In this document: piece by piece, positions 1-64,000 of the stretch
How positions within the stretch are numbered: the stretch's first letter is position 1
Layout of the letters: every line of letters begins with the position of its first letter
DNA from: Alphaproteobacteria bacterium
GTDB taxonomy: Bacteria > Pseudomonadota > Alphaproteobacteria > MPNO01 > UBA830
Assembly (NCBI GenBank): GCA_965243135.1
Contig: OZ251539.1
Location: 608,001 to 672,000 of the forward strand
Direction: 5' to 3'
DNA: 64,000 nucleotides
Position numbers and translations under genes: made by a program
Notes under the pieces: generated by a model
The model's input: the letters and a program-made list of their open reading frames with translations, nothing else
What the model was told of the DNA's origin: nothing
Databases searched by the model: none

Positions 1-156
1 CTGAATTTTTAATTCATTGTTCCGCATCTTGGCTTCTTGGAGAATATCGAGGCCACGCCCTAACGTCACCCACGCAGTTGCAATCCGGATACCGGATGTC
101 GCTTCAAGGCGCTTTTTAAACTGTCGCAAAACCTGTTCAGATGTGGTGAGAAACAT
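1..156 (-). CDS. N-terminal part (runs off window) of a probable PLD-like nuclease / restriction-endonuclease PLD-domain protein
   Basis: Hand translation MFLTTSEQVLRQFKKRLEATSGIRIATAWVTLGRGLDILQEAK...; GGAAGG RBS; AT-richer than neighbours; IxIAxAW resembles PLDc_2 N-termini. Confidence 0.45.
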   Translation of the reverse strand, partial: MFLTTSEQVLRQFKKRLEATSGIRIATAWVTLGRGLDILQEAKMRNNELKIQ

Positions 157-183
157 TGCCTTCCCCAAAAAAGGCGACGCGCT

Positions 184-783
184 TCAGTCGTCGCGCGTGT
201 CCGGTAGCCAGCCTGGGCCCGCCAGCATCGGCTCCAGATCGCCATCGTATTCGGGAGCGTTCTCGATCTGCTCCAACCAGTTCAGGCCCATCGCCTTGAA
301 GATGCGGTTGGTGATGACGATCAACCGCGCTTCCTTTTCAGGATCAGCGTTGAAATGCTGCTGGATGCAGTAGGCCGGAACGAAGATGAAGTCGCCGCGC
401 TCCCATTCGAACCGCCGCGGCTCTTCCTTCCATGACCAGTGGAAGTCGACGTCGACCTCGTATTCCACGTCCCAATGCAGGTCGTAGCCCTTGCCGTCGA
501 GCACGAAGAGGATCTGCTCGGCGAGTATCCGGCGCTTGCCGGAATGGCTGCCTGGAGGAATGAACTGCATGTACGCCTCGACGCAGTTCTCGGTCGTGCT
601 CTGCTTCTCGTGCACCATGTGCTTGATCAGCCCGTCCGGGGAATTCTCGAACGGCATGTCGGCGCCCTTCACCACCGAAAGGCGGCGGCGATACGTCTTG
701 CGGAACTCCGCCGACTCCTGGAGTTCCTCCGCGTACCATTTGCATTTGTTGGCGCCGATGTGGGCCATGTCGCGTTCGTGCAT
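184..783 (-). CDS. Cupin-domain protein (gentisate-dioxygenase-like half; first two His ligands apparently absent)
   Basis: ORF from MHERDMAH; cupin motifs MQFIPPGSHSGKRRILAEQILFVLDGKG and WERGDFIFVPAYCIQQHFN. Confidence 0.8.
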   Translation of the reverse strand: MHERDMAHIGANKCKWYAEELQESAEFRKTYRRRLSVVKGADMPFENSPDGLIKHMVHEKQSTTENCVEAYMQFIPPGSHSGKRRILAEQILFVLDGKGYDLHWDVEYEVDVDFHWSWKEEPRRFEWERGDFIFVPAYCIQQHFNADPEKEARLIVITNRIFKAMGLNWLEQIENAPEYDGDLEPMLAGPGWLPDTRDD

Positions 784-854
784 CGTGTCGGTCTCTTCGT
801 TGTTCCGGAAATTCCCCTTGCAGGGGGAACGCCGCGTAGCGCCTCGCGGCGATC

Positions 855-1454
855 CTACAGATCCGTGGGCGGTTCCCAGTGCTCCCATCCCGGAGCCGGC
901 TCCTTGGGCGGATACTTGGCGACCTTCTGAAACAGCATGTGCATGAAGAGGAACAGGGGTTTCGCCTTCATGACCAGGCAAACGAGATCTTCGGTGTCGG
1001 AAGCGTTGAAGTGCTGATGGACGCAGCCGTTCTCGACGATGATGATGTCGCCCGCCTCGTAGTCGTAGCGCTTGCCGTCGTGGATGTCGTATCCCCTGCC
1101 GGAGATAACGTAGAACAGGGCCGAATTCATGTGCCCGTGGCGCTGGCCGGTGCCGCCGGGCGCGATGACCGACAGGTGGGTTTCGATGGACTGGGCGATG
1201 TCGGTGCGCTGGGGGTTGACGATGGGCTTGTCGAAAAACTGCGGGCCGCCCTTCCACTGCCAGTCCCTGGACTTGTAGATGCGCGGCTGCTCCATCAATC
1301 CCTGCTGCAGTTCGCCGTAGGTTCCTTCCAGAGCGCGGACGAAGGTGCGCTTCCTCTGCCAGCGTTCCCAGACCACCTCCTTCGGACGGTTGTGGCCGAG
1401 CCCGGGTTCTTCCCTGACCTGCGCGGCGTCGACGTTGTCCGGTGTTTCGCCCAT
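855..1454 (-). CDS. Cupin-domain protein, 3-His metal site
   Basis: IAPGGTGQRHGHMNSALFYVISGRG...YEAGDIIIVENGCVHQHFN; start chosen at MGETPD. Confidence 0.85.
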   Translation of the reverse strand: MGETPDNVDAAQVREEPGLGHNRPKEVVWERWQRKRTFVRALEGTYGELQQGLMEQPRIYKSRDWQWKGGPQFFDKPIVNPQRTDIAQSIETHLSVIAPGGTGQRHGHMNSALFYVISGRGYDIHDGKRYDYEAGDIIIVENGCVHQHFNASDTEDLVCLVMKAKPLFLFMHMLFQKVAKYPPKEPAPGWEHWEPPTDL

Positions 1455-1529
1455 GATGATTCCCGTTTCCGTTCGTTCCGACGGCGCGATCATACAGAGG
1501 CGGCGGCCGAGATCAAAAGCGCCGCTTTC

Positions 1530-3086
1530 TCACGCCTCCGCCGCGAGCGGCTCGATCGCCGTCTCCCCGGCGGCGCGGCGTCCGGCCGTCCAGCCCGTTA
1601 TCAGGCATTCCGCGATGTTGCCGCCTGCGAGGTAGAGGTGGCCGAAGCAGCTTCCCATCTCGCCCGCGGCGTAAAGCCGCGGGATCGGGGCGCCGTGGAT
1701 GTCGACGATGCGTTGCAGCGCGTCGTGAACCGGGCCGCCTTGCGTGTTGGAAACGATCGGCCACATCTCGCCCGCGTAGAACGGCGGCGTCCGCAACGGC
1801 AGCATGGACCCCGGCGGCCGTCCGAACTCGTCGTCGTCGCCCGCGTCGGTCATCGCGTTCCAGCGCGCGACCGTGGCCTCGAGCGCATCCGCCGGGATGC
1901 CGGTCGCGGCTGCGAGCGCGTCCAGCGTCGTCGCGCGTTTGAGGATGCCGGCTTCGACCTCCCGGAGATTGTCGGCCGACCACTCCATCTCCACGCTCCG
2001 GTCGTTGTAGGCCGGGTTGCCCAGAGGGTAGAGCTTGCGGCCCTCGTCGTCGCAGATCATCCAGGCCGGGATGTTGCGGAAACGCTGCGTGACCGTGTCC
2101 ATGTCCTCGAACGGCCGGGCGCCCGTATCCTGCAGATAAGGCGGCTGCTCGTTCATGAAGCGCTTGCCTTCGCGGTTGACGAGGATCCATGCGACCGGCA
2201 CGTCCACCATGTCGGCGCCCGTCATGTTCGCGCCCGCCGCGCCGGGCACCCAGTCCGGAAAGCGCTTGACGCGGATGCCGTAGGGATAGGCCGGATCCGG
2301 GTGCCGGAACCCGTAGGAGCCATGGTAATGCCACATGTGCCAGAGATCCGCCCCGACTTCCTGCGCCATGCGGATCCCGTCCCCGGTGTTGTACTTGTTG
2401 GCGGCGGACAGAACCGGCCCGGCCTGCCAGTATTCCTGCTTCATGCGGTCGCTGGCCTCGAAGCCGCCCGCGGCGAGCACCACGCCGCGCCGCGCTCCGA
2501 GCCTCCGTTCGCCGCGGGGGCTGTCGTGAACGACGCCGCGCGCTTCGCGGTCCGCGGCGTAGATCAGCCGTTTCGCGGGCGACGACGATCGGATTTCGAC
2601 TCCCAATTCGTCGAGCTTCATCTGGAGGAGGCGGAACAGGTAGGGACCGCCCACGCGCCCTTTCACGTGCGGATAGAAGGCCCGTGCCTGGAAGTTCGGG
2701 ATCGAGTCCACGTGGCTGTAGTAGAAGGTCTCGCGGTGCGGGAAAGGATAGTTGCCGCCGCGCGGGCGCGTCGTGATTTCCGCGTCCGCGACCGTCGCCA
2801 GTTCCCTCAGATAGCCTTCCGCCAGCGCCATTCCCTCGGCGAGCGCGCGCAGGACGTCGTCGGGGATGCGCCCCGCGTTGGTGGCCTTGAGATAGGCGAA
2901 AGCGCGCTCCGGTTCGCGCGAACAGCAGACGGCGCCCTGCGAGCATATGGAGATGCCGCCCGGATCCGGCGCCTTCTCGAGAAGAGCGACCTGCGCGCCC
3001 GCCCGGGCGGCTTCGACGGCGGCAACCGCGCCGGCGAAACCGCAGCCGACGACGATCACGTCGCAGATTTCGTCGAACGCGGTCAT
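1530..3086 (-). CDS. FAD-dependent oxidoreductase, fumarate reductase / 3-ketosteroid dehydrogenase flavoprotein family
   Basis: DVIVVGCGFAG Rossmann motif, VVLAAGGFE, NTGDGIRMA, TQGG, RLYAAGE. Confidence 0.9.
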   Translation of the reverse strand: MTAFDEICDVIVVGCGFAGAVAAVEAARAGAQVALLEKAPDPGGISICSQGAVCCSREPERAFAYLKATNAGRIPDDVLRALAEGMALAEGYLRELATVADAEITTRPRGGNYPFPHRETFYYSHVDSIPNFQARAFYPHVKGRVGGPYLFRLLQMKLDELGVEIRSSSPAKRLIYAADREARGVVHDSPRGERRLGARRGVVLAAGGFEASDRMKQEYWQAGPVLSAANKYNTGDGIRMAQEVGADLWHMWHYHGSYGFRHPDPAYPYGIRVKRFPDWVPGAAGANMTGADMVDVPVAWILVNREGKRFMNEQPPYLQDTGARPFEDMDTVTQRFRNIPAWMICDDEGRKLYPLGNPAYNDRSVEMEWSADNLREVEAGILKRATTLDALAAATGIPADALEATVARWNAMTDAGDDDEFGRPPGSMLPLRTPPFYAGEMWPIVSNTQGGPVHDALQRIVDIHGAPIPRLYAAGEMGSCFGHLYLAGGNIAECLITGWTAGRRAAGETAIEPLAAEA

Positions 3087-3763
3087 TCGGGCTGTCTTTC
3101 GCCCGTCGAGCCGGGCGGGTCGGTCGCCGCGCGGCCGTCCTTGACGAGTTCCTTGACCAGGCCTGCGAGGGGCATGTTCTCTCGGTCGGACAATTTCTCC
3201 ATCGTCCGCATGTCCTTCAACGCCCAGACGAACGTCGCGCGGCGCGGCACCGTCGCCGGAACTCGCGGTGAGCGCCTTGCGCAGCTTCGGGAGGTCGGCG
3301 GCGAGCCGTCCCGCAGGGCGCAGCCGTTCACCCGCAGCAGGTGGTCGTTCATCATCCTGGCGACCTGCTCGCGGCAGGCGTCGCCCATACGCTCGGAGCA
3401 AAAGGTTCCGAACGCGCGTCGTCGACTCCGCCGACCAGCGCAAGCAAGGTTTCTTCGTCCGCCGCCCACCGGCGACCGACGCAGCGGGAAAGCCGACGCC
3501 CCGGTTGGCGCGGGCCGGACGCCGTCGACCGAAGCGTTGGAGCGCACCGCCGCGCAACCGCCCGCGTTCATGCCTTCGAGTGCGCCCTCCTCGCCGGTCA
3601 GGCAGGCGTAGACCTCGGGTTCGAACCCGACGGTATCGCTGCGGCGTTCGACCTCCGCGCCGCTCGACGCTTCGGCTGCGCCCGCTTTCCCCGCCGGTTT
3701 CGTCCGAGCCGCCGCGTCGAAGGCGGCGGCCTCGAAACCGCGTTTCACGAGGCGCCGGAGCAT
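3083..3763 (-). CDS. Hypothetical protein, possibly degenerate
   Basis: Fills the gap between co-oriented genes with an ATGA overlap to the next gene; middle section reads like out-of-frame sequence. Confidence 0.35.
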   Translation of the reverse strand: MLRRLVKRGFEAAAFDAAARTKPAGKAGAAEASSGAEVERRSDTVGFEPEVYACLTGEEGALEGMNAGGCAAVRSNASVDGVRPAPTGASAFPLRRSPVGGGRRNLACAGRRSRRRAFGTFCSERMGDACREQVARMMNDHLLRVNGCALRDGSPPTSRSCARRSPRVPATVPRRATFVWALKDMRTMEKLSDRENMPLAGLVKELVKDGRAATDPPGSTGERQPE

Positions 3764-3846
3764 GCGGCCCGGTCCGATGACGCCTCTCGCCGCATGCTTT
3801 TCTCCTCGCTCGCTCTTGCGCGTCCGCGCCGACGTTTGCCGACAGT

Positions 3847-5508
3847 TCAGTCGGCGCCGTAAATCTCGCGCGCCGCCCGCGGGGTGACGTAGCCTTCCTC
3901 GACGTCGCGGGCGAGCCGGGCGGGGTCGCGTCCGGCCGGATCTCCGAAGCCGCCGCCGCCGGCGGTTTCGAGGTAGAACTCCTGCCCGGCCTCCAGTTCG
4001 AACTTGCCGGCCGACGGCGTTTCTTCCTCGTCGTCGGCGCCGGCGCGGATCACGAACTTGCTGGCGCGGCCGTCGCGGCCGCCCCCGGTTCCCGGAGGCG
4101 GATACTTCCAGCGGTCGTATCGCCGCACGACCGTGCAGTCCTGCAGCGCCTTGTATCGTCGACGAAAGGCGACGCCGCCGCGGAATTCGCCCGCCCCGCC
4201 CGAGTCCGGCGTCACGTCGAACTCCGTGATGCGGCAGGGATACTCGCTCTCGATGATCTCGATCGGGGTGACGTGCAGATTGGAGAGATGCGTCGCGGTG
4301 GCGTTGCAGCCGTCGTTTCCGTTGCCGCCGCCGTAGGCGGAGCCGAGGATTTCGTATTGCAGCGTATTGTGGCCCGGCCTTCCGCCCCGATGCCAGTTGA
4401 CGGAAAGCGAGCCGGAAGAGCCCGAGCCGGCGATGGCGCGGGACGGGTTGAAGGTCGCGAGCGCCTCGAGGATCACGTCGGTCAGCTTCAGGTTGGCCTT
4501 CTGGTAGGACGACACCGGAGCGGGGCTTTCGGCGTTGGTCACGGTGCGCGGCGCGTAGATCATTTTCACCACGTCGCGCATTCCGTCGTTGAATTGCATC
4601 TCCGGGCCGAGGCAGCCGATCAGGGAATAGAATACGCAGGCCTCCACCATCGACGGCCGCAGATTGACCGGTCCCCTGGCCTGCGGCTGGGAATTCGAGA
4701 AGTCGAACGTGATCTCCTCGCCCTTCTTGACGACGGTCACGGCGAAGTACACGCCCCGATCGAGCGCCACCCCGTCGTCGTCCATGTAGCCGTCGGCGCT
4801 GGCCACGCCGTCGGGCAGGGCGGCGATGGCCGCGCGCATCTCCGCGGCCGCGCCTTCCAGGACGGCGGCGAACGAGTCCGCGACCGTGGCGACGCCGAAC
4901 CGGGCGCAGTGTTCCCGCATCCTGCTCGCGCCCATGACCGTTGCCGCGATCTGCGCGCGCACGTCGCCCCGCACGAGTTCCGGTTGCCGGCTGTTGGCGA
5001 GGATCAGGCGTTCCAGATCGGCGTCGTAGGTTCCTTCGTCGGCGATCTTGACCGGCGGCAGAACCAGTCCTTCCTGATAGATTTCGGTCGAGTTCGCCGA
5101 GGTGGAGCCCGGATTCGCGCCGCCCACGTCGGCCTTGTGCGCGCAGGAACCGGCGAAGCCCACCAGCTCGCCGCCGGCGCGGATCGGCGCGGCGAACGCC
5201 ATGTCGGAGACATGGGGGACGCCCGCTTCGTAAGGATGGTTCGACACGATCACGTCGCCGTCCTTCAACCCGTCCGCGCCGTACAGCGCGACCGCGCGGT
5301 CGACGAAGTGCTTGTAGAACGGGGCGTGAAAGAACATGGGCGGCGGCACGATCAGCCGTCCCTCCCGGTCGAGGATCACGCAGGAGAAGTCGCGGCTTTC
5401 GCGGATGATCGTGGAATAGCCGGACCGGTAGAAGTGGTAGTGCATCTCGTCGACAAGGCTCGCCACCTTGTTTCTGATGACCTGCACCGTGACGGGATCG
5501 ACCGGCAC
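3847..5508 (-). CDS. Hydantoinase B/oxoprolinase family protein
   Basis: RSGYSTIIRESRDFSC, NHPY..GVPH..D, HKADVGG..PGS, DSGGAGEFRGG, AGGGGFGDP. Confidence 0.95.
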   Translation of the reverse strand: MPVDPVTVQVIRNKVASLVDEMHYHFYRSGYSTIIRESRDFSCVILDREGRLIVPPPMFFHAPFYKHFVDRAVALYGADGLKDGDVIVSNHPYEAGVPHVSDMAFAAPIRAGGELVGFAGSCAHKADVGGANPGSTSANSTEIYQEGLVLPPVKIADEGTYDADLERLILANSRQPELVRGDVRAQIAATVMGASRMREHCARFGVATVADSFAAVLEGAAAEMRAAIAALPDGVASADGYMDDDGVALDRGVYFAVTVVKKGEEITFDFSNSQPQARGPVNLRPSMVEACVFYSLIGCLGPEMQFNDGMRDVVKMIYAPRTVTNAESPAPVSSYQKANLKLTDVILEALATFNPSRAIAGSGSSGSLSVNWHRGGRPGHNTLQYEILGSAYGGGNGNDGCNATATHLSNLHVTPIEIIESEYPCRITEFDVTPDSGGAGEFRGGVAFRRRYKALQDCTVVRRYDRWKYPPPGTGGGRDGRASKFVIRAGADDEEETPSAGKFELEAGQEFYLETAGGGGFGDPAGRDPARLARDVEEGYVTPRAAREIYGAD

Positions 5509-5509
5509 G

Positions 5510-7591
5510 TCAGGAGCTCCGCTCGAGCGCGAGGTTTCGCCGTCCGTCGACCCGGGCGCGCCAGCCCGCGGGCGCGACGGTCGTCGCGTCGCTCTGCTCG
5601 ATTATCGCCGGCCCTTCGACGACCGCGCCCGGCGGCAGTTCGCGCCGCGCCCATATCGCGGCGGCGGTCTCCGTTCCCGCGGCGAAGCGAACCGGGCGGA
5701 CGCCCATGCGGGCCTTCTCCGGCGCCGGCGTTTCCGCCGCCGCGGCGGCGTCCGCAGGCTCGTACTTCGGAACCGGAGCGCGCGCGCGAACCCGGTAGCT
5801 CACGATCTCGACGGGTTTCTCGGCGGCGGCGTGGCCGTGGATTCTCGCGTGGATTTCGTCGAAGCGCCGCCGCACGGCGTCCAGGGCCGCCGCGTCGATC
5901 CCGCCTTCGTTTTCCGGGCCGTCCATGGGGACGCGCAGTTCGTAGCCCTGGCCGGCGTAGCGGAGGTCGAGCTCCCGCAAATACCGGGCCGTTTCCGGAT
6001 CCATTCCCTCGGCTTCGAGTTCGGCGCGGGCGCGCCGCTCGAGTTCGCGGAAAACTTCTTCCGCATGGCCGGGCGGCGTCCGGTCGAGCGGACGCAGTCC
6101 CGACCGGACGTAATCGTGCACGACGTCGGTGCAAAGCAGGCCCAGCGCCGAAAAGGCCCCCGGGCGAGGCGGCACCAGGATCCGCTCCATGCCGAGTTCC
6201 TCGGCGACGGCCGCCGCATGAACGGCTCCCGCGCCGCCGAAGGGCAGCAGGGTGAACTCCTGGGGGTCGACGCCGCGCTTGGCGCCGAAGACGCGCACCT
6301 CGTCGGCCATGCGCATGTCGACGATCCGGCGAACGCCGCAGGCGGCCTCGATCGCCGACATCCCGAGCGCCTTGCCCACCTTTTCTTCCAGCGCCTGCAG
6401 CGCCGCGCCGCGGTCGAGCGTCTGCGCGCCGCCGAGAAAGTAGTCCGGGTTGAGGAAACCGCAGGCGACGTCGGCGTCGGTAACGGTGGGGTTCTCGCCG
6501 CCCCTGCCGTAGCAGGCGGGTCCGGGATCCGCCCCGGCGCTCCGGGGGCCGACGGCGAGCAGGCCGCCTCCGTCGACCCAGGCGATCGAGCCGCCGCCCG
6601 CCGAAATCGTCGTCAGGTCGAGGGCCGGGACGTCGAGCCGCCGCCTCGCGACCTCGCTTTCGGTGACTTCGAGCGGCGCTCCGTTTTCGATGAAGGCGAT
6701 GTCGCAGGACGTGCCTCCCATGTCGAGCGTCACAAGTCCGGCTTCGTCGGCGAGGTAGGCCGCAGCCTGCACGCCGGCCGCCGGTCCGGAGAACAGCGTG
6801 TGAACGGTCTTCGCGCCAGCGACGGCCGCGGCGAAGGGCATGACGCCGCCGTTGGACTGCATCAGGAAGCGCCGGCGGGTCGTGACGCCGCCGGCGTCGA
6901 GCCCGTCCGAGAGATCGCCGATATAGCGTACGAGCACCGGTTCCAGATAGGCGTTGAGCAAGGTCGTCGACATGCGCGGCCATTCGCGTATGCGCGGCAG
7001 GACTTCGGACGACAGCGACACGTGCGCGTCCGGCCATTCCTCCGCGATCAGTTCGCGCGTGCGCCGTTCGTGCGCAGGATTCATGAACGAGAAGAGATAG
7101 ACGACGGCAATGGAATCGACGCCCTTGTCCCGGAGTTCGCGGGCTGCGGCGCGGACCGCCTCTTCGTCCAACGGTTCGAGCTCGTTGCCTTCGAAGTCGA
7201 TTCGCCCGCCGGCCTCCCGGGTCAGGCTCTGGGGCGCGAGGTGGGGCGGCCGCTGGAAGAAATAGTCGAACGGGTTGCCGTCCCGCGCCTGCTGCTGGAT
7301 CTCCTGAATCGCGCGATACCCCTTCGTGATGAGCATGCCGGCGCGTGCGCCGCGCATCTCGAGAAGCGCGTTGGTCGTAATGGTGGTGCCGTGAGCGAAG
7401 AATTCGACGGCGCCGGGGCTCTTGCCGCGCGCGACGAAGCGGCCGATGCCGTCGAGCACGCCGAGCGCCGGGTTGGCGGGCGTCGACGAAACCTTTTCGA
7501 TCTCGATCGATCCGTCCGCCGAGTCGAGCAGCACGAGGTCGGTGTGCGTGCCGCCGACGTCGACGCCGAGGCGGTAGCGGTCTTTGTCCAT
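5510..7591 (-). CDS. Hydantoinase A/oxoprolinase family protein
   Basis: GVDVGGTHTD, HGTTITTNA, SGPAAG, DMGGTSCD, GPRSAGADPGPACY. Confidence 0.95.
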   Translation of the reverse strand: MDKDRYRLGVDVGGTHTDLVLLDSADGSIEIEKVSSTPANPALGVLDGIGRFVARGKSPGAVEFFAHGTTITTNALLEMRGARAGMLITKGYRAIQEIQQQARDGNPFDYFFQRPPHLAPQSLTREAGGRIDFEGNELEPLDEEAVRAAARELRDKGVDSIAVVYLFSFMNPAHERRTRELIAEEWPDAHVSLSSEVLPRIREWPRMSTTLLNAYLEPVLVRYIGDLSDGLDAGGVTTRRRFLMQSNGGVMPFAAAVAGAKTVHTLFSGPAAGVQAAAYLADEAGLVTLDMGGTSCDIAFIENGAPLEVTESEVARRRLDVPALDLTTISAGGGSIAWVDGGGLLAVGPRSAGADPGPACYGRGGENPTVTDADVACGFLNPDYFLGGAQTLDRGAALQALEEKVGKALGMSAIEAACGVRRIVDMRMADEVRVFGAKRGVDPQEFTLLPFGGAGAVHAAAVAEELGMERILVPPRPGAFSALGLLCTDVVHDYVRSGLRPLDRTPPGHAEEVFRELERRARAELEAEGMDPETARYLRELDLRYAGQGYELRVPMDGPENEGGIDAAALDAVRRRFDEIHARIHGHAAAEKPVEIVSYRVRARAPVPKYEPADAAAAAETPAPEKARMGVRPVRFAAGTETAAAIWARRELPPGAVVEGPAIIEQSDATTVAPAGWRARVDGRRNLALERSS

Positions 7592-7661
7592 GATTTCCGG
7601 TCGTCGCTTCTCGTTTCGTCGGCCCCGGAGCGTCAGCCGCCGCCTTCGGCCGCAGCGGACG

Positions 7662-8438
7662 CTATTTTGCGGGGCTCGCGAACGACGCGAGCGCCATCGT
7701 GCCGCCGTCCACGAACAGGTTGGCGCCGGCGACGAAGGAGGCGTCCTCGGAGGCGAGAAACAGCACCGCCTGTGCCTGTTCCTCCGGTTCGCCGGGACGT
7801 CCCAGCAGATTGTTCACCTTGCGGTTGCGGTCGAACACCTGTTCGCCTACCGGCGAGCCCGTCATGTTCGGCGAGACCTGGTTGACGATGATGCCGTACG
7901 GCGCGAGCTGGACCGCGAGCGATTGCGTCAGGTTGAACACGCCGCTCTTGGCGGCGGTATAGGCGAGCGCCGTCGGGCGGCCCTTGAAGCCCGAGGTCGA
8001 GCCGATGTTGACGATGCGGCCCTTGCGGCCGTTGTCGACCATCCATCTCGCGACCTGCTTCGTGACGTAGAAGGGGGACGAGAGCGTCACGTCGACGGTT
8101 CTGCGCCACTCGTCCTCGGTCAGTTCGAAGACGTTCTTGTTGTCGGAGACGGCGACATTGTTGACGAGTATGTCGACGCCGTCGAAGGCTTCGGTCACAG
8201 CGGTCACCATCGCGGCGATGTCGCCGGTGTCGGACACGTCGCAGACTACGGCGATCGCTTCTCCGCCGCCGGCCCGAATCGTTTCCGCGACCGACTCGGC
8301 GCGGCCTTCGTCCATGTCGACCACCGCAACCATGGCTCCTTCACGGGCGAACAGCTTCGCGATCTCCTCCCCGATATTGCGGCCCGCCCCGGTAACGATC
8401 GCCGCCTTGCCTTCAAGCTTCCCCGCGTTTCCTGCCAT
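7662..8438 (-). CDS. Short-chain dehydrogenase/reductase
   Basis: TGAGRNIG, DILVNN, YTAAK catalytic motif. Confidence 0.92.
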   Translation of the reverse strand: MAGNAGKLEGKAAIVTGAGRNIGEEIAKLFAREGAMVAVVDMDEGRAESVAETIRAGGGEAIAVVCDVSDTGDIAAMVTAVTEAFDGVDILVNNVAVSDNKNVFELTEDEWRRTVDVTLSSPFYVTKQVARWMVDNGRKGRIVNIGSTSGFKGRPTALAYTAAKSGVFNLTQSLAVQLAPYGIIVNQVSPNMTGSPVGEQVFDRNRKVNNLLGRPGEPEEQAQAVLFLASEDASFVAGANLFVDGGTMALASFASPAK

Positions 8439-8507
8439 CCCGTTTTCCTGTTTCCGCGCATGATCTATAACCCGGCACTTAACCGGGGAAGCACGGGAAA
8501 ATCAAGA

Positions 8508-10835
8508 ATGATCGGTCAGGCGATTCCGCGCACGGAGGATTTTCGGCTACTCACCGGCGGCGGACGGTACGCGGACGACGTCGCGCTGCCGCATCAGGCG
8601 CGCGGATTCGTTCTCAGATCGCCGCACGCTCACGCGCGCATCGCGTCGATCGACGTCTCGGAAGCCGCCGCCATGCCGGGCGTCTTCGCGATCCTGACCG
8701 GCGCCGACTACGTCGCCGACGGGCTCGGCGATCTGAGATGCCTCGCGAAGTGGAACGACCGGCAGCACCAGAACCCGTGCCCGGCGCTGGCCGTCGGACG
8801 GGCGCGTTACGTCGGCGATCCGGTCGCCTTCGTCGTCGCCGGGAGCGTCGCCCAGGCGCGCGACGCGGCCGAAGCCGTCGACGTTCGTTACGAGCCGCTG
8901 CCCGCAATCGTCGCCACCGAACGGGCGATGGACGAAGACGCGCCGCTCGTGTGGGAGGAATGCCCGCGCAACGAATGCTTCCGCGTCGAGCGCGGCTATC
9001 CGGACGAAACCCGGGCGGCGTTCGCGAAGGCCGACCTCGTCGTCGAGCGCAGTTTCCGCATTACCCGAATGGTGACTAACACGCTCGAACCCCGCGCCTG
9101 CGTCGGCAGCTGGGACGGAACCCGCTATACGCTGCACACCGGGCTGCACTATCCGCACAAGCTGCGCGAGCAGCTGGCGACGGAGATTTTCCACGTCGCG
9201 GAACAGGACGTCCGGGTCGTCGCCGGCGACATAGGGGGGAGTTTCGGGCTGCGGGGCGGCACCTATCCCGAGCAGGTGCTGACGCTTTGGGCCTCGCGGC
9301 GCGTCGGACGGCCCGTGAAGTGGACGGCGGAGCGCTCCGAAGGCCACATTGCCGACTACCAGGGCCGCGACAACTTTTCGGTCGCGAAGCTCGCGCTGGA
9401 TCGCGACGGCAACTTTCTCGGCATGCACGTGCGGACGCTCGCGGCGCTCGGCGCCTACATAACGACCGCCGGCAACGGGCCTCCCGTCAACAATCTGGGC
9501 ACGCTCGTCGGAACCTACAAGACGCCAGCGGCCCACGTCGAAGTGTCGGGCGTCTACACCAACACCACGCCGACCTCGCCCTATCGCGGCGCGGGCCGGC
9601 CCGAAGCGGCGTACATCATCGAGACGCTGGTCGACGACGCGGCGCGCAAGCTCGGGCGCGACCCGGCGGAACTCAGGCGCCAAAACACGATTCCGCCGGA
9701 TGCGATGCCGTTCAAGACGGGCCTCGTCTTCACCTACGACTGCGGCGAGTTCGAGCGCAATCTCGACGACGGGCTGGCGATGATCGACTACGCCGGTTTC
9801 GAGGCGCGCCGCCGGGATTCCGAGGCGCGAGGACTGCTTCGGGGCATCGGGATTTCGAACACGATCGAGCGGGCCGGCGCTCCGTCGATCGAGGAAGCCA
9901 CGGTGCGCTTCGACCGCTACGGCGGCGCGACCGTGCTCGCCGGCACGATAAGCCAGGGCCAGGGCCACGAGACGATCTACAAGCAGATCGCGTCGCGGCA
10001 TCTCGGCGTTCCCGCCGACCGCATCCGGGTGCGCGAGGGCGATACGGACCAGCAGGGCATCGGCGGCGGCACCGGCGGATCCCGGTCCGCGACGTGCGGC
10101 GGCTCGGCGGTGTTCCGGGCGGCGGAGGCCACCCTCGCCAAGGCGCGGATTCTGGCCGCCCATCATCTCGAGGCGAGCGTCGAGGACGTCGAGTTCGCGG
10201 ACGGCGCGTTCACCATCGCGGGCACCGACCGGTCGGTCTCTCTGGAGGAGATCGCGCGCCTTTCCTTCGTTCCGGCGCGATTGCCCGAGGGCGCGACAGC
10301 GGGCATCGACGAACGGGCCACGTTCGCGCCCGAGGTTGCGAATTATCCGAACGGCTGCCATGTCTGCGAGGTCGAGATCGATCCCGAGACCGGCGAGGTC
10401 GAGATCGCCGGTTACGTCATCGTCGACGACGTAGGAAACGTTCTCAATCCGCTTCTTCTGAAAGGGCAGATTCACGGCGGCGTTGCTCAAGGCATCGGCC
10501 AGGCGGTCATGGAGCGCGCCGTCTACGACGGGGGCGGGCAGAACCTCGCCGGTTCGTTCATGGATTACGCCCTGCCGCGGGCCGAAGACCTCTGCATGTT
10601 CGACGTCAAGTCTAATCCGGTTCCGACGAAGCAGAACCCGCTCGGCGTGAAGGGTGCCGGCGAAGCGGGAACGGTTGGTGCGCTGCCAGCGGCATTGAAC
10701 GCGATCGAGAACGCTCTCAATCGGGCTGGCGTCGCGTCGATCGAGATGCCGGCATCGCCGGAGCGAGTCTGGAGAGCGGTTGCCGAGGCTCGTGCTGGCG
10801 CGGCGCTTTGCAACCGGGAGTTCCGCGTGGCATAG
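8508..10835 (+). CDS. Xanthine dehydrogenase family molybdopterin-binding subunit (CoxL-like)
   Basis: MIGQAIPRTED..LLTG, RSPHAHARI, IGGSFG, PYRGAGRPE, GQIHGGVAQGIG, KGAGEAG. Confidence 0.93.
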   Translation: MIGQAIPRTEDFRLLTGGGRYADDVALPHQARGFVLRSPHAHARIASIDVSEAAAMPGVFAILTGADYVADGLGDLRCLAKWNDRQHQNPCPALAVGRARYVGDPVAFVVAGSVAQARDAAEAVDVRYEPLPAIVATERAMDEDAPLVWEECPRNECFRVERGYPDETRAAFAKADLVVERSFRITRMVTNTLEPRACVGSWDGTRYTLHTGLHYPHKLREQLATEIFHVAEQDVRVVAGDIGGSFGLRGGTYPEQVLTLWASRRVGRPVKWTAERSEGHIADYQGRDNFSVAKLALDRDGNFLGMHVRTLAALGAYITTAGNGPPVNNLGTLVGTYKTPAAHVEVSGVYTNTTPTSPYRGAGRPEAAYIIETLVDDAARKLGRDPAELRRQNTIPPDAMPFKTGLVFTYDCGEFERNLDDGLAMIDYAGFEARRRDSEARGLLRGIGISNTIERAGAPSIEEATVRFDRYGGATVLAGTISQGQGHETIYKQIASRHLGVPADRIRVREGDTDQQGIGGGTGGSRSATCGGSAVFRAAEATLAKARILAAHHLEASVEDVEFADGAFTIAGTDRSVSLEEIARLSFVPARLPEGATAGIDERATFAPEVANYPNGCHVCEVEIDPETGEVEIAGYVIVDDVGNVLNPLLLKGQIHGGVAQGIGQAVMERAVYDGGGQNLAGSFMDYALPRAEDLCMFDVKSNPVPTKQNPLGVKGAGEAGTVGALPAALNAIENALNRAGVASIEMPASPERVWRAVAEARAGAALCNREFRVA

Positions 10836-10877
10836 TCGGGCTACGGTGCGAAGAATGCCGCCGGGCGGACAGAGAAG

Positions 10878-11561
10878 GTGCCAACCGTGACCGTTCATCC
10901 TGCCCTTGCGGCTTTCGTGTCCGATCTTCGCGCCCTCTGGGACGAGGGCTTGGAGGAAGAAGCTCATTGGCCGTGCGTGAAGGCGTGCCTCGGCGAACTG
11001 ATGCTGGACGAAAGTCTGCGCAAGACCAGCCGCGACTGGCTAGGGCAACGGGGCGAGGAACTCATCCTGCACTACGACGATACGCACGGTTTCTTTGTCG
11101 GCGGGCTGGTGCGGCCCGGGGCGCACGAAGCGATGCCGCACGACCATGCGCATACCTGGACTGCCTATGGAGTACTGGACGGACTGGAAATCACGACCCT
11201 TTACGAGCGCACCGACGACGGCAGCGATCCGGGCAGGGCGATGATTACGGTCTCGGATCGCTACGAGGCACCGGTCGGCCATGTGGATCTTGTCAGGCCG
11301 TGGCAGATCCACGCCGAATCCAACAACGGCGAGCGGTCCGTTGCGATCACCGTCCGAACGGAGAAACCCGGAGGCTACGGGCAGAACATGTTCTTTCCAG
11401 ACGGCACCAGCAACATGAAGTACAAAGGTCTGAAGCTGATTCCGTTTGCGGCGAGGTCTGAGCAAAAGGTTCAGATTGTAGAATCATGTCGATCAGAAGA
11501 CAGTGCTACAACATGCTCGGATGTCGATGATCGATACAGCAACGAGTGGCCGAATAGGTAA
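10878..11561 (+). CDS. Cysteine-dioxygenase-like cupin
   Basis: PHDHAHTW...YERTDDG...PWQIHAE 3-His pattern; last ~35 codons run into AT-rich DNA. Confidence 0.75.
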   Translation: MPTVTVHPALAAFVSDLRALWDEGLEEEAHWPCVKACLGELMLDESLRKTSRDWLGQRGEELILHYDDTHGFFVGGLVRPGAHEAMPHDHAHTWTAYGVLDGLEITTLYERTDDGSDPGRAMITVSDRYEAPVGHVDLVRPWQIHAESNNGERSVAITVRTEKPGGYGQNMFFPDGTSNMKYKGLKLIPFAARSEQKVQIVESCRSEDSATTCSDVDDRYSNEWPNR

Positions 11562-11668
11562 TTTGGTTTTCACAAATGGCGAAACAACCGAGAGAACCTC
11601 AAAAATATTTCACTTGTTCGTCTCTTTGTGCCTAAATGGGCTGGTAGTTAGAGGGTTGGGTACTCGAA

Positions 11669-12895
11669 ATGCCAAATGACGACAAACAGAACTCCGCTAA
11701 TGTCGGTCGGAGAGAAAATGTCAATGATATGACAAAAAACCTGAAAACAAACCTGCCTCCGACGCTTTCTCGCCGGGAAAAATTTTGGTCATGTGCTTTC
11801 CGCATTATAATGCTCGTAACGTCGGTGTTTCTTGCATACGTCTGTTTTCAAATTCTACGAGGAAGTTCAGCAGTTCCAGATTGTGTATGTTGGGTATATC
11901 TTGCTCTGTTCCTGTTTCTTGTGAGTTTGATGTTTGAACGTTATATTGGCCATGAAATAGCTGCTCACAATGCAAGATTGGAGGATGAAAGTGAGGTAAG
12001 ATTATTAATACAAGAGGCCAATCAAATAAAAAATCAGCCCAGATGGGTCGGCGGGAGCTATTCAGATAGAGAATTTGAATCCTTGACTACACAAATAAAT
12101 GAAGAAATAGGTAGATTGGGAGATTTAGGCCCATCTGGCTGGGTAGAATACCAGACATTAGTGCTTGAGCGTCTTGTTGTCGGAGTGCTTGAAGACAGTG
12201 ATTTAATTTCTAAGGCGCGATTGAGTTTGGCGGAAGTTGAAGAATATGCGATGGGTGGCACATTTTCTTATGATTCAAGACAATTCTCGGTTTGGGATAA
12301 GAGGATAAACAGCAGTATTTTGAAGATTGAAGAAAATATTCTGAGGGGTGAAAAAGAGGACAAACGTCCCGTAGAAAACTTGCGGTCAGATTTACGTTCT
12401 TTGTTGGATCATATCGCGGCTTATAAGATGAACTGGTCTTTGGGAAAAACCATAATCAATCAAATCAAGATATGCGGCGCGACAGCAGTGATCATTTTTG
12501 TGATCGCTGGGCTTTTCGATATCTACTATCCTAATGTTTCCTCTAAAGCAGACTCACCTGTTTTGGGTTTGTTTAGTTGGGGGTTACTTGGTAGTGCGGG
12601 AGCGATTATTAGCGTATTATATAACTTGAGAAATACCGATATTGTCGAAGTCGGAAATACCCAAGGATCAAAGGAACTATGGGATGCGGTACTTGGCGCG
12701 GTTCTCGGATTTGTTGCTGGTATTCTTGTGTTGTCGATATTGGCTGGAAGGGTAATTTTGAGCGGCGCGGCTGTACCCGATGTTTTTGCAAGCTACGAAG
12801 CAAGTCACGTTTATCTTTCCGTTACTTGGGCTGTTGTCGCTGGCATGGGGCTAGAGAAAGTCTTTAATCGAGTACGTAAGTTAACTAATCTCTAG
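11669..12895 (+). CDS. Hypothetical multi-pass membrane protein (2 N-terminal TM, soluble helical domain, ~4 C-terminal TM)
   Basis: 408 aa ORF with AT-rich codon usage; hydrophobic segments; GSAGAIIS...AVLGAVLG...VVAGMGLEK. Confidence 0.8.
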   Translation: MPNDDKQNSANVGRRENVNDMTKNLKTNLPPTLSRREKFWSCAFRIIMLVTSVFLAYVCFQILRGSSAVPDCVCWVYLALFLFLVSLMFERYIGHEIAAHNARLEDESEVRLLIQEANQIKNQPRWVGGSYSDREFESLTTQINEEIGRLGDLGPSGWVEYQTLVLERLVVGVLEDSDLISKARLSLAEVEEYAMGGTFSYDSRQFSVWDKRINSSILKIEENILRGEKEDKRPVENLRSDLRSLLDHIAAYKMNWSLGKTIINQIKICGATAVIIFVIAGLFDIYYPNVSSKADSPVLGLFSWGLLGSAGAIISVLYNLRNTDIVEVGNTQGSKELWDAVLGAVLGFVAGILVLSILAGRVILSGAAVPDVFASYEASHVYLSVTWAVVAGMGLEKVFNRVRKLTNL

Positions 12896-12956
12896 TCCAA
12901 TGGTTGCGTTGATTGAGTCGGACACCACACCACACCACAACTTGCGGCGGTTTCAA

Positions 12957-13361
12957 ATGCAGAAAGATGATCGAAGACATGGTTCATGTTCGATTTACGG
13001 ATATGAACTTATACTCGATATGTTTGAATGCAACACAACGTTATTCAATCGGAAAGATATTGATCTTTTCTTTACGGATCTTTGCGAACTAATAGATATG
13101 ACGAGATGTGAGGTTCACTTCTGGGATGATGAAGGTTTGCCTGAAGAAGAGCGACAGACTTCCCCGCATACAAAAGGAACTTCTGCAGTTTGCTTCATAC
13201 TGACTAGCAGCATCGTTATACATACGCTTGACATTCTGAAATCCGTGTATATAAACGTTTTCTCATGTAAGAGATTCGATCCAAATATCGTAGCGGAATT
13301 TGCGAGGAAAAGATTCGAGGCGACATCGTTCAAGACCAATTTCCTAGAGCGCATGATGTAG
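12957..13361 (+). CDS. S-adenosylmethionine-decarboxylase-like pyruvoyl proenzyme (alternative start 12900)
   Basis: YGYELILDMFEC, GTSAVCFILTSSIVIHT, YINVFSCKRFD match the short prokaryotic AdoMetDC fold. Confidence 0.8.
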   Translation: MQKDDRRHGSCSIYGYELILDMFECNTTLFNRKDIDLFFTDLCELIDMTRCEVHFWDDEGLPEEERQTSPHTKGTSAVCFILTSSIVIHTLDILKSVYINVFSCKRFDPNIVAEFARKRFEATSFKTNFLERMM

Positions 13362-13372
13362 GAACACGGGAT

Positions 13373-14770
13373 GTGAAGATGCTTCTTCGAGAAATCGAAA
13401 TAGACCTATCGATTAACCTAGATCGGCCTGGCGTCTTGTCTCGAATTCAAGAGGCTATTGATCTTCGTATCTCTCCTAATGTTCGACCCTTAAAATTCGC
13501 CATCACAAACTCATATAGTTCAAATTTGAGGTGTCAAGTTAGCGGCTTGATGTACAGAAATAACATCTTCAATGATAAGGAATTGTCCATTTTTGATTTC
13601 ACCTATCGGGATACACAATGTTCTGATCAATTTAACGTAGTGTTTTTGGTGCCGACAGGAATAGGGGCGGAGATCGGTGGCCACGCGGGCGACGCCGCCC
13701 CCGCATCGCAACTCATTTCCGAAACTTGCGATTCTCTAATTCTTCACCCAAATGTTGTTAATGCGTCCGACATTAACGAGATGCCAAACAATTCTCTTTA
13801 CGTTGAAGGTAGCGTTATTACGCGCTTGCTTATGGGAACCATAGGGCTTGGGTTCACACGGTCTAATCGGGTATTAACAATTATCGACGGAGAGGCGGAG
13901 GATGCATTTCAAAATGCCGCCGTCAACGCGGTAAATGCAGCGAGGTCTTCTTACGGATTGAACTGTTCTCGGATAATTAGCCTGAACCCTGCGGTCAAGA
14001 TGAAGGCAGCATTCACTCAATCAGGAACGGCTGCAGGAAGCATTGATGGATTGGAGAGGCTATTCGATATTCTTGATGATCATCGGGAAGAGTATGACGC
14101 AATTGCTCTTTCGTCGATTATCTGCGTGCCGAAAGACTTTCACAAGAAATATTTTGATTCCGGAGGGGATATGATTAATCCGTGGGGCGGCGTGGAGGCA
14201 ATGCTTACCCATGCGGTATCTCAAAAGCTGAATTTGCCGTCAGCTCATGCTCCGATGTTTGAATCGTTGGAGGTCGCAAATCAGTATCCTAGGATCGTAG
14301 ATCCCCGTATGGCTGCCGAGGCAATTTCTTTGACTTTTCTTCAATGTGTGCTTAAAGGTCTAAGAACTAGCCCAAAGATAATCGATGATCCGGCGAAGTT
14401 CGTTAACCAAGGGGTAATTTCTGCGGCGGATATCGCTTGTCTTGTTATCCCCGATGGTTGTTTAGGTTTGCCGACGTTAGCTGCGCTGGAGCAGGGTATT
14501 ACTGTTATAGCGGTGCGTGAAAATGAAAACCTTATGAAAAACGACTTAGCAGCGTTGCCATGGCGGGCAGATCAGTTCTATTTGGTTGAAAATTACTGGG
14601 AAGCAGCAGGTGTGCTGTGCGCACTTCGTGGCGGAATTATGCCGAGCGCTGTGCGGCGTCCATTAGAACAAACTTCCGTGGAGATTCGGTCGGTCGGTCA
14701 GAAGGGTGAATTGAAAAACCCGAAGGATCACGACGCGAAAGAAAAAGAGAGCTGGCGGAAGAGAGCGTAA
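13373..14770 (+). CDS. DUF3326-family protein with N-terminal extension
   Basis: VPTGIGAEIGGHAGDA, HPNVVNA, LYVEG, NPWGGVEAMLTH, SAHAP, VENYWEAAG. Confidence 0.85.
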   Translation: MKMLLREIEIDLSINLDRPGVLSRIQEAIDLRISPNVRPLKFAITNSYSSNLRCQVSGLMYRNNIFNDKELSIFDFTYRDTQCSDQFNVVFLVPTGIGAEIGGHAGDAAPASQLISETCDSLILHPNVVNASDINEMPNNSLYVEGSVITRLLMGTIGLGFTRSNRVLTIIDGEAEDAFQNAAVNAVNAARSSYGLNCSRIISLNPAVKMKAAFTQSGTAAGSIDGLERLFDILDDHREEYDAIALSSIICVPKDFHKKYFDSGGDMINPWGGVEAMLTHAVSQKLNLPSAHAPMFESLEVANQYPRIVDPRMAAEAISLTFLQCVLKGLRTSPKIIDDPAKFVNQGVISAADIACLVIPDGCLGLPTLAALEQGITVIAVRENENLMKNDLAALPWRADQFYLVENYWEAAGVLCALRGGIMPSAVRRPLEQTSVEIRSVGQKGELKNPKDHDAKEKESWRKRA

Positions 14771-14787
14771 AATAGTTTCTGGAAATT

Positions 14788-15648
14788 TCAGGAACTACCG
14801 AGCACGGTCGTTCGGTGAATCAGACGGATATCGGGATATTCGTAGCCGCCCGTGGCGCGGTGGTTGACGCAGCGGTTGTCCCACATCACGAGATCGCCGT
14901 CTTCCCACCGGTGGCGGTAGCGGTATTCCTTTCCTGCCGAATGCGCAATCAACTCGTCCAGCAGCGTATCGGCTGCCTCATCGTCGAGGCCCGCCAAACG
15001 GTAGGTGAAGCGCGGCGAGCAGAACAGGGACGTCCGTCCGGTTTCCGGGTGAACGCTGGCCAGCGGGTGTTCGACGTCCGGATTTTCCCGCTCCTGCTTG
15101 GCGTAGAACTCGGCCGCGTTCTCGCGCTCGCCCGACATCGGCGCGCGCTTGTTCTTGAGCTTGCTGATCGAGTTTACGCCATGAAGACCCGCGACGCGCC
15201 GTTTGGTCGCTTCGGGCAGGGATTCGTAGGCGAGGTATTGGTTGGCGAAATCCGTGGCGCCGCCCCTCGACGGGTTCCTCAGCGAATAGAGGATCGTGCA
15301 TTTCGCTGGCACCGGCTTGAACTGCAGGTCGCTGTGCCAGACGTCGCCCGCGTCGACCACGCCGATGTGGCGGCCGTTCGCGTCGACGTCGTTTGACAGC
15401 ACGAGTATTTCCGGGTTGTCTCGAAGGGCGTATCTCGCGTTGTCGTGGACGACGACGCGACCGAAGCGCTGTGAAAAGGCGATCTGGTGTTCCGGCGAGA
15501 GGTGTTGCTTCCGGAAGCATAGCACCTGATGGGCGAGAAACGCCTCGTTGACCTCGGCGAAGGTTTCGTCGTCCATCGGCTGCGACAGGTCGAGCCCGAC
15601 GATTTCCGCGCCGAGCGCTTCGCTGAGTCGACCGATTCTCCAAGTCAC
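14788..15648 (-). CDS. TauD/TfdA family 2-oxoglutarate/Fe(II) dioxygenase
   Basis: LGAEIVGLDL, WHSD, GGATDFAN, HPETGR, WDNRCVNH. Confidence 0.93.
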   Translation of the reverse strand: MTWRIGRLSEALGAEIVGLDLSQPMDDETFAEVNEAFLAHQVLCFRKQHLSPEHQIAFSQRFGRVVVHDNARYALRDNPEILVLSNDVDANGRHIGVVDAGDVWHSDLQFKPVPAKCTILYSLRNPSRGGATDFANQYLAYESLPEATKRRVAGLHGVNSISKLKNKRAPMSGERENAAEFYAKQERENPDVEHPLASVHPETGRTSLFCSPRFTYRLAGLDDEAADTLLDELIAHSAGKEYRYRHRWEDGDLVMWDNRCVNHRATGGYEYPDIRLIHRTTVLGSS

Positions 15649-15663
15649 CGAACGAATTTTCTC

Positions 15664-16419
15664 CTACGACATTACCGTGCCGCCGTCGACGGCGATCGTC
15701 TGGCCGGTCACGAAGCCGCTGGCGTCGGAAGCTAGCCACATCACGGTGCCGACCATGTCCTCCGGGTGCGGATTGCGCTTGAGGCACTGGTCGTTCTTGA
15801 TGACTTCGAGCGCGGCGTCCATCTTTCCGCCGAAAAACTCCGCCGTTCCCTCGGTCACGACGGCGGTGGGGGCGATCGCGTTGACTCGAATTTCGTGGCG
15901 CCCGAGCTCGCGGGCCAGCGCTCGCGTCATGCCGATGACGGCCGCTTTCGAAGTCGTGTAGTGGAGGGCGTAGGGCAGGCCATAGGTCGCGGCAAGCGAG
16001 GCGACATTGATGATCGAGCCGCCGCCCGCCTGCCGGATGAGCGGAACGATCGCCTTGCAGCAGTTCCAGATGCCCTTGACGTTGACGTTCATGGTCCGAT
16101 CCCACTCGTCCTCGTCGAGCTGGTCGAACCTGCCGCCGGTAAGCGCGCCGTAGAGCGCTGCGTTGTTGATCAGCACGTTGGCTCCGCCGAAAGCCTCCGC
16201 GGCGCACCCGGCCATCTCTGTTACCGTATTCATGTCGGTGACGTCCAGCGAGACGCCGATCGCCGTTCCTCCGTCGGTTTCGATCCGACGAAGCGTATCG
16301 CCGCAGTCGATCACGTCGCCGGCAACGACCTTCGCGCCGAGTTTCGACGCCGCGACGGCATAAGTCTGGCCCAGGCCCCGTCCGGCGCCAGTTACGACTA
16401 CGACTTTTCCTTCAAGCAT
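15664..16419 (-). CDS. Short-chain dehydrogenase/reductase
   Basis: TGAGRGLG, NNAA, YTTSK, TGQTIAVDGG. Confidence 0.93.
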   Translation of the reverse strand: MLEGKVVVVTGAGRGLGQTYAVAASKLGAKVVAGDVIDCGDTLRRIETDGGTAIGVSLDVTDMNTVTEMAGCAAEAFGGANVLINNAALYGALTGGRFDQLDEDEWDRTMNVNVKGIWNCCKAIVPLIRQAGGGSIINVASLAATYGLPYALHYTTSKAAVIGMTRALARELGRHEIRVNAIAPTAVVTEGTAEFFGGKMDAALEVIKNDQCLKRNPHPEDMVGTVMWLASDASGFVTGQTIAVDGGTVMS

Positions 16420-16428
16420 TTCGTTTCC

Positions 16429-16893
16429 TTATGACGGCTTGACGCGCAGCTTGAGTTTTAGACCGGCGACCCGCCAGATATCCAGCCCCGAAATCGATGC
16501 CACCTCCGGAAGCGGCAAACGGGTTTCCGTGAGAAGGATTCGAGCGTGCGCCAGAGGGTTCCGCCGACGCGGGTTGAGATGCACATGCTGTATACCCCAA
16601 GTCTTTTTCCGACGTCTTTCGTTGCCGTCGAGGCCGCGGGCATAGGCGGCCTTGAGCGCTTCTTCGTACTGAGCCTTGTCGTTTCTGGAGCGAACTTCGC
16701 TGTCGCGCCGCGACAGCTCCTTCCGGGCTACCGCTTCGGGCGGCGTTCCGCGTGCGGCTTCCTCCAGAGTCAGGCCGCGGCGCCGGGCCATGCGCTCGGC
16801 TGCCTTCAGCGCGTTCTCGCGTTCGCCGGCGAACGGACTTTCCTTCGCCATCAGCAGCAAATTACGAAAACGTTCGCGCTCCGCGGGGGTCAT
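16429..16893 (-). CDS. Hypothetical protein, DUF2786-like N-terminus, C-terminal HTH-like segment
   Basis: SPFAGERENALKAAERMA; LPLPEVASISGLDIWRV. Confidence 0.65.
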   Translation of the reverse strand: MTPAERERFRNLLLMAKESPFAGERENALKAAERMARRRGLTLEEAARGTPPEAVARKELSRRDSEVRSRNDKAQYEEALKAAYARGLDGNERRRKKTWGIQHVHLNPRRRNPLAHARILLTETRLPLPEVASISGLDIWRVAGLKLKLRVKPS

Positions 16894-17031
16894 GGCGGTC
16901 GTGGTCCTCAGGCTCCGAGGGAGCGCATTATATCGCCAGCCCGCCGAAACGTCTGGAAGGAGGAATCATGGAGAGATCCTTCCGGGGAAACAGGCCGCTG
17001 GCGGCGCCGGATTCCGGGAGCATGGGATTGG

Positions 17032-18060
17032 TCAAAGTTCCGAGCGGACGATTGCAGCGCCGTCGCACATGGCCTTGAGCTTGCCGAAGGCGACTTTCCG
17101 CGACATGTATTTCATGCCGCAATCGGGGGCTACGACGATCCTTTCCGGCGCGACATGATCGAAGGCCCGACGGATGCGCTCCGCAACGGTCTCGGGGGAC
17201 TCGATTTCGTCCGTTCCGAGGTTCAGCACCCCGAGCATGATCTTCTTGCCGGGCAGCGAATCCAGCACCGCGAGGTCGAGGCCGGACTGCGCCGTTTCGA
17301 TCGAAATCTGGTCGGCCGCGCAGGCGTTCAACTCCGGCAGGAACGAATAGCCCTCCGGCCGGTCATGCACGATGTGGGCGTAACCGAAACACAGATGGAC
17401 CGCGGTTTCTCCCGTCGCGCCCTCGAGGGCGCGGTTGATGGCCTTGACTGCGTATTTCCGGGCGATCTCCGGCCGCGCCTGCATATAGGGCTCGTCGAGC
17501 TGCACGACATCGGCACCGGCGGCGAACAGGTCGCGAATTTCTTCGGCGACCGCCGCTGCGTAATCCATCGCGGCGGCCTCGTCGTCGGGATAGTGGTCGT
17601 TCTGCGCCTGCTGAGTCATGGTGAACGGGCCGGGCAGGGTGATCTTGATCCGCCGGTCGGTGTTGGCGCGAAGAAACTTCACGTCGTCGACCTCGATCGG
17701 TCGTTCGCGCCGGATCGGTCCGGCGATGCGCGGGACCGGATTGGGATGGCCGGTGCGGTCGACCGCGGTGCCGGGGTTGTCGATGTCGATGCCGCCGAGA
17801 GCCGTGGCGACGCGGTTGGAGTAGCTCTCGCGGCGGACCTCGCCGTCGGAGACGATGTCGACGCCAGCGCGTTCCTGATCCCGAATGGCGAGCAGCGTGG
17901 CGTCGTTTCGTGCCTCTTCGAGGAATTCGGGCGCGACCCGCCAGATTTCCCGAGCCCGCACGCGGGGCGGCAGACGGCCCCTGAGATTGTCGCGGTCCAC
18001 AAGCCAGTCGGGCTGCACGTAGCTGCCGACGACCGTGGTGGGCAAAATCTTTTCCGTCAT
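17032..18060 (-). CDS. Cobalamin-independent methionine synthase II family protein (single catalytic barrel)
   Basis: [38 protein letters not shown]. Confidence 0.9.
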
Positions 18061-18485
18061 TCGTTCACCTTTCGCGTTTCTTCGAGGCGGAGCCGGATTC
18101 CGCCGTCTTCCGTTGTTTGCAGCGAGCGGAAGAAGCACGATCTGTATCCGACGTGGCAGGCGCCTTCGCGTTGCGGCCGGACGCGCAGGAGAATCGCATC
18201 CTGATCGCAATCGACGCGGATTTCGCTTACCTTCTGAATTTGGCCGCTCGTCGCGCCCTTGTGCCACAACTCGCCGCGGCTTCGGCTCCAGTACCACGCC
18301 TCGCCGCTGTCGATCGTGCGCGAGACCGCCTCCTCGTTCATCCAGGCCATCATCAGCACCTCGCCGGAATCGGCGTCGATAGCGATCGCGGCCACAAGGC
18401 CGTCGGCGTTGAAGCGCGGCGCAAAGCGGTCACCTTCCTGGAGTTCGGCGCTTCCGAGGGAGTCGGCTGTCGGAAAGCGGCTCAC
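18057..18485 (-). CDS. hisI: Phosphoribosyl-AMP cyclohydrolase
   Basis: [32 protein letters not shown]; GTG start just after the folE stop. Confidence 0.95.
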
Positions 18486-18487
18486 GT

Positions 18488-19078
18488 TCAGCCGTTCCGG
18501 ATCATGGCGAGAAATTCCCGGCGCGTGGACGGATCGTCGCGGAAGGCGCCGAGCATGTGACTGGTTATCGTGCCTGCGCCCGGCTTGTGAACTCCGCGCG
18601 TGGTCATGCACTGGTGACGCGCTTCGATCACGACTGCGACTCCCTGCGGCTGCAAGACGCGGTCGATCGTAGAGGCGATGTCGACAGTCATCTTTTCCTG
18701 GATCTGCAGCCGCCTCGCGAAAATGTCGACGACCCGTGCGAGCTTGCTGATGCCGACCACTCGTCTGGCCGGAATGTAGGCGACATGCGCCTTGCCGATG
18801 ATCGGCACCATGTGATGCTCGCAATGGGATTCCACCTCGATGTCGCGGATCAACACCATTTCGTCGTACCCGCCCGTTTCCTCGAAGGTTCGTCTGAGGA
18901 CCTCTTCGGGGTCGAGAGAATATCCCCGGAAGAATTCGTCGTAGGCGCGTGCGACGCGCCCCGGGGTGTCCCGCAGCCCCTCCCGCGAGGGGTCGTCGCC
19001 AGCCCAACGAATGAGGGTGCGGACCGCTTCTTCCGCATCTTCCCGCGTCGGGTGTTTGGTTTCGACGACTGCGTCCAT
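18488..19078 (-). CDS. folE: GTP cyclohydrolase I
   Basis: [41 protein letters not shown]. Confidence 0.97.
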
Positions 19079-19509
19079 GACGATGACTCCGTTGTGCCGA
19101 CCCGGCGAATATAGTGCGAACCAGTTCGCGGGGCGAACCAGACAATTTGCGAACCCGGCGTTCGGACAGAAATCGTTTTAAGGTCGACGGCACCTGCGGA
19201 AGTCAAGTCGAGACGGCAGGATAGATGGGTCATTGTACCGAAACGCCGGAGTTCCCGATCCGCAAGGCGCATCGATCGGAAGGGGTCGGCAGCGCGTTCG
19301 GTCGGGCTACGTTTTGCGTATCGTAAACGCCCGGCCTTGCGTGTGTCCCTTCAGCTGGTGCCCCTAGCCTCTTTTCGCAGGCGAACGCGCCTCCACGGAA
19401 AACCGAACCGCAGCCATACGGACGGACGTGCATGGCCCGCCGCCTGCCCAATGTGCCGAAGCCGACCGCAAGCGTAAAAAATATTTGCTTGGTCTGCTCG
19501 CGATGCGGA

Positions 19510-20191
19510 ATTCCGGGTAAGCGACATGAACCTTGCGTTGTTGACAACGAAAAGTCCGCTGGCGGTGCTCCCAACCGATGAACTTGTCCCGCGGCGCGAT
19601 CTTCCAGGCTGCGGCGCCGAGCACGTCCAGCGGTTCGCCCTCTGCGGAGTGGACGAAGTGCTGCGCACCATGCATGCGCGTAAAGCCGAGGTAGCGGGAA
19701 GGCCGCCTCTGGAACGAGTTCGTCGCTCGCTACCTCGGCCACTCGACGCTGCCCGCGGGCGCTACTTCGTCCGGGCCGCCGACGGCGAAGCCCTCGCTGC
19801 CCTCGGCGCCGCAGCCTGGAAGATCGCGCCGCAGGACAAGTGCCTGGGATCCGAAACCCGCCGCCGCAACCTGCCGCTGGTGGTCAGCAACGCCAGAGCC
19901 CTGCCCTGGCCAGGAACCTCGCGTCCCATGTCCTCACCCTGGACGAACGGCGGCTGCCCGACGACTGGGAGTCCCGCTACGCTCCGGTCCTGCTCAAGAC
20001 CTTCTGCGAAACGCCGCGCTTCGCAGGAACCTGCTACCGGACAGCCAGCAAGGTCGGCGCGACCCAAGGCCGCGACAAGCTCGATATCCGGCGTGAACGT
20101 GTTCTCCCGGTCAAGGATGCTGAAACCCCTGCGGCAGGACTGGAAGCGGATCCTCAAAAAATAGATCGTTACTTGACGAGCGAACGCTTAC
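19510..20191. pseudogene. Two head-to-head degenerate DUF4338 fragments plus the right IR of an IS66-DUF4338 element
   Basis: GAAAWKIAP(R/Q)DK on both strands; RRLPDDW..RY.PVLL.TFCE; AGCGAACGCTTAC at 20179-20191 matches the IR at 32287-32299. Confidence 0.8.
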
Positions 20192-20687
20192 AAATATCCT
20201 CACTTTCAGAGCATTGATTTGATCCGGCCGTTTCGATTTAGCATGGCAATCTATGGTCGGAGTATCTGCTGGAAATAACAATCATGAAATAACAGTCCTT
20301 GCAGCTTGATAACGCAACACTCTATGCAATTTTAGCCATATGAGATCCACACCGACCGCGGACTGCGGATAGGTCATGGACAGCGGCATCCATGTCTACC
20401 CGTGCCATGCGGACAAAATCGCGCCTAACCCGACCGTTTCGCGTCTCGGGGTCGTACTTCACGAAATGTCAGTCGAGCCATTCCTGCTGCGCGGTTTTTC
20501 GGCAGATACGCCAACACATCCCGTCAGAACGAGAGCGGTCAAGAGAGCTGTGAAGATGTGCTTCCTAAGAATTCTCTTCTCTGTTGCGCTGATTCCCCGC
20601 AAGACGCAAGACTATCCTGCGGGAAGCTCCAAGCTCCGCGACCTTCCTTGGTGGCGGGACGGGCTGATTGTTGATCCTTTAGTTACA

Positions 20688-21074
20688 TCAACGACATTCT
20701 CTCATACGATGGTCATACTCGTTCTCGTCACATATTTCTCCACTGTAACCGTTCCAGACGAGGATTTGTCTCCCATACAGGCTATAGCAACCATACCCTT
20801 TCGTGATCCAGATCCCATCCCCAATCTCGATGAGGCCATCATCCTCGTTCGGATTATACACTTCATACACCCCCCGTTTGAGATCAGTCTCTCGGTAGAA
20901 TGTTGCGAACATGGTATTTTCCATACCATACATCCCCTTCATGTGAGTTACGCCCGAGAGAGAGACTTCTTGGAGGATTGGTGTATCGACACTACAGGCG
21001 TGTGATTGTCCTACTGCTACAGACAACAGCGTGAATACGGATCCGATAAAATGAGAAAAGTTGGTGCGCTTCAT
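20688..21074 (-). CDS. Small hypothetical secreted protein
   Basis: MKRTNFSHFIGSVFTLLSVAVGQSHA signal-like N-terminus; AT-rich, several Cys. Confidence 0.45.
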   Translation of the reverse strand: MKRTNFSHFIGSVFTLLSVAVGQSHACSVDTPILQEVSLSGVTHMKGMYGMENTMFATFYRETDLKRGVYEVYNPNEDDGLIEIGDGIWITKGYGCYSLYGRQILVWNGYSGEICDENEYDHRMRECR

Positions 21075-21269
21075 GTTGGCGTTTCCTGTATTGTGCCTCG
21101 GTTGTATCCAAGGCTTCGTGCAACATCTGCACGACTCATGGTATACGGCATCTTGGGGACGTGTCAAGTTCGAGTCCGTGTATGGGTGTACGTCAATTTC
21201 TTGAGATTTGCATTGACGCCAAGGAGAGCCTACATTTTCTGTATGTGCTAATAACATACAGGATGCGCC

Positions 21270-21582
21270 ATGTCCACATCCCAAGACTTGGAAACCCTTC
21301 TGCAACATCGCGCCGACGTTCTCCGTCAGTTGTCCGAAATCGGAGATCTTCGCCAAGGATCCCTCACCACCCAATACCGCAAGCAAACCCGGTTGCCATT
21401 GCGCAAAGGGACCGGGGCATGGGCCGTACCTTCAACTGACTCGAAAGGTGAATGGCAAGACGCGATGCAGGTCCATTCCGGCCGCTGGGGAAGTCGCGTG
21501 CAGGAGTACAAGCGGCTCCGTAAACTGGTCCAGCAATTGGTAAGCGACCAGATATGTGACGCGCGATTGGACCGTTCTCGCG
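21270..21582 (+). pseudogene. DUF6788-like IS accessory ORF, frameshifted
   Basis: IGDLRQGSL..QYRK, then KPGCHCAKGPGHGPY in a shifted frame. Confidence 0.7.
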
Positions 21583-23171
21583 GGGTGTGAATCTCGTATG
21601 GAAAAAATATCCTTCAGTGCCTAAGCTGCGATGACGCTTCTCCCCTGGTTGTCGTTCGCGGCCCAGGCCCCGACCATCGCTTCCCATGCTTGTTCGAAAC
21701 GGCCGGGCAGCGCTCTGAAGGTAAGGATGTTTTGACCGCCTTCAACGCTCCAACGCATGCCGGCCCGCTTCATGCGTTGGAGCGACCAGCACTTTGTTGG
21801 CTGCCTCAACCACGCCTGACCCAATAGCGTAGCCTCCGGCCTTCAGGACCGCATAGCGCATGCGACGCCGGTGCTTCTGGAAAAACCTCAGTTCGCGTTC
21901 AAGATCCTTGAGCGCCGTCGCTGTCGTCGCTCTGTCTCGAAGATGGCGGATCGCCGACCTTGTCCACGCCTTTGGCGTCGTCAAGCAGGACCTTGCGGTA
22001 TTTTTCGTACCAGCCGGCCGCGACCGCATGGTCGGCAACAACACCGAGATGCTCGCATGCATGAAAAAAATCGACGGCCTGCTCGTCACGCGCCTTCGAG
22101 AAATGTCCAATTGTCGACGGCAGCATCGGCAACGGCAACGAGTCGGAGGTCGGGCCGCGTTTCCCGTAGCGACTTCTGAGCTGCGACTTCAGTGTGACCT
22201 TGCCAGCCTCCGGCATCTGTGCAAAATACAACGTATTCAGACGGTTACCATCATGGAAACTGATCGTGCGACGCCTCGCGCCAGCACGCTTCCTTGCGCT
22301 CTTCGTCTGGCTGCATCGCAACCATGACGCCATCGAGTGAGACAGCGAACGAAACCGCTTCCGCCTGCGTTGCCTTGCGAATCTCGTCCAAAGCCGCCTC
22401 ACCCTTTTCTTTCCAGAGTTTGCCCGCCGTCGCGGAGAGACGCTGGAGGTGGCTCGCCGACGGATTCATGCCGCCCAGCTTTCGAAAGAGTTCCGCCGCG
22501 TCCCTCGGCGTGCAGTGGTCGACAACCAGGAGAGCACGGTAAGCCGCTGGAATCGTTAAATAACCGTCGATCAACCCCAGGCTGTCATCGACGGGCACAA
22601 CGGTTCCCGGGAACATGCGGTAGCGCGAGCGGGAGAACGTTACCTGACCAAACAATGTATTGATGGTTTTCCGCGTCGGCGGCATCCTGTAACAGACTTG
22701 ACCGTCCCTCCGCGACGGGCCGTCCCTCTCGTCCCTTGCCTCAATGTAATCGCACAGCGCAGTGCGGCAGACCGCAAAGGCCTTCTCCATCAACTCGGCC
22801 TCGAAGCCGGCGAACGCCTCGGAACCTTGGTCCTGCTGACTGATCCGCTCGCGAATGAACGCTGCGGCTGACCGGAACGCCTCGACGGTCGCGGCAGGCA
22901 GACCGGAAAAATCAATGGACAAATCAGTGGAAGACTGCGAGACTGACATGGGAATGCTCCTGATGTTGGGGTTTCAATGACAACATTCTACCGCATTTTG
23001 CGGTCTGGAGCATTCCCTTTTTTGCCCCCCCCCGACCCGCTGCCCGTGACAAAATTCCCGCCTGGGTCGGCTCATTGTCACGAAAATGATGATTCCGACG
23101 ATAAGGCCCTTGGCCCTGGTCATATAAATCTTTCAGAATCAACGCATTACGGGCTTTAGGTTTTACCATGC

Positions 23172-24803
23172 CAGAAATTCCCGCTAACTCGTAGTGGTCC
23201 TGCTAAATGCAAAGGACTCTCTCGACAGGAGGCACGACCGTCAGGACAGACGTCTAACGTTCGGCTTTATGGCCGAGCTTTCGTTGGTTATGTTTCCCCC
23301 TGAAGAACCTGCTACACACTTCGAAAATTTATTATGTCAGGAAGTATCGTAAGGTTCCAAAATCGGTTTCTTATATCCGAACGCTATCGCACGATAAAGC
23401 GTTTCCCAGCTTGGTAGTGAAAAGTTGAAGAACATAGCCCTCAACTTCTCCCACAAGTAGATGGAACGCTCGGCTTTCTTCCGTGCTCTTTGAAACAGAT
23501 TGCAACATCTCTGCTGAATCTGATCGATCAGGAAAGCCAGCATCATCAAGTTAGCAAAGACATTCGACAGATGCTTGTAACCATGACCGAAGTTGTGTTC
23601 GAAGTTGTAACCTTGGTTCTTCAGGGTGTTGAAGGTCTCGTTTTCGATACGCCAACGCGCACGTCCGGCGCGCATTATCTCCATCAGGTTGTGATCTCCT
23701 ACTGGCAGATCCGTAACCCAAGAGAAGCGTTGCTTTCTGCCGTCGGGATGCTTTTCCCAGTATTCAACAAAGTTGACTTCAAGGTCGAAATTCGCATCGT
23801 TGAGTGGTGCCTTGTTAAGATATCTGAATTCGTGCATTATACCTTCTTTATCGGAGAATTCAGCACGTTTCACAGATCGTGACCTGTCCACTAAATCAAA
23901 CAAAAATTTATGATCTCCCGGCTTCGCGCCCAGTATGAAGCGAAGGTTCAACTCCTTGAGATGCTTGACATGCGGGCCGTTCGAGGCAAGTCCGTCTTCT
24001 ACCACTATCAATTTCAAAAACGGATGCTCCCGCCGCACATCGCGCAACAGTCGTGTCGCTGCGTTGCGTTCGCAATCGTTTTTCTTCTTTCCATCTTTCT
24101 TGGTAATCGGCTCCGGTGCAAGAGGGAAAACTTCCTTTTGGCGCACGAGAACTGCCCCCAGCATCTGGTGGTAGTACGTGATTGTTCCGTTCCTGTGATG
24201 CTTTTCACAGCAGCTTTTACAGTGCACCTTGTGAGATGAAAAATATCCCGTTCCGTCAACGGATAAAAGATAATGCCCGCCTAGACAGGTGTAACCTTCC
24301 AGACCCTTTCCACGCTGAAGCAACTGGAACATCTTCGTGAAAGCGGGACGTAAACTACGGGGGTCCACGTCGTCCAGACGCTCGCGCAACCTGCTGTCGG
24401 AAGGCGCTCTCTCTATCCCGTACAACGTCGCAAGATTATTGCGAACCGTTTCATCAAAACGTGCGTCGCGATCAAACTTTAAAAGAGATTTGTACTTCAA
24501 ACCAAATACCGCAATCCCCGACATCAGGCAGTCCGAAAGAGCGACGCCTCGACTCGCCGTCAGATCCTCAATGCCGTCAAAAACCTCCCGGAGCGCCTTC
24601 AGCAATCCCGGAGCGCTGAGCGTCTTGCGCATGCCTGGCATTCTGGCCATTTTGGTACAATCCCGCCTCGCCTTCGGACCACTTTCCAGAGAAAGATGCT
24701 CCGCTCGAAGGCAAATAGCCCCGAATCACCTCGAAAAGTCTACGAAAAATTTTTTTCGGACTCCATATTTTCCACGGGTTTCGAGCCTTAGCGGGAATTG
24801 CTG
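23172..24803 (-). mobile_element. ISNCY (ISMae2-like) element, copy 1
   Basis: IRs CAG(A/C)AATTCCCGCTAA; 9-bp TSD TTACCATGC. Confidence 0.9.
23337..24650 (-). CDS. DDE transposase, 437 aa
   Basis: LSVDGTGYFSS, VVEDGL, RARWRIENETFNTLK; near-identical to 27387-28706. Confidence 0.92.
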   Translation of the reverse strand: MARMPGMRKTLSAPGLLKALREVFDGIEDLTASRGVALSDCLMSGIAVFGLKYKSLLKFDRDARFDETVRNNLATLYGIERAPSDSRLRERLDDVDPRSLRPAFTKMFQLLQRGKGLEGYTCLGGHYLLSVDGTGYFSSHKVHCKSCCEKHHRNGTITYYHQMLGAVLVRQKEVFPLAPEPITKKDGKKKNDCERNAATRLLRDVRREHPFLKLIVVEDGLASNGPHVKHLKELNLRFILGAKPGDHKFLFDLVDRSRSVKRAEFSDKEGIMHEFRYLNKAPLNDANFDLEVNFVEYWEKHPDGRKQRFSWVTDLPVGDHNLMEIMRAGRARWRIENETFNTLKNQGYNFEHNFGHGYKHLSNVFANLMMLAFLIDQIQQRCCNLFQRARKKAERSIYLWEKLRAMFFNFSLPSWETLYRAIAFGYKKPILEPYDTS

Positions 24804-26196
24804 TTACCATGCCAGATTTACACCCTTCTCGCGGCGACGAAGTAAAAAAAAGCCTTCGAGGCTGTCGTCGCGGCGGAAGCATCGTCCGAGATAAACTGCC
24901 TGGTCGGGGACGGTGTGACGGACGACATGGAGGCTGTCGAAACCGCGGCGAAGCAGGCGGAGATCGGCGCCCGTGCCGTTGCCAAGCGGTTCAACCGTTC
25001 CGACCACGTTGGACCTTCAATCGCATGCGCGTCGTGTGGAGGAGAGGCCCACGGGCCGGCGACCGAAAACCTTCACAACGGCGTTGGGCGAAGTTCGACC
25101 GGGCTTACTACCGCTGCAACGCTTGCAACACCGGGATCTGCCCACGAGACCGGGCGATGAACAAAACCTCGCTTTCCCCGCTGCCACGCGCATGGTCGGG
25201 TTCGCGGCCTCGCAGCTTCACAATGGCCAGTGGCATAATGAAGGAGTTGGCAGGGCTGAAGATCGACCCCAAGATGGTCGAACGTGCCGCCGAGGCTCTC
25301 GGCACCGAGATTGCAGAGGATGAACGCCAGAGGGTCGAGGTCGAACCACCGTCCGGACCGACCATGTATGTCGGCATGGACGGTACCGGGGTGCCGGCTC
25401 GCCCGCGAGAAGGCCGTCCAGGCAAGCAACCGGACGGTTCTTCCAAGACCCGCGAGGCCAAACTCGTCACCGTGTGGACGGCCGAAAAACAAAGCGAAGG
25501 GACGCCCGCGCAGGGTTCGGCTCCGTCGGCATCGAAAGCGCCGCGACCACCGACAAGGAACTGTCGCCTTTCGCTCAACGGGTCGAGCGCGAAGCACGCC
25601 GTCGCGGCTTCTACGACGCCGAGCGACGCGTGGTCCTGGGAGATGGAGCGCTCTGGGAACATCGCCGACGAACTGTTCCCCGACGCCACCCCCTGTTCCA
25701 TGCGAAACAACACCTGTGGAGCAGGGCGAAGGAAATCTACGGTGACGGAGATCTTGCGAAGGCATGGGCGAAAAAGCAGTGCGACGCCCTTGAAGACGGT
25801 CAGGTCGACAAGGTCATCGCGGCTCTCCGCAAGCACGGCGCTGCAGGCTACCTGGAACGGAACCGCACGCGCATGCAGTATGCAAAGTTCCGTGCGCAGG
25901 GTTTGCCTCCGGCGTCGTCGAGGCCGGTTGCAAAAGAACGGTCGGCAACCGTCTGAAACGGGGGCGGTGGATCGTTCGGGGCGCGGACGCCGCACTCCGG
26001 TGCTGCATGCTCAGCGGGCGCTTCGAGGATTTCTGGGAACGGCGGGCGGCATAACAAATTTGACGTACACCCTCCGTGTATTAAGCCATTAATCAGTTTG
26101 ACCCATTCTCTCCATTGACTCCTTGATTTGTGTTTGTCACAACGCACTAGCGTCTTGAAGGATGTGGCAGAAATCAGAAAAAATTCACAATTCCGC

Positions 26197-26700
26197 CAGA
26201 AATTCCCGCTAAGGTGGCCGCCCTTTGCGAAAGGCGCGTCGAGATAGCGTCGTTATCGAGGAACCGAGGAACCAGCTGTCGCGACACACCTTTCCCGCTT
26301 CGGCTCGGCACCGACATAGCTTTGACTACCCTGCTTCCCCTGAAGAACCTGCTTTGGCATACTCGGTCACGGTGCTAGTCAGGAGGTTGGAATTCCCACT
26401 GCTGTCCGGTGTCCAAACGCGATCATAGAGCGTCTCCCAGTCCTTCAGGAGGTAGTTGAGGAACAATCCCCACACCGTTTCCCAGAAGTAACTGGGCCGC
26501 TTGGACTTCGTTTGTGCCTGTTGGAACAGCTTGCAACATCGCTGTTAAATCTGGCAGGGACGCCAGCATCAACGCAAAGACAGTCGACAAATTCTTGTTA
26601 CCGTGACCGAAGTTGTGCTCAAAGTAGTAGCCTTGGTTTTTCAGAGTGTCGAAAGTTTCAGTCCTTCCAGTGCCCTCGCCCGGTGCGCAACTCCATTCTC
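26197..26700 (-). pseudogene. Diverged ISMae2-like 3' remnant with IR
   Basis: CAGAAATTCCCGCTAA at 26197; ETFDTLKNQGYYFEHNFGHG. Confidence 0.75.
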
Positions 26701-27233
26701 TTCGTTGATGGGCAGAACCTAGGAGAACATTGTTTCTTATCGTTTGGACGCTTCTTGCTTTAGCGTGGAAAGGGCCTGGAAGGTTATACATGCGGGCATT
26801 ATCTTTTATCTGTTGACGAAACAGGATATTTTTCATCTCACGAGGTACACTGTAAAATCTGTTGTGAAAAGCATCACAGGGACGGAACAATCATGTACTA
26901 TCATCAGATGTTGGGGCAGTTCTCGTACATCCGGAACACAAGAAGGATTTTCCTCTTGCACCGGAACCGGAACCGATCACTAAGAGCCTGATTGAAAACT
27001 ATCGGGTGGCCTTGTGGTATCCACAAGGTACCGTAACCCTATATGTGGAGACCGCCATGCCTTGGGACAAGGCCACCCGAAAGAAGTATACCCGAAAGAC
27101 GGGGCGAGCGACCTTACGAATGCGGAATGGGAGGCTGTCGCGCCTCTTCTCCCGGCTCCTGCCGCTACGGGCCGTCCTCTCGAAAGCGACCAGAGAGAGA
27201 TCCTGAACGCGATCCAGTATGGCGACGGGCTGT

Positions 27234-28876
27234 CAGCAATTCCCGCTAAGGCTCGAAACCCGTGGAAAATATGGAGTCCGAAAAAAATTTTTCGTAGACT
27301 TTTCGAGGTGATTCGGGGCTATTTGCCTTCGAGCGGAGCATCTTTCTCTGGAAAGTGGTCCGAAGGCGAGGCGGGATTGTACCAAAATGGCCAGAATGCC
27401 AGGCATGCGCAAGACGCTCAGCGCTCCGGGATTGCTGAAGGCGCTCCGGGAGGTTTTTGACGGCATTGAGGATCTGACGGCGAGTCGAGGCGTCGCTCTT
27501 TCGGACTGCCTGATGTCGGGGATTGCGGTATTTGGTTTGAAGTACAAATCTCTTTTAAAGTTTGATCGCGACGCACGTTTTGATGAAACGGTTCGCAATA
27601 ATCTTGCGACGTTGTACGGGATAGAGAGAGCGCCTTCCGACAGCAGGTTGCGCGAGCGTCTGGACGACGTGGACCCCCGTAGTTTACGTCCCGCTTTCAC
27701 GAAGATGTTCCAGTTGCTTCAGCGTGGAAAGGGTCTGGAAGGTTACACCTGTCTAGGCGGGCATTATCTTTTATCCGTTGACGGAACGGGATATTTTTCA
27801 TCTCACAAGGTGCACTGTAAAAGCTGCTGTGAAAAGCATCACAGGAACGGAACAATCACGTACTACCACCAGATGCTGGGGGCAGTTCTCGTGCATCCGG
27901 AACAAAAGGAAGTTTTCCCTCTTGCACCGGAGCCGATTACCAAGAAAGATGGAAAGAAGAAAAACGATTGCGAACGCAACGCAGCGACACGACTGTTGCG
28001 CGATGTGCGGCGGGAGCATCCGTTTTTGAAATTGATAGTGGTAGAAGACGGACTTGCCTCGAACGGCCCGCATGTCAAGCATCTCAAGGAGTTGAACCTT
28101 CGCTTCATACTGGGCGCGAAGCCGGGAGATCATAAATTTTTGTTTGATTTAGTGGACAGGTCACGATCTGTGAAACGTGCTGAATTCTCCGATAAAGAAG
28201 GTATAATGCACGAATTCAGATATCTTAACAAGGCACCACTCAACGATGCGAATTTCGACCTTGAAGTCAACTTTGTTGAATACTGGGAAAAGCATCCCGA
28301 CGGCAGAAAGCAACGCTTCTCTTGGGTTACGGATCTGCCAGTAGGAGATCACAACCTGATGGAGATAATGCGCGCCGGACGTGCGCGTTGGCGTATCGAA
28401 AACGAGACCTTCAACACCCTGAAGAACCAAGGTTACAACTTCGAACACAACTTCGGTCATGGTTACAAGCATCTGTCGAATGTCTTTGCTAACTTGATGA
28501 TGCTGGCTTTCCTGATCGATCAGATTCAGCAGAGATGTTGCAATCTGTTTCAAAGAGCACGGAAGAAAGCCGAGCGTTCCATCTACTTGTGGGAGAAGTT
28601 GAGGGCTATGTTCTTCAACTTTTCACTACCAAGCTGGGAAACGCTTTATCGTGCGATAGCGTTCGGATATAAGAAACCGATTTTGGAACCTTACGATACT
28701 TCCTGACATAATAAATTTTCGAAGTGTGTAGCAGGTTCTTCAGGGGGAAACATAACCAACGAAAGCTCGGCCATAAAGCCGAACGTTAGACGTCTGTCCT
28801 GACGGTCGTGCCTCCTGTCGAGAGAGTCCTTTGCATCTGATTTAGCAGGACCACTACGAGTTAGCGGGAATTTCTG
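27234..28876 (+). mobile_element. ISNCY (ISMae2-like) element, copy 2 (intact)
   Basis: IRs CAGCAATTCCCGCTAA / TTAGCGGGAATTTCTG; 9-bp TSD ACGGGCTGT. Confidence 0.92.
27387..28706 (+). CDS. DDE transposase, 439 aa
   Basis: Uninterrupted ORF between IRs with DDE motifs. Confidence 0.93.
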   Translation: MARMPGMRKTLSAPGLLKALREVFDGIEDLTASRGVALSDCLMSGIAVFGLKYKSLLKFDRDARFDETVRNNLATLYGIERAPSDSRLRERLDDVDPRSLRPAFTKMFQLLQRGKGLEGYTCLGGHYLLSVDGTGYFSSHKVHCKSCCEKHHRNGTITYYHQMLGAVLVHPEQKEVFPLAPEPITKKDGKKKNDCERNAATRLLRDVRREHPFLKLIVVEDGLASNGPHVKHLKELNLRFILGAKPGDHKFLFDLVDRSRSVKRAEFSDKEGIMHEFRYLNKAPLNDANFDLEVNFVEYWEKHPDGRKQRFSWVTDLPVGDHNLMEIMRAGRARWRIENETFNTLKNQGYNFEHNFGHGYKHLSNVFANLMMLAFLIDQIQQRCCNLFQRARKKAERSIYLWEKLRAMFFNFSLPSWETLYRAIAFGYKKPILEPYDTS

Positions 28877-29637
28877 ACGGGCTGTCAGTGGAGAAGCCTA
28901 CCCCATTGTTTTCCAAACGTTTCCACGGTGCGCTACCATTTCTACAAGTGGTGTCGGGAAGGCGTTTTTCCAGAAATTTTGGAAACGTTGCGTCGCAAGA
29001 TACGAGAGCTGGAAGGGCGTGGAGCCGACAGCAGGCGTGATCGATAGCCAGAGCGTGAAGACGACGGAAGCCGGTGGAGTGAACGGCGCTGGAAAGAAGG
29101 TGAAGGGACGAAAACGTCACCTGATTGTCGATATACTTGGCTTGCCGCTTGCAACGAATGTCCATGCGGCAAACGTTCAGGATCGCGACGGCGCAGTGGA
29201 TCTGATCGTCAACCTGGCGAAAAACGTCGCGTCCGTGGAAAAATTATACGCGGATGGTGCCTACTCGGGACCCAAGCTCCAGAAAGCGCTCGGCGAGCTG
29301 CCGCTCGAAATCGAGATCGTAAAGAAGGAATCTCAAGGGTTTAAGCTACTTCCCAAGCGTTGGGTGGTCGAACGGACATTCGCTTGGTGCGGTCGATGTC
29401 GGTGCCTTGCCAAGGACTTCGAAAAATTGCTGAGTGTCTCTCTTGCGTGGTTGCAACTGGCGCTGGTGATGCTGCGTCGGCTTGGACGTGCTTCGGAGGC
29501 AGGAAAAGCTATATAAATCCGTAAGTTACTGAAAAATAAGGGTTCTGAATCAGGCTGTAAGCGTTCGCTACCCGGGGGACGAAAAAAATTTGCCCCGGGG
29601 ACTGGAAACGATTCGCTGACCCCTGTATATCGCCTTC

Positions 29638-31404
29638 ATGGAGTTGGCGACACCAGATTTTAGCTTCGAAGCGACCGACCGACAGTGGGCCTTGCTGCTG
29701 GCAATGACCCTCCGGCAGCGGGACGAGGCGATTCGGCAGCGCGACGAGGCGCGCCAGGAGGCGGAGGCGTCGCGCTGGAAGGAGGTAAGCGCTCGTCAGC
29801 AGGCAACGTTCTGGAAGGCGCAACACAGCCGATCGCGGGCGCGTGCAGAGGCGGCGCGCAACGAGCTGAAACGCCTGAAGTCGGCCTCTTCGGTGAACGA
29901 GCTCAAGCGGGAAGCGGGCCGCCTTCGGCACGATCTTGCGAAGCTGAGGAAGCGACTCGACGAGACGCGAGAACGCCCGCCTGAAGGCGCGCAACCGCAA
30001 GCTTGTTCAGGACAAGTTCGGTCGCAAGAGCGAGCGCACCCGCCGCTCGCGGAAGGGCGGCGCGGAACGGGAGGCCCGGCGTCGTCGGGGACGACAGCCC
30101 GGGTCGCCGTCGCACGGACGCACGCCTCGCGAGGATTTGCCGGTAGAGGTAGAGGTCATTGAACCCGGGGAATGCCACTGCCCGAACTGCGGCAAGCCTT
30201 ACGCGAGAAACGGAGAAAAGGTCACCGAGTTCGTCGAGGTCGAGGTTCGCGCCTACAAGCGGCGTTGCCGTCGGCCCCGGTACCGCTCGACATGCTCGTG
30301 CGCACCGAAGCAGGAGGTAGTCGCGCCGCCGGCACCGCGGCTGTTCGCGAACACGCGGCCTGAGCGTCTGGAACTGGTTTCTGACCGAGACTTACGCCCT
30401 TCACCGTCCGTTGCGGTCGTTACCGCGACAGTTGTCGATGTTCGACTTCGAAGTCTCGCCGGGTACGCTGGGGGACAGCGTCAAGCGCTTCGTGCCCTTG
30501 TTCGCGCCGCTGGCCGATGCGATTATCGAACAGCAAGCAACGGCTAGCCCACGGCGACGAGACGAGCTGGAGGGTTCACGTCCGCGGCGAGGAAGGCGAG
30601 AATCCCCGCAGTTGGCTTTGGGTTTGCCAGACCCCGGACGCCGTGAGGATGATCGTCGACCCTTCCCGCAGCGCAGCGGCGGCGCAGAAGTTGTTCGGAG
30701 GCCTCGGCGTCGACGAGCCGGTCTATCGCGACCGGTACTCCGCTTACAAGAAGCTGGCGAAGGATCTGCCGAACCAGTTCGTGCTCGTTTACTGTTGGGC
30801 GCATGTACGCCGCGACTTCATGAACATCGGGGTTGGGCGCCCTGACATGAAGTCTTTCGGCGATGAGTGGGTAGCCAAGATCGCGACCCTGTATGGTTGG
30901 AATGCCGAGCGGTCGCGGCACTGGATCTCCGGGGCGAGAGAACAAACCGCTGCCTTCTACGAGGCGCAACGGGAGCTTGAGAGCAGCACATTCTTCGACG
31001 ATGTGCGGCGGCAACTCGGCGACCTGCCGGAGGAGGCGCCGCAGCGCAAGCCGTTGCAGTCCCTGCTGCGTCATCGCGAAGGCTTGAAGGTCTTCGTCGA
31101 CAATCCGGCTGTGCCGATGGACAACAATCTTGCCGAGCGCGCCCTGCGCGGCGCGGCCGTTGGGCGCAAGCTCTCGTTCGGCTCGTTCAGCGAGGCAGGA
31201 GCGCAACTGACCGGGCTACTCTTCTCCATATTCGGCACGCTCGAACTGGCCGGCCTCTCGCCGCGCCACTGGCTCCGCGATTATCTGCAAACCTGCGCCG
31301 AGCGTGGCGGACGAGCGCCCGAAGAGGCGCATGCCTGGCTTCCCTGGGGTGCCGACCCGGAGCGCGTCCGCGCCTGGCGCAACCAGCTTCCCCAAGGACC
31401 GTGA
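29638..31404 (+). pseudogene. IS66 TnpC-like transposase, frameshifted
   Basis: Coiled-coil N-terminus, CPNCG zinc finger, HGDETSW, DRYSAY, CWAHVRRDF, DNNLAERALR spread over several frames. Confidence 0.88.
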
Positions 31405-32288
31405 GTTACCGGTATTGCGGGCGGAAATTCTCGGAAGCCGACATCAACCTGATCCGCGACCTGATCGCGCAACGGGATCCGCCTCTCAAACGCACGCCCC
31501 TGTCGCGCATCCTGTGCGAGCGTCTCGATTGGCGCAAGCCCAACGGCGGCTTGAAAGATATGAGCGCTCGCGTCGCCCTGCTGCGGATGGAACGCGACGG
31601 CCTCGTCGTTCTGCCGCCATCGCAGCTCCGGTCCGCCCGCGTTCGCCGCCCAATTCCGCCGTCTCCCGAAACCGAGCCGCCCCCGTTTCCAACTCCTGAC
31701 CGTCTCGATCAAGTCCGTCCGCTGCGCATCGAACCCGTCCGCAGCGCCAGCGAGGGCCGCCTCTGGAACGCCTTCATCGACCGTTATCATTACCTCGGCT
31801 TCACGCCCATGCCCGGCGCACAGATTCGGTACTTCGTCCGCTCCGCAGAAGGCGAATCGCTGGCCGTGCTCGGCTTCGGTGCCGCCGCGTGGAAGATTGC
31901 GCCACGGGACAAGCTGATCGGTTGGGATGCCGAATGCCGACGGCGCAATCTGCCCTTCGTCGTCAACAACGCAAGGTTCCTCATGCTGCCCTGGGTCAGA
32001 ATCAAACGCCTTGCATCCCATATCCTCGCACAGGTCGAGCGACGTTTGCCCGACGACTGGGACCGTCGCTACGCGTTGCGTCCAGTCCTGCTCGAGACCT
32101 TCTGCGAAACGCGGCGCTTCGAAGGAACCTGCTACCGTGCGGCCAACTGGATCAGGGTCGGCAAAACGCAGGGCCGCGGCAAGCTCGATGTAAAAAACGA
32201 GTATGCGCTGCCGGTCAAGGATATCTGGTTGAAGCCCCTGCGGCGGGACTGGAAGAAGATCCTCAATCGCGGACCATCACCCGGGTAG
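31401..32288 (+). CDS. DUF4338 (DruA-domain) protein
   Basis: FIDRYHYLG, GFGAAAWKIAPRD, VVNNARFL, LETF, GTCYRAANW..VGKTQGRG; GTGA overlap with tnpC. Confidence 0.88.
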   Translation: MSYRYCGRKFSEADINLIRDLIAQRDPPLKRTPLSRILCERLDWRKPNGGLKDMSARVALLRMERDGLVVLPPSQLRSARVRRPIPPSPETEPPPFPTPDRLDQVRPLRIEPVRSASEGRLWNAFIDRYHYLGFTPMPGAQIRYFVRSAEGESLAVLGFGAAAWKIAPRDKLIGWDAECRRRNLPFVVNNARFLMLPWVRIKRLASHILAQVERRLPDDWDRRYALRPVLLETFCETRRFEGTCYRAANWIRVGKTQGRGKLDVKNEYALPVKDIWLKPLRRDWKKILNRGPSPG

Positions 32289-33183
32289 CGAACGCTTACA
32301 TCAGGCTCTAAGAAAGATGGAATAGGAAGAACGATTGCGAACGTAACGCAGCGACGCGACTGTTGCACGATGTGCGGCGGGAGCGTCCGTTTCTGAAGTT
32401 GATAGTGGTAGAGGACGGGCTTGCTTCGAATGGCCCTCATCCATCTCAAGGAATTGAATCTTCGATTCATACTGGTCGGCAGCCGAAAGATCATAAATTT
32501 TTGTTTGAATTAGTGGACAGATTACCGTTCGTGAAACATGCCGAGTTTTCCGATGAGGAAGGTGTGCAGAACGAATTCATATATCTCAACAAAACACCTC
32601 TCAACGACACGAATTTCGACCTCAAGATCGACTTTGTTGAATACTGGAAGAAGCGTCCCGACGGCAGAAAGCAACGCTTTTCTTGGGTTACTGACCTACC
32701 GGTTGAAGACCACAACATGGTGGAGATAATGCGCACTGACGTAAACGAGACCTTCAACAACCTGAAGAACCAAGATTACAACTTCGAACACAACCTCGGT
32801 CATGGTTACAAGCGTCTGTCGAATGTCCTGGCTTACTTGATGATGCTGGCTTTCCTGCCAGATTTAACAGAGATATTGCAATCTGTTTTAAAGAGCATGA
32901 AGGAAAGCCGTGCGTCCCAACTAATTTTGGGAGAAGTTGAGGGCTATGTTCTTCAACTTTTCACTACTAGGATGGGAAGCGCTTTATTGTGCGATAGCGT
33001 ACAAGAATCCGCTTCTGGAACCTTACGATACTTCTTGACATAATACATTTTCAAAGTGTGTAACGGGTTCCTTAGGGGGAAACATAACCAACGAAAGCTC
33101 GGCCATGAATCCGAACGTTAGATGTCTGTCCTGACGGTCGTACCTCCTGCAGAGAAAGTCCTTTGCATTCGGTACGATCACAA

Positions 33184-33411
33184 CAAACGCTCATGATCGG
33201 CGACTGCTCGCCCCGTAGCATGTAACTGGTGGCTTTGCCGGCGTCGCGCCGCTCGCCGACATAACCGTTCCGCGTTCGGGCGTCACGGCGTGAAGACAGG
33301 GCTATACGGGGTCAGCGCCGCAAGACCTCCGAATGGCAAGCGCCGCCGCGAAAAAATCTTCGATTCGCGGAACGATTTTGCGTGGCCGGCAGCTCGGGGT
33401 TAATTACACAG
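33184..33411 (-). mobile_element. TTTG-targeting non-autonomous element, copy A
   Basis: Diverged reverse complement of 47350-47592; CAAA at both junctions (33184-33187, 33412-33415). Confidence 0.8.
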
Positions 33412-34176
33412 CAAAGTTAGCGGGAATTGCTGTTGTCGCTGTAGCCCCAAGAGGGTTTGGCAGGGGGAGTATTATTTATATCCCCCATTATATGAGCATA
33501 GGGGAATTGAGCGACAACGGCGACACAGCGACGCCGACATCGACGACAACCTTTCGCGGCTGTAATCGGGGGGCAATGACCATCGAGGCCGTACGGCGAG
33601 CTGAGGCCGCGTAGGCGGCCCACAGCGCGAAGGGCGTCTCGAAGCAGACATCGCAGCTTCGGGACGGCAGCGGCGCATGACTTCGGACTCGCGCTCGGGG
33701 TCCGGCTGGACAGCGCTGGATGCGCTGATTGCCGCGCTCGCATCCGGGTACGTCTGAGCGTTCGTTCGGTGGGGCCGGAAGGCGCCTCGCCGCTCCGGTG
33801 AGCACGACATGCCAGCGCTGGGCCAAGTCTCGGCGCATGGGCGGAGGCATCCGCCGAGCAATAGGCCAATAGGCCATGCCAATACGCCAACCACGGTCCA
33901 TTCGGCGCATTGTCGTGGCCCATTTCTCCGTTCCCAAGCCGCTCAACCGAGGATCCCACCGTGGGCTTGTGCAAGGCAAGCAAGGTGACTACGCTGGTTT
34001 TCGGAAACAGCACGCAGGTTCCCGCTTCGTCGGGTCGCCTGTCGAATACCATAGTCTCATGCGTGGCACAGGGTCGCTCCCTGGGTCCAGGCGAATAGGC
34101 AGGGCACTCGCCACTTGCGTGTTGTTTCCAACGGCCCGGCACCCGCCGCGCCGTGGCAATCCAAGGGAGACAGCGC

Positions 34177-36588
34177 ATGTTTGGACGATACCTCGCGGCT
34201 TTCGTGACTATCCTGTTGCTCGCTGCTTGCGGCGGCGGCGGTGGCGGCGGCAACGTGCCGACTACTTCCGCGACGCCGCAGCAACCAACGTTGACACAGC
34301 CCAATCTCGACACCGAGACGCGGGACAGCTACGTCACGCGACTGCAGAAGGTGCAACCGAATCTGCGGTGGGCGAACCTTGCGAACGTTCACGCCAATGC
34401 AGAGGGGCAGGCCCTGACGGGCAATGGGGTGCGGATCGCGATCCACGACACACCGGTGGACATCTTGGAAGACGAGTTCGAAGGGGCAATTGCCACAAGC
34501 GGGGCGAGGTTTACCTACACATATTACCCAAGGTCGGCCTTGAACCTGAGGATACGGCGCGGCGACAGGTTCGCCGAAACATGGACATCTGGCGAATTGT
34601 GCCGCGAAAGTCAGAACTGCGAAATTGTGGGAGAAGTGGCGACCAGCGACGACGTTGCGAGCAAGGCCCGCGAGGTGATCGAGCGGCGCGGATACCCGGA
34701 CGCCGAACAGTTCTGGGTCATCCGGGTCCGGGACGAGGTCGAATTTGGTGCGTGGCAAGTGATCCCCTCGGTGCACGAACAAGACAGCGGTGGAGAGTAC
34801 TTGCGTAACCACGGAACGCTCGTCGCCTCTGCTGCGGCGGGGGATACCTTCGGAGTAGCTCCGGGGGCGGTCATCGTGCCGTACGCGCTAACCTTGGGGA
34901 TCGACACGAGATATGACGGGGGACTTCGGGAGTTGGTGGGTGACGTGCTGGGTGCCGTCCTCAGTGACAGCGGCACGTTCAGCGAGGCGGAGGTCGCCAC
35001 TTTGGATCAGAGCGCGGCGGCGTCCATCACGGAACTTTACCAAGGGGGCGACATCATCAACGAGTCCTATGGATTGACGAGCTTCAATAATTGGGACTTG
35101 GTGCAGCAATACCGGGACGCTTTCCAATACTACGCACGGCTCGGGAGACATTTGCCGAGGACCGTGCAAGCGTTAGCGCAGAGCGGCAGCAGCGACCCCG
35201 CACACAAGACGCTGGTAGTTACGGCGGCGGGCAATGAGGGCAGGGTTGCGCCGCAAGTCGGGGCGGCCGCATCCATTTACTTCCCGGAGTTGCGGGGATT
35301 GCACATAGCGGCCGCAGCGCTGGGGACGGACGGGAGCATCGCATCGTATTCGAACCGATGCGGAGTGCTGCCGGGGCCAAGCACGGGGCGCTATGCATGG
35401 AACCCGGCCGAGCACGGTCCCCATTACTGCATCGCGGCACCGGGTACGGTGAACGCACGCAATGTCGATGGCAGCATGTCGACATCACAAGGCACGTCGT
35501 TTGCGGCACCCGTCGTGAGTGGAGCGCTGGCGCTGATGACCGAAGCTTTCCGGGGCCAGCTGTCGCCCAAGGAGATCGGTCTGCGGATGCTGAGGACCGC
35601 AAACCGGGAAGGGCCATACGGCGATGCCAGCGTCTATGGAGCGGGCGTTCTGGACATCGGTGCCGCCACCCGCCCCATCGGTGCCACGATGACCGGTCTC
35701 GGTGACAGAGCGCCCAGCGTCGCGACCTATGTCATTACGCCCAGTGCTTGGGGCAATGTGGGTGCTAGGCTTCGGGGCAGCGAGATCGCCTCCTTTGACG
35801 AATGGAACGCCCCGTTCTGGTCGGATCTCGGGGAAAGGTTCGTTGTTAGCGCCGACATGTGGGCGCTTCCCCGGCCGCAAACGAAAGGCGAGGACGGTGA
35901 TGTCCCGCTGCCGCATCTCGCGTGGGTAGGGGAAGAGAACGCGACGCGCAACCCCCACGGGCTGCGATTTACTTGGGGAACAAATGCACACAGGACGGGG
36001 GCACCGATCAATACGTTCGGAATGTCGGCCGCTCCGTTCCAAGCTCCCTATCGTTTCAGCTTCGTCCACGAGAGGAGGACAAACCACGGTGCGCGGCCCA
36101 GCGGAGCGTTCGGCACGAAGGTGCATTCGACGATGCTGTTTGTGTCGAGGGAGCATGCCTTCGCCTTCGGCGAAGGTCCGTTCGCAGCAGAGCTGGCTTG
36201 GACTGTGGCGTCCGGACAAGCCGATTACGAAAAGAGATCGATGCTGAAGACGAGCGGAGCGCTTTACAGCGCTGGCCAAGCGACGATAGTGCATCGGGGC
36301 GAAGGGCATGAAAGCCGACTCGGCATCGCGCAGCCGCTGCGGGCGGAGACGGGCCATGGTGCAGTGACGCGCCCGGTCGGCCGAACTCTCGACGGGGCAT
36401 GGCTATATCAAACGCAGAATTTTCGTCTGGCACCGGACAGGCGGGAAGTGCGGCTAACGCTGCGCCACGACCACGACCTCGGACGTGAGGGCAAACTGAG
36501 CATCGAAGCGGGACACGCTTTCGACGCGGGGCACCGCCGGGGCCGCCAAGCCTCGTTCGTGGGCTTGGGGTATCTGCTTAAATGGTGA
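34177..36588 (+). CDS. Lipoprotein S8 subtilase with autotransporter-like C-terminal beta domain
   Basis: Lipobox LAAC plus poly-G; triad IAIHD, NHGTLVAS, GTSFAAP; oxyanion AAGN; terminal Trp. Confidence 0.88.
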   Translation: MFGRYLAAFVTILLLAACGGGGGGGNVPTTSATPQQPTLTQPNLDTETRDSYVTRLQKVQPNLRWANLANVHANAEGQALTGNGVRIAIHDTPVDILEDEFEGAIATSGARFTYTYYPRSALNLRIRRGDRFAETWTSGELCRESQNCEIVGEVATSDDVASKAREVIERRGYPDAEQFWVIRVRDEVEFGAWQVIPSVHEQDSGGEYLRNHGTLVASAAAGDTFGVAPGAVIVPYALTLGIDTRYDGGLRELVGDVLGAVLSDSGTFSEAEVATLDQSAAASITELYQGGDIINESYGLTSFNNWDLVQQYRDAFQYYARLGRHLPRTVQALAQSGSSDPAHKTLVVTAAGNEGRVAPQVGAAASIYFPELRGLHIAAAALGTDGSIASYSNRCGVLPGPSTGRYAWNPAEHGPHYCIAAPGTVNARNVDGSMSTSQGTSFAAPVVSGALALMTEAFRGQLSPKEIGLRMLRTANREGPYGDASVYGAGVLDIGAATRPIGATMTGLGDRAPSVATYVITPSAWGNVGARLRGSEIASFDEWNAPFWSDLGERFVVSADMWALPRPQTKGEDGDVPLPHLAWVGEENATRNPHGLRFTWGTNAHRTGAPINTFGMSAAPFQAPYRFSFVHERRTNHGARPSGAFGTKVHSTMLFVSREHAFAFGEGPFAAELAWTVASGQADYEKRSMLKTSGALYSAGQATIVHRGEGHESRLGIAQPLRAETGHGAVTRPVGRTLDGAWLYQTQNFRLAPDRREVRLTLRHDHDLGREGKLSIEAGHAFDAGHRRGRQASFVGLGYLLKW

Positions 36589-36875
36589 GGAAGGCGCGAT
36601 GGGCGCTGCTGGTGCCCGTGATGGCATCGGCATGTGCATTGCATCGTGACGAGTCGCCGCGGCCGGTGGCCGAAACGCCGTTCGGAGAGGTGCCGCTGAT
36701 GGTCGGCGGCCCTCCAGACGCTGACGGTTGCCCCACGTTCACGAAATACTGGCCGCGAGGGGCGGTGGACATGGCGGTCTACTTCCTGCGGTCTGACGGC
36801 GGCTTCACGAAGGATCGTAGCCAGAGCGTGTGCGCGGAAGCAAAGATGGACGCACCAGCACCCGAGCAGCAATAA
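36582..36875 (+). CDS. Small putative lipoprotein overlapping the subtilase stop
   Basis: MVRKARWALLVPVMASAC lipobox-like; two further Cys. Confidence 0.6.
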   Translation: MVRKARWALLVPVMASACALHRDESPRPVAETPFGEVPLMVGGPPDADGCPTFTKYWPRGAVDMAVYFLRSDGGFTKDRSQSVCAEAKMDAPAPEQQ

Positions 36876-37126
36876 CGTGGGCATGGCGGACGTGTGGCTG
36901 TGCAGGGATATTCAAGGAATGAGCGTCAAAACTCGGGCTTCGCAGCGCGGGAAGCCTGCCCTCGTTCTTCTCGGAGACCGGTGGGCGCACGGCGCATCGC
37001 CGTCGGGCGGGCGTGCGGAAGCCGCTTGACCGGCTTCCGCGGCGCAAGATGCCCGGCGCGCTGCGGACTTGAACCCGACATGGACGGCGGATACCCTGAC
37101 GGCGAGCGAAACTGCCGGACTGCGCG

Positions 37127-39871
37127 ATGCCCCCAAGGATCAAGGACAGGAAGAAGGTTCCCGTCTACTGCTACCAATGCGTGGCGGGGCCGGATTTGAT
37201 GCAGGTCGAGGTCGAGGACGGCATCGCGACCCGAATCGAGTCGAATTACGCCGTCGCCGGCAGCCACCCGGGGGGCGGACGGGTTTGCGTGAAGGCCTAC
37301 GGGCTGATCCAGAAGACCTATAACCCGAACCGGGTCGCGTCCCCGATGAAGCGCACGAATCCAAGGAAGGGGCGCGGGGAGGATCCGGGGTTCGTGCCGA
37401 TCTCGTGGGACGAGGCGCTCGATATCGTCGCGGGCAGGATGCGGGATATCCGCGCCAAGGGGCTGAAGGACGAAAGCGGCTTTCCCAAGCTCGCGGTTTC
37501 GTTCGGGGGCGGCGGCACGCCGACCCAGTACATGGGCACGTTTCCGGCGTTTCTCTCCGCCTGGGGAGCCGTCGATCTCGGCTTCGGCGGCGGCCAGGGC
37601 GTCAAATGCTACCACTCGGAGCATCTGTACGGCGAACTCTGGCACCGGGCCTTCATCGTCTCGCCCGATACCCCCTATTGCAATTACGTCATCAACTGCG
37701 GAAACAACGTGGAGGCGTCCGGGGGGGTCGCAGGCGTGTGGCGGCAGGCCGATGCGCGGGTGCGCGGACTGAAGCGCGTTCAGGTGGAACCCCATCTGTC
37801 GATTACCGGCGCGTTGTCCGCCGAATGGATTCCGATCAAGCCCAAAACCGATGCGGCGTTTCTGTTCGCGCTGATCCACCGCATGATCTGCGAGCGCGAC
37901 TGGCGCGAGACCTGCGACGTCCGGGCGCTCAAGGAGGACACGACCTCGCCCTATCTGGTGGGGCCGAACGGATACTACCTGCGGGATCGAGAGACCCGGA
38001 AACCGTTGATCCGCGATGCGGCCGACGGTGCGGACAAGACTTGGGATTGTCCCGTCGCCGATGCCGTGCTCGACGAGGTTTGCGTCGCTTCGGGCGTCGA
38101 GGAGGGCCCCGACGGCGCGGTATGGGAACACGATCGGGTCGAGGTCCGCCCGGCGTTTCTGCTGTTGCTCGAGCGCATGGCCGGCTTCACGCCGGAATGG
38201 GCGGAAGCGGAATGCGACGTTCCGGCCTCGAAAATCCGGCAGGTCGCGGACGAATACGTGGCGCATGCCTGCATCGGCGAGACGATCGAGATCGAAGGCG
38301 TCGAGATGCCCTTCCGGCCCGTGGCGGTGATGCTCGGCAAGGGCGTGAACAACGGATGGGGCGGATACCAGACCTGTTGGGCGCGAACGCTGCTCGCGGC
38401 CCTGGTCGGGGCGCTGGAAGTGCCCGGCGGCACGCTGGGAACGGCGGTCAAGCTCAACCGCCCGGCCGACAACCGCCTCAAGACGGTGCAGCCGACCCTG
38501 GACGGGGTGATCGATTATCCGTTCAACCCCACGACGGAAGACGCTTGGCTCGCGGACCCGCATATCCGCAACGCCTACAGGACGCTGGTGCCGCTTGCCG
38601 CGAATTCGGCGTGGTCGCCTGCGCTCGGTCCGGCGCATCTGCCGTGGCTGTTCCAGAAGAGCAATCCGGCGCACTGGCCGCAGCAGACCAAGCCGGAGAT
38701 GTGGATCAATTACCGCACCAACCCGGCCATCTCGTCGTGGAACGCGCCCGAGGTCGCGGAGCGGATCGCGGAATTTCCGTTCACGGTCTCATTCGCCTAC
38801 ACGCGGGACGAAACGAATCACATGGCGGACATCGTGCTGCCGGACTGCACGGACCTGGAAAGCCTGCAACTCATCCAGATCGGATCCACGAAATTCACCG
38901 AGCAGTACTGGAAGCATCAGGGCTGGGCGATCCGCCAGCCGGCGGTCGAGCCCCAGGTCGACGCCATGGATTTCACCGACATCGCGACGGCGCTGGCGGA
39001 ACGGGTGGGGATCCTCGAGGACTACAACCGCGCGATCAACCGGGGCGCCGCGGGCGCGCGGCTGCAGACCGACGGGTTCGACTACGGCATCGATCCGGCC
39101 GTGCCGCATGCGCGCGAGGAAATCTGGGAGTCCGTGTGCAAGGCGGCGAGTCACGGCCTGACCGGCGGCGAGGAGGTCCGCGGCCTCGACTGGTTCCGGG
39201 AGAACGGCTTTATGCTGAGGCCGTTCCCGCAGCTTCAATGGTATCTCTACCCCGCTCTGAAGGAAAAGGGATTGCGCTTCGAGATGCCCTATCAGGAGCG
39301 CATCAAGCGGCATGGCGCCCAGCTCGCCAACCGCCTGCACGGGATCGGTATCGACTGGTGGGAGAAGCAGCTGGAGGAATACGAGCCGCTGCCCGGCTAC
39401 AAGCGGTTCCCCGACATCTGGACCGAGTACGTGAGGGAGGCCGGGGGCGACCCCGACGACTATCCGTTCTTCGCGCTCACGGCGCGGTCGATGCAGTATT
39501 CCTGGGGGGCCAACGTGGGCATACCGCTGATCAACGAGGTCGCCGACAACATTGCCGGTCACAGGGGGGTCGTGATCAACCGCGCGCGGGCGAAGGCGCT
39601 CGGGATCGCGGACGGAGACGAGGTGAAAATCGAGTCGGTGACCGGCGCGACGCAGGGCCGGGCGGTGCTGCGCGAAGGCATCCGGCCCGACACCGTCCTG
39701 ATGATCGGGCAGTTCGACCACTGGGCGACGCCGTACGCGAAGGACCTCGGACTTCCGAGTCTGAATTCGGTGACCGCCCTGTCGCTTTCGCTCACCGATG
39801 CGACGGGTTCCAGCGCCGACCTCGCGCGGGTGAGGCTTCGCAAGGCGGCGGACGAAAGGCGGGCCGCGTGA
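37127..39871 (+). CDS. Mo-bisPGD oxidoreductase, PadB-like (phenylacetyl-CoA:acceptor oxidoreductase large subunit)
   Basis: YCYQCVAGPDL...GRVCVKAYG, PMKRTNP.KGRG.DPGFVPISWDEALD; C-terminal molybdopterin-dinucleotide-binding domain; no Tat signal. Confidence 0.85.
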   Translation: MPPRIKDRKKVPVYCYQCVAGPDLMQVEVEDGIATRIESNYAVAGSHPGGGRVCVKAYGLIQKTYNPNRVASPMKRTNPRKGRGEDPGFVPISWDEALDIVAGRMRDIRAKGLKDESGFPKLAVSFGGGGTPTQYMGTFPAFLSAWGAVDLGFGGGQGVKCYHSEHLYGELWHRAFIVSPDTPYCNYVINCGNNVEASGGVAGVWRQADARVRGLKRVQVEPHLSITGALSAEWIPIKPKTDAAFLFALIHRMICERDWRETCDVRALKEDTTSPYLVGPNGYYLRDRETRKPLIRDAADGADKTWDCPVADAVLDEVCVASGVEEGPDGAVWEHDRVEVRPAFLLLLERMAGFTPEWAEAECDVPASKIRQVADEYVAHACIGETIEIEGVEMPFRPVAVMLGKGVNNGWGGYQTCWARTLLAALVGALEVPGGTLGTAVKLNRPADNRLKTVQPTLDGVIDYPFNPTTEDAWLADPHIRNAYRTLVPLAANSAWSPALGPAHLPWLFQKSNPAHWPQQTKPEMWINYRTNPAISSWNAPEVAERIAEFPFTVSFAYTRDETNHMADIVLPDCTDLESLQLIQIGSTKFTEQYWKHQGWAIRQPAVEPQVDAMDFTDIATALAERVGILEDYNRAINRGAAGARLQTDGFDYGIDPAVPHAREEIWESVCKAASHGLTGGEEVRGLDWFRENGFMLRPFPQLQWYLYPALKEKGLRFEMPYQERIKRHGAQLANRLHGIGIDWWEKQLEEYEPLPGYKRFPDIWTEYVREAGGDPDDYPFFALTARSMQYSWGANVGIPLINEVADNIAGHRGVVINRARAKALGIADGDEVKIESVTGATQGRAVLREGIRPDTVLMIGQFDHWATPYAKDLGLPSLNSVTALSLSLTDATGSSADLARVRLRKAADERRAA

Positions 39872-39920
39872 AGTGCGCCGGTTCCGCCGCGGCGCGCCGT
39901 TTTCCGGGAGCGGAACGCCG

Positions 39921-41525
39921 GTGACGGAAAGCGCCCCCAGATGGGGCATGGTGGTCGACCTCAACCGCTGCGTCGGCTGCCAAACCTGCACCATCGCCTG
40001 CAAGCACGCGAACGACACGCCGCCCGGCGTCCAATGGCGCCGCGTGCTGGACGTGGAGCGCGGAACGTTTCCGGATGTGGAGCGGGTGTTCATGGTGGTC
40101 GGCTGCCAGCATTGCGCCGAGCCGCCCTGCGTCCCCGTTTGCCCGACCGGAGCCACGCGGCAGCGCGCGGACGGCCTGGTGACCATGAGCTATGACGCCT
40201 GCATCGGTTGCGGGTATTGCGCGGTCGCCTGCCCGTATCAGGCGCGCACGATAGGGCATGACCGGGAATGGTATTACGGCGAGACGACGGCGCAGGAAGA
40301 GCATGTCTTCCACGACGAGCGCGTCGGCGTCGCCAGCAAGTGCACGTTCTGCGTCGAGCGGATCGACGAAGCGGCGGAGGAGGGCAAACGGCCCGGGGTC
40401 GATCCGGAGTACACCCCGGCCTGTTCTTCGGCCTGCATCGCGCAGGCGATTCATTTCGGGGATTTCAACGATTCCGGCAGCAACGTCTCGCAGCTTGCGG
40501 CGGAGAACAATTCCTTCCGGATGCACGAGGAACTCGGCACCGAACCGCAGATCAGATACCTCTACGAGGTGCCGAACGCGATGCCGGGCCGCGACCCGGC
40601 GCCGGGCGACCTCGAGGGCGCGGACGATCCCGCCGATCCCCTCGTCGGTCCGAAGCAGACTTTCTGGGATTTCCGGGCGGCGATGAACTTCGTCATGGGG
40701 GGGATGTCGACGGGCCTCGCGGTGCTGGCCGCGCTCGCGCATTTCTTCGCCGGCTTGCCGGAAGCCGCGCTCTTGCATCTCTACGCCGTCGCCGGGGCCG
40801 GGATGGCGGTCGGCCTGTTCTTCGTCTTCATGGAGATCGGCCGCAAATTCCGGTTCCTGCGCGTTCTCATGCGTCCGCAATCCTCATGGATGACGCGCGA
40901 GACCTATGCGGTCGCGATCTTCTATCCGGCCCTTCTCGTCGACCTGATCCGGCCGCACTTGGCGCTTCATCTTCTGGTGGCGCTCGCCGCGCTCCTGTTT
41001 CTGTATTGCCAGGCCCGCATTCTGCACGCCGCGAAGGGGATACCGTCCTGGCGCGCGGACCTGATCCCGACCATGCTCGTCATGACCGGTTTGCTCGAAG
41101 GGGCGGGGCTTCTGGCGGTCGCGGCGGGTCTCGCGCCGGCTGCGATCGCCCTGCCCGCGGTGCCTGTCGCCCTCTGCGGCGTCGTTCTCGTCGCGATCAA
41201 TGCGTTGCTCTGGCGTCGCTATGTCGCCGTTGCCGAAAGCGGCGGCGTCCCGCCCCTGTCGCGCGTCGAACTTCGCCGGATAACGCCGGCGCTGCTCGTC
41301 GTCGGCCATTTGGCGCCGCTGATCCTGTTTGCGCTCTCGCCGTGGTTGGGCGCGTTGTCGGCGGCGACCGCCGGCGCAACCTGCGTTGCGGGCGGGATCC
41401 TGTGGAAATTCACCGTCGTGACCCGAGCCTGCCATCAGCAAGGCTTTTCGCTTCCGAAAATGCCGCAGCGCGGCTCCGGCGAGCGCGCCGCGCCGCCGCG
41501 ATTGGCGGGTATTCGGCCGCCGTAG
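39921..41525 (+). CDS. 4Fe-4S dicluster protein fused to a DmsC-like membrane anchor (PadC-PadD-like)
   Basis: CVGCQTCTIAC, CQHCAEPPCVPVCP, CIGCGYCAVACP, KCTFC; then multiple TM segments with RPQSSWMTRE. Confidence 0.88.
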   Translation: MTESAPRWGMVVDLNRCVGCQTCTIACKHANDTPPGVQWRRVLDVERGTFPDVERVFMVVGCQHCAEPPCVPVCPTGATRQRADGLVTMSYDACIGCGYCAVACPYQARTIGHDREWYYGETTAQEEHVFHDERVGVASKCTFCVERIDEAAEEGKRPGVDPEYTPACSSACIAQAIHFGDFNDSGSNVSQLAAENNSFRMHEELGTEPQIRYLYEVPNAMPGRDPAPGDLEGADDPADPLVGPKQTFWDFRAAMNFVMGGMSTGLAVLAALAHFFAGLPEAALLHLYAVAGAGMAVGLFFVFMEIGRKFRFLRVLMRPQSSWMTRETYAVAIFYPALLVDLIRPHLALHLLVALAALLFLYCQARILHAAKGIPSWRADLIPTMLVMTGLLEGAGLLAVAAGLAPAAIALPAVPVALCGVVLVAINALLWRRYVAVAESGGVPPLSRVELRRITPALLVVGHLAPLILFALSPWLGALSAATAGATCVAGGILWKFTVVTRACHQQGFSLPKMPQRGSGERAAPPRLAGIRPP

Positions 41526-41977
41526 GCGAGTCAGGCGCCGTCAGCCGAACGGTCCCGAAACCGGTCATCGCTTGAGGCGCGGCTCGTAGCGCCCCCCGGG
41601 CTTCCGCAATCGCTGGGTCCTGCACATGGCAAGCCGTCCGTATGGCCTTGGCGAGATTCCAACGAATTTCATAGGGGTTGCGGGCTCATTCGTTGGGACT
41701 TGGATCGGTCCCGGCGCCAAGCCGCGCGAGCAGCATCTCGGTTACGCGAGCAGGTCGAACGCGCCGAGCGCCGTCCAGGCGAGGTAAAGGTCGCCACCCT
41801 CGGGCGGCGCCACGTGCAGATGTCCGCCGACCGCGGCAACATCCGCTGGCCGTCCTACTTCCACAGGACCACCACAGGAGACCGCACCGACGTTGACCCA
41901 CCCTACCATCGACAAGCTCCACCGGCCGCGCTGCGCGAACTCCCGACGTCTTCAAGATGACGGATTGCAGCACGATG

Positions 41978-42011
41978 TGGATATGATAATATCCATAATA
42001 GCGAATTATGG
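41978..42011 (+). promoter_or_regulatory. Overlapping palindromic operators upstream of hipB-like gene
   Basis: TGGATAT-N4-ATATCCA and CCATAAT-N5-ATTATGG in an AT-rich patch; resembles HipB TATCC boxes. Confidence 0.55.
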
Positions 42012-42026
42012 GATTTAAGGGCTATC

Positions 42027-42329
42027 ATGGTATCTTTTGTTTTTCCGTCGGCCGAGGAAATCTCCAGCGGTCTCGCGGCGAAGTTGCGGCAACGGCGTCT
42101 CGACGAGCGCCTTACCCAGGAAGGACTTTCCAGACGTTCGGGCGTCTCTCTGGGAACGCTGAAGAAATTCGAACGCACGGGACGGATCTCGCTGGTCTCT
42201 TTCGTCAGTCTGGTTATCGCGCTGCGGGAAGAAAGAGCGTTCGAGAACTTTCTGCAGGAGCGGAAATTCGAAACTCTCGAACAGGTTCTGGCGACGCCAA
42301 AGAAACCCAAACGGGGGCACATAACGTGA
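42027..42329 (+). CDS. XRE-family HTH antitoxin (HipB-like)
   Basis: LTQEGLSRRSGVSLGTLKKFERTGRISL. Confidence 0.85.
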   Translation: MVSFVFPSAEEISSGLAAKLRQRRLDERLTQEGLSRRSGVSLGTLKKFERTGRISLVSFVSLVIALREERAFENFLQERKFETLEQVLATPKKPKRGHIT

Positions 42330-43548
42330 GGGTCGCGCCGGGAACTCCTCTTCATGTATCGCTGCGTTGGGGACCTCGCGACGAACAACGCGTTGGACGG
42401 CTGGCGTGGCGCGATCGCGTGGCATGGCTACGACGACGCGTTTCTGAGGTCCGGCCTCGAACTGTCGCCCGTGCGTCACAAAGTCGAACCTGGCCTTCAT
42501 ACGCCCTACGACGCAAAAATCTTCGAGGGGTTGCACGGAGTTTTCGATGACAGCCTGCCTGACGGTTGGGGGCGATTGCTGCTTGATCGGCGCGCACGCC
42601 AGATCGGTATCGATCCGGTCGCGCTGTCGCCGCTGGACCGTCTCGCCTGCGTAGGCGAGAGGGGAATGGGCGCGCTGGTTTATGCGCCGGAGATCGATCC
42701 ATGGGACGAAACCGGAGGCGACGTGGATCTCGACCGGCTGGCGGACGGTGCCCGCTGCGTTCTGGAAGGCGCGGTAGAGGACGTGATTTCCGAACTCGGC
42801 CGGGCGGGCGGATCCCCTGGCGGTGCCCGTCCCAAGGCTCTGATCGCCATCGACGAAGAAGGGCGCGCCATCCAGGGAGACGCCCCGGAGGGATACGTTC
42901 CATGGCTGGTGAAGTTCGCGAGTCGCGACGATCCCGAGGACATCGCCCATGTGGAACAAGCGTACGCGCTCATGGCCGAATCGGCGGGCGGCCTCCCATT
43001 GCTGCCGGGCGATGGAGGACAGCTTTACTTCTCGGCCCGCCGTTTCGACCGCGATGGCCCGAGACGACGCCATGTACATTCGGCAAGCGGCCTGCTTTAT
43101 GCCGATTTCCGCCTTCCTTCGCTCGACTACAGTCAGCTGATCGCGCTCGTGCAGGCGGTCACGCGGAATTCTCAAGATCGTCATGCGGCGTTCACGCTGG
43201 CCGTTTTCAACGTCCTCGCTCACAACCGCGACGATCATGCCCGGCAATTCGGCTTTCTCATGGAGCGCGACGGAACGTGGCGTCTCGCGCCGGCCTACGA
43301 TCTGACTTTCGCGCCTGGTCCGGGCGGCGAGCACGCGACTTCCGTTCTCGGCCGCGGAAAGGATATCGGTCGCGCCCATCTGCGGGACTTGGGCATGACG
43401 GCAGGTCTCGCGAAATTGCGACGCGGCGATCGAGCGGGCGGAGCAGGCCGTCGCCGGCTGGGGCGAATTCGCGCGACGCTGCGACGTAGGACGTTCGTCC
43501 CGGGAGCGAATTGCGCAGGCGCTCGCATCCGTCCGTCTCGCCGGTTAG
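42326..43548 (+). pseudogene. hipA: HipA-family kinase toxin, frameshifted near both ends
   Basis: DSLPDGWG, SPGGARPK, WLVKF, NRDDH, LAPAYDL; frameshifts near 42428 and 43415. Confidence 0.85.
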
Positions 43549-44522
43549 CGCGCGATCAGCCAGTGCACCGAAAACAGGCCCCCGGAATCGATCCAGACCC
43601 TGCCGTGGTTCCATCCCGCCGAGTCGGCCAGGGACGCGAATTCCCCGACCGTGTACTTGTGCGAGTATTCGGTGAGGATCGATTCGCCGACCGTAAATCC
43701 GTATTCGGCGCCGGCGAGCGAAACCTGTTGCGTCCGGCGGCTGACGAGATGCATTTCGATGCGCCCGGCCGCATCGTTCCAGCGCGCGTCGTGAGCGAAG
43801 CCGTCGATGTCGAAATCCGCGTCGAGCTCGCGGTTGATTCGGACGAGAAGATTGAGGTTGAACGCCGCCGTGACGCCGCGCGCATCGTTGTAGGCGGCGT
43901 GCAGGGTCGCCGAATCCTTGCGCAGATCCGCGCCGATGATCAATCCGGCTCCGGCGCCGAGGTCGGTCGCGACGGCGGCGAGAAAGCTCTTCGCCTCTTC
44001 GACCGTGAAGTTGCCGATGGTCGATCCGGGAAAAAAGCCGAGACGATAGCCGCCGCCCGCGGTCGGCAGTTCGAACGGTCGGGTGTAGTCGGCGCAGACC
44101 GGCACGACCCGGACATGCGGATAATCGGCCGCCAAAACCCGGGCGGCGGCGACCAGTTGTCCGCAACTGATGTCGACCGGAATGAAGGCCGAGGGCGCGC
44201 GCAGCGCGTCGAGCAGCAATCGGACCTTTTTCGATGCGCCTGCGCCGAATTCGACCAGCGTCGCTCCGGCGCCCGCCGGTTCCGTCATCTCGGCCGCATG
44301 CCGTTCCAGCAGCGCGACTTCGGTGCGCGTCGGATAATACTCCGGAAGTTCGGTGATCTCCTCGAACAGGCGGGAGCCCGCGTCGTCGTAGAAATACTTC
44401 GACGGCAGGGTCTTTTGCGGCATCGACAACCCGGCCTGCACGTCGGCGAGAAAATTCTCTTCTTCGTGCGGATATTCGACGAAACCGGCGAGAGGCGCCG
44501 GGGGAAGGTCGTCGGGAGGCAC
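43545..44522 (-). CDS. egtD: L-histidine N-alpha-methyltransferase
   Basis: KTLPSKYFYD..GS.LFE.IT.LPEYYPTRTE, FPGSTIGN, AYND..GVTAAFN.N, TEYSHKY. Confidence 0.93.
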   Translation of the reverse strand: MPPDDLPPAPLAGFVEYPHEEENFLADVQAGLSMPQKTLPSKYFYDDAGSRLFEEITELPEYYPTRTEVALLERHAAEMTEPAGAGATLVEFGAGASKKVRLLLDALRAPSAFIPVDISCGQLVAAARVLAADYPHVRVVPVCADYTRPFELPTAGGGYRLGFFPGSTIGNFTVEEAKSFLAAVATDLGAGAGLIIGADLRKDSATLHAAYNDARGVTAAFNLNLLVRINRELDADFDIDGFAHDARWNDAAGRIEMHLVSRRTQQVSLAGAEYGFTVGESILTEYSHKYTVGEFASLADSAGWNHGRVWIDSGGLFSVHWLIAR

Positions 44523-44530
44523 GGGAAAGG

Positions 44531-45844
44531 TTATCGGGCGTCGCTCGCGATGCGCAGGCCGGCGAACGTCCAGCGCATGTGAGGATAGAAGAAGTTGCGG
44601 TAGGTCGGACGGACGTGGCCCTCGGGCGTCGCCAGGCAGCCGCCGCGAAGGACCATCTGGTTCACCATGAACTTGCCGTTGTATTCGCCGACCGCTCCGG
44701 CCGCCGGCCGAAACCCGGGATAGGGGCAATAGGGCGACGCGGTCCATTCCCAGACGTCGCCGAACATCTGACGCGGCCGTTCGGCATCGGCCAGGGCGGG
44801 GCGGGGTCGCAGAAATCCGGTTCCCGACAGGTTGCCCTCGATCGGTTGTTCCGCCGCGAAAACCTCCCATTCCGCCTCGGTCGGAAGGCGGTGTCCGGAC
44901 CAGCGCGCGAACGCGTCGGCCTCGTAATAGCTGACATGGCAGACCGGGGCCTGGTCGTTGACCTCGATCAATCCTTCGAGCGTCATCTGATGCCAGACGC
45001 CGTCGACCTGTCGCCAGTATCCGGGCGCGCGCCACCCGGCGTCTCGGGCGTGACCGATCCCGTCCATCATCCAGAATTCCGGCCGAGCGTAGCCGTCGTC
45101 GGCCATGAATTCCTTCCATTCGGCGTTCGTCACCAGGCGGGAGGCCAGCCGAAAGGGCTCCAGATGGACCGCGTGGCGAGGCCCTTCGTTGTCGAACGCG
45201 AACCCGCCGCCGCGATGCCCGATCGCCGCGTTGCCTCCGGGGTGCTCGAACCATGTCAATTCGGGGGCCGACAGAGCCGGCGCAGGGCGATAGGGCCTGT
45301 ACGCCGGGTGCAGCGCGTTTTTGGAGAAGGCGTGCAGGATATCCATCAGAAGCAGCTCCTGATGCTGCTGCTCGTGATGCAGGCCGAGCACGGTCAGGGG
45401 CGCGATCCGTCGCCATGTCGCGTCGTCGGCCTTGCGGGCGAGGGCCGCGAACGCGCCGTCGACATGTTCGCGATAGGCCGTCACCCTGGAGTTTTCGGGC
45501 CGGGTCAGAAGGCCCCGCTCGGGCCGGAACTGGCGTTCGCCGACCGCCTCGTAGTACGAGTTGAAGAGATAGCCGAAGGCCGGGTCGAAGAGATCGTAAC
45601 CGGGCAGGCACGGCGCAACCACGAAGGTCTCGAAGAACCAGGTCGCATGGGCGCGATGCCACTTGGTCGGACTGGCGTCCGGCATCGACTGGACGACCTG
45701 ATCCTCTTCCGACAACGGGCTCGCCAGCCGTTCGGTCTCGGCGCGAACTCCGAGAAAATGGCTGACGAGCAGGTCGCGGTCGTCCGAGTAGCGCGCGAGC
45801 GATACCGGCTTGAGCGCCGTCGGTCGAGATCTGCGAGAATTCAA
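44531..45844 (-). CDS. egtB: Ergothioneine biosynthesis sulfoxide synthase (start uncertain)
   Basis: QSMPDASPTKWH.AH, LFNSYY, HHEQQHQEL, EYNGKFM, RPTYRNFF. Confidence 0.95.
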   Translation of the reverse strand: MNSRRSRPTALKPVSLARYSDDRDLLVSHFLGVRAETERLASPLSEEDQVVQSMPDASPTKWHRAHATWFFETFVVAPCLPGYDLFDPAFGYLFNSYYEAVGERQFRPERGLLTRPENSRVTAYREHVDGAFAALARKADDATWRRIAPLTVLGLHHEQQHQELLLMDILHAFSKNALHPAYRPYRPAPALSAPELTWFEHPGGNAAIGHRGGGFAFDNEGPRHAVHLEPFRLASRLVTNAEWKEFMADDGYARPEFWMMDGIGHARDAGWRAPGYWRQVDGVWHQMTLEGLIEVNDQAPVCHVSYYEADAFARWSGHRLPTEAEWEVFAAEQPIEGNLSGTGFLRPRPALADAERPRQMFGDVWEWTASPYCPYPGFRPAAGAVGEYNGKFMVNQMVLRGGCLATPEGHVRPTYRNFFYPHMRWTFAGLRIASDAR

Positions 45845-46335
45845 GGGCGGTTCGTCCTTTCCCAAGCTCTTGGTCCCGACATGGCGCACGCGTTCGTTGC
45901 CTGGTCGGACGACGACGCGCATCCCGCTTTTCCGTTCCGTGCCGGGCGCTCGTTGCCGACCGGTTCGTTGCGGCTACAACGGCAGTGTAGCCCCGCATGG
46001 CTGTCGCTACAAACCGGAAGCGGCCAGACGCCGCAAGGCGAGACCGTGAACGGAGCGACTGGGCGGGCGGTGCCAGGCGGCAGCGCAACGGTGCGGCAAC
46101 TGCGGATGGAGGCATCGGTCGTACGCCCCTTCAAGTTCGAAGGTGCCGCTCCGCCCCAACTCCAGCGGCTATTCCCGGCCGGCACGGTTCTTCATCCACC
46201 GCAACGCCTTCTGGCGTATTCCGTCGAACGCCTCGTCGACGTCGCTGGCGGAGATCTCCATCGTCGTCTGGCTGACGGGATCGAACCGCGATCCTTGTAA
46301 TTTCGGAAGCATTTGGCGCCGAATTGGGTAGCGAG

Positions 46336-46530
46336 CAGCAATTACCGCTAAGGCTCTAATCCTTGGAAAATATGGGGTTTCAGAAAAATTTTTCGTAGAT
46401 TTTTCTGGGTATTTCGGTGCAATTTGCCTTCGAATGAGGGATTTTCTTATGTCGTGGCGGCTTGTCCATTGGTAATTTCGCCTTCTCGGCGTACCTTTTG
46501 GACATGCGCCCGCCTTAGCGGGAATTGCTG
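46336..46530 (+). mobile_element. 195-bp MITE derived from the ISMae2-like element
   Basis: IRs CAGCAATTACCGCTAA / TTAGCGGGAATTGCTG; flanks GGTAGCGAG / GGCAGCGAG (8/9 TSD); internal similarity to 27234-27330. Confidence 0.85.
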
Positions 46531-46744
46531 GGCAGCGAGAGGCCGTCTGGCTGTCGGATCGTCGCTGGTCTTCTTTGCGTATACGCTGCCGGACTCTGCA
46601 TCCGGTGGTCACCACGCCGGGCGTCCATGCATCGTTCGGTCAAGCTGCGGGTGGGTAAGAGGAGTTTCGACCGGGCGCCTCTCGCCTGCGAACGCTGGTT
46701 CAACGGAAGCCTTCAGGCGTTAAGGGGCGGCGGCGCGACCGATA

Positions 46745-47052
46745 TCGAGACCGTATTCGGCTCAGGCAGCTTTTCCATGATCGACGAATATTGCCGCGAG
46801 GCATTCGGCCATGGGCGTGTCGCCCGTCCGCCGTTGCGGTTGAAGCGGCTTCTCGATGGGAAGAGCAGCCGCGCCTGTATGGACGCCTCCGTTGATGCAA
46901 GAGTTTGTCGAGACCGTATTCGGCTCAGGCAGCTTTTCCATGATCGACGAATATTGCCGCGAGGCATTCGGCCATGGGCGTGTCGCCGTCCGCCGTTGCG
47001 GTTGAAGCGGCTTCTCGATGGGAAGAGCAGCCGCGCCTGTATGGACGCCTCC
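46745..47052 (+). repeat. Near-perfect ~145-bp direct duplication separated by 17 bp
   Basis: 46745-46890 vs 46908-47052, differing by about one indel. Confidence 0.9.
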
Positions 47053-47055
47053 CGC

Positions 47056-47262
47056 GCAACTAAATCGAACCGTTCCGCGAATCGAAAATTTTTTCGTGGC
47101 GGCGCTCGCCGTTCGAGAATTCGGGAGCGTGACGCTGAGGGCAACCCGTCTGTCTTCGCGCCGCGCCGCCCGAACACGGAACGGTTACGTCGGCGCACGG
47201 CCGGGAGAACCATCCCCGAAGTTACATGCTACGGGTGAGTAGACGCCGATCAAGAGAGTTTG
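47056..47262 (+). mobile_element. TTTG element, copy B (5' eroded)
   Basis: AACCGTTCCGCGAATCG...GGAACGGTTA...AGTTACATGCTAC...GAGAGTTTG. Confidence 0.75.
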
Positions 47263-47302
47263 ATACATTACCTGCCGTTATCGTGGCGATGGAGACCGAA
47301 AG

Positions 47303-48298
47303 ATGAGACAGCGTCCTTTGACCGGTTGGTTGGCCGGCACACTTCTTTGCTGTGTAACTACCCCGAGCCGCAGGCCATAACAACCCGTTCCGCGAATCGA
47401 AGATTTTTCGCGGCGGTGCTTGCCGTTCGAGCATTCGGGAGCGTGACGCTGAGGGCTGCCCCGTATAGCCCTGTCTTCACGCCGCGACGCCCGAACGCGG
47501 AACGGTTATGTCGGTGCATGATAGCGGCGCGACGCCGGCAAAACCACCAGTTACATGCTACGGGGTGAGCAGGCGCCGATCATGAGCGTTTGTCTAGGGG
47601 CGAGCTCGGGCGTACTTGCAGCAGACTTCGACTATACATGGATCGAAGTCCAAGTGGATGGATCGAAGACGAAAAACACGAGCACGGGCGCCGTCGAAGA
47701 TGCCGACGGCACGTCTTTCGGGCTCAGGGGCTCCTTGGCGATTTCCGACTCATGGTATCTCACGGGAGGTTACCTGAAGGAAAGAAAGGGCTTCGGCAAC
47801 GACGTGGCCGGCACGAAACTCGATCTCGACACCGATCAGACGTTCCTCGATTTCGGAGCCGGATATCACTGGAAGCTGGCTGACCGAACCGACCTGTACG
47901 CCGAGGCGTCCGTTCTGGATTCCAAGGTTCGGCACGACCTGCCGGTAGTATCGGTGCGGCCGTCGCCCCGGGGAGGGCCGCCGGTTCCGGTGGTTTCGAA
48001 GAGAGTGGGGACGTTGGACGGAAGAGGCCCTGCCCTCGCCTTAGGAGTGCGTCATTGGGCCGACGATGAATTGGAACTGGAGGCTCGGATAGGGGCCGTT
48101 CGTTTCGTCCATAAAAACAGCCGCACCGTCCGTGAGACGCAAAAGGGAATTTCCGCCGCGGCAAGGTATCATCTCTCGGGCGCACTGGCGGTCGGCAGCT
48201 TTCTTTCCTTCTTCCGCAGCAACGATCCCAATTTCGACAACATCTGGAAATTCGGCCTCTCGCTCCGCTTCCATCCGTCTCGATTACAGGGATCCTGA
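47303..48298 (+). pseudogene. Outer-membrane beta-barrel protein (Ax21/Omp-like) with signal peptide interrupted by a TTTG element
   Basis: Removing 47350-47592 gives MRQRPLTGWLAGTLLCLGASSGVLA-ADFDYTW; amphipathic strands; FGLSLRF near the C-terminus. Confidence 0.8.
47350..47592 (+). mobile_element. TTTG element, copy C (complete, 243 bp)
   Basis: TTTG at 47346-47349 and 47589-47592; removal restores the host ORF. Confidence 0.85.
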
Positions 48299-48445
48299 GC
48301 CTTCCCGAGCACCCGGTTTCCGGGAATGCGCCCGGTGGCCGCTGCGCCCGGACTCCGTTCCTGCGTCAAACGGCCGCGCCAGGCAACAACCTGACGAAAG
48401 AGCCATCCCGGTCGTGCCGACGCCGGGCTGAGCAGGGAGACGCAT

Positions 48446-48620
48446 GCCGCTCGCCGACATAACCGTTCCGCGGGCGGGCGTCGCGTCGCGAAGACAGGGC
48501 TGGGCGGCCCTCGGCGTCACGCTCCCGAACTCTCGGACGACGAGCGCCGCCGTGAAAAAAATCCTCGATTCGCGGAACGGTTTCGCGCGGCCGGCGGCTC
48601 GGGGTTAGTTGCACAACGAA
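48446..48620 (-). mobile_element. TTTG element, copy D (3' truncated)
   Basis: GCCGACATAACCGTTCCGCG...CGCGGAACGGTT...CTCGGGGTTAGTTGCACA. Confidence 0.75.
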
Positions 48621-48632
48621 GGAGGCGGGAAC

Positions 48633-49715
48633 ATGCTTGGAAATCTCTCGAACGGCAGCGGGACGCGGCGCTTTTTTTGGACGGCGGCAGCGTTGGCCGC
48701 GTTCGTCGCGATCCTGCCGCGATCAGCGAATGCGCAAACGGAGAGCGGCGGCGACCCGTGCCTCGCCGAGGGGAAGCTGCCTTACGACTATACCGGGTCC
48801 GGCGAGCGCGACGTTCTTTACGCGGCAGGCGGCTATCGCGACGGGAACGCCGGGATCTGCGCCCACGACCTTGCGATCGCCGACGAGCGGGAGAAGAAGC
48901 TGAAGCTTGCCCGCGAGGCGGGCCGGCGGGCGCGGACGGAAGGAACCCTCGGGTTCGTCCTGGCGGCGGCGCCTGAGGGACGGCGAGGGCCGGAAGCGGG
49001 TTCGGCGTTCCGGGACTGTCCGCAATGTCCCGAGATGGTCGTTGTACCTGCGGGGAGTTTCATGATGGGTTCTCCCCCGTCGGAGAAATACAGGAGCAGC
49101 GACGAGGGTCCGCGGCGCCGGGTGACGTTCGGGCATGCGTTCGCGGCGGGGAAGTACGAAGTTACGTTCGCGGAGTGGGACGCTTGCGCGTCGGACGGGG
49201 GATGCGGCGGTCGCCGTCCGGGGGACCAGGACTGGGGCCGCGGCAAGCGGCCCGTGATTTTTGTAAGTTGGGAAGACGCGAAGTCGTATGCGCGTTGGCT
49301 GTCGAGAAAGACGGGGAAGGCGTACCGTTTGCTGTCCGAAGCGGAATGGGAGTACGCGGCGCGCGCGGGGACGACAGGTCCGTATCACACGGGAGGGACG
49401 ATTGCGACGGATCAGGCGAACTACGACATCGGCCAAACGGTGCCTGTCGGGAGTTTCGGGGGGAGCGATTTCGGGTTGCACGACATGCACGGGAACGTGT
49501 GGGAGTGGGTCGAGGATTGCTGGAACGGGAGTTACGCGGGCGCTCCGTCGGACGGGAGCGCGTGGGAGAGCGGGAATTGCGGTCGCCGGATCCTGCGCGG
49601 CGGATCCTGGGGCGGCGATCCGGGGTACCTCCGCTCCGCAAACCGCTACGGGATCGTCACCGGGTACCGGAGCAACGTTGCCGGCTTCCGCGTCGCCCGG
49701 ACGCTCGCCCCTTGA
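48633..49715 (+). CDS. Secreted FGE-sulfatase (CLec-fold) protein, probable DGR target
   Basis: Signal peptide (ANA-Q); CPEMVVVPAGSFMMGS, RLLSEAEWEYAAR, DMHGNVWEW, RGGSW...GFRVARTL. Confidence 0.9.
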   Translation: MLGNLSNGSGTRRFFWTAAALAAFVAILPRSANAQTESGGDPCLAEGKLPYDYTGSGERDVLYAAGGYRDGNAGICAHDLAIADEREKKLKLAREAGRRARTEGTLGFVLAAAPEGRRGPEAGSAFRDCPQCPEMVVVPAGSFMMGSPPSEKYRSSDEGPRRRVTFGHAFAAGKYEVTFAEWDACASDGGCGGRRPGDQDWGRGKRPVIFVSWEDAKSYARWLSRKTGKAYRLLSEAEWEYAARAGTTGPYHTGGTIATDQANYDIGQTVPVGSFGGSDFGLHDMHGNVWEWVEDCWNGSYAGAPSDGSAWESGNCGRRILRGGSWGGDPGYLRSANRYGIVTGYRSNVAGFRVARTLAP

Positions 49716-49739
49716 ATCCTTGCCTCCGGCAGGGTCCAG

Positions 49740-49752
49740 GGGGCGAAGCCCC
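49740..49752 (+). other. GC stem with GAA triloop (DGR-type target-recognition hairpin candidate)
   Basis: GGGGC-GAA-GCCCC about 25 bp after the stop codon. Confidence 0.55.
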
Positions 49753-49939
49753 GTTAACTTGTTTGGCGAACTGGGTTGGGTATCGCCGAATCCCCCGCGC
49801 CGTCAGCCAAACTGATTTTCGAAGGGTTCGGGCGTTGCGACTTCGTTCGGCAAATTTGGCGGCGTCGCCGCGGGCATCGCGCCGGGAGCGCCGTTCTTCC
49901 GCGCCCCGGGGCATTGCATACCTTCGATTCCCGGTCGGC

Positions 49940-50105
49940 GAAGAAAGTCTTTCCGTGCCCGAGGACATGGGAGTTCGTCTCCAACTTCGCGCATAGCCGC
50001 AACGGTCTCGACCCGGCGGCCGAGCGCGCCCTGTTCCGGGGCGCCGTCGGCGAGAACGCGGCGGTCGAGTTCTGCGCCTTCCTCAAGGCTTGGCGCGAAC
50101 CGCCC
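49940..50105 (+). pseudogene. MoxR-like AAA ATPase fragment
   Basis: FPCPRTWEFVS...GAVGENAAVEFCAFL. Confidence 0.6.
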
Positions 50106-50137
50106 CGCACCGTCGACCCCGGCCATGGACATCGGCT

Positions 50138-50857
50138 CTACCCGTTGCCGCCGACTCGAATGGCAGCGAGAAACTCCGCTTCGAAGCGCGCCGCCTCCGT
50201 CAACCTTGCGGAGACTCTCGGCCACGCTGCCGTTATCTCGCTGTTCCTGCGTCGATAGTCGTTCTGGCGTTTTTTGAACCGTCGGCCTTTGGGCAAGGCC
50301 GCGAGCTGATTTTCCGGGTTGGGGCGGCACTCCCAATCGTTCCGCCGAACCACGTCGTTTTCCGGCCATAATGCGGCAAGCACCCAAGCTTCGATGCTCT
50401 TCGAAGGCGTGCACAAGACAATCCGCGGTGGACATGCAGGTTCGCCAAGCCAGTTGAGAACCACCGCTCGCAAGGCGTTGGCGGTTCGAGCCGGCGGCGG
50501 GCAGGGTCGTTCGCAAGGCAAGTCATCGCGCGGCGCATCTCAAATGCTGCCGCTGGCGTACGTCTTGCCCGCCACGTCCGCGTCTACGTGCACGATCAAC
50601 GCGTCATGGCACGACAGCGCCGAAGAACCGGACACCGAGCCGCCGCCCTCGCGAGCCGATTGGCGGCTCCAACGATAGACTCCGACCCATCCCTTGCCCG
50701 TTTCGGTGCGCCGCGCAGAGCGGAAAGCGACGGATCCCTCCGGCTGCAACGTCTGATACACGAAATCCGCATCGCTCGGCAGCAGAGCTCCCAGGATCGC
50801 TTGAAACACGTCGGTCGGTCCTTCGACGGCGGCCGCGATACGCAGCGGCTCAGACAT
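50138..50857 (-). pseudogene. TOPRIM-like partner of the ABC ATPase, frameshifted near 50530
   Basis: IAAAVEGPTD, HVDADV, PSKSIEAW split over two frames. Confidence 0.7.
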
Positions 50858-52040
50858 CGGGAACGCCTCCAAGGTGTCCCATCACCCACAGTCGAGACAA
50901 GGACCAACCTTGCTTCGCTTTCTTCCGCAGACGGTCATCGACGACCACGCGGCGAATCGAAGTGCGGCCCGAGTTGGTCCTGGAAACGGTAAACAGTCGC
51001 ACGCGCTCGTCTTGCAACGGCAGGCCGTCCAGAACCAAGGGATTGTGCGTGGTCAGCAGGATCTGGCGAGGCTCGTCCGATTCCAGATACCATCGGCACA
51101 GAGACTCCGTCAGGGATCGGGCCAGCCTGGGATTCAACCCATGATCCGCGTTGTCCACGGCGCAAAGAGCGGGACTTGCTTCGTGTCCGGAAACCACCGC
51201 GAGAAACAGGGCGTACAAGGCGCCTTCGGAAGCGTCATAGCCGGTCAGAACGTTTCGGTCTTCGCGCATGAACCGATCGCGAAACCGGATTGCGCCTGCC
51301 GAAGCGGCGGCGCTCGGGGAGAGCGACAGGCGACCGGAGGAGGTCCAGCCGAAACTCTCCGCCCAATCGAGAAGTTCCAGCGTTTCCAGGCAGATTCGCT
51401 CACTGCGATCATCCCGTTTGCTTTGCCCGAGAAGATCCCGAATTGCTTGCGGAAGGTTTCCCCCGGATAGACCCACCGGTTGCCTTGGTTGCGTTTCCGG
51501 CGCAACGCCGCGCAAGACGGCGGTCGTCGGTGAAAATATGACGTAGCCTTGCAGCAATCTCAAAAGATCAAGCGCGGCGCCCGCGGAGACTTCCACTGCC
51601 TTCAGCGCAGCCAACCCTCGTTCGGGATTGATCTTGCTTCTTCGGGCGGGCGAGCGTCCGACCAGGCTGCCGTCATCCCCTTCCCATGCCTCCGTCTTGA
51701 ATCTCCAGGCGGGTTTCGGATCTTTCAAGGGGTTGTGCAGCGAGACTTCGTATCCGGCTTGCGCGCTACGCGCGTCGAAATACAGATGGGGAGGAATCTT
51801 CGTTCCGGATTTGGCTGGAAAGGCGGACTTGTACAATGCGGGAAGACCGGGACGGACGCCCCGAGCCAGCAATGCTTGGTCGTCAACCTTGCCGTCTGCC
51901 GCCGCGGAGAGAACCCCTAGGGCTTCCAGCAAATTGCTCTTTCCGCTTCCGTTGGCGCCGATGAAAACATTGACCAGTCCAAGGTCGACCGTGACGTCGT
52001 CCAGGGACTTGAAGGTTCTGACGGACAGGTTATCAAGCAT
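50850..52040 (-). CDS. AAA_21/ABC-type ATPase (AbiEii/OLD-like)
   Basis: FKSL, IGANGSGKSNLLEA, ASEG, VDNADHGLNP, LLTTHNP. Confidence 0.9.
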   Translation of the reverse strand: MLDNLSVRTFKSLDDVTVDLGLVNVFIGANGSGKSNLLEALGVLSAAADGKVDDQALLARGVRPGLPALYKSAFPAKSGTKIPPHLYFDARSAQAGYEVSLHNPLKDPKPAWRFKTEAWEGDDGSLVGRSPARRSKINPERGLAALKAVEVSAGAALDLLRLLQGYVIFSPTTAVLRGVAPETQPRQPVGLSGGNLPQAIRDLLGQSKRDDRSERICLETLELLDWAESFGWTSSGRLSLSPSAAASAGAIRFRDRFMREDRNVLTGYDASEGALYALFLAVVSGHEASPALCAVDNADHGLNPRLARSLTESLCRWYLESDEPRQILLTTHNPLVLDGLPLQDERVRLFTVSRTNSGRTSIRRVVVDDRLRKKAKQGWSLSRLWVMGHLGGVPDV

Positions 52041-52110
52041 TCGGAGACAGACCCTCCTTCAACCGCTCCGTCTCGCAATCCGTCCGAACCAGGTCAGGGC
52101 GCAAGGCGGC

Positions 52111-52560
52111 TCAACGCACCGCCGTTCGGCCGCGTCTCAGGACAGGAACTGGCGCCCGAAGGGCTTCAGCGACCGCCGCGGCGCCGGGAAGCGCGTCGAA
52201 GGAGATCCGGCGAGATGACGACCAGGTTCGCGCCTTGCGCGCACCGTTGCGCGGCGACGTCTCGTTTCCTCCGCGAGAAATCGTATTCCGGGCGCTTGGC
52301 GTTCTCAGCCCCGCCATCACTTCCTGTCTTCATATGGCCTTCTCTCGCGCCGCGCGGCCGACCGCGCACTGATCGACCGCGTCCCTAGCGGCCGTTCCGC
52401 GCGACTCTACCACAGGCGCTCGTCGGCGGGACGCCATGCCCAACCCGAGAAGCGCTCTTCGCCACGGGGCCGCCGACAACGGCGCCAGCGGGTCGTCGAA
52501 CACGGTCCTTCTCGAACGAGACGCCGAACGTTTCCCCGTCCATGCGAGGGGTTCTCCCTC
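52111..52560 (-). pseudogene. Degenerate BrnT/BrnA-like toxin-antitoxin pair
   Basis: GVSFE, TVFDDPLA; RPEYDFS, GANLVVISPDL. Confidence 0.6.
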
Positions 52561-53775
52561 GCGCTTCCCCGCCGAGGGATCCGTTCCTGGCATCGTCCCG
52601 CTCGACTCGCGGGCATTGGCGTTTGGGGGCCATGGCGTCAGAGGGCGGCCGGGTTCCGCCGCCCGGCGTCGGACTTGGCGATGAAGCGGACGCAGGGGTA
52701 GCCGGGGGCCTCCACGTCCTCCCGCGCCTTCTCGACGACCTTCCGAGAGCGTGCGATATCGCCCGACCGCCCCGCCGTCGTAGATGGTCTTCACGTCCGG
52801 CATCGGGTCGTCATAGCGGTCGAAGCCGTGGTTGACGCCGACGATGTCGCCGAGACGGGCCTGAAGGCGGCCTCTGCGACCTCGGACTTGCTGCCCGCTC
52901 ATTTCGGATCTTCCGTCGATGGTCGTCGTAACGCACGGGCGGCGAAACCGCGCTTGGCGCTGGCCGCCCCGCCTGCTCGAACCGGCTGACGGCGAGTTCC
53001 GTCGAAGCGGTGCCGGGCCTTCCGCAAAGATCCGTTGCCTTGGCGGGAGCGACGCAAACGCTTCTCTCCGGATGACCAAGTTCAGTCACTGTAAGCGCTC
53101 GGTTGTGGGGCGACGTTGTTGAGAAGCCGCCTTCAGTCCGGTCACAGGGGCTTCGGCAGTTGACCGGGAGAGCGCGCTTGTGCCGCACTTGCCGTGACAA
53201 CGCCGACCTGGCGTCGATCTCGGCGGCCGCGCCACGAACCTGCGACAAACGCGAAGCGCTCCGCCCGGCGTTCGCGGGCCGGGCGCGTCTCCGGGTTCCG
53301 CGCCGCGCTGCAGGGCGGGAGAGCCGGTTGTTCTCGTCGTCGCGGCGGTCCTTCTCGACGGCCGCGTCGCACGGCGGCCGCAGGGCAATTGTGGGAATTC
53401 CCCGGCGGCGGAGAGACGCCGGGCCCGGGAGCTCCGGGAGGAACTCGACGTCGACGAAAGCTGCTTTTCGCCGTTCACCTTCGCGTCTCACCGACGATTT
53501 TCACCTGCCGCTTTACGTCTGCCGGAAATGGAGAGGCCGCGTGAACGGAAGGGCAGCAGGTCGCGTCGGTGAAGCCGGCGCGCCTCGACGCCTGCCCCCC
53601 GCCGACCGCCCGCTGGTCGCCATGCTGCGCGATAACGCGGCTCTTCCGGAGTTGCGGCCGTCACTTTTCCCCGCCGTACCGCCGCGGATACTGTCGGCTG
53701 CCTGTCGCGCGACGCAGACAGGCCTGCCGCCGCCGACTTCTTGACGGCTCCGGCGCGGCGGCCTACCCTTTTCAA

Positions 53776-55299
53776 ATGACGAAACGCATGCTTCCGATCG
53801 GCTTTTCCTCCCTCCGGGAGATCCGGGGGATGGACTGCTACTACGTCGACAAGACGGACCATGTGCGCCGCCTCGTCGAGAGGGGCAAGTACTATTTCCT
53901 GTCGCGTCCGCGGCGGTTCGGCAAGACCCTCCTGGTGGACACGCTGCAGGAGTTGTTCGAGGGAAACGAGGAGTTGTTCCGGGGCCTCGCCGTGCACGGC
54001 GGGTGGGACTGGTCGGCGCGCCACCCGGTCGTGCGGCTCAGCTTCGGCAGGGGCAATTTTGTCGTCCAGGACGGGGTTCGGATAACCGTGGAACGGCAAC
54101 TGGCGGCGGCGGAGAGGCGCGCCGGCCTCGAACCGGATCCCGTCGAGGCGTCGAACCGTTTCGGGGAATTGATCGAGGCCCTGCACGAGCGCACCGGGCG
54201 GCGGACGGTCGTTCTGGTGGACGAATACGACAAGCCGATCCTCGACGCGCTCGGAGACCGGAAGCTGGCGCGGGCCAACCGCGACTTTCTGCGCAGCCTG
54301 TACGGGGCGATCAAGGACTGCGACAGGCATCTCCGTTTCGTTTTCCTGACGGGGGTGAGCAAGTTCTCGAAGTCGGGCTTGTTCTCTGGCCTGAACAATC
54401 TGCGCGACATCACGCTGGCGCCGGAGTTCTCGGACATCTGCGGTTACACGGACGACGAGCTGGACGCGGTCTTCGCCCCGGAACTCGATGGCCTGGACCG
54501 GGACGAGGTCCGCCGCTGGTACAACGGCTACAACTGGTGCGGGCCGGAGAAGCTCTACAACCCGTTCGGCGTCCTGCTGCTGCTCGCCGAGCGCAGGTTC
54601 GGCAACTACTGGTTCGAGAGCGGCACGCCGACCTTCCTGATCGAGACGCTGACGCGCCGCAACCTGCCCACTCCCCGCCTGGACGGCATGATCGGCAGCA
54701 AGGCCTTGCTCTCGGCCTTCGACGTGGACAGGATCTCGGTCGAGGCCCTTCTGTTCCAGGCTGGCTACCTTACCATCGCCGGCGAGGAGGACGGGCGCTA
54801 CCGGCTGGGCTACCCGAACCTCGAGGTGCGCCAAAGCCTGGGCGAGGCCCTGCTGGAAGAACTGCTCCCGGACGAGGCCCGCGAGGAGGCGGAGAACCTG
54901 CGGCTGGGCGAATTGCTGGAAGCGAACGACTTCGAGCGCCTCGGGACCCTGTTCCGCGGCGTCTTCGCCGCCATCCCGCACCAGTGGTACATGAACAGCC
55001 CGGTGTACGAGGCCCACTACGCGAGCGTCATCCACAGCTGCTTCCTGATGGAGGGCCTCGAGCCGATTGCCGAGGACAGCGGCAGCCGGGGGCGCGCCGA
55101 CATGGCGATCCGCGTCGGCGGGCGCGTTTACCTGTTCGAGTTCAAGGTGGTGGAGCGCGGACGGGAGGGGACCGCGCTCGCGCAGTTGCGGGAGAAGGGC
55201 TACGCGGACAAGTACCGCCACCTCGGGCGTTCGGTCCACCTGATCGGGGTGGAGTTCAGCCGCGAAGAGCGCAACGTCGTCGGATGCGAAACCGCCTGA
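53776..55299 (+). CDS. AAA-ATPase-like protein with C-terminal PD-(D/E)XK nuclease (PDDEXK_9 type)
   Basis: LPIG, YYVDKT, LSRPRRFGKT, VDEYDKP, LYNPF, GRADM..LFEFK, KGYADKY. Confidence 0.92.
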   Translation: MTKRMLPIGFSSLREIRGMDCYYVDKTDHVRRLVERGKYYFLSRPRRFGKTLLVDTLQELFEGNEELFRGLAVHGGWDWSARHPVVRLSFGRGNFVVQDGVRITVERQLAAAERRAGLEPDPVEASNRFGELIEALHERTGRRTVVLVDEYDKPILDALGDRKLARANRDFLRSLYGAIKDCDRHLRFVFLTGVSKFSKSGLFSGLNNLRDITLAPEFSDICGYTDDELDAVFAPELDGLDRDEVRRWYNGYNWCGPEKLYNPFGVLLLLAERRFGNYWFESGTPTFLIETLTRRNLPTPRLDGMIGSKALLSAFDVDRISVEALLFQAGYLTIAGEEDGRYRLGYPNLEVRQSLGEALLEELLPDEAREEAENLRLGELLEANDFERLGTLFRGVFAAIPHQWYMNSPVYEAHYASVIHSCFLMEGLEPIAEDSGSRGRADMAIRVGGRVYLFEFKVVERGREGTALAQLREKGYADKYRHLGRSVHLIGVEFSREERNVVGCETA

Positions 55300-55719
55300 A
55301 CGGCTTCCCGTCCGGACGCGGCCGCCTCCGCGAAAGAACGCCGTCCGCGAGGCGGGTCCGGCCTGCGGCGGCAGCCGGTTCCGCCGGTTCGTCGCACGGC
55401 TTGACGGGCCGCCTCGGGGCCGGCGCGCTTCTGATGGCGGCGGGCCGGCCTCGTTTTGCGCGGTTCGCAACCGAGCGAAAGTTCACGGTCCGACGAAAAC
55501 GGAAGAATTCGCAGCCGGAAACCCGGGAGGCGGTCGACGCCGCCCGGGAAACGGCGGAGGGCGCGGATATTCCGTCGACGGCGACCGAATTCCAGCGACC
55601 GGGGCCGGCGCGACGAAACGGGACGGGCCGCTGGACAGGGCCGAAGTTCGGCAGGGAAGGCCCGGCGAAGGAGCAGGGCCCGCGGCGTTCGTTTCGAGGG
55701 CCGGAGAGCGGCGCCCCGA

Positions 55720-55960
55720 AGCCGCGACCGCTCCAGGTTCAAGGCCGACTTCGAACGCGAATGCCGCAAACGCAGCCTCTTTGCCCCACCCGAACTCATG
55801 CGTCGAACGCAACAACGGCGCCTGGCGATGCGAGTTTTACGCAACCCGGAACCTCGACACCGACGACCTCGACGACGCCAACCGGCGGATCGGCACCTTC
55901 GCCGACGAGTTCAACGCCTTCGGACCCCGCCAAGCCGATTGCCTTCGCTCCCTGACGGCA
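55720..55960 (+). pseudogene. Integrase-core (IS481/IS3-like) remnant
   Basis: CVERNNGAWRCEFY...FADEFN. Confidence 0.55.
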
Positions 55961-56064
55961 AAGAAGACCCCGCCATCCGTAGCGAACGAGGACGCCGGAT
56001 TGACTTGACCGGCCGGCGTCGTCAGTCTGCGGTGAGCGAGCTCCGGACAGGGAGGCGCGGCAGG

Positions 56065-56871
56065 ATGAACGATGGGGTTCCGATCCTCGAAGCGCGCGGC
56101 GTGACGCTGCGATTCGGCGGGGTGACCGCTCTCGAGGACGTCGATTTCGAGATCGCCGGCGGCGCCCTGTTCTCGATCATCGGCCCCAACGGCGCCGGCA
56201 AGACCTCCCTCCTCAACTGCGTCTCTGGACGCTACCGGCCCACCGCCGGCGAAATCCTCTACAAGGGCGATTCGCTCTCCGGCCTGACCGCCAACCACCG
56301 CGCCGGACTCGGCATCGGGCGCACCTTCCAGAATCTGGCGCTGTTCGGCCACATGACGGTGATGGACAACATCATGGTCGGACGCCATCACCTGTTGAAG
56401 AACAACTTCCTCACCGGCGCGCTCTACTGGATCGGCGGCGCCCGCAGGGAGGAAGTCGCCCACCGCCGCGAAGTGGAGGAAGTCATCGATTTCCTCGAGA
56501 TCCAGGAAATCCGCCACGCCGTGGCGGGGACGCTGCCCTACGGCTTGCGCAAGCGCGTGGAACTCGCCCGCGCCGTCGCCCTCAAGCCCGACCTTATCCT
56601 GCTCGACGAGCCGATGGCCGGAATGAACCTCGAGGAGAAAGAGGACATGGCGCGTTACGTCATCGACCTCAACGAGGAATGGGGCATGACGGTGGCGATG
56701 ATCGAGCACGACATGTCGGTGGTGATGGACATCTCGCACCGCGTCATGGTTCTTGATTTCGGAAGAAAGATCGCCGACGGCGCGCCGGCCGAGGTGATGA
56801 ACGACGAAAGCGTCAGGAAGGCCTATCTGGGCGAGGAAGATCCGCCGGAGGAGCGCGGGGAGGCGGCGTGA
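56065..56871 (+). CDS. Branched-chain-type ABC transporter ATP-binding protein (LivG-like)
   Basis: FGGVTAL, GPNGAGKT, RTFQN, LLDEPMAG, IEHDM. Confidence 0.95.
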   Translation: MNDGVPILEARGVTLRFGGVTALEDVDFEIAGGALFSIIGPNGAGKTSLLNCVSGRYRPTAGEILYKGDSLSGLTANHRAGLGIGRTFQNLALFGHMTVMDNIMVGRHHLLKNNFLTGALYWIGGARREEVAHRREVEEVIDFLEIQEIRHAVAGTLPYGLRKRVELARAVALKPDLILLDEPMAGMNLEEKEDMARYVIDLNEEWGMTVAMIEHDMSVVMDISHRVMVLDFGRKIADGAPAEVMNDESVRKAYLGEEDPPEERGEAA

Positions 56872-58799
56872 ACGATTGGCTCGACGTCGCGCGCTTCGAT
56901 ACGTTTCCGAAAGCGCTCAAACGCAACGCGGAGGGCTGGCCGGACGAGGCGGCTCTGCGCGAAAAGGACTTCGGGTTGTGGCGCGCGATCTCCTGGGCCG
57001 AATACCATTCCCGCGTCCGCGCTCTCGCGCTCGGCCTGCGCGGCCTCGGCGTGGAGCGCGGCGACTGCGTGGCGCTGATCGGCGACAACCGGCCCGGCTG
57101 GGTGTTCGGCGAGGTGGCGGCGCACGCGCTGCGCGCGACGAGCCTCGGAATCTACCGGGATGCGCTTGAAGACGAGGTCGCCTACCTGGTCGAGCACGCG
57201 GGCGTCCGCGTCGTCATCGCCGAAGACGAGGAGCAGGTCGACAAGCTGCTGTCGCTGGGAGACCGCATTCCAACCGTCGAGCGTATCGTCTTTTCCGATC
57301 CGCGGGGAATGCGCAAGTACGATGACGCGCGGTTGATGGATCTCGCGGCCCTGGCCGCGGCCGGCGAGGAGGCCCACAGGGAGGAGCCCGGCCTCTACGA
57401 CGAACTGGTCGCGGCGGGCGAGGGCGGCGACGTCGCCATTCTCTGCACGACTTCGGGCACCACGTCGCGGCCCAAGCTCGCGATGCTCCAGGGCGGGCCG
57501 TTTCTGGCGCATGCCCGCGCCTATCTCGAAGCCGACTCCAAAGGGCCGGGCGACGAGTACGTATCGGTGTTGCCGTTGCCCTGGATCATGGAGCAGGTCT
57601 ATGCGCTCGCCAAGTCTCTGGTTTGCCGCATGACGATCAATTTCGTCGAGGAGCCGGAGACCGCGATGGCCGACATGCGCGAGATCGGACCGACCTTTCT
57701 GCTGCTGGCGCCGAGGGTGTGGGAGCAGATCGCCGCGGACGTGCGCGCCCGGATGCTGGACGCTTCGCCGCTCAAGCGCCGGATGTACGATCTCGGAACC
57801 CGGCTCGGCATGGCGGCGCTCGACCGTGGCCGCCGGTCGGCGCTGGCCGACCTCATCCTCTACCGTCCCTTGCGCGACAGGCTCGGCTTCAGCCGGCTGC
57901 GTTCGGCCGCGACCGGCGGCGCCGCGCTCGGGCCGGACACCTTCCGCTTTTTTCTGGCGATGGGAGTGCCGTTGCGTCAACTCTACGGCCAGACCGAAAC
58001 CGCCGGCGCCTACACGCTGCATGCCGCCGGCGACGTCGATTTCGACTCGGTGGGCGTTCCCTTCCGGGATTGCGAGGTGCGCGTGCGGGATCCCGATTCG
58101 GAAGGCGTCGGCGAGGTCGTCACGCGCCATCCCAACATGTTCCTCGGCTATTTCCGGGGCGAGGAGGCGACGCGCGAGGCTTTGCGCGACGGCTGGATGC
58201 ATACCGGCGACGCGGGCTATTTCAAGGACGGCGGGCGGCTGGTCGTGATCGACAGGATGGCCGACCTCGCCACGACCGACCGCGGCATCCGTTTCTCGCC
58301 CCAGTTCATCGAGAACAAGCTCAAATTCTCTCCCTACGTCGCCGAGGCCGTGGTCCTCGGCGGCGGACGCGGCTATCTGGCCGCAATGATCTGCATCAGG
58401 TTTTCGATCGTTTCCAGGTGGGCCGAGCGCAACCGCATCGCGTTCACCACCTATACCGACCTGTCGGCGCGGCGCGAGGTCTGCGAGCTGATCCGCGCCG
58501 AAGTCGACTCGGTCAACGCGTCGCTGCCGGAAGGCCAGCGCATTCGCAGATTCCTGCTTCTTTACAAGGAGCTCGACGCCGACGACGGCGAACTTACCCG
58601 CACGAGGAAGGTTCGCCGCGGCGTGGTGTTCGAGAAGTACGGAGACATCGTCGATGCCGTCTACGGCGACCGCGACGCGGTCGACGTCGATACGACGATC
58701 GCCTTTCAGGACGGCACGACGCAGCGAATTCGGACGAATCTGGCCATCGTCGACCTCGACGGGCCGGGCGGGACTCGAACGGAGGCGGGCGCGCCATGA
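56868..58799 (+). CDS. Long-chain acyl-CoA synthetase (AMP-binding)
   Basis: TSGTTSRPK, YGQTE, WMHTGDAG, ELTRTRKVRR. Confidence 0.93.
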   Translation: MNDWLDVARFDTFPKALKRNAEGWPDEAALREKDFGLWRAISWAEYHSRVRALALGLRGLGVERGDCVALIGDNRPGWVFGEVAAHALRATSLGIYRDALEDEVAYLVEHAGVRVVIAEDEEQVDKLLSLGDRIPTVERIVFSDPRGMRKYDDARLMDLAALAAAGEEAHREEPGLYDELVAAGEGGDVAILCTTSGTTSRPKLAMLQGGPFLAHARAYLEADSKGPGDEYVSVLPLPWIMEQVYALAKSLVCRMTINFVEEPETAMADMREIGPTFLLLAPRVWEQIAADVRARMLDASPLKRRMYDLGTRLGMAALDRGRRSALADLILYRPLRDRLGFSRLRSAATGGAALGPDTFRFFLAMGVPLRQLYGQTETAGAYTLHAAGDVDFDSVGVPFRDCEVRVRDPDSEGVGEVVTRHPNMFLGYFRGEEATREALRDGWMHTGDAGYFKDGGRLVVIDRMADLATTDRGIRFSPQFIENKLKFSPYVAEAVVLGGGRGYLAAMICIRFSIVSRWAERNRIAFTTYTDLSARREVCELIRAEVDSVNASLPEGQRIRRFLLLYKELDADDGELTRTRKVRRGVVFEKYGDIVDAVYGDRDAVDVDTTIAFQDGTTQRIRTNLAIVDLDGPGGTRTEAGAP

Positions 58800-59689
58800 A
58801 CACGGAACTGCTTCTCCAGCTGGTCGTCAACGGCGTCGTCATCGGCACGCTCTACGGCGTCGTCGCGATGTGCTTCGTCCTGATCTACAAGGCGTCCCAG
58901 ATCGTCAATTTCGCGCAGGGCGAGTTTCTGCTGGTCGGGGCGTGGGTCTGCTGGTGGATCCTGACCGATTTCGACGTGCCGTTCGTCTGGGGCTTCCTGC
59001 TGACGCTGGCGTTCATGATGGCGTTCGGCGTCCTGCTGCAGGTCGTCGTGCTGCGTCCGATGATCGGCGAGTCGATCATCTCCGTGGTCATGGTGACCAT
59101 CGGGCTGTCGATCTTCTTCCAAGCCTTGATGAAATGGCTGTTCGGGGTGTTCGTCCAGCCTTTCCCCGAGGTCTTCGAGACCAAGGCCGTCGACGTGCTC
59201 GGCCTGCAGGTGCAGACCATCTACCTGATGAGCATGGCGATTTCGCTGGTGATCATGGCGGCGTTCGCATGGTTCTTCAAATTCTCGCGGATCGGACTGG
59301 CCATGCGGGCGACCGCCTTCGACCAGCAGGCGGCGCAGTCGCTCGGGATTTCGATCAAGCAGGTTTTCGCGACCTCCTGGGCCATATCGGCGATGGTCTC
59401 GGCCCTGGCCGGCGTGACCGTCGGCGTCGTCAACGGCGTGTCGTCCGAACTTTCCTTCTTCGGGATCAAGGTGTTCCCGGCGGTGATTCTGGGCGGCCTC
59501 GATTCGGTGTTCGGCGCCGTCGTCGGAGGGCTCGTCGTCGGCGTCCTCGAAAATCTCGCGGAATTCGCCGACAGCCAGTTCCTGAACTGGGGCAATCTGT
59601 TCGTCGTCGCGCCGTTCTACGCGCTGATCGTCATCCTGATGATCAAGCCGCGCGGCTTCTTCGGCACCGAAGAGATCGAGCGGGTCTAG
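58796..59689 (+). CDS. ABC permease (LivH-like)
   Basis: NFAQGEF, GLAMRATA, ILGGLDS. Confidence 0.95.
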   Translation: MNTELLLQLVVNGVVIGTLYGVVAMCFVLIYKASQIVNFAQGEFLLVGAWVCWWILTDFDVPFVWGFLLTLAFMMAFGVLLQVVVLRPMIGESIISVVMVTIGLSIFFQALMKWLFGVFVQPFPEVFETKAVDVLGLQVQTIYLMSMAISLVIMAAFAWFFKFSRIGLAMRATAFDQQAAQSLGISIKQVFATSWAISAMVSALAGVTVGVVNGVSSELSFFGIKVFPAVILGGLDSVFGAVVGGLVVGVLENLAEFADSQFLNWGNLFVVAPFYALIVILMIKPRGFFGTEEIERV

Positions 59690-59695
59690 CGCGCC

Positions 59696-60754
59696 ATGCG
59701 CCCGACGGGGGATTTCCGCACCAGCTATCAGGCCGACATGACGATCTTCCCGACGCGCGCCTCCCGGCTCGCCTGTTGGGCCGCGATCGCCGCGCTGTGC
59801 GCCTGTCCCTGGGCGCTGGACGGATACATGCTCAACCTGATGATCCAGATCGCCTATCTGGGCATCGCCGCGCTCGGGCTGAACATCCTCGTGGGCTTCA
59901 CCGGCCAGATTTCGCTGGGGCATTCGGCGTTCTTCGGTTTCGGCGCCTTTTCGTCCGCCTGGGTCAGCAACGAGCTGGGCGTCCCGGTGTTTTTCGCGAT
60001 CCCGATCGCCGGGCTGATGACGACCGCGGTCGGCATGATCTTCGGCATACCCGCCGCGCGCATAAGGGGCCTCTACCTGCTGATGGCGACGCTGGCCTCG
60101 CAGTTCATCCTGCAGGACTTCTTCGCCCGCGCCGAATGGTTCACGGGCGGCGCCGCGGGCGCGCTCGCGGAGCCGTTCTCGATCCTGGGCTTCGCCTTCG
60201 ACGGAGACCGGTCGTTTTTCTACGTCGCGCTGGTCTATCTCGTCGTCATGTACGTCGCGGCGTCGAACCTGATGCGCACGCGGGACGGACGGGCTTTCGT
60301 CGCCGTCCGCGACCACTACCTGTCGGCCGAGATAATGGGGGTCAACCTGACGAAGTACCGGATTCTGTCTTTCGGAATCTCCTCGTTCTACGCCGGCGTC
60401 GGCGGCGCGCTGTTCGCGCATTATCTCGGCTTCGTCTCCGTCGAAGGGTTCGACATCTTCCAGTCCGTGCAGTTTCTCGGGATGATCATCATCGGGGGAC
60501 TCGGCTCGGTGATGGGTTCGTTGATGGGAACCGCGTTCATGGTTCTCCTGCCCGAGGTCATGGAAGGCGCGGCGGGACTGCTCAGGGACACGCCGTGGGG
60601 AAAGCTGCCGGCGTTCAGCACCGGCCTGCCCTACCTGAAGGAAATGGCGATCGGCCTGGCGATCGTGCTGTTCCTGATCTTCGAACCCGACGGGCTGGCC
60701 CATCGCTGGCGGCAGACCAAGGCGTATTTCAAGCTGTACCCGTTTTCCTATTAG
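59696..60754 (+). CDS. ABC permease (LivM-like)
   Basis: GQISLGHSAF, GRAFVAVRD, IIGGLGS. Confidence 0.95.
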   Translation: MRPTGDFRTSYQADMTIFPTRASRLACWAAIAALCACPWALDGYMLNLMIQIAYLGIAALGLNILVGFTGQISLGHSAFFGFGAFSSAWVSNELGVPVFFAIPIAGLMTTAVGMIFGIPAARIRGLYLLMATLASQFILQDFFARAEWFTGGAAGALAEPFSILGFAFDGDRSFFYVALVYLVVMYVAASNLMRTRDGRAFVAVRDHYLSAEIMGVNLTKYRILSFGISSFYAGVGGALFAHYLGFVSVEGFDIFQSVQFLGMIIIGGLGSVMGSLMGTAFMVLLPEVMEGAAGLLRDTPWGKLPAFSTGLPYLKEMAIGLAIVLFLIFEPDGLAHRWRQTKAYFKLYPFSY

Positions 60755-60827
60755 TTCTACAGTCGGGCCGGAGGCGAAACCTTCCTTTCAATCGAACTGG
60801 ACGAGAAACCAGCGAAGGAGGAGACCA

Positions 60828-62066
60828 ATGCACAAGTTCACGATGGCGCTTGCCGGCGCGGCGTTCGCCGCCGGCGGCGCGGCGGCGCAGCAGACGATTC
60901 CGGTCGGCAATCTCATAGATTTCACCGGGCGAACGGCGGTGGTGGGCAAGGAATACGGCCAAGCCAAGATCGACGCCGTCGAGTACATCAACAAGAACGG
61001 CGGCATCAACGGCAAGAAAATCGACCTTCTGACCGTCGATTATTCCTATGTCGTTCCGCGCGCCATCGCCGCCTACAAGAAGTGGAAGTCGCAGAACGAC
61101 GTCGTGGCGGTTCAGGGCTGGGGAACGGGCGACACGGAAGCCCTGATCAGCTTCGTCGCACGGGACAAGACGCCGTATTTCTCGGCTTCGTATTCGGCGC
61201 ATCTCACCGACCCGATGGGCAAGGGGCCGAAGACCAAGAAGGCCGCGCCGTACAACTATCCGATGGGTCCGTCCTATTCCGACGGCGCCCGCGCGCTGAT
61301 CCAGTGGGCGGCGGCCGATTGGAAGAAGAAGGGCATGACGGGCAGCCCCAAATACGTGCACATGGGCGACAACCACCCGTATCCGAACGCGCCCAAGGAG
61401 GCGGGGGAGGCCTACGCCAAGGAGCTCGGCTTCGAAGTGCTTCCGGCGATCCAGTACTCGCTGGCTCCGGGCGACTTCAAGGCGCAATGCCTGAGCCTGA
61501 AGAATTCGGGGGCGAACTACGCCTTCCTCGCCAACACCTCGGGTTCCAACATCTCGCTCCTCAAGTCGTGCGCCACGGTCGGCGCCGAGACCCAGTTCAT
61601 GAGCAACATCTGGGGCTACGACGAGAACGTCATGAAGGCCGCCGGCGCCGCGGCGAACGGCGTCGTCTGGGTGATGGGCGCCGCCAAGTGGGGCGACGAC
61701 GTGCCTGGGATGAAGCTGGTCAAGGCGATTTCCGCGATGTCCGATCCCGACGGCGAGAAGTACCGCGCCGTCCACTACATCCGCGGCGTCTGCTCGGTCT
61801 ATTTCATGAAGGAGGCGATGGAATGGGCCGACGCCAACGGCGGGATCGACGGCCCGAACATCAAGAAGGGCATGTACGCCAAGAAGAACTGGGTGCCCAA
61901 GGGGCTCGAAGGCGTTTGCCCGCCCGGCACCTGGACGGCCGAGGACCATCGCGGCTTCACCGAGGCGCTGGTCTATCGCGGCGACGTGAAGAGCGGAACG
62001 GAATGGTCGATGGCCAACCTGTTCGCCGCGAACATTCCGCGCAAGCCCGAGTGGCTGGGCTGGTAG
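60828..62066 (+). CDS. ABC substrate-binding protein (LivJ-like)
   Basis: Signal peptide; INKNGGINGKKI; GGAGGAG RBS. Confidence 0.93.
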   Translation: MHKFTMALAGAAFAAGGAAAQQTIPVGNLIDFTGRTAVVGKEYGQAKIDAVEYINKNGGINGKKIDLLTVDYSYVVPRAIAAYKKWKSQNDVVAVQGWGTGDTEALISFVARDKTPYFSASYSAHLTDPMGKGPKTKKAAPYNYPMGPSYSDGARALIQWAAADWKKKGMTGSPKYVHMGDNHPYPNAPKEAGEAYAKELGFEVLPAIQYSLAPGDFKAQCLSLKNSGANYAFLANTSGSNISLLKSCATVGAETQFMSNIWGYDENVMKAAGAAANGVVWVMGAAKWGDDVPGMKLVKAISAMSDPDGEKYRAVHYIRGVCSVYFMKEAMEWADANGGIDGPNIKKGMYAKKNWVPKGLEGVCPPGTWTAEDHRGFTEALVYRGDVKSGTEWSMANLFAANIPRKPEWLGW

Positions 62067-62122
62067 GGATCCCGAACGCCGGACGGGGAGGCGGCAGGCC
62101 TCTCCGCCCGGCGGCCTGACGC

Positions 62123-62938
62123 ATGGCCCCGTCCGTCGCCGACCGCGGAGAGCCCATCCTCTCGGTCGAAAACATCGAAGTCGTGTATTCCGACGTCATT
62201 CTCGTCCTGCACGGACTGTCGCTCCAGGTCGCCGAGGGCGAGATCGTCGCGTTGCTCGGCGCCAACGGCGCCGGCAAGTCGACCACGCTGAAATCGATCT
62301 CCGGCCTGCTCAAGTCGGAGGACGGAGAGATCGCGTCGGGCGAAATCACCTTCATGGGCGAGCGCATCAGCGGCCGCGACCCGGACGAGATCGTCCGCCG
62401 CGGGATCTTCCAGGTCATGGAGGGTCGCCGCATCATCGCCGACATGTCGGTGATCGAGAATCTCCGCCTCGGCGCGCATACCCGCCGGGACCGCGGGATC
62501 AAGAGCGACATCGAGATGGTGTTCCATTATTTCCCGCGGCTTCGCGAGCGCACCGGACTCGCGGGCTATCTTTCCGGCGGGGAGCAGCAGATGCTGGCGA
62601 TCGGACGCGCCCTGATGGCGCGCCCGAAACTGGTGCTGATGGACGAGCCCTCGATGGGCTTGTCGCCGATGCTCGTCCGCGAGGTCTTCGGCATCGTCCG
62701 GCAGCTCAACCGCGAGCTCGGCATCACCATCCTGCTGGTCGAACAGAACGCCCGCATGGCGCTGCAGGCGGCTTCCTTCGGCTACGTGATGGAGCAGGGC
62801 AAGATCGTTCTCGACGGCACCTCGGACGCGCTTGCGGACAACGAGGACGTCAAGGAATTCTATCTCGGCCAGGGCGGCGAATCCCGGCGCGTTTTCCGCA
62901 ACATCAAGTCGTACAGGCGCCGCAAGCGGTGGCTGTAG
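62123..62938 (+). CDS. ABC ATP-binding protein (LivF-like)
   Basis: GANGAGKST, LSGGEQQMLA, MDEPSMGL, LVEQN. Confidence 0.95.
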   Translation: MAPSVADRGEPILSVENIEVVYSDVILVLHGLSLQVAEGEIVALLGANGAGKSTTLKSISGLLKSEDGEIASGEITFMGERISGRDPDEIVRRGIFQVMEGRRIIADMSVIENLRLGAHTRRDRGIKSDIEMVFHYFPRLRERTGLAGYLSGGEQQMLAIGRALMARPKLVLMDEPSMGLSPMLVREVFGIVRQLNRELGITILLVEQNARMALQAASFGYVMEQGKIVLDGTSDALADNEDVKEFYLGQGGESRRVFRNIKSYRRRKRWL

Positions 62939-62953
62939 GCCTCGCGGCAGGCG

Positions 62954-63448
62954 TCATTTTCCGAACAGGCCGCGGTTGCGGTGCCAGTCGGCGATTCCCG
63001 TATCCGGGTAGCGGTCGAAGATCGCGTCGCCTTCGCCGGCGTCGACCGCGACCCATGCCGTCTTGTAGTCGAGCATGAGGTGCGTGCATTCGGGCGGCGC
63101 GGGCAGGGGCGTGTCGATCGCCGACGCGAACGGATAAACCCAGTCCGGGTAGTCGGGCCCGTATATCCAGAGAGCTGATCCGCACTTCGAGCAGAAATGC
63201 CGCCGCGCCGGGCTCAACCCGTCTTCCTCGCGAGCGCCGCGGTCGTTCCGCGCCGAGCGGTAGACGGCGACGCGCTCTTCGCCTGCGACCTTGAGCGTCG
63301 CGGCATTGCCCATGATGTTGATCGCGTAGCCGCCGCCGCCTGCCGTCTTGCGGCAAATGCTGCAGTAGCAACGGTTATAGGGGTAGGGCGTGTCCGACTC
63401 CACGGTGAAGCTGACCGCGCCGCAGTGGCAGGAACCTTCGAGCAGCAT
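62954..63448 (-). CDS. GFA/CENP-V family protein
   Basis: GSCHCGAV, CYCSICRK, FCSKCGS. Confidence 0.9.
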   Translation of the reverse strand: MLLEGSCHCGAVSFTVESDTPYPYNRCYCSICRKTAGGGGYAINIMGNAATLKVAGEERVAVYRSARNDRGAREEDGLSPARRHFCSKCGSALWIYGPDYPDWVYPFASAIDTPLPAPPECTHLMLDYKTAWVAVDAGEGDAIFDRYPDTGIADWHRNRGLFGK

Positions 63449-63855
63449 GACGATCTCCGAACGGGCGTTAGCGATCAGTATTCCCGGCGCGCCCGGCGGG
63501 CGCAACCGCTCTTTCGTAACCGCAGCGGACCGCCCTCTGCGCGGCGGCCTGACGCGAAGCTTCGTCGGTTCGGCATGGCGCGCGGACGCGGCCGGGCCTT
63601 TCAGATTTGATGCGCAATTATTCCGGGCCGCCCGCGCGGGCGTGCCCGCGTCGGCGTGTCTGGAGCGCGTCCGGCGGCTTGCGGCATCCGCGAAGGTCGG
63701 GAAGCGAGCGGCCCGGCGAAACGGGCGCGCATCTCTTCGGCAGCGGTCGACGGCGGCGGCATCCGCCAGAACACCGGGCGTCCTCGGGATCGGCCGGCGC
63801 AGGCGGCGCAACGGCATGAGCGCCGCCCGGATTTTTACGGTCTATTTTCGGCGTC

Positions 63856-63999
63856 TTATGTTGCGGATCCAGTGAAAGGCGGCGAAGACGGGCGCGTCAG
63901 CGGAACGACCAGAGGCCGCCTGCCGCTCGCCCGAGAAGGCTCGGGCAGATCCTCGCCATCCCGGATCGTGGTCGCGATCAGTTCGCGCAGCAGATCCCT
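63856..63999 (-). CDS. C-terminal part of a probable HicB-like antitoxin (runs off window)
   Basis: RDLLRELIATTIRDGEDLPEPS resembles the HicB 'GEDIPEPS' motif. Confidence 0.4.
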   Translation of the reverse strand, partial: RDLLRELIATTIRDGEDLPEPSRASGRRPLVVPLTRPSSPPFTGSAT

Positions 64000-64000
64000 G

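Follow-up and report, generated by a model that had tools for sequence, protein, structure and literature searches.

A horizontally acquired operon joining a SpeD-like decarboxylase and a DUF3326 enzyme to a membrane protein, possibly a polyamine-based defence or envelope-stress cassette

In the carboxy(nor)spermidine pathway, a coupling enzyme (CANSDH/CASDH) beside a decarboxylase (CANSDC/NspC) yields a triamine. A DUF3326 protein has been linked to a triamine in the PavABC pavettamine cluster. According to the accessible part of a preprint (10.64898/2026.06.12.731819), PavB belongs to the DUF3326 family, a domain of PavA is like carboxynorspermidine decarboxylase, and N-(5-aminopentyl)pentane-1,5-diamine appeared only in the presence of both pavA and pavB. 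The same text reports cadaverine in every strain, also in strains lacking pavA, and no detection of pavettamine with pavABC in E. coli; the authors word the chemistry as lysine decarboxylation and condensation. Neofunctionalised SpeD homologues, namely the SpeDA arginine and SpeDC ornithine decarboxylases, are class-1b-like pyruvoyl proenzymes of the AdoMetDC family that occur without SpeE, sit in polyamine gene clusters and have spread by horizontal transfer, as far as the accessible sections of that study go (PMC10407285). In PspA-linked operons, GspS-like ATP-grasp, DUF1190, DUF350, DUF4178 and potassium-channel genes tie polyamine metabolism to membrane proteins (PMC11237479, accessible portion).

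The island described here, found in a 64,000-nucleotide stretch of alphaproteobacterial DNA (the window), resembles each of these in part. As in the carboxy(nor)spermidine pathway, a putative coupling enzyme stands beside a decarboxylase in what would be a route to a triamine, and an nspC-like decarboxylase is found in sister loci; in contrast to that pathway, coupling would be carried out by DUF3326, for which we detected no kinship, in sequence or in fold, with carboxynorspermidine dehydrogenase or any enzyme of solved structure, and the island decarboxylase belongs to the pyruvoyl SpeD family rather than to the PLP enzymes. The likeness to PavABC, drawn by family only, is the pairing of DUF3326 with a decarboxylase; in PavABC, PavB and the decarboxylase-like domain of PavA are both genetically required for the triamine intermediate. 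As the accessible text describes that cluster, PavA (1119 aa) is fused to a Rieske domain, PavC resembles JmjC hydroxylases, and neither a SpeD-like protein nor a membrane partner is included. The island proenzyme shares its class, lack of SpeE, probable polyamine-cluster setting and horizontal spread with the neofunctionalised SpeD homologues but is partnered by DUF3326 and not by HSS, SpeY, SpeE or CASDH/CASDC, the partners named in the accessible sections; its processing-site residues (T-S-S) are different, and its substrate may be a carboxylated polyamine. Relatives of the enzyme pair are embedded in operons of the PspA-linked kind in Alphaproteobacteria and Dehalococcoidia, whereas the window has none of the genes listed for them in the accessible portion, and hhalign gave probabilities under 1% between the island membrane protein and DUF350 or the other families of these operons. 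The features of the island are as follows.

11456..14787, no strand: low-GC block (island), from the GC profile, per-ORF GC and border sequences
11669..12895, + strand: six-helix membrane protein of an unnamed family, 408 aa, from the AF2 model and homologue searches
12900..13361, + strand: SpeD/AdoMetDC-family pyruvoyl decarboxylase proenzyme, 153 aa, from Pfam AdoMet_dc
13203..13208, + strand: T102-S103 codons, predicted self-cleavage site, from invariance and the Thermotoga alignment
13373..14770, + strand: DUF3326 enzyme, 465 aa, from Pfam DUF3326
13652..13696, + strand: glycine-rich loop P94-A108 (PTGIGAEIGGHAGDA), from invariant columns and the AF2 model

The island is a three-gene operon gained horizontally. 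It forms a 3.3-kb block of about 43% GC within DNA of about 66% GC, and its base composition is foreign: GC per 500-nt window is 0.40–0.47 between 11501 and 14500 versus 0.66–0.70 at 8501–11000 and 0.60–0.68 at 15001–20000, and the three ORFs have GC values of 0.42, 0.42 and 0.47 versus 0.59–0.70 in neighbouring ORFs. On the left, GC switches near 11456, within the 3' tail of a host ORF without a known family (10878–11561); the right border at 14787 lies 17 nt past the DUF3326 stop, at the stop of a converging TauD-family gene. The block holds three intact, co-oriented ORFs and nothing else, separated by gaps of 4 nt (membrane protein/AdoMetDC-like) and 11 nt (AdoMetDC-like/DUF3326). The initial annotation had described an AT-rich three-ORF island with no integrase or flanking repeats, and the ORF list and GC profile agree: neither an integrase nor speE is among the island ORFs, a repeat search over 10800–15700 returned short scattered matches only, with no flanking direct or inverted repeats, and the ILT-SS and glycine-rich motifs that it had pointed out are both present in the translations. 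In the window, the island lies among ordinary metabolic genes and outside any defence island, the nearest defence-like gene being a DruA-like ORF about 16 kb away.

The assignment of the middle protein to the AdoMetDC family, also made earlier, held up. It matches Pfam AdoMet_dc (E 1.7e-15), has 2504 homologues and can be aligned with chains 1vr7/1tlu of the Thermotoga AdoMetDC over a stretch that includes the processing site. In this alignment, S103, H108 and C123 correspond to the Ser, His and Cys of the Thermotoga enzyme, which we take to be its processing Ser and its catalytic His and Cys. S95 also aligns with its Thermotoga counterpart. All 27 of 27 homologues in the alignment keep these four residues and T102 unchanged, and S103 would become the pyruvoyl group after self-cleavage. 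The residues at the processing Ser read T-S-S in place of the E-S-H seen elsewhere, placing the predicted cleavage site at T|S. An alternative start at ATG 12957 would give a protein of 134 aa, the length of each of the four closest homologues.

The third protein matches Pfam DUF3326 over residues 89–427 (E 1.5e-90), preceded by an extra N-terminal beta-alpha-beta-beta domain of about 88 aa. Its start is likely ATG 13379, since the database copy has 463 aa. An alignment of 38 sequences contains 121 invariant columns, among them the motif glycines and the H-x-G-D-A residues of the P94-A108 loop. In the AF2 model (pLDDT 78.5), the loop runs between a strand (88–91) and a helix (108–116), with residues 96–105 modelled at low confidence; the loop may bind a nucleotide or cofactor. 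The protein has no sequence match in the PDB, and a Foldseek search of the PDB gave no convincing fold, the best matches having whole-protein TM-scores of about 0.2.

The AF2 model of the membrane protein (pLDDT 81) is all-helical and agrees with the 2TM+4TM layout proposed earlier. Two TM helices come first, then a soluble, cytoplasmic and likewise helical domain (about 170 aa), then four more TM helices. The modelled helices span residues 35–63, 73–93, 233–286, 301–322, 330–359 and 378–407, and the third membrane span would be formed by the C-terminal part of helix 233–286. TM helix 4 is followed by an invariant V-E-x-G loop (residues 326–329). The protein has no Pfam, NCBIfam or PADLOC family and no Foldseek match in the PDB at E≤1e-3; it has 34 close homologues, and 217 clusters were found at E≤1e-3 among 1.84 billion representatives.

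We surveyed DUF3326 loci, keeping the best 80 of at least 593 confirmed relatives. Within these best 80, a decarboxylase gene directly precedes DUF3326 in the same direction in 77 loci and lies 3' of it in one more (L078), for a total of 78; of the two loci without a decarboxylase, L009 is a truncated copy and L075 lies at a contig end. The conserved core of the cassette is this pair. The decarboxylase is SpeD-like in 44 of the best 80 loci and a PLP enzyme in 34. The best model for the PLP partner is TIGR01047 nspC, carboxynorspermidine decarboxylase (E 1.9e-82), on which it scores 276.7 bits, under the cut-off of 409; it scores 71.4 bits on diaminopimelate decarboxylase and 19.7 on ornithine/lysine decarboxylase. 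The decarboxylase type switches at least seven times on the DUF3326 tree, indicating that two non-homologous decarboxylases replace each other beside near-identical DUF3326 proteins. This interchange, together with the PavA/PavB genetics as accessible in the preprint, makes a two-step polyamine module the most likely identity of the pair. Genes for amide-forming ligases adjoin it, a glutathionylspermidine-synthase-like ligase upstream in 16 and an AMP-binding ligase downstream in 7 of the best 80 loci. The core pair and its swappable upstream partner had been overlooked in the initial annotation. Most of the source records are MAGs, with marine or sponge-associated lineages indicated.

Whether the trio recurs elsewhere had been named earlier as a check, and it does: the slot upstream of the pair holds a member of the membrane-protein family in 13 of the best 80 loci, in five named phyla. 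The trio is real and conserved, and our search of the literature found no published description of it or of the cassette family. The membrane gene is always on the same strand as the pair and lies within 128 nt upstream of the decarboxylase in 12 of the 13 loci; the gap is at most 18 nt in 11 of them, and in the window it measures 4 nt. Over 55 pairwise comparisons among 11 loci, identity between membrane proteins correlates with identity between DUF3326 proteins (Spearman 0.73). The enzyme pair has a dedicated partner in the membrane protein, which is at the same time one among several alternative partners, its label changing at least eight times on the DUF3326 tree. Septu (PtuA ATPase and PtuB HNH nuclease; PADLOC E 2.9e-57 and 3.4e-63) occupies the position directly upstream in 17 of the best 80 loci and is found downstream in three more, and PtuB overlaps the decarboxylase gene by 4 nt in 4 of the 17. 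Two sister loci with the same flanking genes carry the membrane protein (L039) and PtuA+PtuB (L061), respectively, and a second sister pair (L069 and L054) likewise shows a slot swap. The window itself has neither PtuA nor PtuB, and neither of the two proteins co-varies with DUF3326 (Spearman −0.03 and −0.10), so repeated insertion of Septu beside the pair fits as well as functional coupling. A non-nuclease module accompanies PtuAB in retron-Septu, to which the Septu-type cassettes can be compared. The accessible part of one study describes Septu embedded in other systems (10.1101/2024.01.29.577857).

The surroundings of the membrane-type cassettes differ from those of other loci. Pfam matches within about 7 kb, their names sorted by the analyst, were compared between the 13 membrane-type loci and 12 control loci of ligase or PspA type. 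Restriction-modification, Abi, GmrSD, McrBC, Septu, transposase, integrase or terminase genes were found near 12 of 13 membrane-type versus 3 of 12 control loci (Fisher p = 0.001), and defence genes alone near 8 of 13 versus 2 of 12 (p = 0.04). GC of the pair minus that of its flanks was negative in all 13 membrane-type loci (median −0.10) and about zero in ligase-type and other loci; the GC drop in the window agrees with membrane-type cassettes being low-GC islands. Together with PtuAB in the same slot, these neighbours lend support to the defence-like reading offered earlier. The pair as such is not a defence marker, given that about half of the surveyed loci, those of ligase, PspA and other types, combine native GC with a lack of defence context.

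Based on these results, we tentatively favour a horizontally acquired operon in which a polyamine-making pair serves a membrane effector in phage defence or envelope stress. DUF3326 would form a C–N bond between a diamine and an amino-acid-derived unit to give a carboxylated polyamine intermediate, a role likened to that which carboxy(nor)spermidine dehydrogenase has in the established route. Self-cleavage at T102|S103 would turn the SpeD-like protein into a pyruvoyl enzyme that takes off the carboxyl group, the job presumably done by the nspC-like PLP decarboxylase in sister cassettes. The end product would be a triamine-type polyamine that controls, or is handled by, the membrane effector, a logic that appears the most likely since the slot holds a Septu nuclease or a polyamine-ligase module in sister cassettes. 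CBASS, Pycsar and Thoeris are defence systems of the signal-plus-effector kind, in which the effector, a membrane protein or a nuclease, can be swapped. The cassette resembles them in its conserved enzyme core, in the alternative multi-TM or nuclease effectors of equivalent operons and in its mobile, defence-rich DNA; unlike them, it has no cyclase, TIR, nucleotide-signal enzyme or sensor domain of known type, and what its core would produce, in two steps, is a polyamine. PADLOC matched no model to any of the three island proteins. Since many marine bacteria carry relatives of the cassette among phage-defence genes, it might represent a defence or envelope-stress system not yet described.

The same operon could instead be a plain biosynthetic unit, in which the pair makes a polyamine and the membrane protein exports it or anchors the enzymes as part of ordinary physiology, with no role in phage defence; its benefit might lie in envelope charge, in osmotic or pressure adaptation, or in symbiosis in marine and sponge-associated bacteria. 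This reading, which we consider somewhat unlikely, draws on the metabolic neighbours of the window island, the silence of PADLOC and the marine or sponge-associated lineages of the MAG records, and on native-GC operons in which the pair stands with glutathionylspermidine-synthase-like, DUF1190, DUF350, PspA, DUF4178 and potassium-channel genes, a set that matches polyamine-linked envelope-stress operons as described in the accessible portion of PMC11237479. However, no transporter family or fold matches the membrane protein, sister loci have a nuclease module in its place, and cassettes of the membrane type are uniformly foreign in GC and mostly lie near defence or mobile-element genes.

The order of the two steps might also be reversed. 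The SpeD-like protein would then be a pyruvoyl ornithine, arginine or lysine decarboxylase providing a diamine, and DUF3326, like homospermidine synthase, would couple two diamines into a symmetric triamine. SpeD homologues repeatedly became ornithine or arginine decarboxylases clustered with homospermidine-forming enzymes (PMC10407285, accessible sections), the intermediate that depends on PavA and PavB corresponds to homospermidine built from cadaverine, and the strand/glycine-rich loop/helix of the DUF3326 model could bind a dinucleotide. Nevertheless, the PLP partner scores far higher on carboxynorspermidine decarboxylase than on the other two models, and in the accessible preprint text the triamine still needed pavA where cadaverine was present without it, which argues that the decarboxylase acts after coupling, not before. 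We regard this order as quite unlikely and retain the coupling-first scheme of the favoured operon.

The initial annotation had left open whether the product is a small amine or derived from SAM. The amine stood: it is the likeliest product, on the strength of the interchange with an nspC-like decarboxylase and of the PavA/PavB genetics in the accessible preprint text. For a SAM-derived product, the SpeD-like protein would be a true AdoMet decarboxylase whose decarboxylated AdoMet, or another SAM-derived molecule, is used by DUF3326, for example as a new aminopropyl transferase in place of SpeE. Its family membership, the retained catalytic Ser, His and Cys and the absence of speE from the island fit this idea, and AdoMetDC genes reportedly occur elsewhere with no normal SpeE partner. 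Yet the protein scores only 27.9 bits on the AdoMetDC equivalog model NCBIfam TIGR03330 (cut-off 75.65), the processing Ser lies in T-S-S rather than E-S-H, and its partner role has been exchanged at least seven times with a carboxynorspermidine-decarboxylase-type PLP enzyme not known to act on AdoMet; a SAM-derived product is therefore very unlikely. The earlier interpretation is supported in part, for conservation, family, an amine and a defence-like context; sensing the product, exporting it or being gated by it are candidate roles for the membrane protein. That the membrane gene merely travels with the pair by chance, as its presence in just 13 of the best 80 loci and its frequent switches on the tree might suggest, is the least probable reading in view of the short gaps, the constant strand across five named phyla, the divergence that tracks DUF3326 and a window island consisting of exactly these three genes.

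An abrupt switch to AT-rich DNA carrying three intact, tightly spaced ORFs had been described in the initial annotation, and our analysis bore this out: the ORFs, their spacing, the drop in GC and both quoted motifs are present. The three ORFs of the island are as follows, in window coordinates.

11669-12895, plus strand: membrane protein ORF, 408 aa
12900-13361, plus strand: SpeD-like ORF, 153 aa
13373-14770, plus strand: DUF3326 ORF, 465 aa

The ORFs are co-oriented and separated by gaps of 4 and 11 nt. The GC content is 0.40-0.47 over 11501-14500, compared with 0.66-0.70 upstream and 0.60-0.68 downstream, and the individual ORFs of the trio have values of 0.42, 0.42, and 0.47, versus 0.59-0.70 for the neighbouring ORFs. 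The composition switches near 11456, within the last ~100 nt of a host ORF (10878-11561), and the low-GC block stops 17 nt past the DUF3326 stop codon, at the end of a converging TauD-family gene. Besides the TauD-family gene, the surroundings comprise a molybdopterin oxidoreductase, a short-chain dehydrogenase, and a MetE-like gene, all of ordinary metabolism. No direct or inverted repeats were found flanking the island, and no mobility signature was seen at it. Scanning the island for promoters and terminators gave counts no higher than those of shuffled sequence, and an Rfam search of 11200-15000 (E<=1) returned 0 matches, with no riboswitch found.

The host ORF 10878-11561 (227 aa), which has no Pfam family, reaches ~100 nt into the AT-rich DNA. 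Its present C-terminus is therefore encoded by foreign DNA, and its original 3' end may have been replaced through the insertion of the island. From ~5 kb beyond the island the sequence becomes patchy, with remnants of transposases and a DruA-like ORF; there, the stretch 27014-32288 holds mobile-DNA remnants followed directly by the DruA-like ORF:

27014-27460: IS4/5-type DUF4096 ORF, mobile-DNA remnant
29019-29516: DDE_Tnp_1 ORF, mobile-DNA remnant
30517-31404: IS66 transposase ORF, mobile-DNA remnant
31401-32288: DruA-like (Druantia) ORF, 295 aa, Pfam E 4.2e-44 with the profile covered only in part

Two more low-GC patches (GC 0.46-0.53) lie at ~20.0-24.5 kb and 26.0-29.0 kb of the window, where ORFs such as 20688-21386, 23337-24650, and 27387-28706 have no Pfam match.

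To place the trio among its relatives, an alignment scan with DUF3326 was run over one genome per species, which confirmed 593 relatives, and the best 80 loci were kept. The neighbouring ORFs of these loci were searched with profiles of the trio and clustered, and recurrent clusters were named by Pfam, NCBIfam, and PADLOC. Among these best 80 of 593, a decarboxylase accompanies DUF3326 in 78 loci; in 77 it lies immediately ahead of DUF3326 in the same direction, and in L078 it lies downstream. The gaps between the two are mostly overlaps or shorter than 60 nt. The two loci lacking it are a locus with an N-terminally truncated DUF3326 copy (L009) and one at a contig end (L075). Of the 80 loci, 44 have a SpeD-like decarboxylase and 34 a PLP enzyme, the best model of the latter being carboxynorspermidine decarboxylase, nspC (E 1.9e-82; 276.7 bits, under the cut-off of 409). 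The DUF3326 proteins beside both kinds are all 51-64% identical to the query, and the decarboxylase type switches at least seven times on the DUF3326 tree (maximum-likelihood, 81 rows, quick search). Because two unrelated decarboxylases interchange beside similar DUF3326 proteins, the simplest reading is that the pair catalyzes one conserved two-step reaction, with the decarboxylase subject to non-orthologous displacement. The pair is probably a two-step polyamine module composed of DUF3326 and a decarboxylase of either of two unrelated folds. Tying DUF3326 to two non-homologous, interchangeable decarboxylases provides a concrete, testable reaction scheme for the family and leads to the prediction of a new activity in the AdoMetDC fold.

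The SpeD-like protein matches Pfam AdoMet_dc (PF02675) over residues 37-151 (E 1.7e-15; 57.7 bits, cut-off 25) and falls below the NCBIfam AdoMetDC equivalog TIGR03330 (27.9 bits versus a cut-off of 75.65). Residues S95, T102, S103, H108, and C123 are invariant in all 27 aligned SpeD-like sequences. In a profile alignment with Thermotoga AdoMetDC (PDB 1vr7/1tlu), S103 falls on the Ser, H108 on the His, and C123 on the Cys that we take to have the processing and catalytic roles in that enzyme. The cleavage-site context is T102-S103-S104 instead of E-S-H, with the flanking E and H of the Thermotoga enzyme replaced. A PDB search with the single sequence found nothing, and the profile reached Thermotoga AdoMetDC only at E 0.21. 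The conserved S103, H108, and C123, together with the low TIGR03330 score, indicate that this is very probably a self-cleaving pyruvoyl decarboxylase but very probably not an ordinary AdoMet decarboxylase. HEC-07, which is known from the anti-phage literature and has a structural AdoMetDC-like domain, is a different protein.

DUF3326 is a large and highly conserved family, with more than 6000 close matches scored in one search. It is the sole Pfam/NCBIfam match of the 465-aa protein, and the match to PF11805 is full-length (E 1.5e-90, profile positions 2-336 of 337), the island protein carrying ~88 additional residues at its N-terminus. There are 121 invariant columns among 38 DUF3326 sequences, each 54-74% identical to the query, and in the AlphaFold2 model (pLDDT 78.5) the invariant glycine-rich loop PTGIGAEIGGHAGDA connects a strand to a helix. 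No related enzyme was found in the PDB by sequence, profile, or fold search: the best profile match, which is not significant (E 0.36), covers 31 residues of an isochorismatase-like hydrolase, and Foldseek gave whole-chain TM-scores of ~0.2, the sole aligned part being a subdomain resembling lumazine synthase (target-normalised TM 0.52), a match that would indicate little beyond an alpha/beta fold. The ESM Atlas gave no usable match outside PF11805 for a DUF3326 homologue, and tblastn against plasmid and phage collections gave no match. An invariant stretch around C363 (residues 356-386, window 14438-14530) weakly resembles a region of PDB 4wgf that is presumably the site of the catalytic cysteine of the isochorismatase-like family; as the profile match is not significant, C363 is a lead to a possible active-site cysteine.

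What the pair may catalyze is suggested by a preprint on pavettamine, a hydroxylated polyamine (10.64898/2026.06.12.731819). In that work, PavB is a DUF3326 protein and PavA has a domain resembling carboxynorspermidine decarboxylase; a triamine, N-(5-aminopentyl)pentane-1,5-diamine, was seen solely where a strain carried pavA together with pavB, and cadaverine was found in every strain. In parallel to the carboxy(nor)spermidine pathway, DUF3326 would join a diamine with a unit derived from an amino acid, after which the decarboxylase would strip off the carboxyl group. The order could also be reversed, with the SpeD-like enzyme supplying the diamine and DUF3326 then acting like homospermidine synthase. 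SpeD-derived ornithine and arginine decarboxylases are known (PMC10407285), and we consider the reversed order quite unlikely. The decarboxylase-independent diamine, the nspC-type PLP partner, and its interchange with the SpeD-like enzyme lead us to favour coupling before decarboxylation, as in the carboxy(nor)spermidine pathway. Since AdoMet and carboxyspermidine share the build of 2-amino-4-(cationic substituent)butanoates, a carboxylated polyamine would be a chemically short step for a SpeD-family enzyme. A SAM-based reaction is very unlikely. No SpeE-like gene was found in the island, which holds the three ORFs alone, or in a scan of 28 ORFs of the window from 439 to 36588. The proposed route differs in both enzymes from the carboxy(nor)spermidine pathway, where the decarboxylase is of the CANSDC (nspC) type and is preceded by a saccharopine-dehydrogenase-type CANSDH, whereas the window has the SpeD-like protein, with nspC-like enzymes only in the 34 sister loci, and DUF3326, which has no match of the CANSDH type. 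A glutathionylspermidine-synthase-like gene lies directly upstream of the pair in 16 of the 80 loci and an AMP-binding ligase directly downstream in seven; such amide-forming ligases are consistent with further conjugation of an amine product.

The position upstream of the pair is a variable slot. Among the best 80 of 593 loci, the membrane family occupies it in 13. Eleven of these have a gap to the decarboxylase gene of <=18 nt; the gap is 128 nt in a twelfth, where the copy is partial, and 557 nt in the thirteenth. The Septu genes PtuA and PtuB, assigned by PADLOC (E 2.9e-57 and 3.4e-63), are upstream of the pair in 17 loci, where the gaps range from -65 to 144 nt and four loci show a 4-nt overlap between PtuB and the decarboxylase, and downstream in three further loci.

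Loci with PtuAB beside the pair
Upstream: L014, L016-L020, L022, L023, L030, L033, L042, L045, L054, L059, L061, L064, L077
Downstream: L003, L004, L056

PtuA and PtuB thus directly adjoin the pair in 20 of the 80 loci, from about ten phyla. The glutathionylspermidine-synthase-like ligase, where it fills the slot (16/80), usually comes with DUF1190 and DUF350. The Dehalococcoidia loci have unrelated genes in the slot, and DUF4178 and a double DUF350 gene are close by, either downstream or upstream of the pair and often with PspA. On the DUF3326 tree, the label changes at least eight times for the membrane protein, at least nine times for PtuAB, and at least six times for the ligase. The sister loci L039 (membrane protein) and L061 (PtuAB) have the same genes on both sides, with the slot swapped in place, and the close relatives L069 and L054 have the membrane protein and PtuAB, respectively. 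The PtuAB cassette of L054 and the membrane cassette of L010 both have a type I restriction R subunit ahead of them, upstream of PtuA in L054 and at 793-3930 in L010. Partners that are swapped so often speak against a fixed complex of these proteins, and we make no claim that they bind.

The two kinds of partner were compared with DUF3326 in their divergence. Because the divergence of PtuA and PtuB does not follow that of DUF3326 (Spearman -0.03 and -0.10), PtuAB looks repeatedly recruited or inserted beside the pair, and we make no case for a PtuAB lineage dedicated to it. Septu has been described as embedded within other systems (10.1101/2024.01.29.577857). The membrane protein and DUF3326 diverge in step (Spearman 0.73 for 55 pairs drawn from 11 loci), so the membrane protein looks like a long-standing partner, and we regard it as dedicated to the pair.

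The membrane protein has no family in Pfam, NCBIfam, or PADLOC. Its model (pLDDT 81) has two membrane helices at the N-terminus and four at the C-terminus, with a soluble helical domain of ~170 aa between them. Given the basic N-terminus and the order of the helices, the soluble domain and an invariant V-E-x-G loop would be cytoplasmic by the positive-inside rule. Foldseek gave 0 matches in the PDB at E<=1e-3, and the ESM Atlas gave matches to unnamed clusters only. The family is small, with 34 close homologues and, among 1.84 billion representatives, 217 clusters at E<=1e-3; all members are ~400 aa, with no fusions among the matches listed. A divergent DUF350 was considered and dropped, as hhalign gave probabilities under 1% against DUF350 and likewise against DUF1190, DUF4178, and five unnamed neighbour families.

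The membrane-type cassettes lie below the GC of their flanks in 13/13 loci, with a median difference of -0.10; the corresponding medians are -0.024 for PtuAB, -0.003 for the ligase, and +0.009 for the remaining types. Two copies of the trio, encoding identical DUF3326 proteins, are present on one MAG chromosome (L001, 5298-8374, and L002, 5305-8374); both adjoin transposase or integrase genes, and the L001 copy has its membrane gene broken into two ORFs. Overall, the trio is a real operon, conserved and mobile. The flanks were then scanned with Pfam, covering 130 ORFs of the 13 membrane-type loci and 143 ORFs of 12 control loci (ligase- or PspA-type; 13 were picked and L066 was omitted). The defence and mobile classes compared below follow our own sorting of Pfam names, and the samples are small (13 versus 12 loci).

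Domains within ~7 kb of membrane-type and control loci
Restriction-modification, GmrSD, McrBC, Abi or Septu domains: membrane-type 8/13, control 2/12, Fisher p 0.04
Preceding domains or transposase, integrase, terminase: membrane-type 12/13, control 3/12, Fisher p 0.001

After the cassette, L010 and L069 carry AbiEi or AbiEii genes.

Because the membrane protein is swapped with a nuclease module and keeps this genomic company, phage defence or envelope stress appears the most attractive reading of its role. Several observations weigh against defence: PADLOC gave no match for the three island proteins, the island of the window lies in a setting of metabolic genes rather than in a defence island, and in about half of the loci the pair is part of native-GC operons of the PspA/polyamine envelope-stress type, a type described in PMC11237479. 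Our best explanation combines a polyamine pair with a membrane partner acting in defence or envelope stress, and we rate it at slightly less than an even chance. Through its repeated coupling to Septu, to the membrane protein, and to operons of the PspA type, the pair would connect polyamine synthesis with phage defence and membrane stress.

A more specific proposal is that the pair is the small-molecule arm of a new modular anti-phage family, in which a polyamine messenger or 'metabolite antitoxin' would check or trigger interchangeable effectors, namely the six-helix membrane protein in the island and the Septu PtuAB nuclease elsewhere. Polyamines are reported as danger signals during phage infection in PMC9992862. 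The island differs from the known systems in composition: the PtuA ATPase and PtuB HNH nuclease of Septu are present only in sister loci and not in the window; PspA, DUF350, DUF1190, DUF4178, and the GspS-like ligase, which PMC11237479 gives for PspA-linked polyamine operons, are all missing from it; and CBASS, Pycsar, and Thoeris have a signal cyclase or TIR and a signal-binding effector domain, whereas the island proteins have no such Pfam or PADLOC match. In the literature searched, we found neither a published description of the cassette or of a Septu link to its enzymes, nor a carboxynorspermidine decarboxylase tied to defence islands. We consider the messenger proposal tentative and rather unlikely; if it is true, DUF3326 would represent a new class of polyamine synthase that forms C-N bonds, and the SpeD-like protein would be the first pyruvoyl enzyme to decarboxylate carboxylated polyamines. 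Plain biosynthesis plus export is a doubtful alternative to the combined explanation, and should the defence reading fail, the pair would still represent a new polyamine route, common in marine bacteria. That the genes are mere neighbours without forming a functional unit is extremely unlikely.

In six Chloroflexota loci (L024, L026, L028, L058, L076, and L078), the pair is followed, just downstream of DUF3326, by a conserved protein of ~503 aa for which Pfam, NCBIfam, and PADLOC gave no match. Genes for SecA and a potassium channel lie close to it.

Follow-up and report, generated by a model that had tools for sequence, protein, structure and literature searches.

A gene-less 243-bp repeat that splits a porin-like gene has the ends of an IS110-family insertion sequence

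The window analyzed here, a 64,000-nucleotide stretch of an alphaproteobacterial genome (GenBank assembly GCA_965243135.1, contig OZ251539.1, positions 608,001 to 672,000), contains a short repeat without genes that splits a gene for a predicted outer-membrane beta-barrel protein within its signal peptide. What kind of element is this repeat, which enzyme moved it, and how are its sites chosen? The original prediction, made from the letters alone, was a non-autonomous mobile element that lacks terminal inverted repeats, uses TTTG as a fixed core or target, and is mobilized in trans by an HUH enzyme (IS91 or IS200/IS605) or an IS110-type enzyme, possibly as structured ssDNA or RNA. The results indicate that the element is very probably a transposase-less and guide-less miniature (hereafter mini), derived by internal deletion from a 1.66–1.69 kb insertion sequence (IS) of the IS110 family, whose recombinases are of the DEDD type and guided by a bridge RNA.

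The interrupted gene and the repeat family

The focal copy (window 47350-47592) is 243 bp long and gene-less, with a TTTG directly to its left and a second TTTG as its own last four bases (Table 1). In-silico removal of the element restored an open frame of 250 aa from ATG 47303, with the signal-peptide N-terminus that had been proposed and the expected GGAG ribosome-binding site about 10 nt 5′ of the ATG, whereas with the element in place the frame from the same ATG ends after 25 codons. The gene product was weakly porin- or OMP-barrel-like in Pfam (Porin_4, 27.9 bits, cut-off 27; OMP_b-brl, 27.7 bits, cut-off 28.7). Its mature protein was unmatched in the 25 family genomes searched for an orthologous empty site. 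A further ATG at 47582, in the conserved terminal CATGAG of the element (47582-47592), is in frame and would open a predicted frame of 238 aa that lacks the charged N-terminus and retains just the tail of the signal peptide.

Of twelve sequencing runs, none recorded as RNA, 10 contained the stretch or part of it, and these were mostly sponge metagenomes. The filled right junction was bridged by a contig from a second study (X6, record 29). In the contigs of four runs (X1, X3, X4, and X6), which break at repeats and drop rare variants, none skipped exactly 47350-47592 and no joint from 47592 to 47350 was present. Contigs of X1 and X3 had a joint recorded as "goes back 47" at 47593.

Table 1. 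Positions of the features described in the text. Positions are those of the window unless genome positions are indicated; LE and RE, left and right end of the parent IS.
Feature	Position	Strand	Description
TTTG left flank	47346..47349	+	Core copy adjoining the RE-derived end; reads CAAA when oriented as the transposase
RE-derived part	47350..47513	-	Last ~164 nt of the parent IS, 3′ of the transposase gene; positions 2-164 match one long-copy end (BLASTN)
Deletion junction	47514..47525	-	12 nt joining the RE- and LE-derived parts; from the alignment of 31 copies and the long-copy ends
LE-derived part	47526..47592	-	First ~67 nt of the parent left end, including the terminal TTTG (47589-47592); positions 177-243 match the other long-copy end (BLASTN)
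Interrupted outer-membrane beta-barrel/porin-like gene	47303..48298	+	Split in the signal peptide at 47349/47350; 250-aa ORF once the element is removed
Second copy	33184..33411	+ (transposase orientation)	Own first four bases CAAA (33184-33187); second CAAA at 33412-33415
Eroded copy	47070..47262	+	Element positions 36-243, 78% identity (BLASTN)
Partial copy	48454..48615	-	RE-derived part only; element positions 2-165, 82% identity (BLASTN)
Subterminal inverted-repeat arm near the RE end	47353..47359	.	7 nt; pairs with 47549-47555
Subterminal inverted-repeat arm in the LE-derived part	47549..47555	.	Partner of 47353-47359
Perfect inverted repeat, 10 nt	47385-47394 / 47496-47505	.	Encloses 101 nt; nearly invariant among copies
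Long elements	genome 331578-333267; 1985297-1986981; 2995522-2997181; 3708781-3710745		Found by BLASTN with the mini element

A BLASTN search of the 6.1-Mb genome with the element gave 83 HSPs, which merged into 77 intervals (copies or fragments) with a total length of 13.7 kb. Of these, 34 are 200 bp or longer, 26 measure 100–199 bp, and 17 are shorter. The copy at genome positions 2458898-2459140 differed from the focal copy at 1 of 243 bases (99.6% identity) and had different flanks, indicating recent movement. The element is mobile and non-autonomous, as predicted; without terminal inverted repeats, it is better termed a "mini-IS" or MITE-like element than a MITE proper.

The second copy in the window, predicted to be independent and flanked by CAAA, proved real, with CAAA at both junctions. 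It corresponds to genome positions 641184-641411, lies on the minus strand in mini orientation, and is 82.7% identical to the focal copy. Its insertion point lies within an IS66-family element, some 20 bp from the end, and uninterrupted paralogues of the latter read straight through the site (with 1 nt of uncertainty), as expected if its removal restores the subterminal region of an IS. The 200 nt of this IS to the left of the mini had 17 matches in the genome, the one in the window counted. The IS66-family element itself (window 30517-33183 and 33412-33431) matched DDE_Tnp_IS66 at 133 bits, and its next ORF was DruA/DUF4338-like (PF14236, 151 bits). The two eroded copies that had been placed at 47056-47262 and 48446-48620 were recovered by BLASTN at almost the same coordinates (Table 1). 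Three family copies or fragments lie within the 1.6 kb from 47070 to 48615, around one small gene: upstream, inside, and inverted downstream.

Elsewhere in the genome, three head-to-tail pairs of minis are directly adjacent, two with a single common TTTG and the third with TTG between the copies. Four mini copies have an identical 20-nt right flank starting GTACCGGACATATCG, which implies that these are located in, or form part of, a different repeat family or some larger unit that has been duplicated. Another mini is interrupted between element positions 82 and 89 by a group II intron (G000:C1:1990116-1992261, locus L087; Rfam RF02003, 76.3 bits) with a frameshifted reverse-transcriptase gene, in which two RVT_1 fragments scored about 20 bits each, below the cut-off.

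Nested inverted repeats were found inside the element as predicted, one pair of 10 nt and one of 7 nt, and none at its termini. The arms of the subterminal repeat changed together, being GTTACA/TGTAAC in this genome vs. GTTTCA/TGAAAC in all other lineages aligned; a 7-nt repeat with both arms changed between this genome and its relatives fits the short subterminal repeats of the IS110 group (PMC11208160). Single-strand folds of the element were no better than those of shuffled sequences on either strand (z of -0.8 and -1.1), and RNAalifold on 31 copies gave 0–1 compensatory changes per pair in the internal stems. The suggested transposition intermediate of structured ssDNA or RNA therefore gained no support, although with at most one compensatory change per pair a structured role is neither shown nor excluded.

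Long copies with the same ends and intact relatives with homologous ends

Four long elements in the same genome (1.66–1.97 kb) are composed of element positions 1-164, an inner part of 1,455 bp, and positions 177-243. The inner part occurred only in these long copies, in partial long-copy remnants, and in short weak scraps. It codes for an IS110-family transposase read against the orientation of the mini in the window; at the focal copy, the transposase of the parent would be read on the minus strand. PF01548 was matched in two of the long copies at 35.1 bits and PF02371 in all four at 27.6–38.4 bits. The four decayed copies are the longer elements that had been expected, with the same ends and a transposase gene, and they bear out the IS110-type enzyme among the options that had been named for action in trans.

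All four transposase genes were frameshifted and broken into several frames, and no intact IS110-family gene was found in this genome, in which only two 41-aa scraps matched beyond the four long copies. Movement in trans within this genome would thus belong to the past, and the family is probably immobile here at present. Long copies A and B, which are 99.5% identical, are both broken and lie at different sites, suggesting that a defective copy had itself moved in trans.

Intact relatives were found in other genomes. The sister genomes G004 and G002 carry ISs that are 65–66% identical in the transposase region, and the 416-aa transposase of G004 matched PF01548 at 66.6 bits and PF02371 at 73.3 bits. 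In the PDB it remotely matched the transposases of ISCro4 and IS621 (E about 1e-10 for IS621). A scan of species genomes revealed 72 loci in MAGs labeled Alphaproteobacteria, Thalassobaculaceae, Binatia, and others. One MAG held 40 copies of a 1.77-kb IS that were 98.2–100% identical to the reference copy, with 29 unique non-tandem insertion sites.

The boundaries of these ISs were set where unrelated flanks start, based on two copies per sister genome and on the 40 near-identical copies in one MAG. In transposase orientation, the left end of the relatives aligned with the mini's right end over about 50 nt, and their right terminus aligned with the mini's first bases. The LE-derived part of the mini was homologous to the start of the LE of the intact ISs in sister genomes and MAGs, and its RE-derived terminal motif to their RE end. 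Since the boundaries of intact ISs are homologous to the outer ends of the mini, the latter consists of LE nucleotides 1-67 and the last 164 nt of the RE, and is not an independent repeat targeted by an IS. The 12 nt at the deletion junction varied from copy to copy (6-nt indel) and loosely resembled the parent LE around +75-84. The IS110 traits observed comprise the DEDD (RuvC-like) and Transposase_20 domains of the full-length form, mini ends that are the ends of the IS, and an inverted repeat that is subterminal only.

Two MAGs carry a related IS in which the AAAC core is preceded by T rather than C (L016-L024, L074, and L075). Most of these copies lie in a common left context of about 30 nt with a similar right flank; they are site-specific for a repeat, unlike their promiscuous cousin. 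In one MAG, full-length ISs form head-to-tail tandems (L035, L036, L046, L049-L051, L059, L066, and L072) with two junction types, one A apart in the core run, which could be insertions into the end of a resident copy or relics of circle junctions. Head-to-tail tandem copies with one common core occur both among minis and among full-length relatives, but tandems are not circles.

The junction core and guide-like segments

Among the 31 near-full copies, the left junction was TTTG in 23, GTTG in 5, CTTG in 1, and other in 3 (the most diverged copies), while 29 of the 31 ended in GTTTG. The flanking 4-mers were thus mostly constant, not variable. TTTG occurs 18,130 times over both strands of the 6.1-Mb genome, and its constancy at the element junctions is far beyond chance. 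It is present at both junctions (as CAAA in the other orientation) and once at the empty site, an arrangement that would look identical after a 4-bp duplication. One empty site was observed among paralogues: at the position where long copy D carries a 239-bp mini and a second TTTG, copies A and C show just one TTTG.

The relatives allowed the two possibilities to be compared. In transposase orientation their order is flank, (G)A, CAA(A), left end ... right end, CAA(A/G), flank. When the 29 unique non-tandem insertions of the active relative were compared, each side had CAA at 28 sites, position -4 was A at 25, and all else was variable; the base after the right CAA was A in 23 and G in 6. At two of these sites the trinucleotides were unequal in otherwise identical copies (CGA...CAA and CAA...CAT), a poor fit to target-site duplication, whereas a mismatch between donor and target core can give that result. 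Based on these sequences, the data favor TTTG (CAAA in transposase orientation) as a core common to donor and target, accompanied by one or two guided bases. The earlier view of a fixed core or target in place of a random duplication is in line with this, given TTTG at 23 of 31 copies and the unequal flanks at 2 of 29 sites in the relative.

Beyond the core, the next two bases were TC, TT, or GT (the complements of GA, AA, and AC, in agreement with the guide-like segments of the parents) in 34 of 43 unique non-tandem flanks, vs. 15.8% in the background of 18,130 TTTG sites (binomial p 8e-20). Expectations from independent positions were 14.4 for TT, 11.3 for TC, 5.9 for GT, and 4.6 for GC, and the observed counts were 12, 14, 8, and 3, respectively. 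Independent preferences for T/G and then for T/C fit these counts equally well, so that the bias indicates one or two guided or preferred bases and not three guides at work; the assignment of the TC, TT, and GT classes to three guide variants was rejected on this ground. Flank class had no clear association with the first base of the element (C- or T-type left end) when tabulated by eye.

An alignment of 13 left ends revealed a conserved block about 130–310 nt from the end. Inside this block of the LE, a segment present in 11 variants repeats the left flank and core of the very copy that carries it. Of 69 copies examined for this segment, 67 were usable (L028 and long copy D were left out, D being read by hand), and 63 of the 67 had a contiguous identity of at least 6 nt with their own left flank and core; the four exceptions were three tandem junctions and one site with a mismatched core. 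In G004, two copies with 97.9% overall identity differ in this segment, which in each of them matches the flank of that copy over 8 nt. In the long copies the segments end ACC-, ACC-, AAC-, and GAC-AAAC, and the copies sit after AC, AC, AA, and GA, respectively. A second LE segment repeats the right end and core. The match spans 7 nt in the relatives and is 9 nt long in copies A and B, and the segment tracks an A/G difference between long copies A/B and C.

By these correspondences, the two LE segments would be the left target guide and the left donor guide of a bridge RNA. In bridge RNAs of the IS110 group, the left target or left donor guide carries the top-strand sequence including the core, and the arrangement found here is the same as that published for these two guides (PMC11208160). 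For the right side, no guide varying with the flank was seen by eye in the alignment of 13 left ends. RNAalifold of these left ends gave a plausible fold with a covariation term of +0.22 and a double change in 11 of 58 pairs, in sequences that are closely related. Rfam 15 had nothing relevant for the element, the long copy, or two intact relatives, left ends included.

The guide-like segments of the parent lie at LE +132 and +200, and the mini keeps only the first ~67–80 nt of the LE. Without both guide segments and the transposase, the mini must have depended on a full-length copy for both in trans. The recombinase and the bridge RNA supplied in this way would excise the mini as a circle joined at the core, and the circle would recombine with any site sharing the core and 1–3 bases on one side. 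So loose a match would explain why the element is found in many unrelated places, a signal-peptide codon included. Because the guide DNA holds the target sequence, it is itself a target, and minis sit exactly at the guide DNA in long copy D and in a fifth, partial long-copy remnant (genome 3825622-3825866).

Alternative origins, known systems, and implications

Three other origins were weighed against a miniature IS110 derivative. The 243-bp repeat could be an independent element into which an IS110-family IS inserts site-specifically, in the way that IS621 and ISPpu9 insert into REP sequences. Repeats are indeed frequent targets of IS110 elements (PMC11208160), and a diverged mini copy (genome 5874207) that reads across the would-be insertion point also allows an insertion. 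Against this, intact relatives in other genomes are not surrounded by the repeat, yet have ends homologous to the outer ends of the mini, with boundaries set by 29 unrelated insertion sites, and the guide-like segments of the long copies correspond to flanking DNA beyond the mini ends and not to anything within the repeat. This origin is largely refuted, and we consider it very improbable.

Other rivals invoke a different enzyme. PATEs, derived from IS200/IS605, and REP/RAYT systems rely on Y1 HUH transposases and single-stranded intermediates, and have a fixed short target, internal hairpins, and no terminal inverted repeats. If an HUH enzyme (IS200/IS605 Y1 or IS91 Y2) had moved the element as single-stranded DNA and inserted it 3′ of TTTG, the fixed tetranucleotide at the junction, the internal hairpins, and the lack of terminal inverted repeats would all be accounted for, and these are what the element has in common with PATEs and REP/RAYT. 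However, Y1_Tnp (PF01797) had 0 matches in this 98.8%-complete genome, in a search that was positive in 6 of 14 control genomes, the ends are those of an IS110-family IS, and the hairpin stems show no compensatory change. The Y2_Tnp profile had no match in the genome either, but the controls were silent too, so that this search carries no weight. Mobilization by an HUH enzyme, one option of the original prediction, is disfavored and scarcely credible. The same holds for an ordinary MITE of the DDE type that duplicates 4 bp of target at a preferred TTTG, a reading to which we give just as little credence: the TTTG on both sides resembles a duplication and only one TTTG is found at the empty site, but terminal inverted repeats are absent, the transposase of the full-length parent is DEDD and not DDE, and 2 of 29 identical copies of the active relative have unequal flanking trinucleotides.

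The preferred origin, internal deletion of an IS110-family IS, has a published counterpart. MITEPpu9 is the ssr9 module of ISPpu9, an IS110-family element of Pseudomonas putida KT2440 (PMC12288879). It is likewise gene-less, has ends like the left and right ends of the IS110 family, is proposed to use a transposase in trans, and is found both near and away from full-length copies. It differs in its 8 copies, its expressed sRNA gene, and its specific REP-associated sites around an AG dinucleotide (PMC12288879), whereas the present family comprises 77 copies or fragments, is inserted at a core of 3–4 nt with 1–2 further preferred bases, and has members within genes as well. The literature thus already contains a MITE-like unit belonging to an IS110-family IS (PMC12288879), and since the ends of the present element do match a cataloged IS family, IS110, the element is not a new class.

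Similarities to IS621 and the IS110 group include a recombinase with DEDD and Tnp domains, the absence of terminal inverted repeats, a probable core common to both junctions, and a left end (~300–357 nt) longer than the right end (~165–190 nt), as well as LE guide-like segments (target-left and core, donor-left and core) and a short subterminal inverted repeat (PMC11208160). The main difference lies in the target, which for IS621 is 11 bp long (9 programmable positions and a CT core; PMC11208160), while the natural sites here are constrained at only about 5–7 positions. What stands out is the copy number, the insertion into coding sequence, and the unusually loose targeting of this clade compared with the 11-bp target of IS621, the last offered as a lead and not as a claim of priority. 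Tentatively, and at slightly less than an even chance in our estimation, the clade may represent a natural low-specificity bridge-RNA system, in which the target loop reads only the core and 2–4 bases on one side and leaves the right side unread.

For annotation, the element accounts for dozens of interruptions and intergenic repeats in a sponge-associated alphaproteobacterium, including an inactivated outer-membrane protein gene. A repeat family that looks like an orphan becomes interpretable, as a mini dependent on a protein and a guide RNA made elsewhere. The insertion sites provide natural data on the minimal target pairing tolerated by an IS110 recombinase, which are relevant to the engineering of bridge recombinases and to their off-targets. 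If the low-specificity reading is true, almost any place with TTTG followed by T/G and T/C would be open to the IS, which has 29 unrelated sites in one MAG, and to its guide-less minis, with 77 copies or fragments in the present genome, and minis landing in the target-guide DNA of the parent can disable the very bridge RNA on which they depend.
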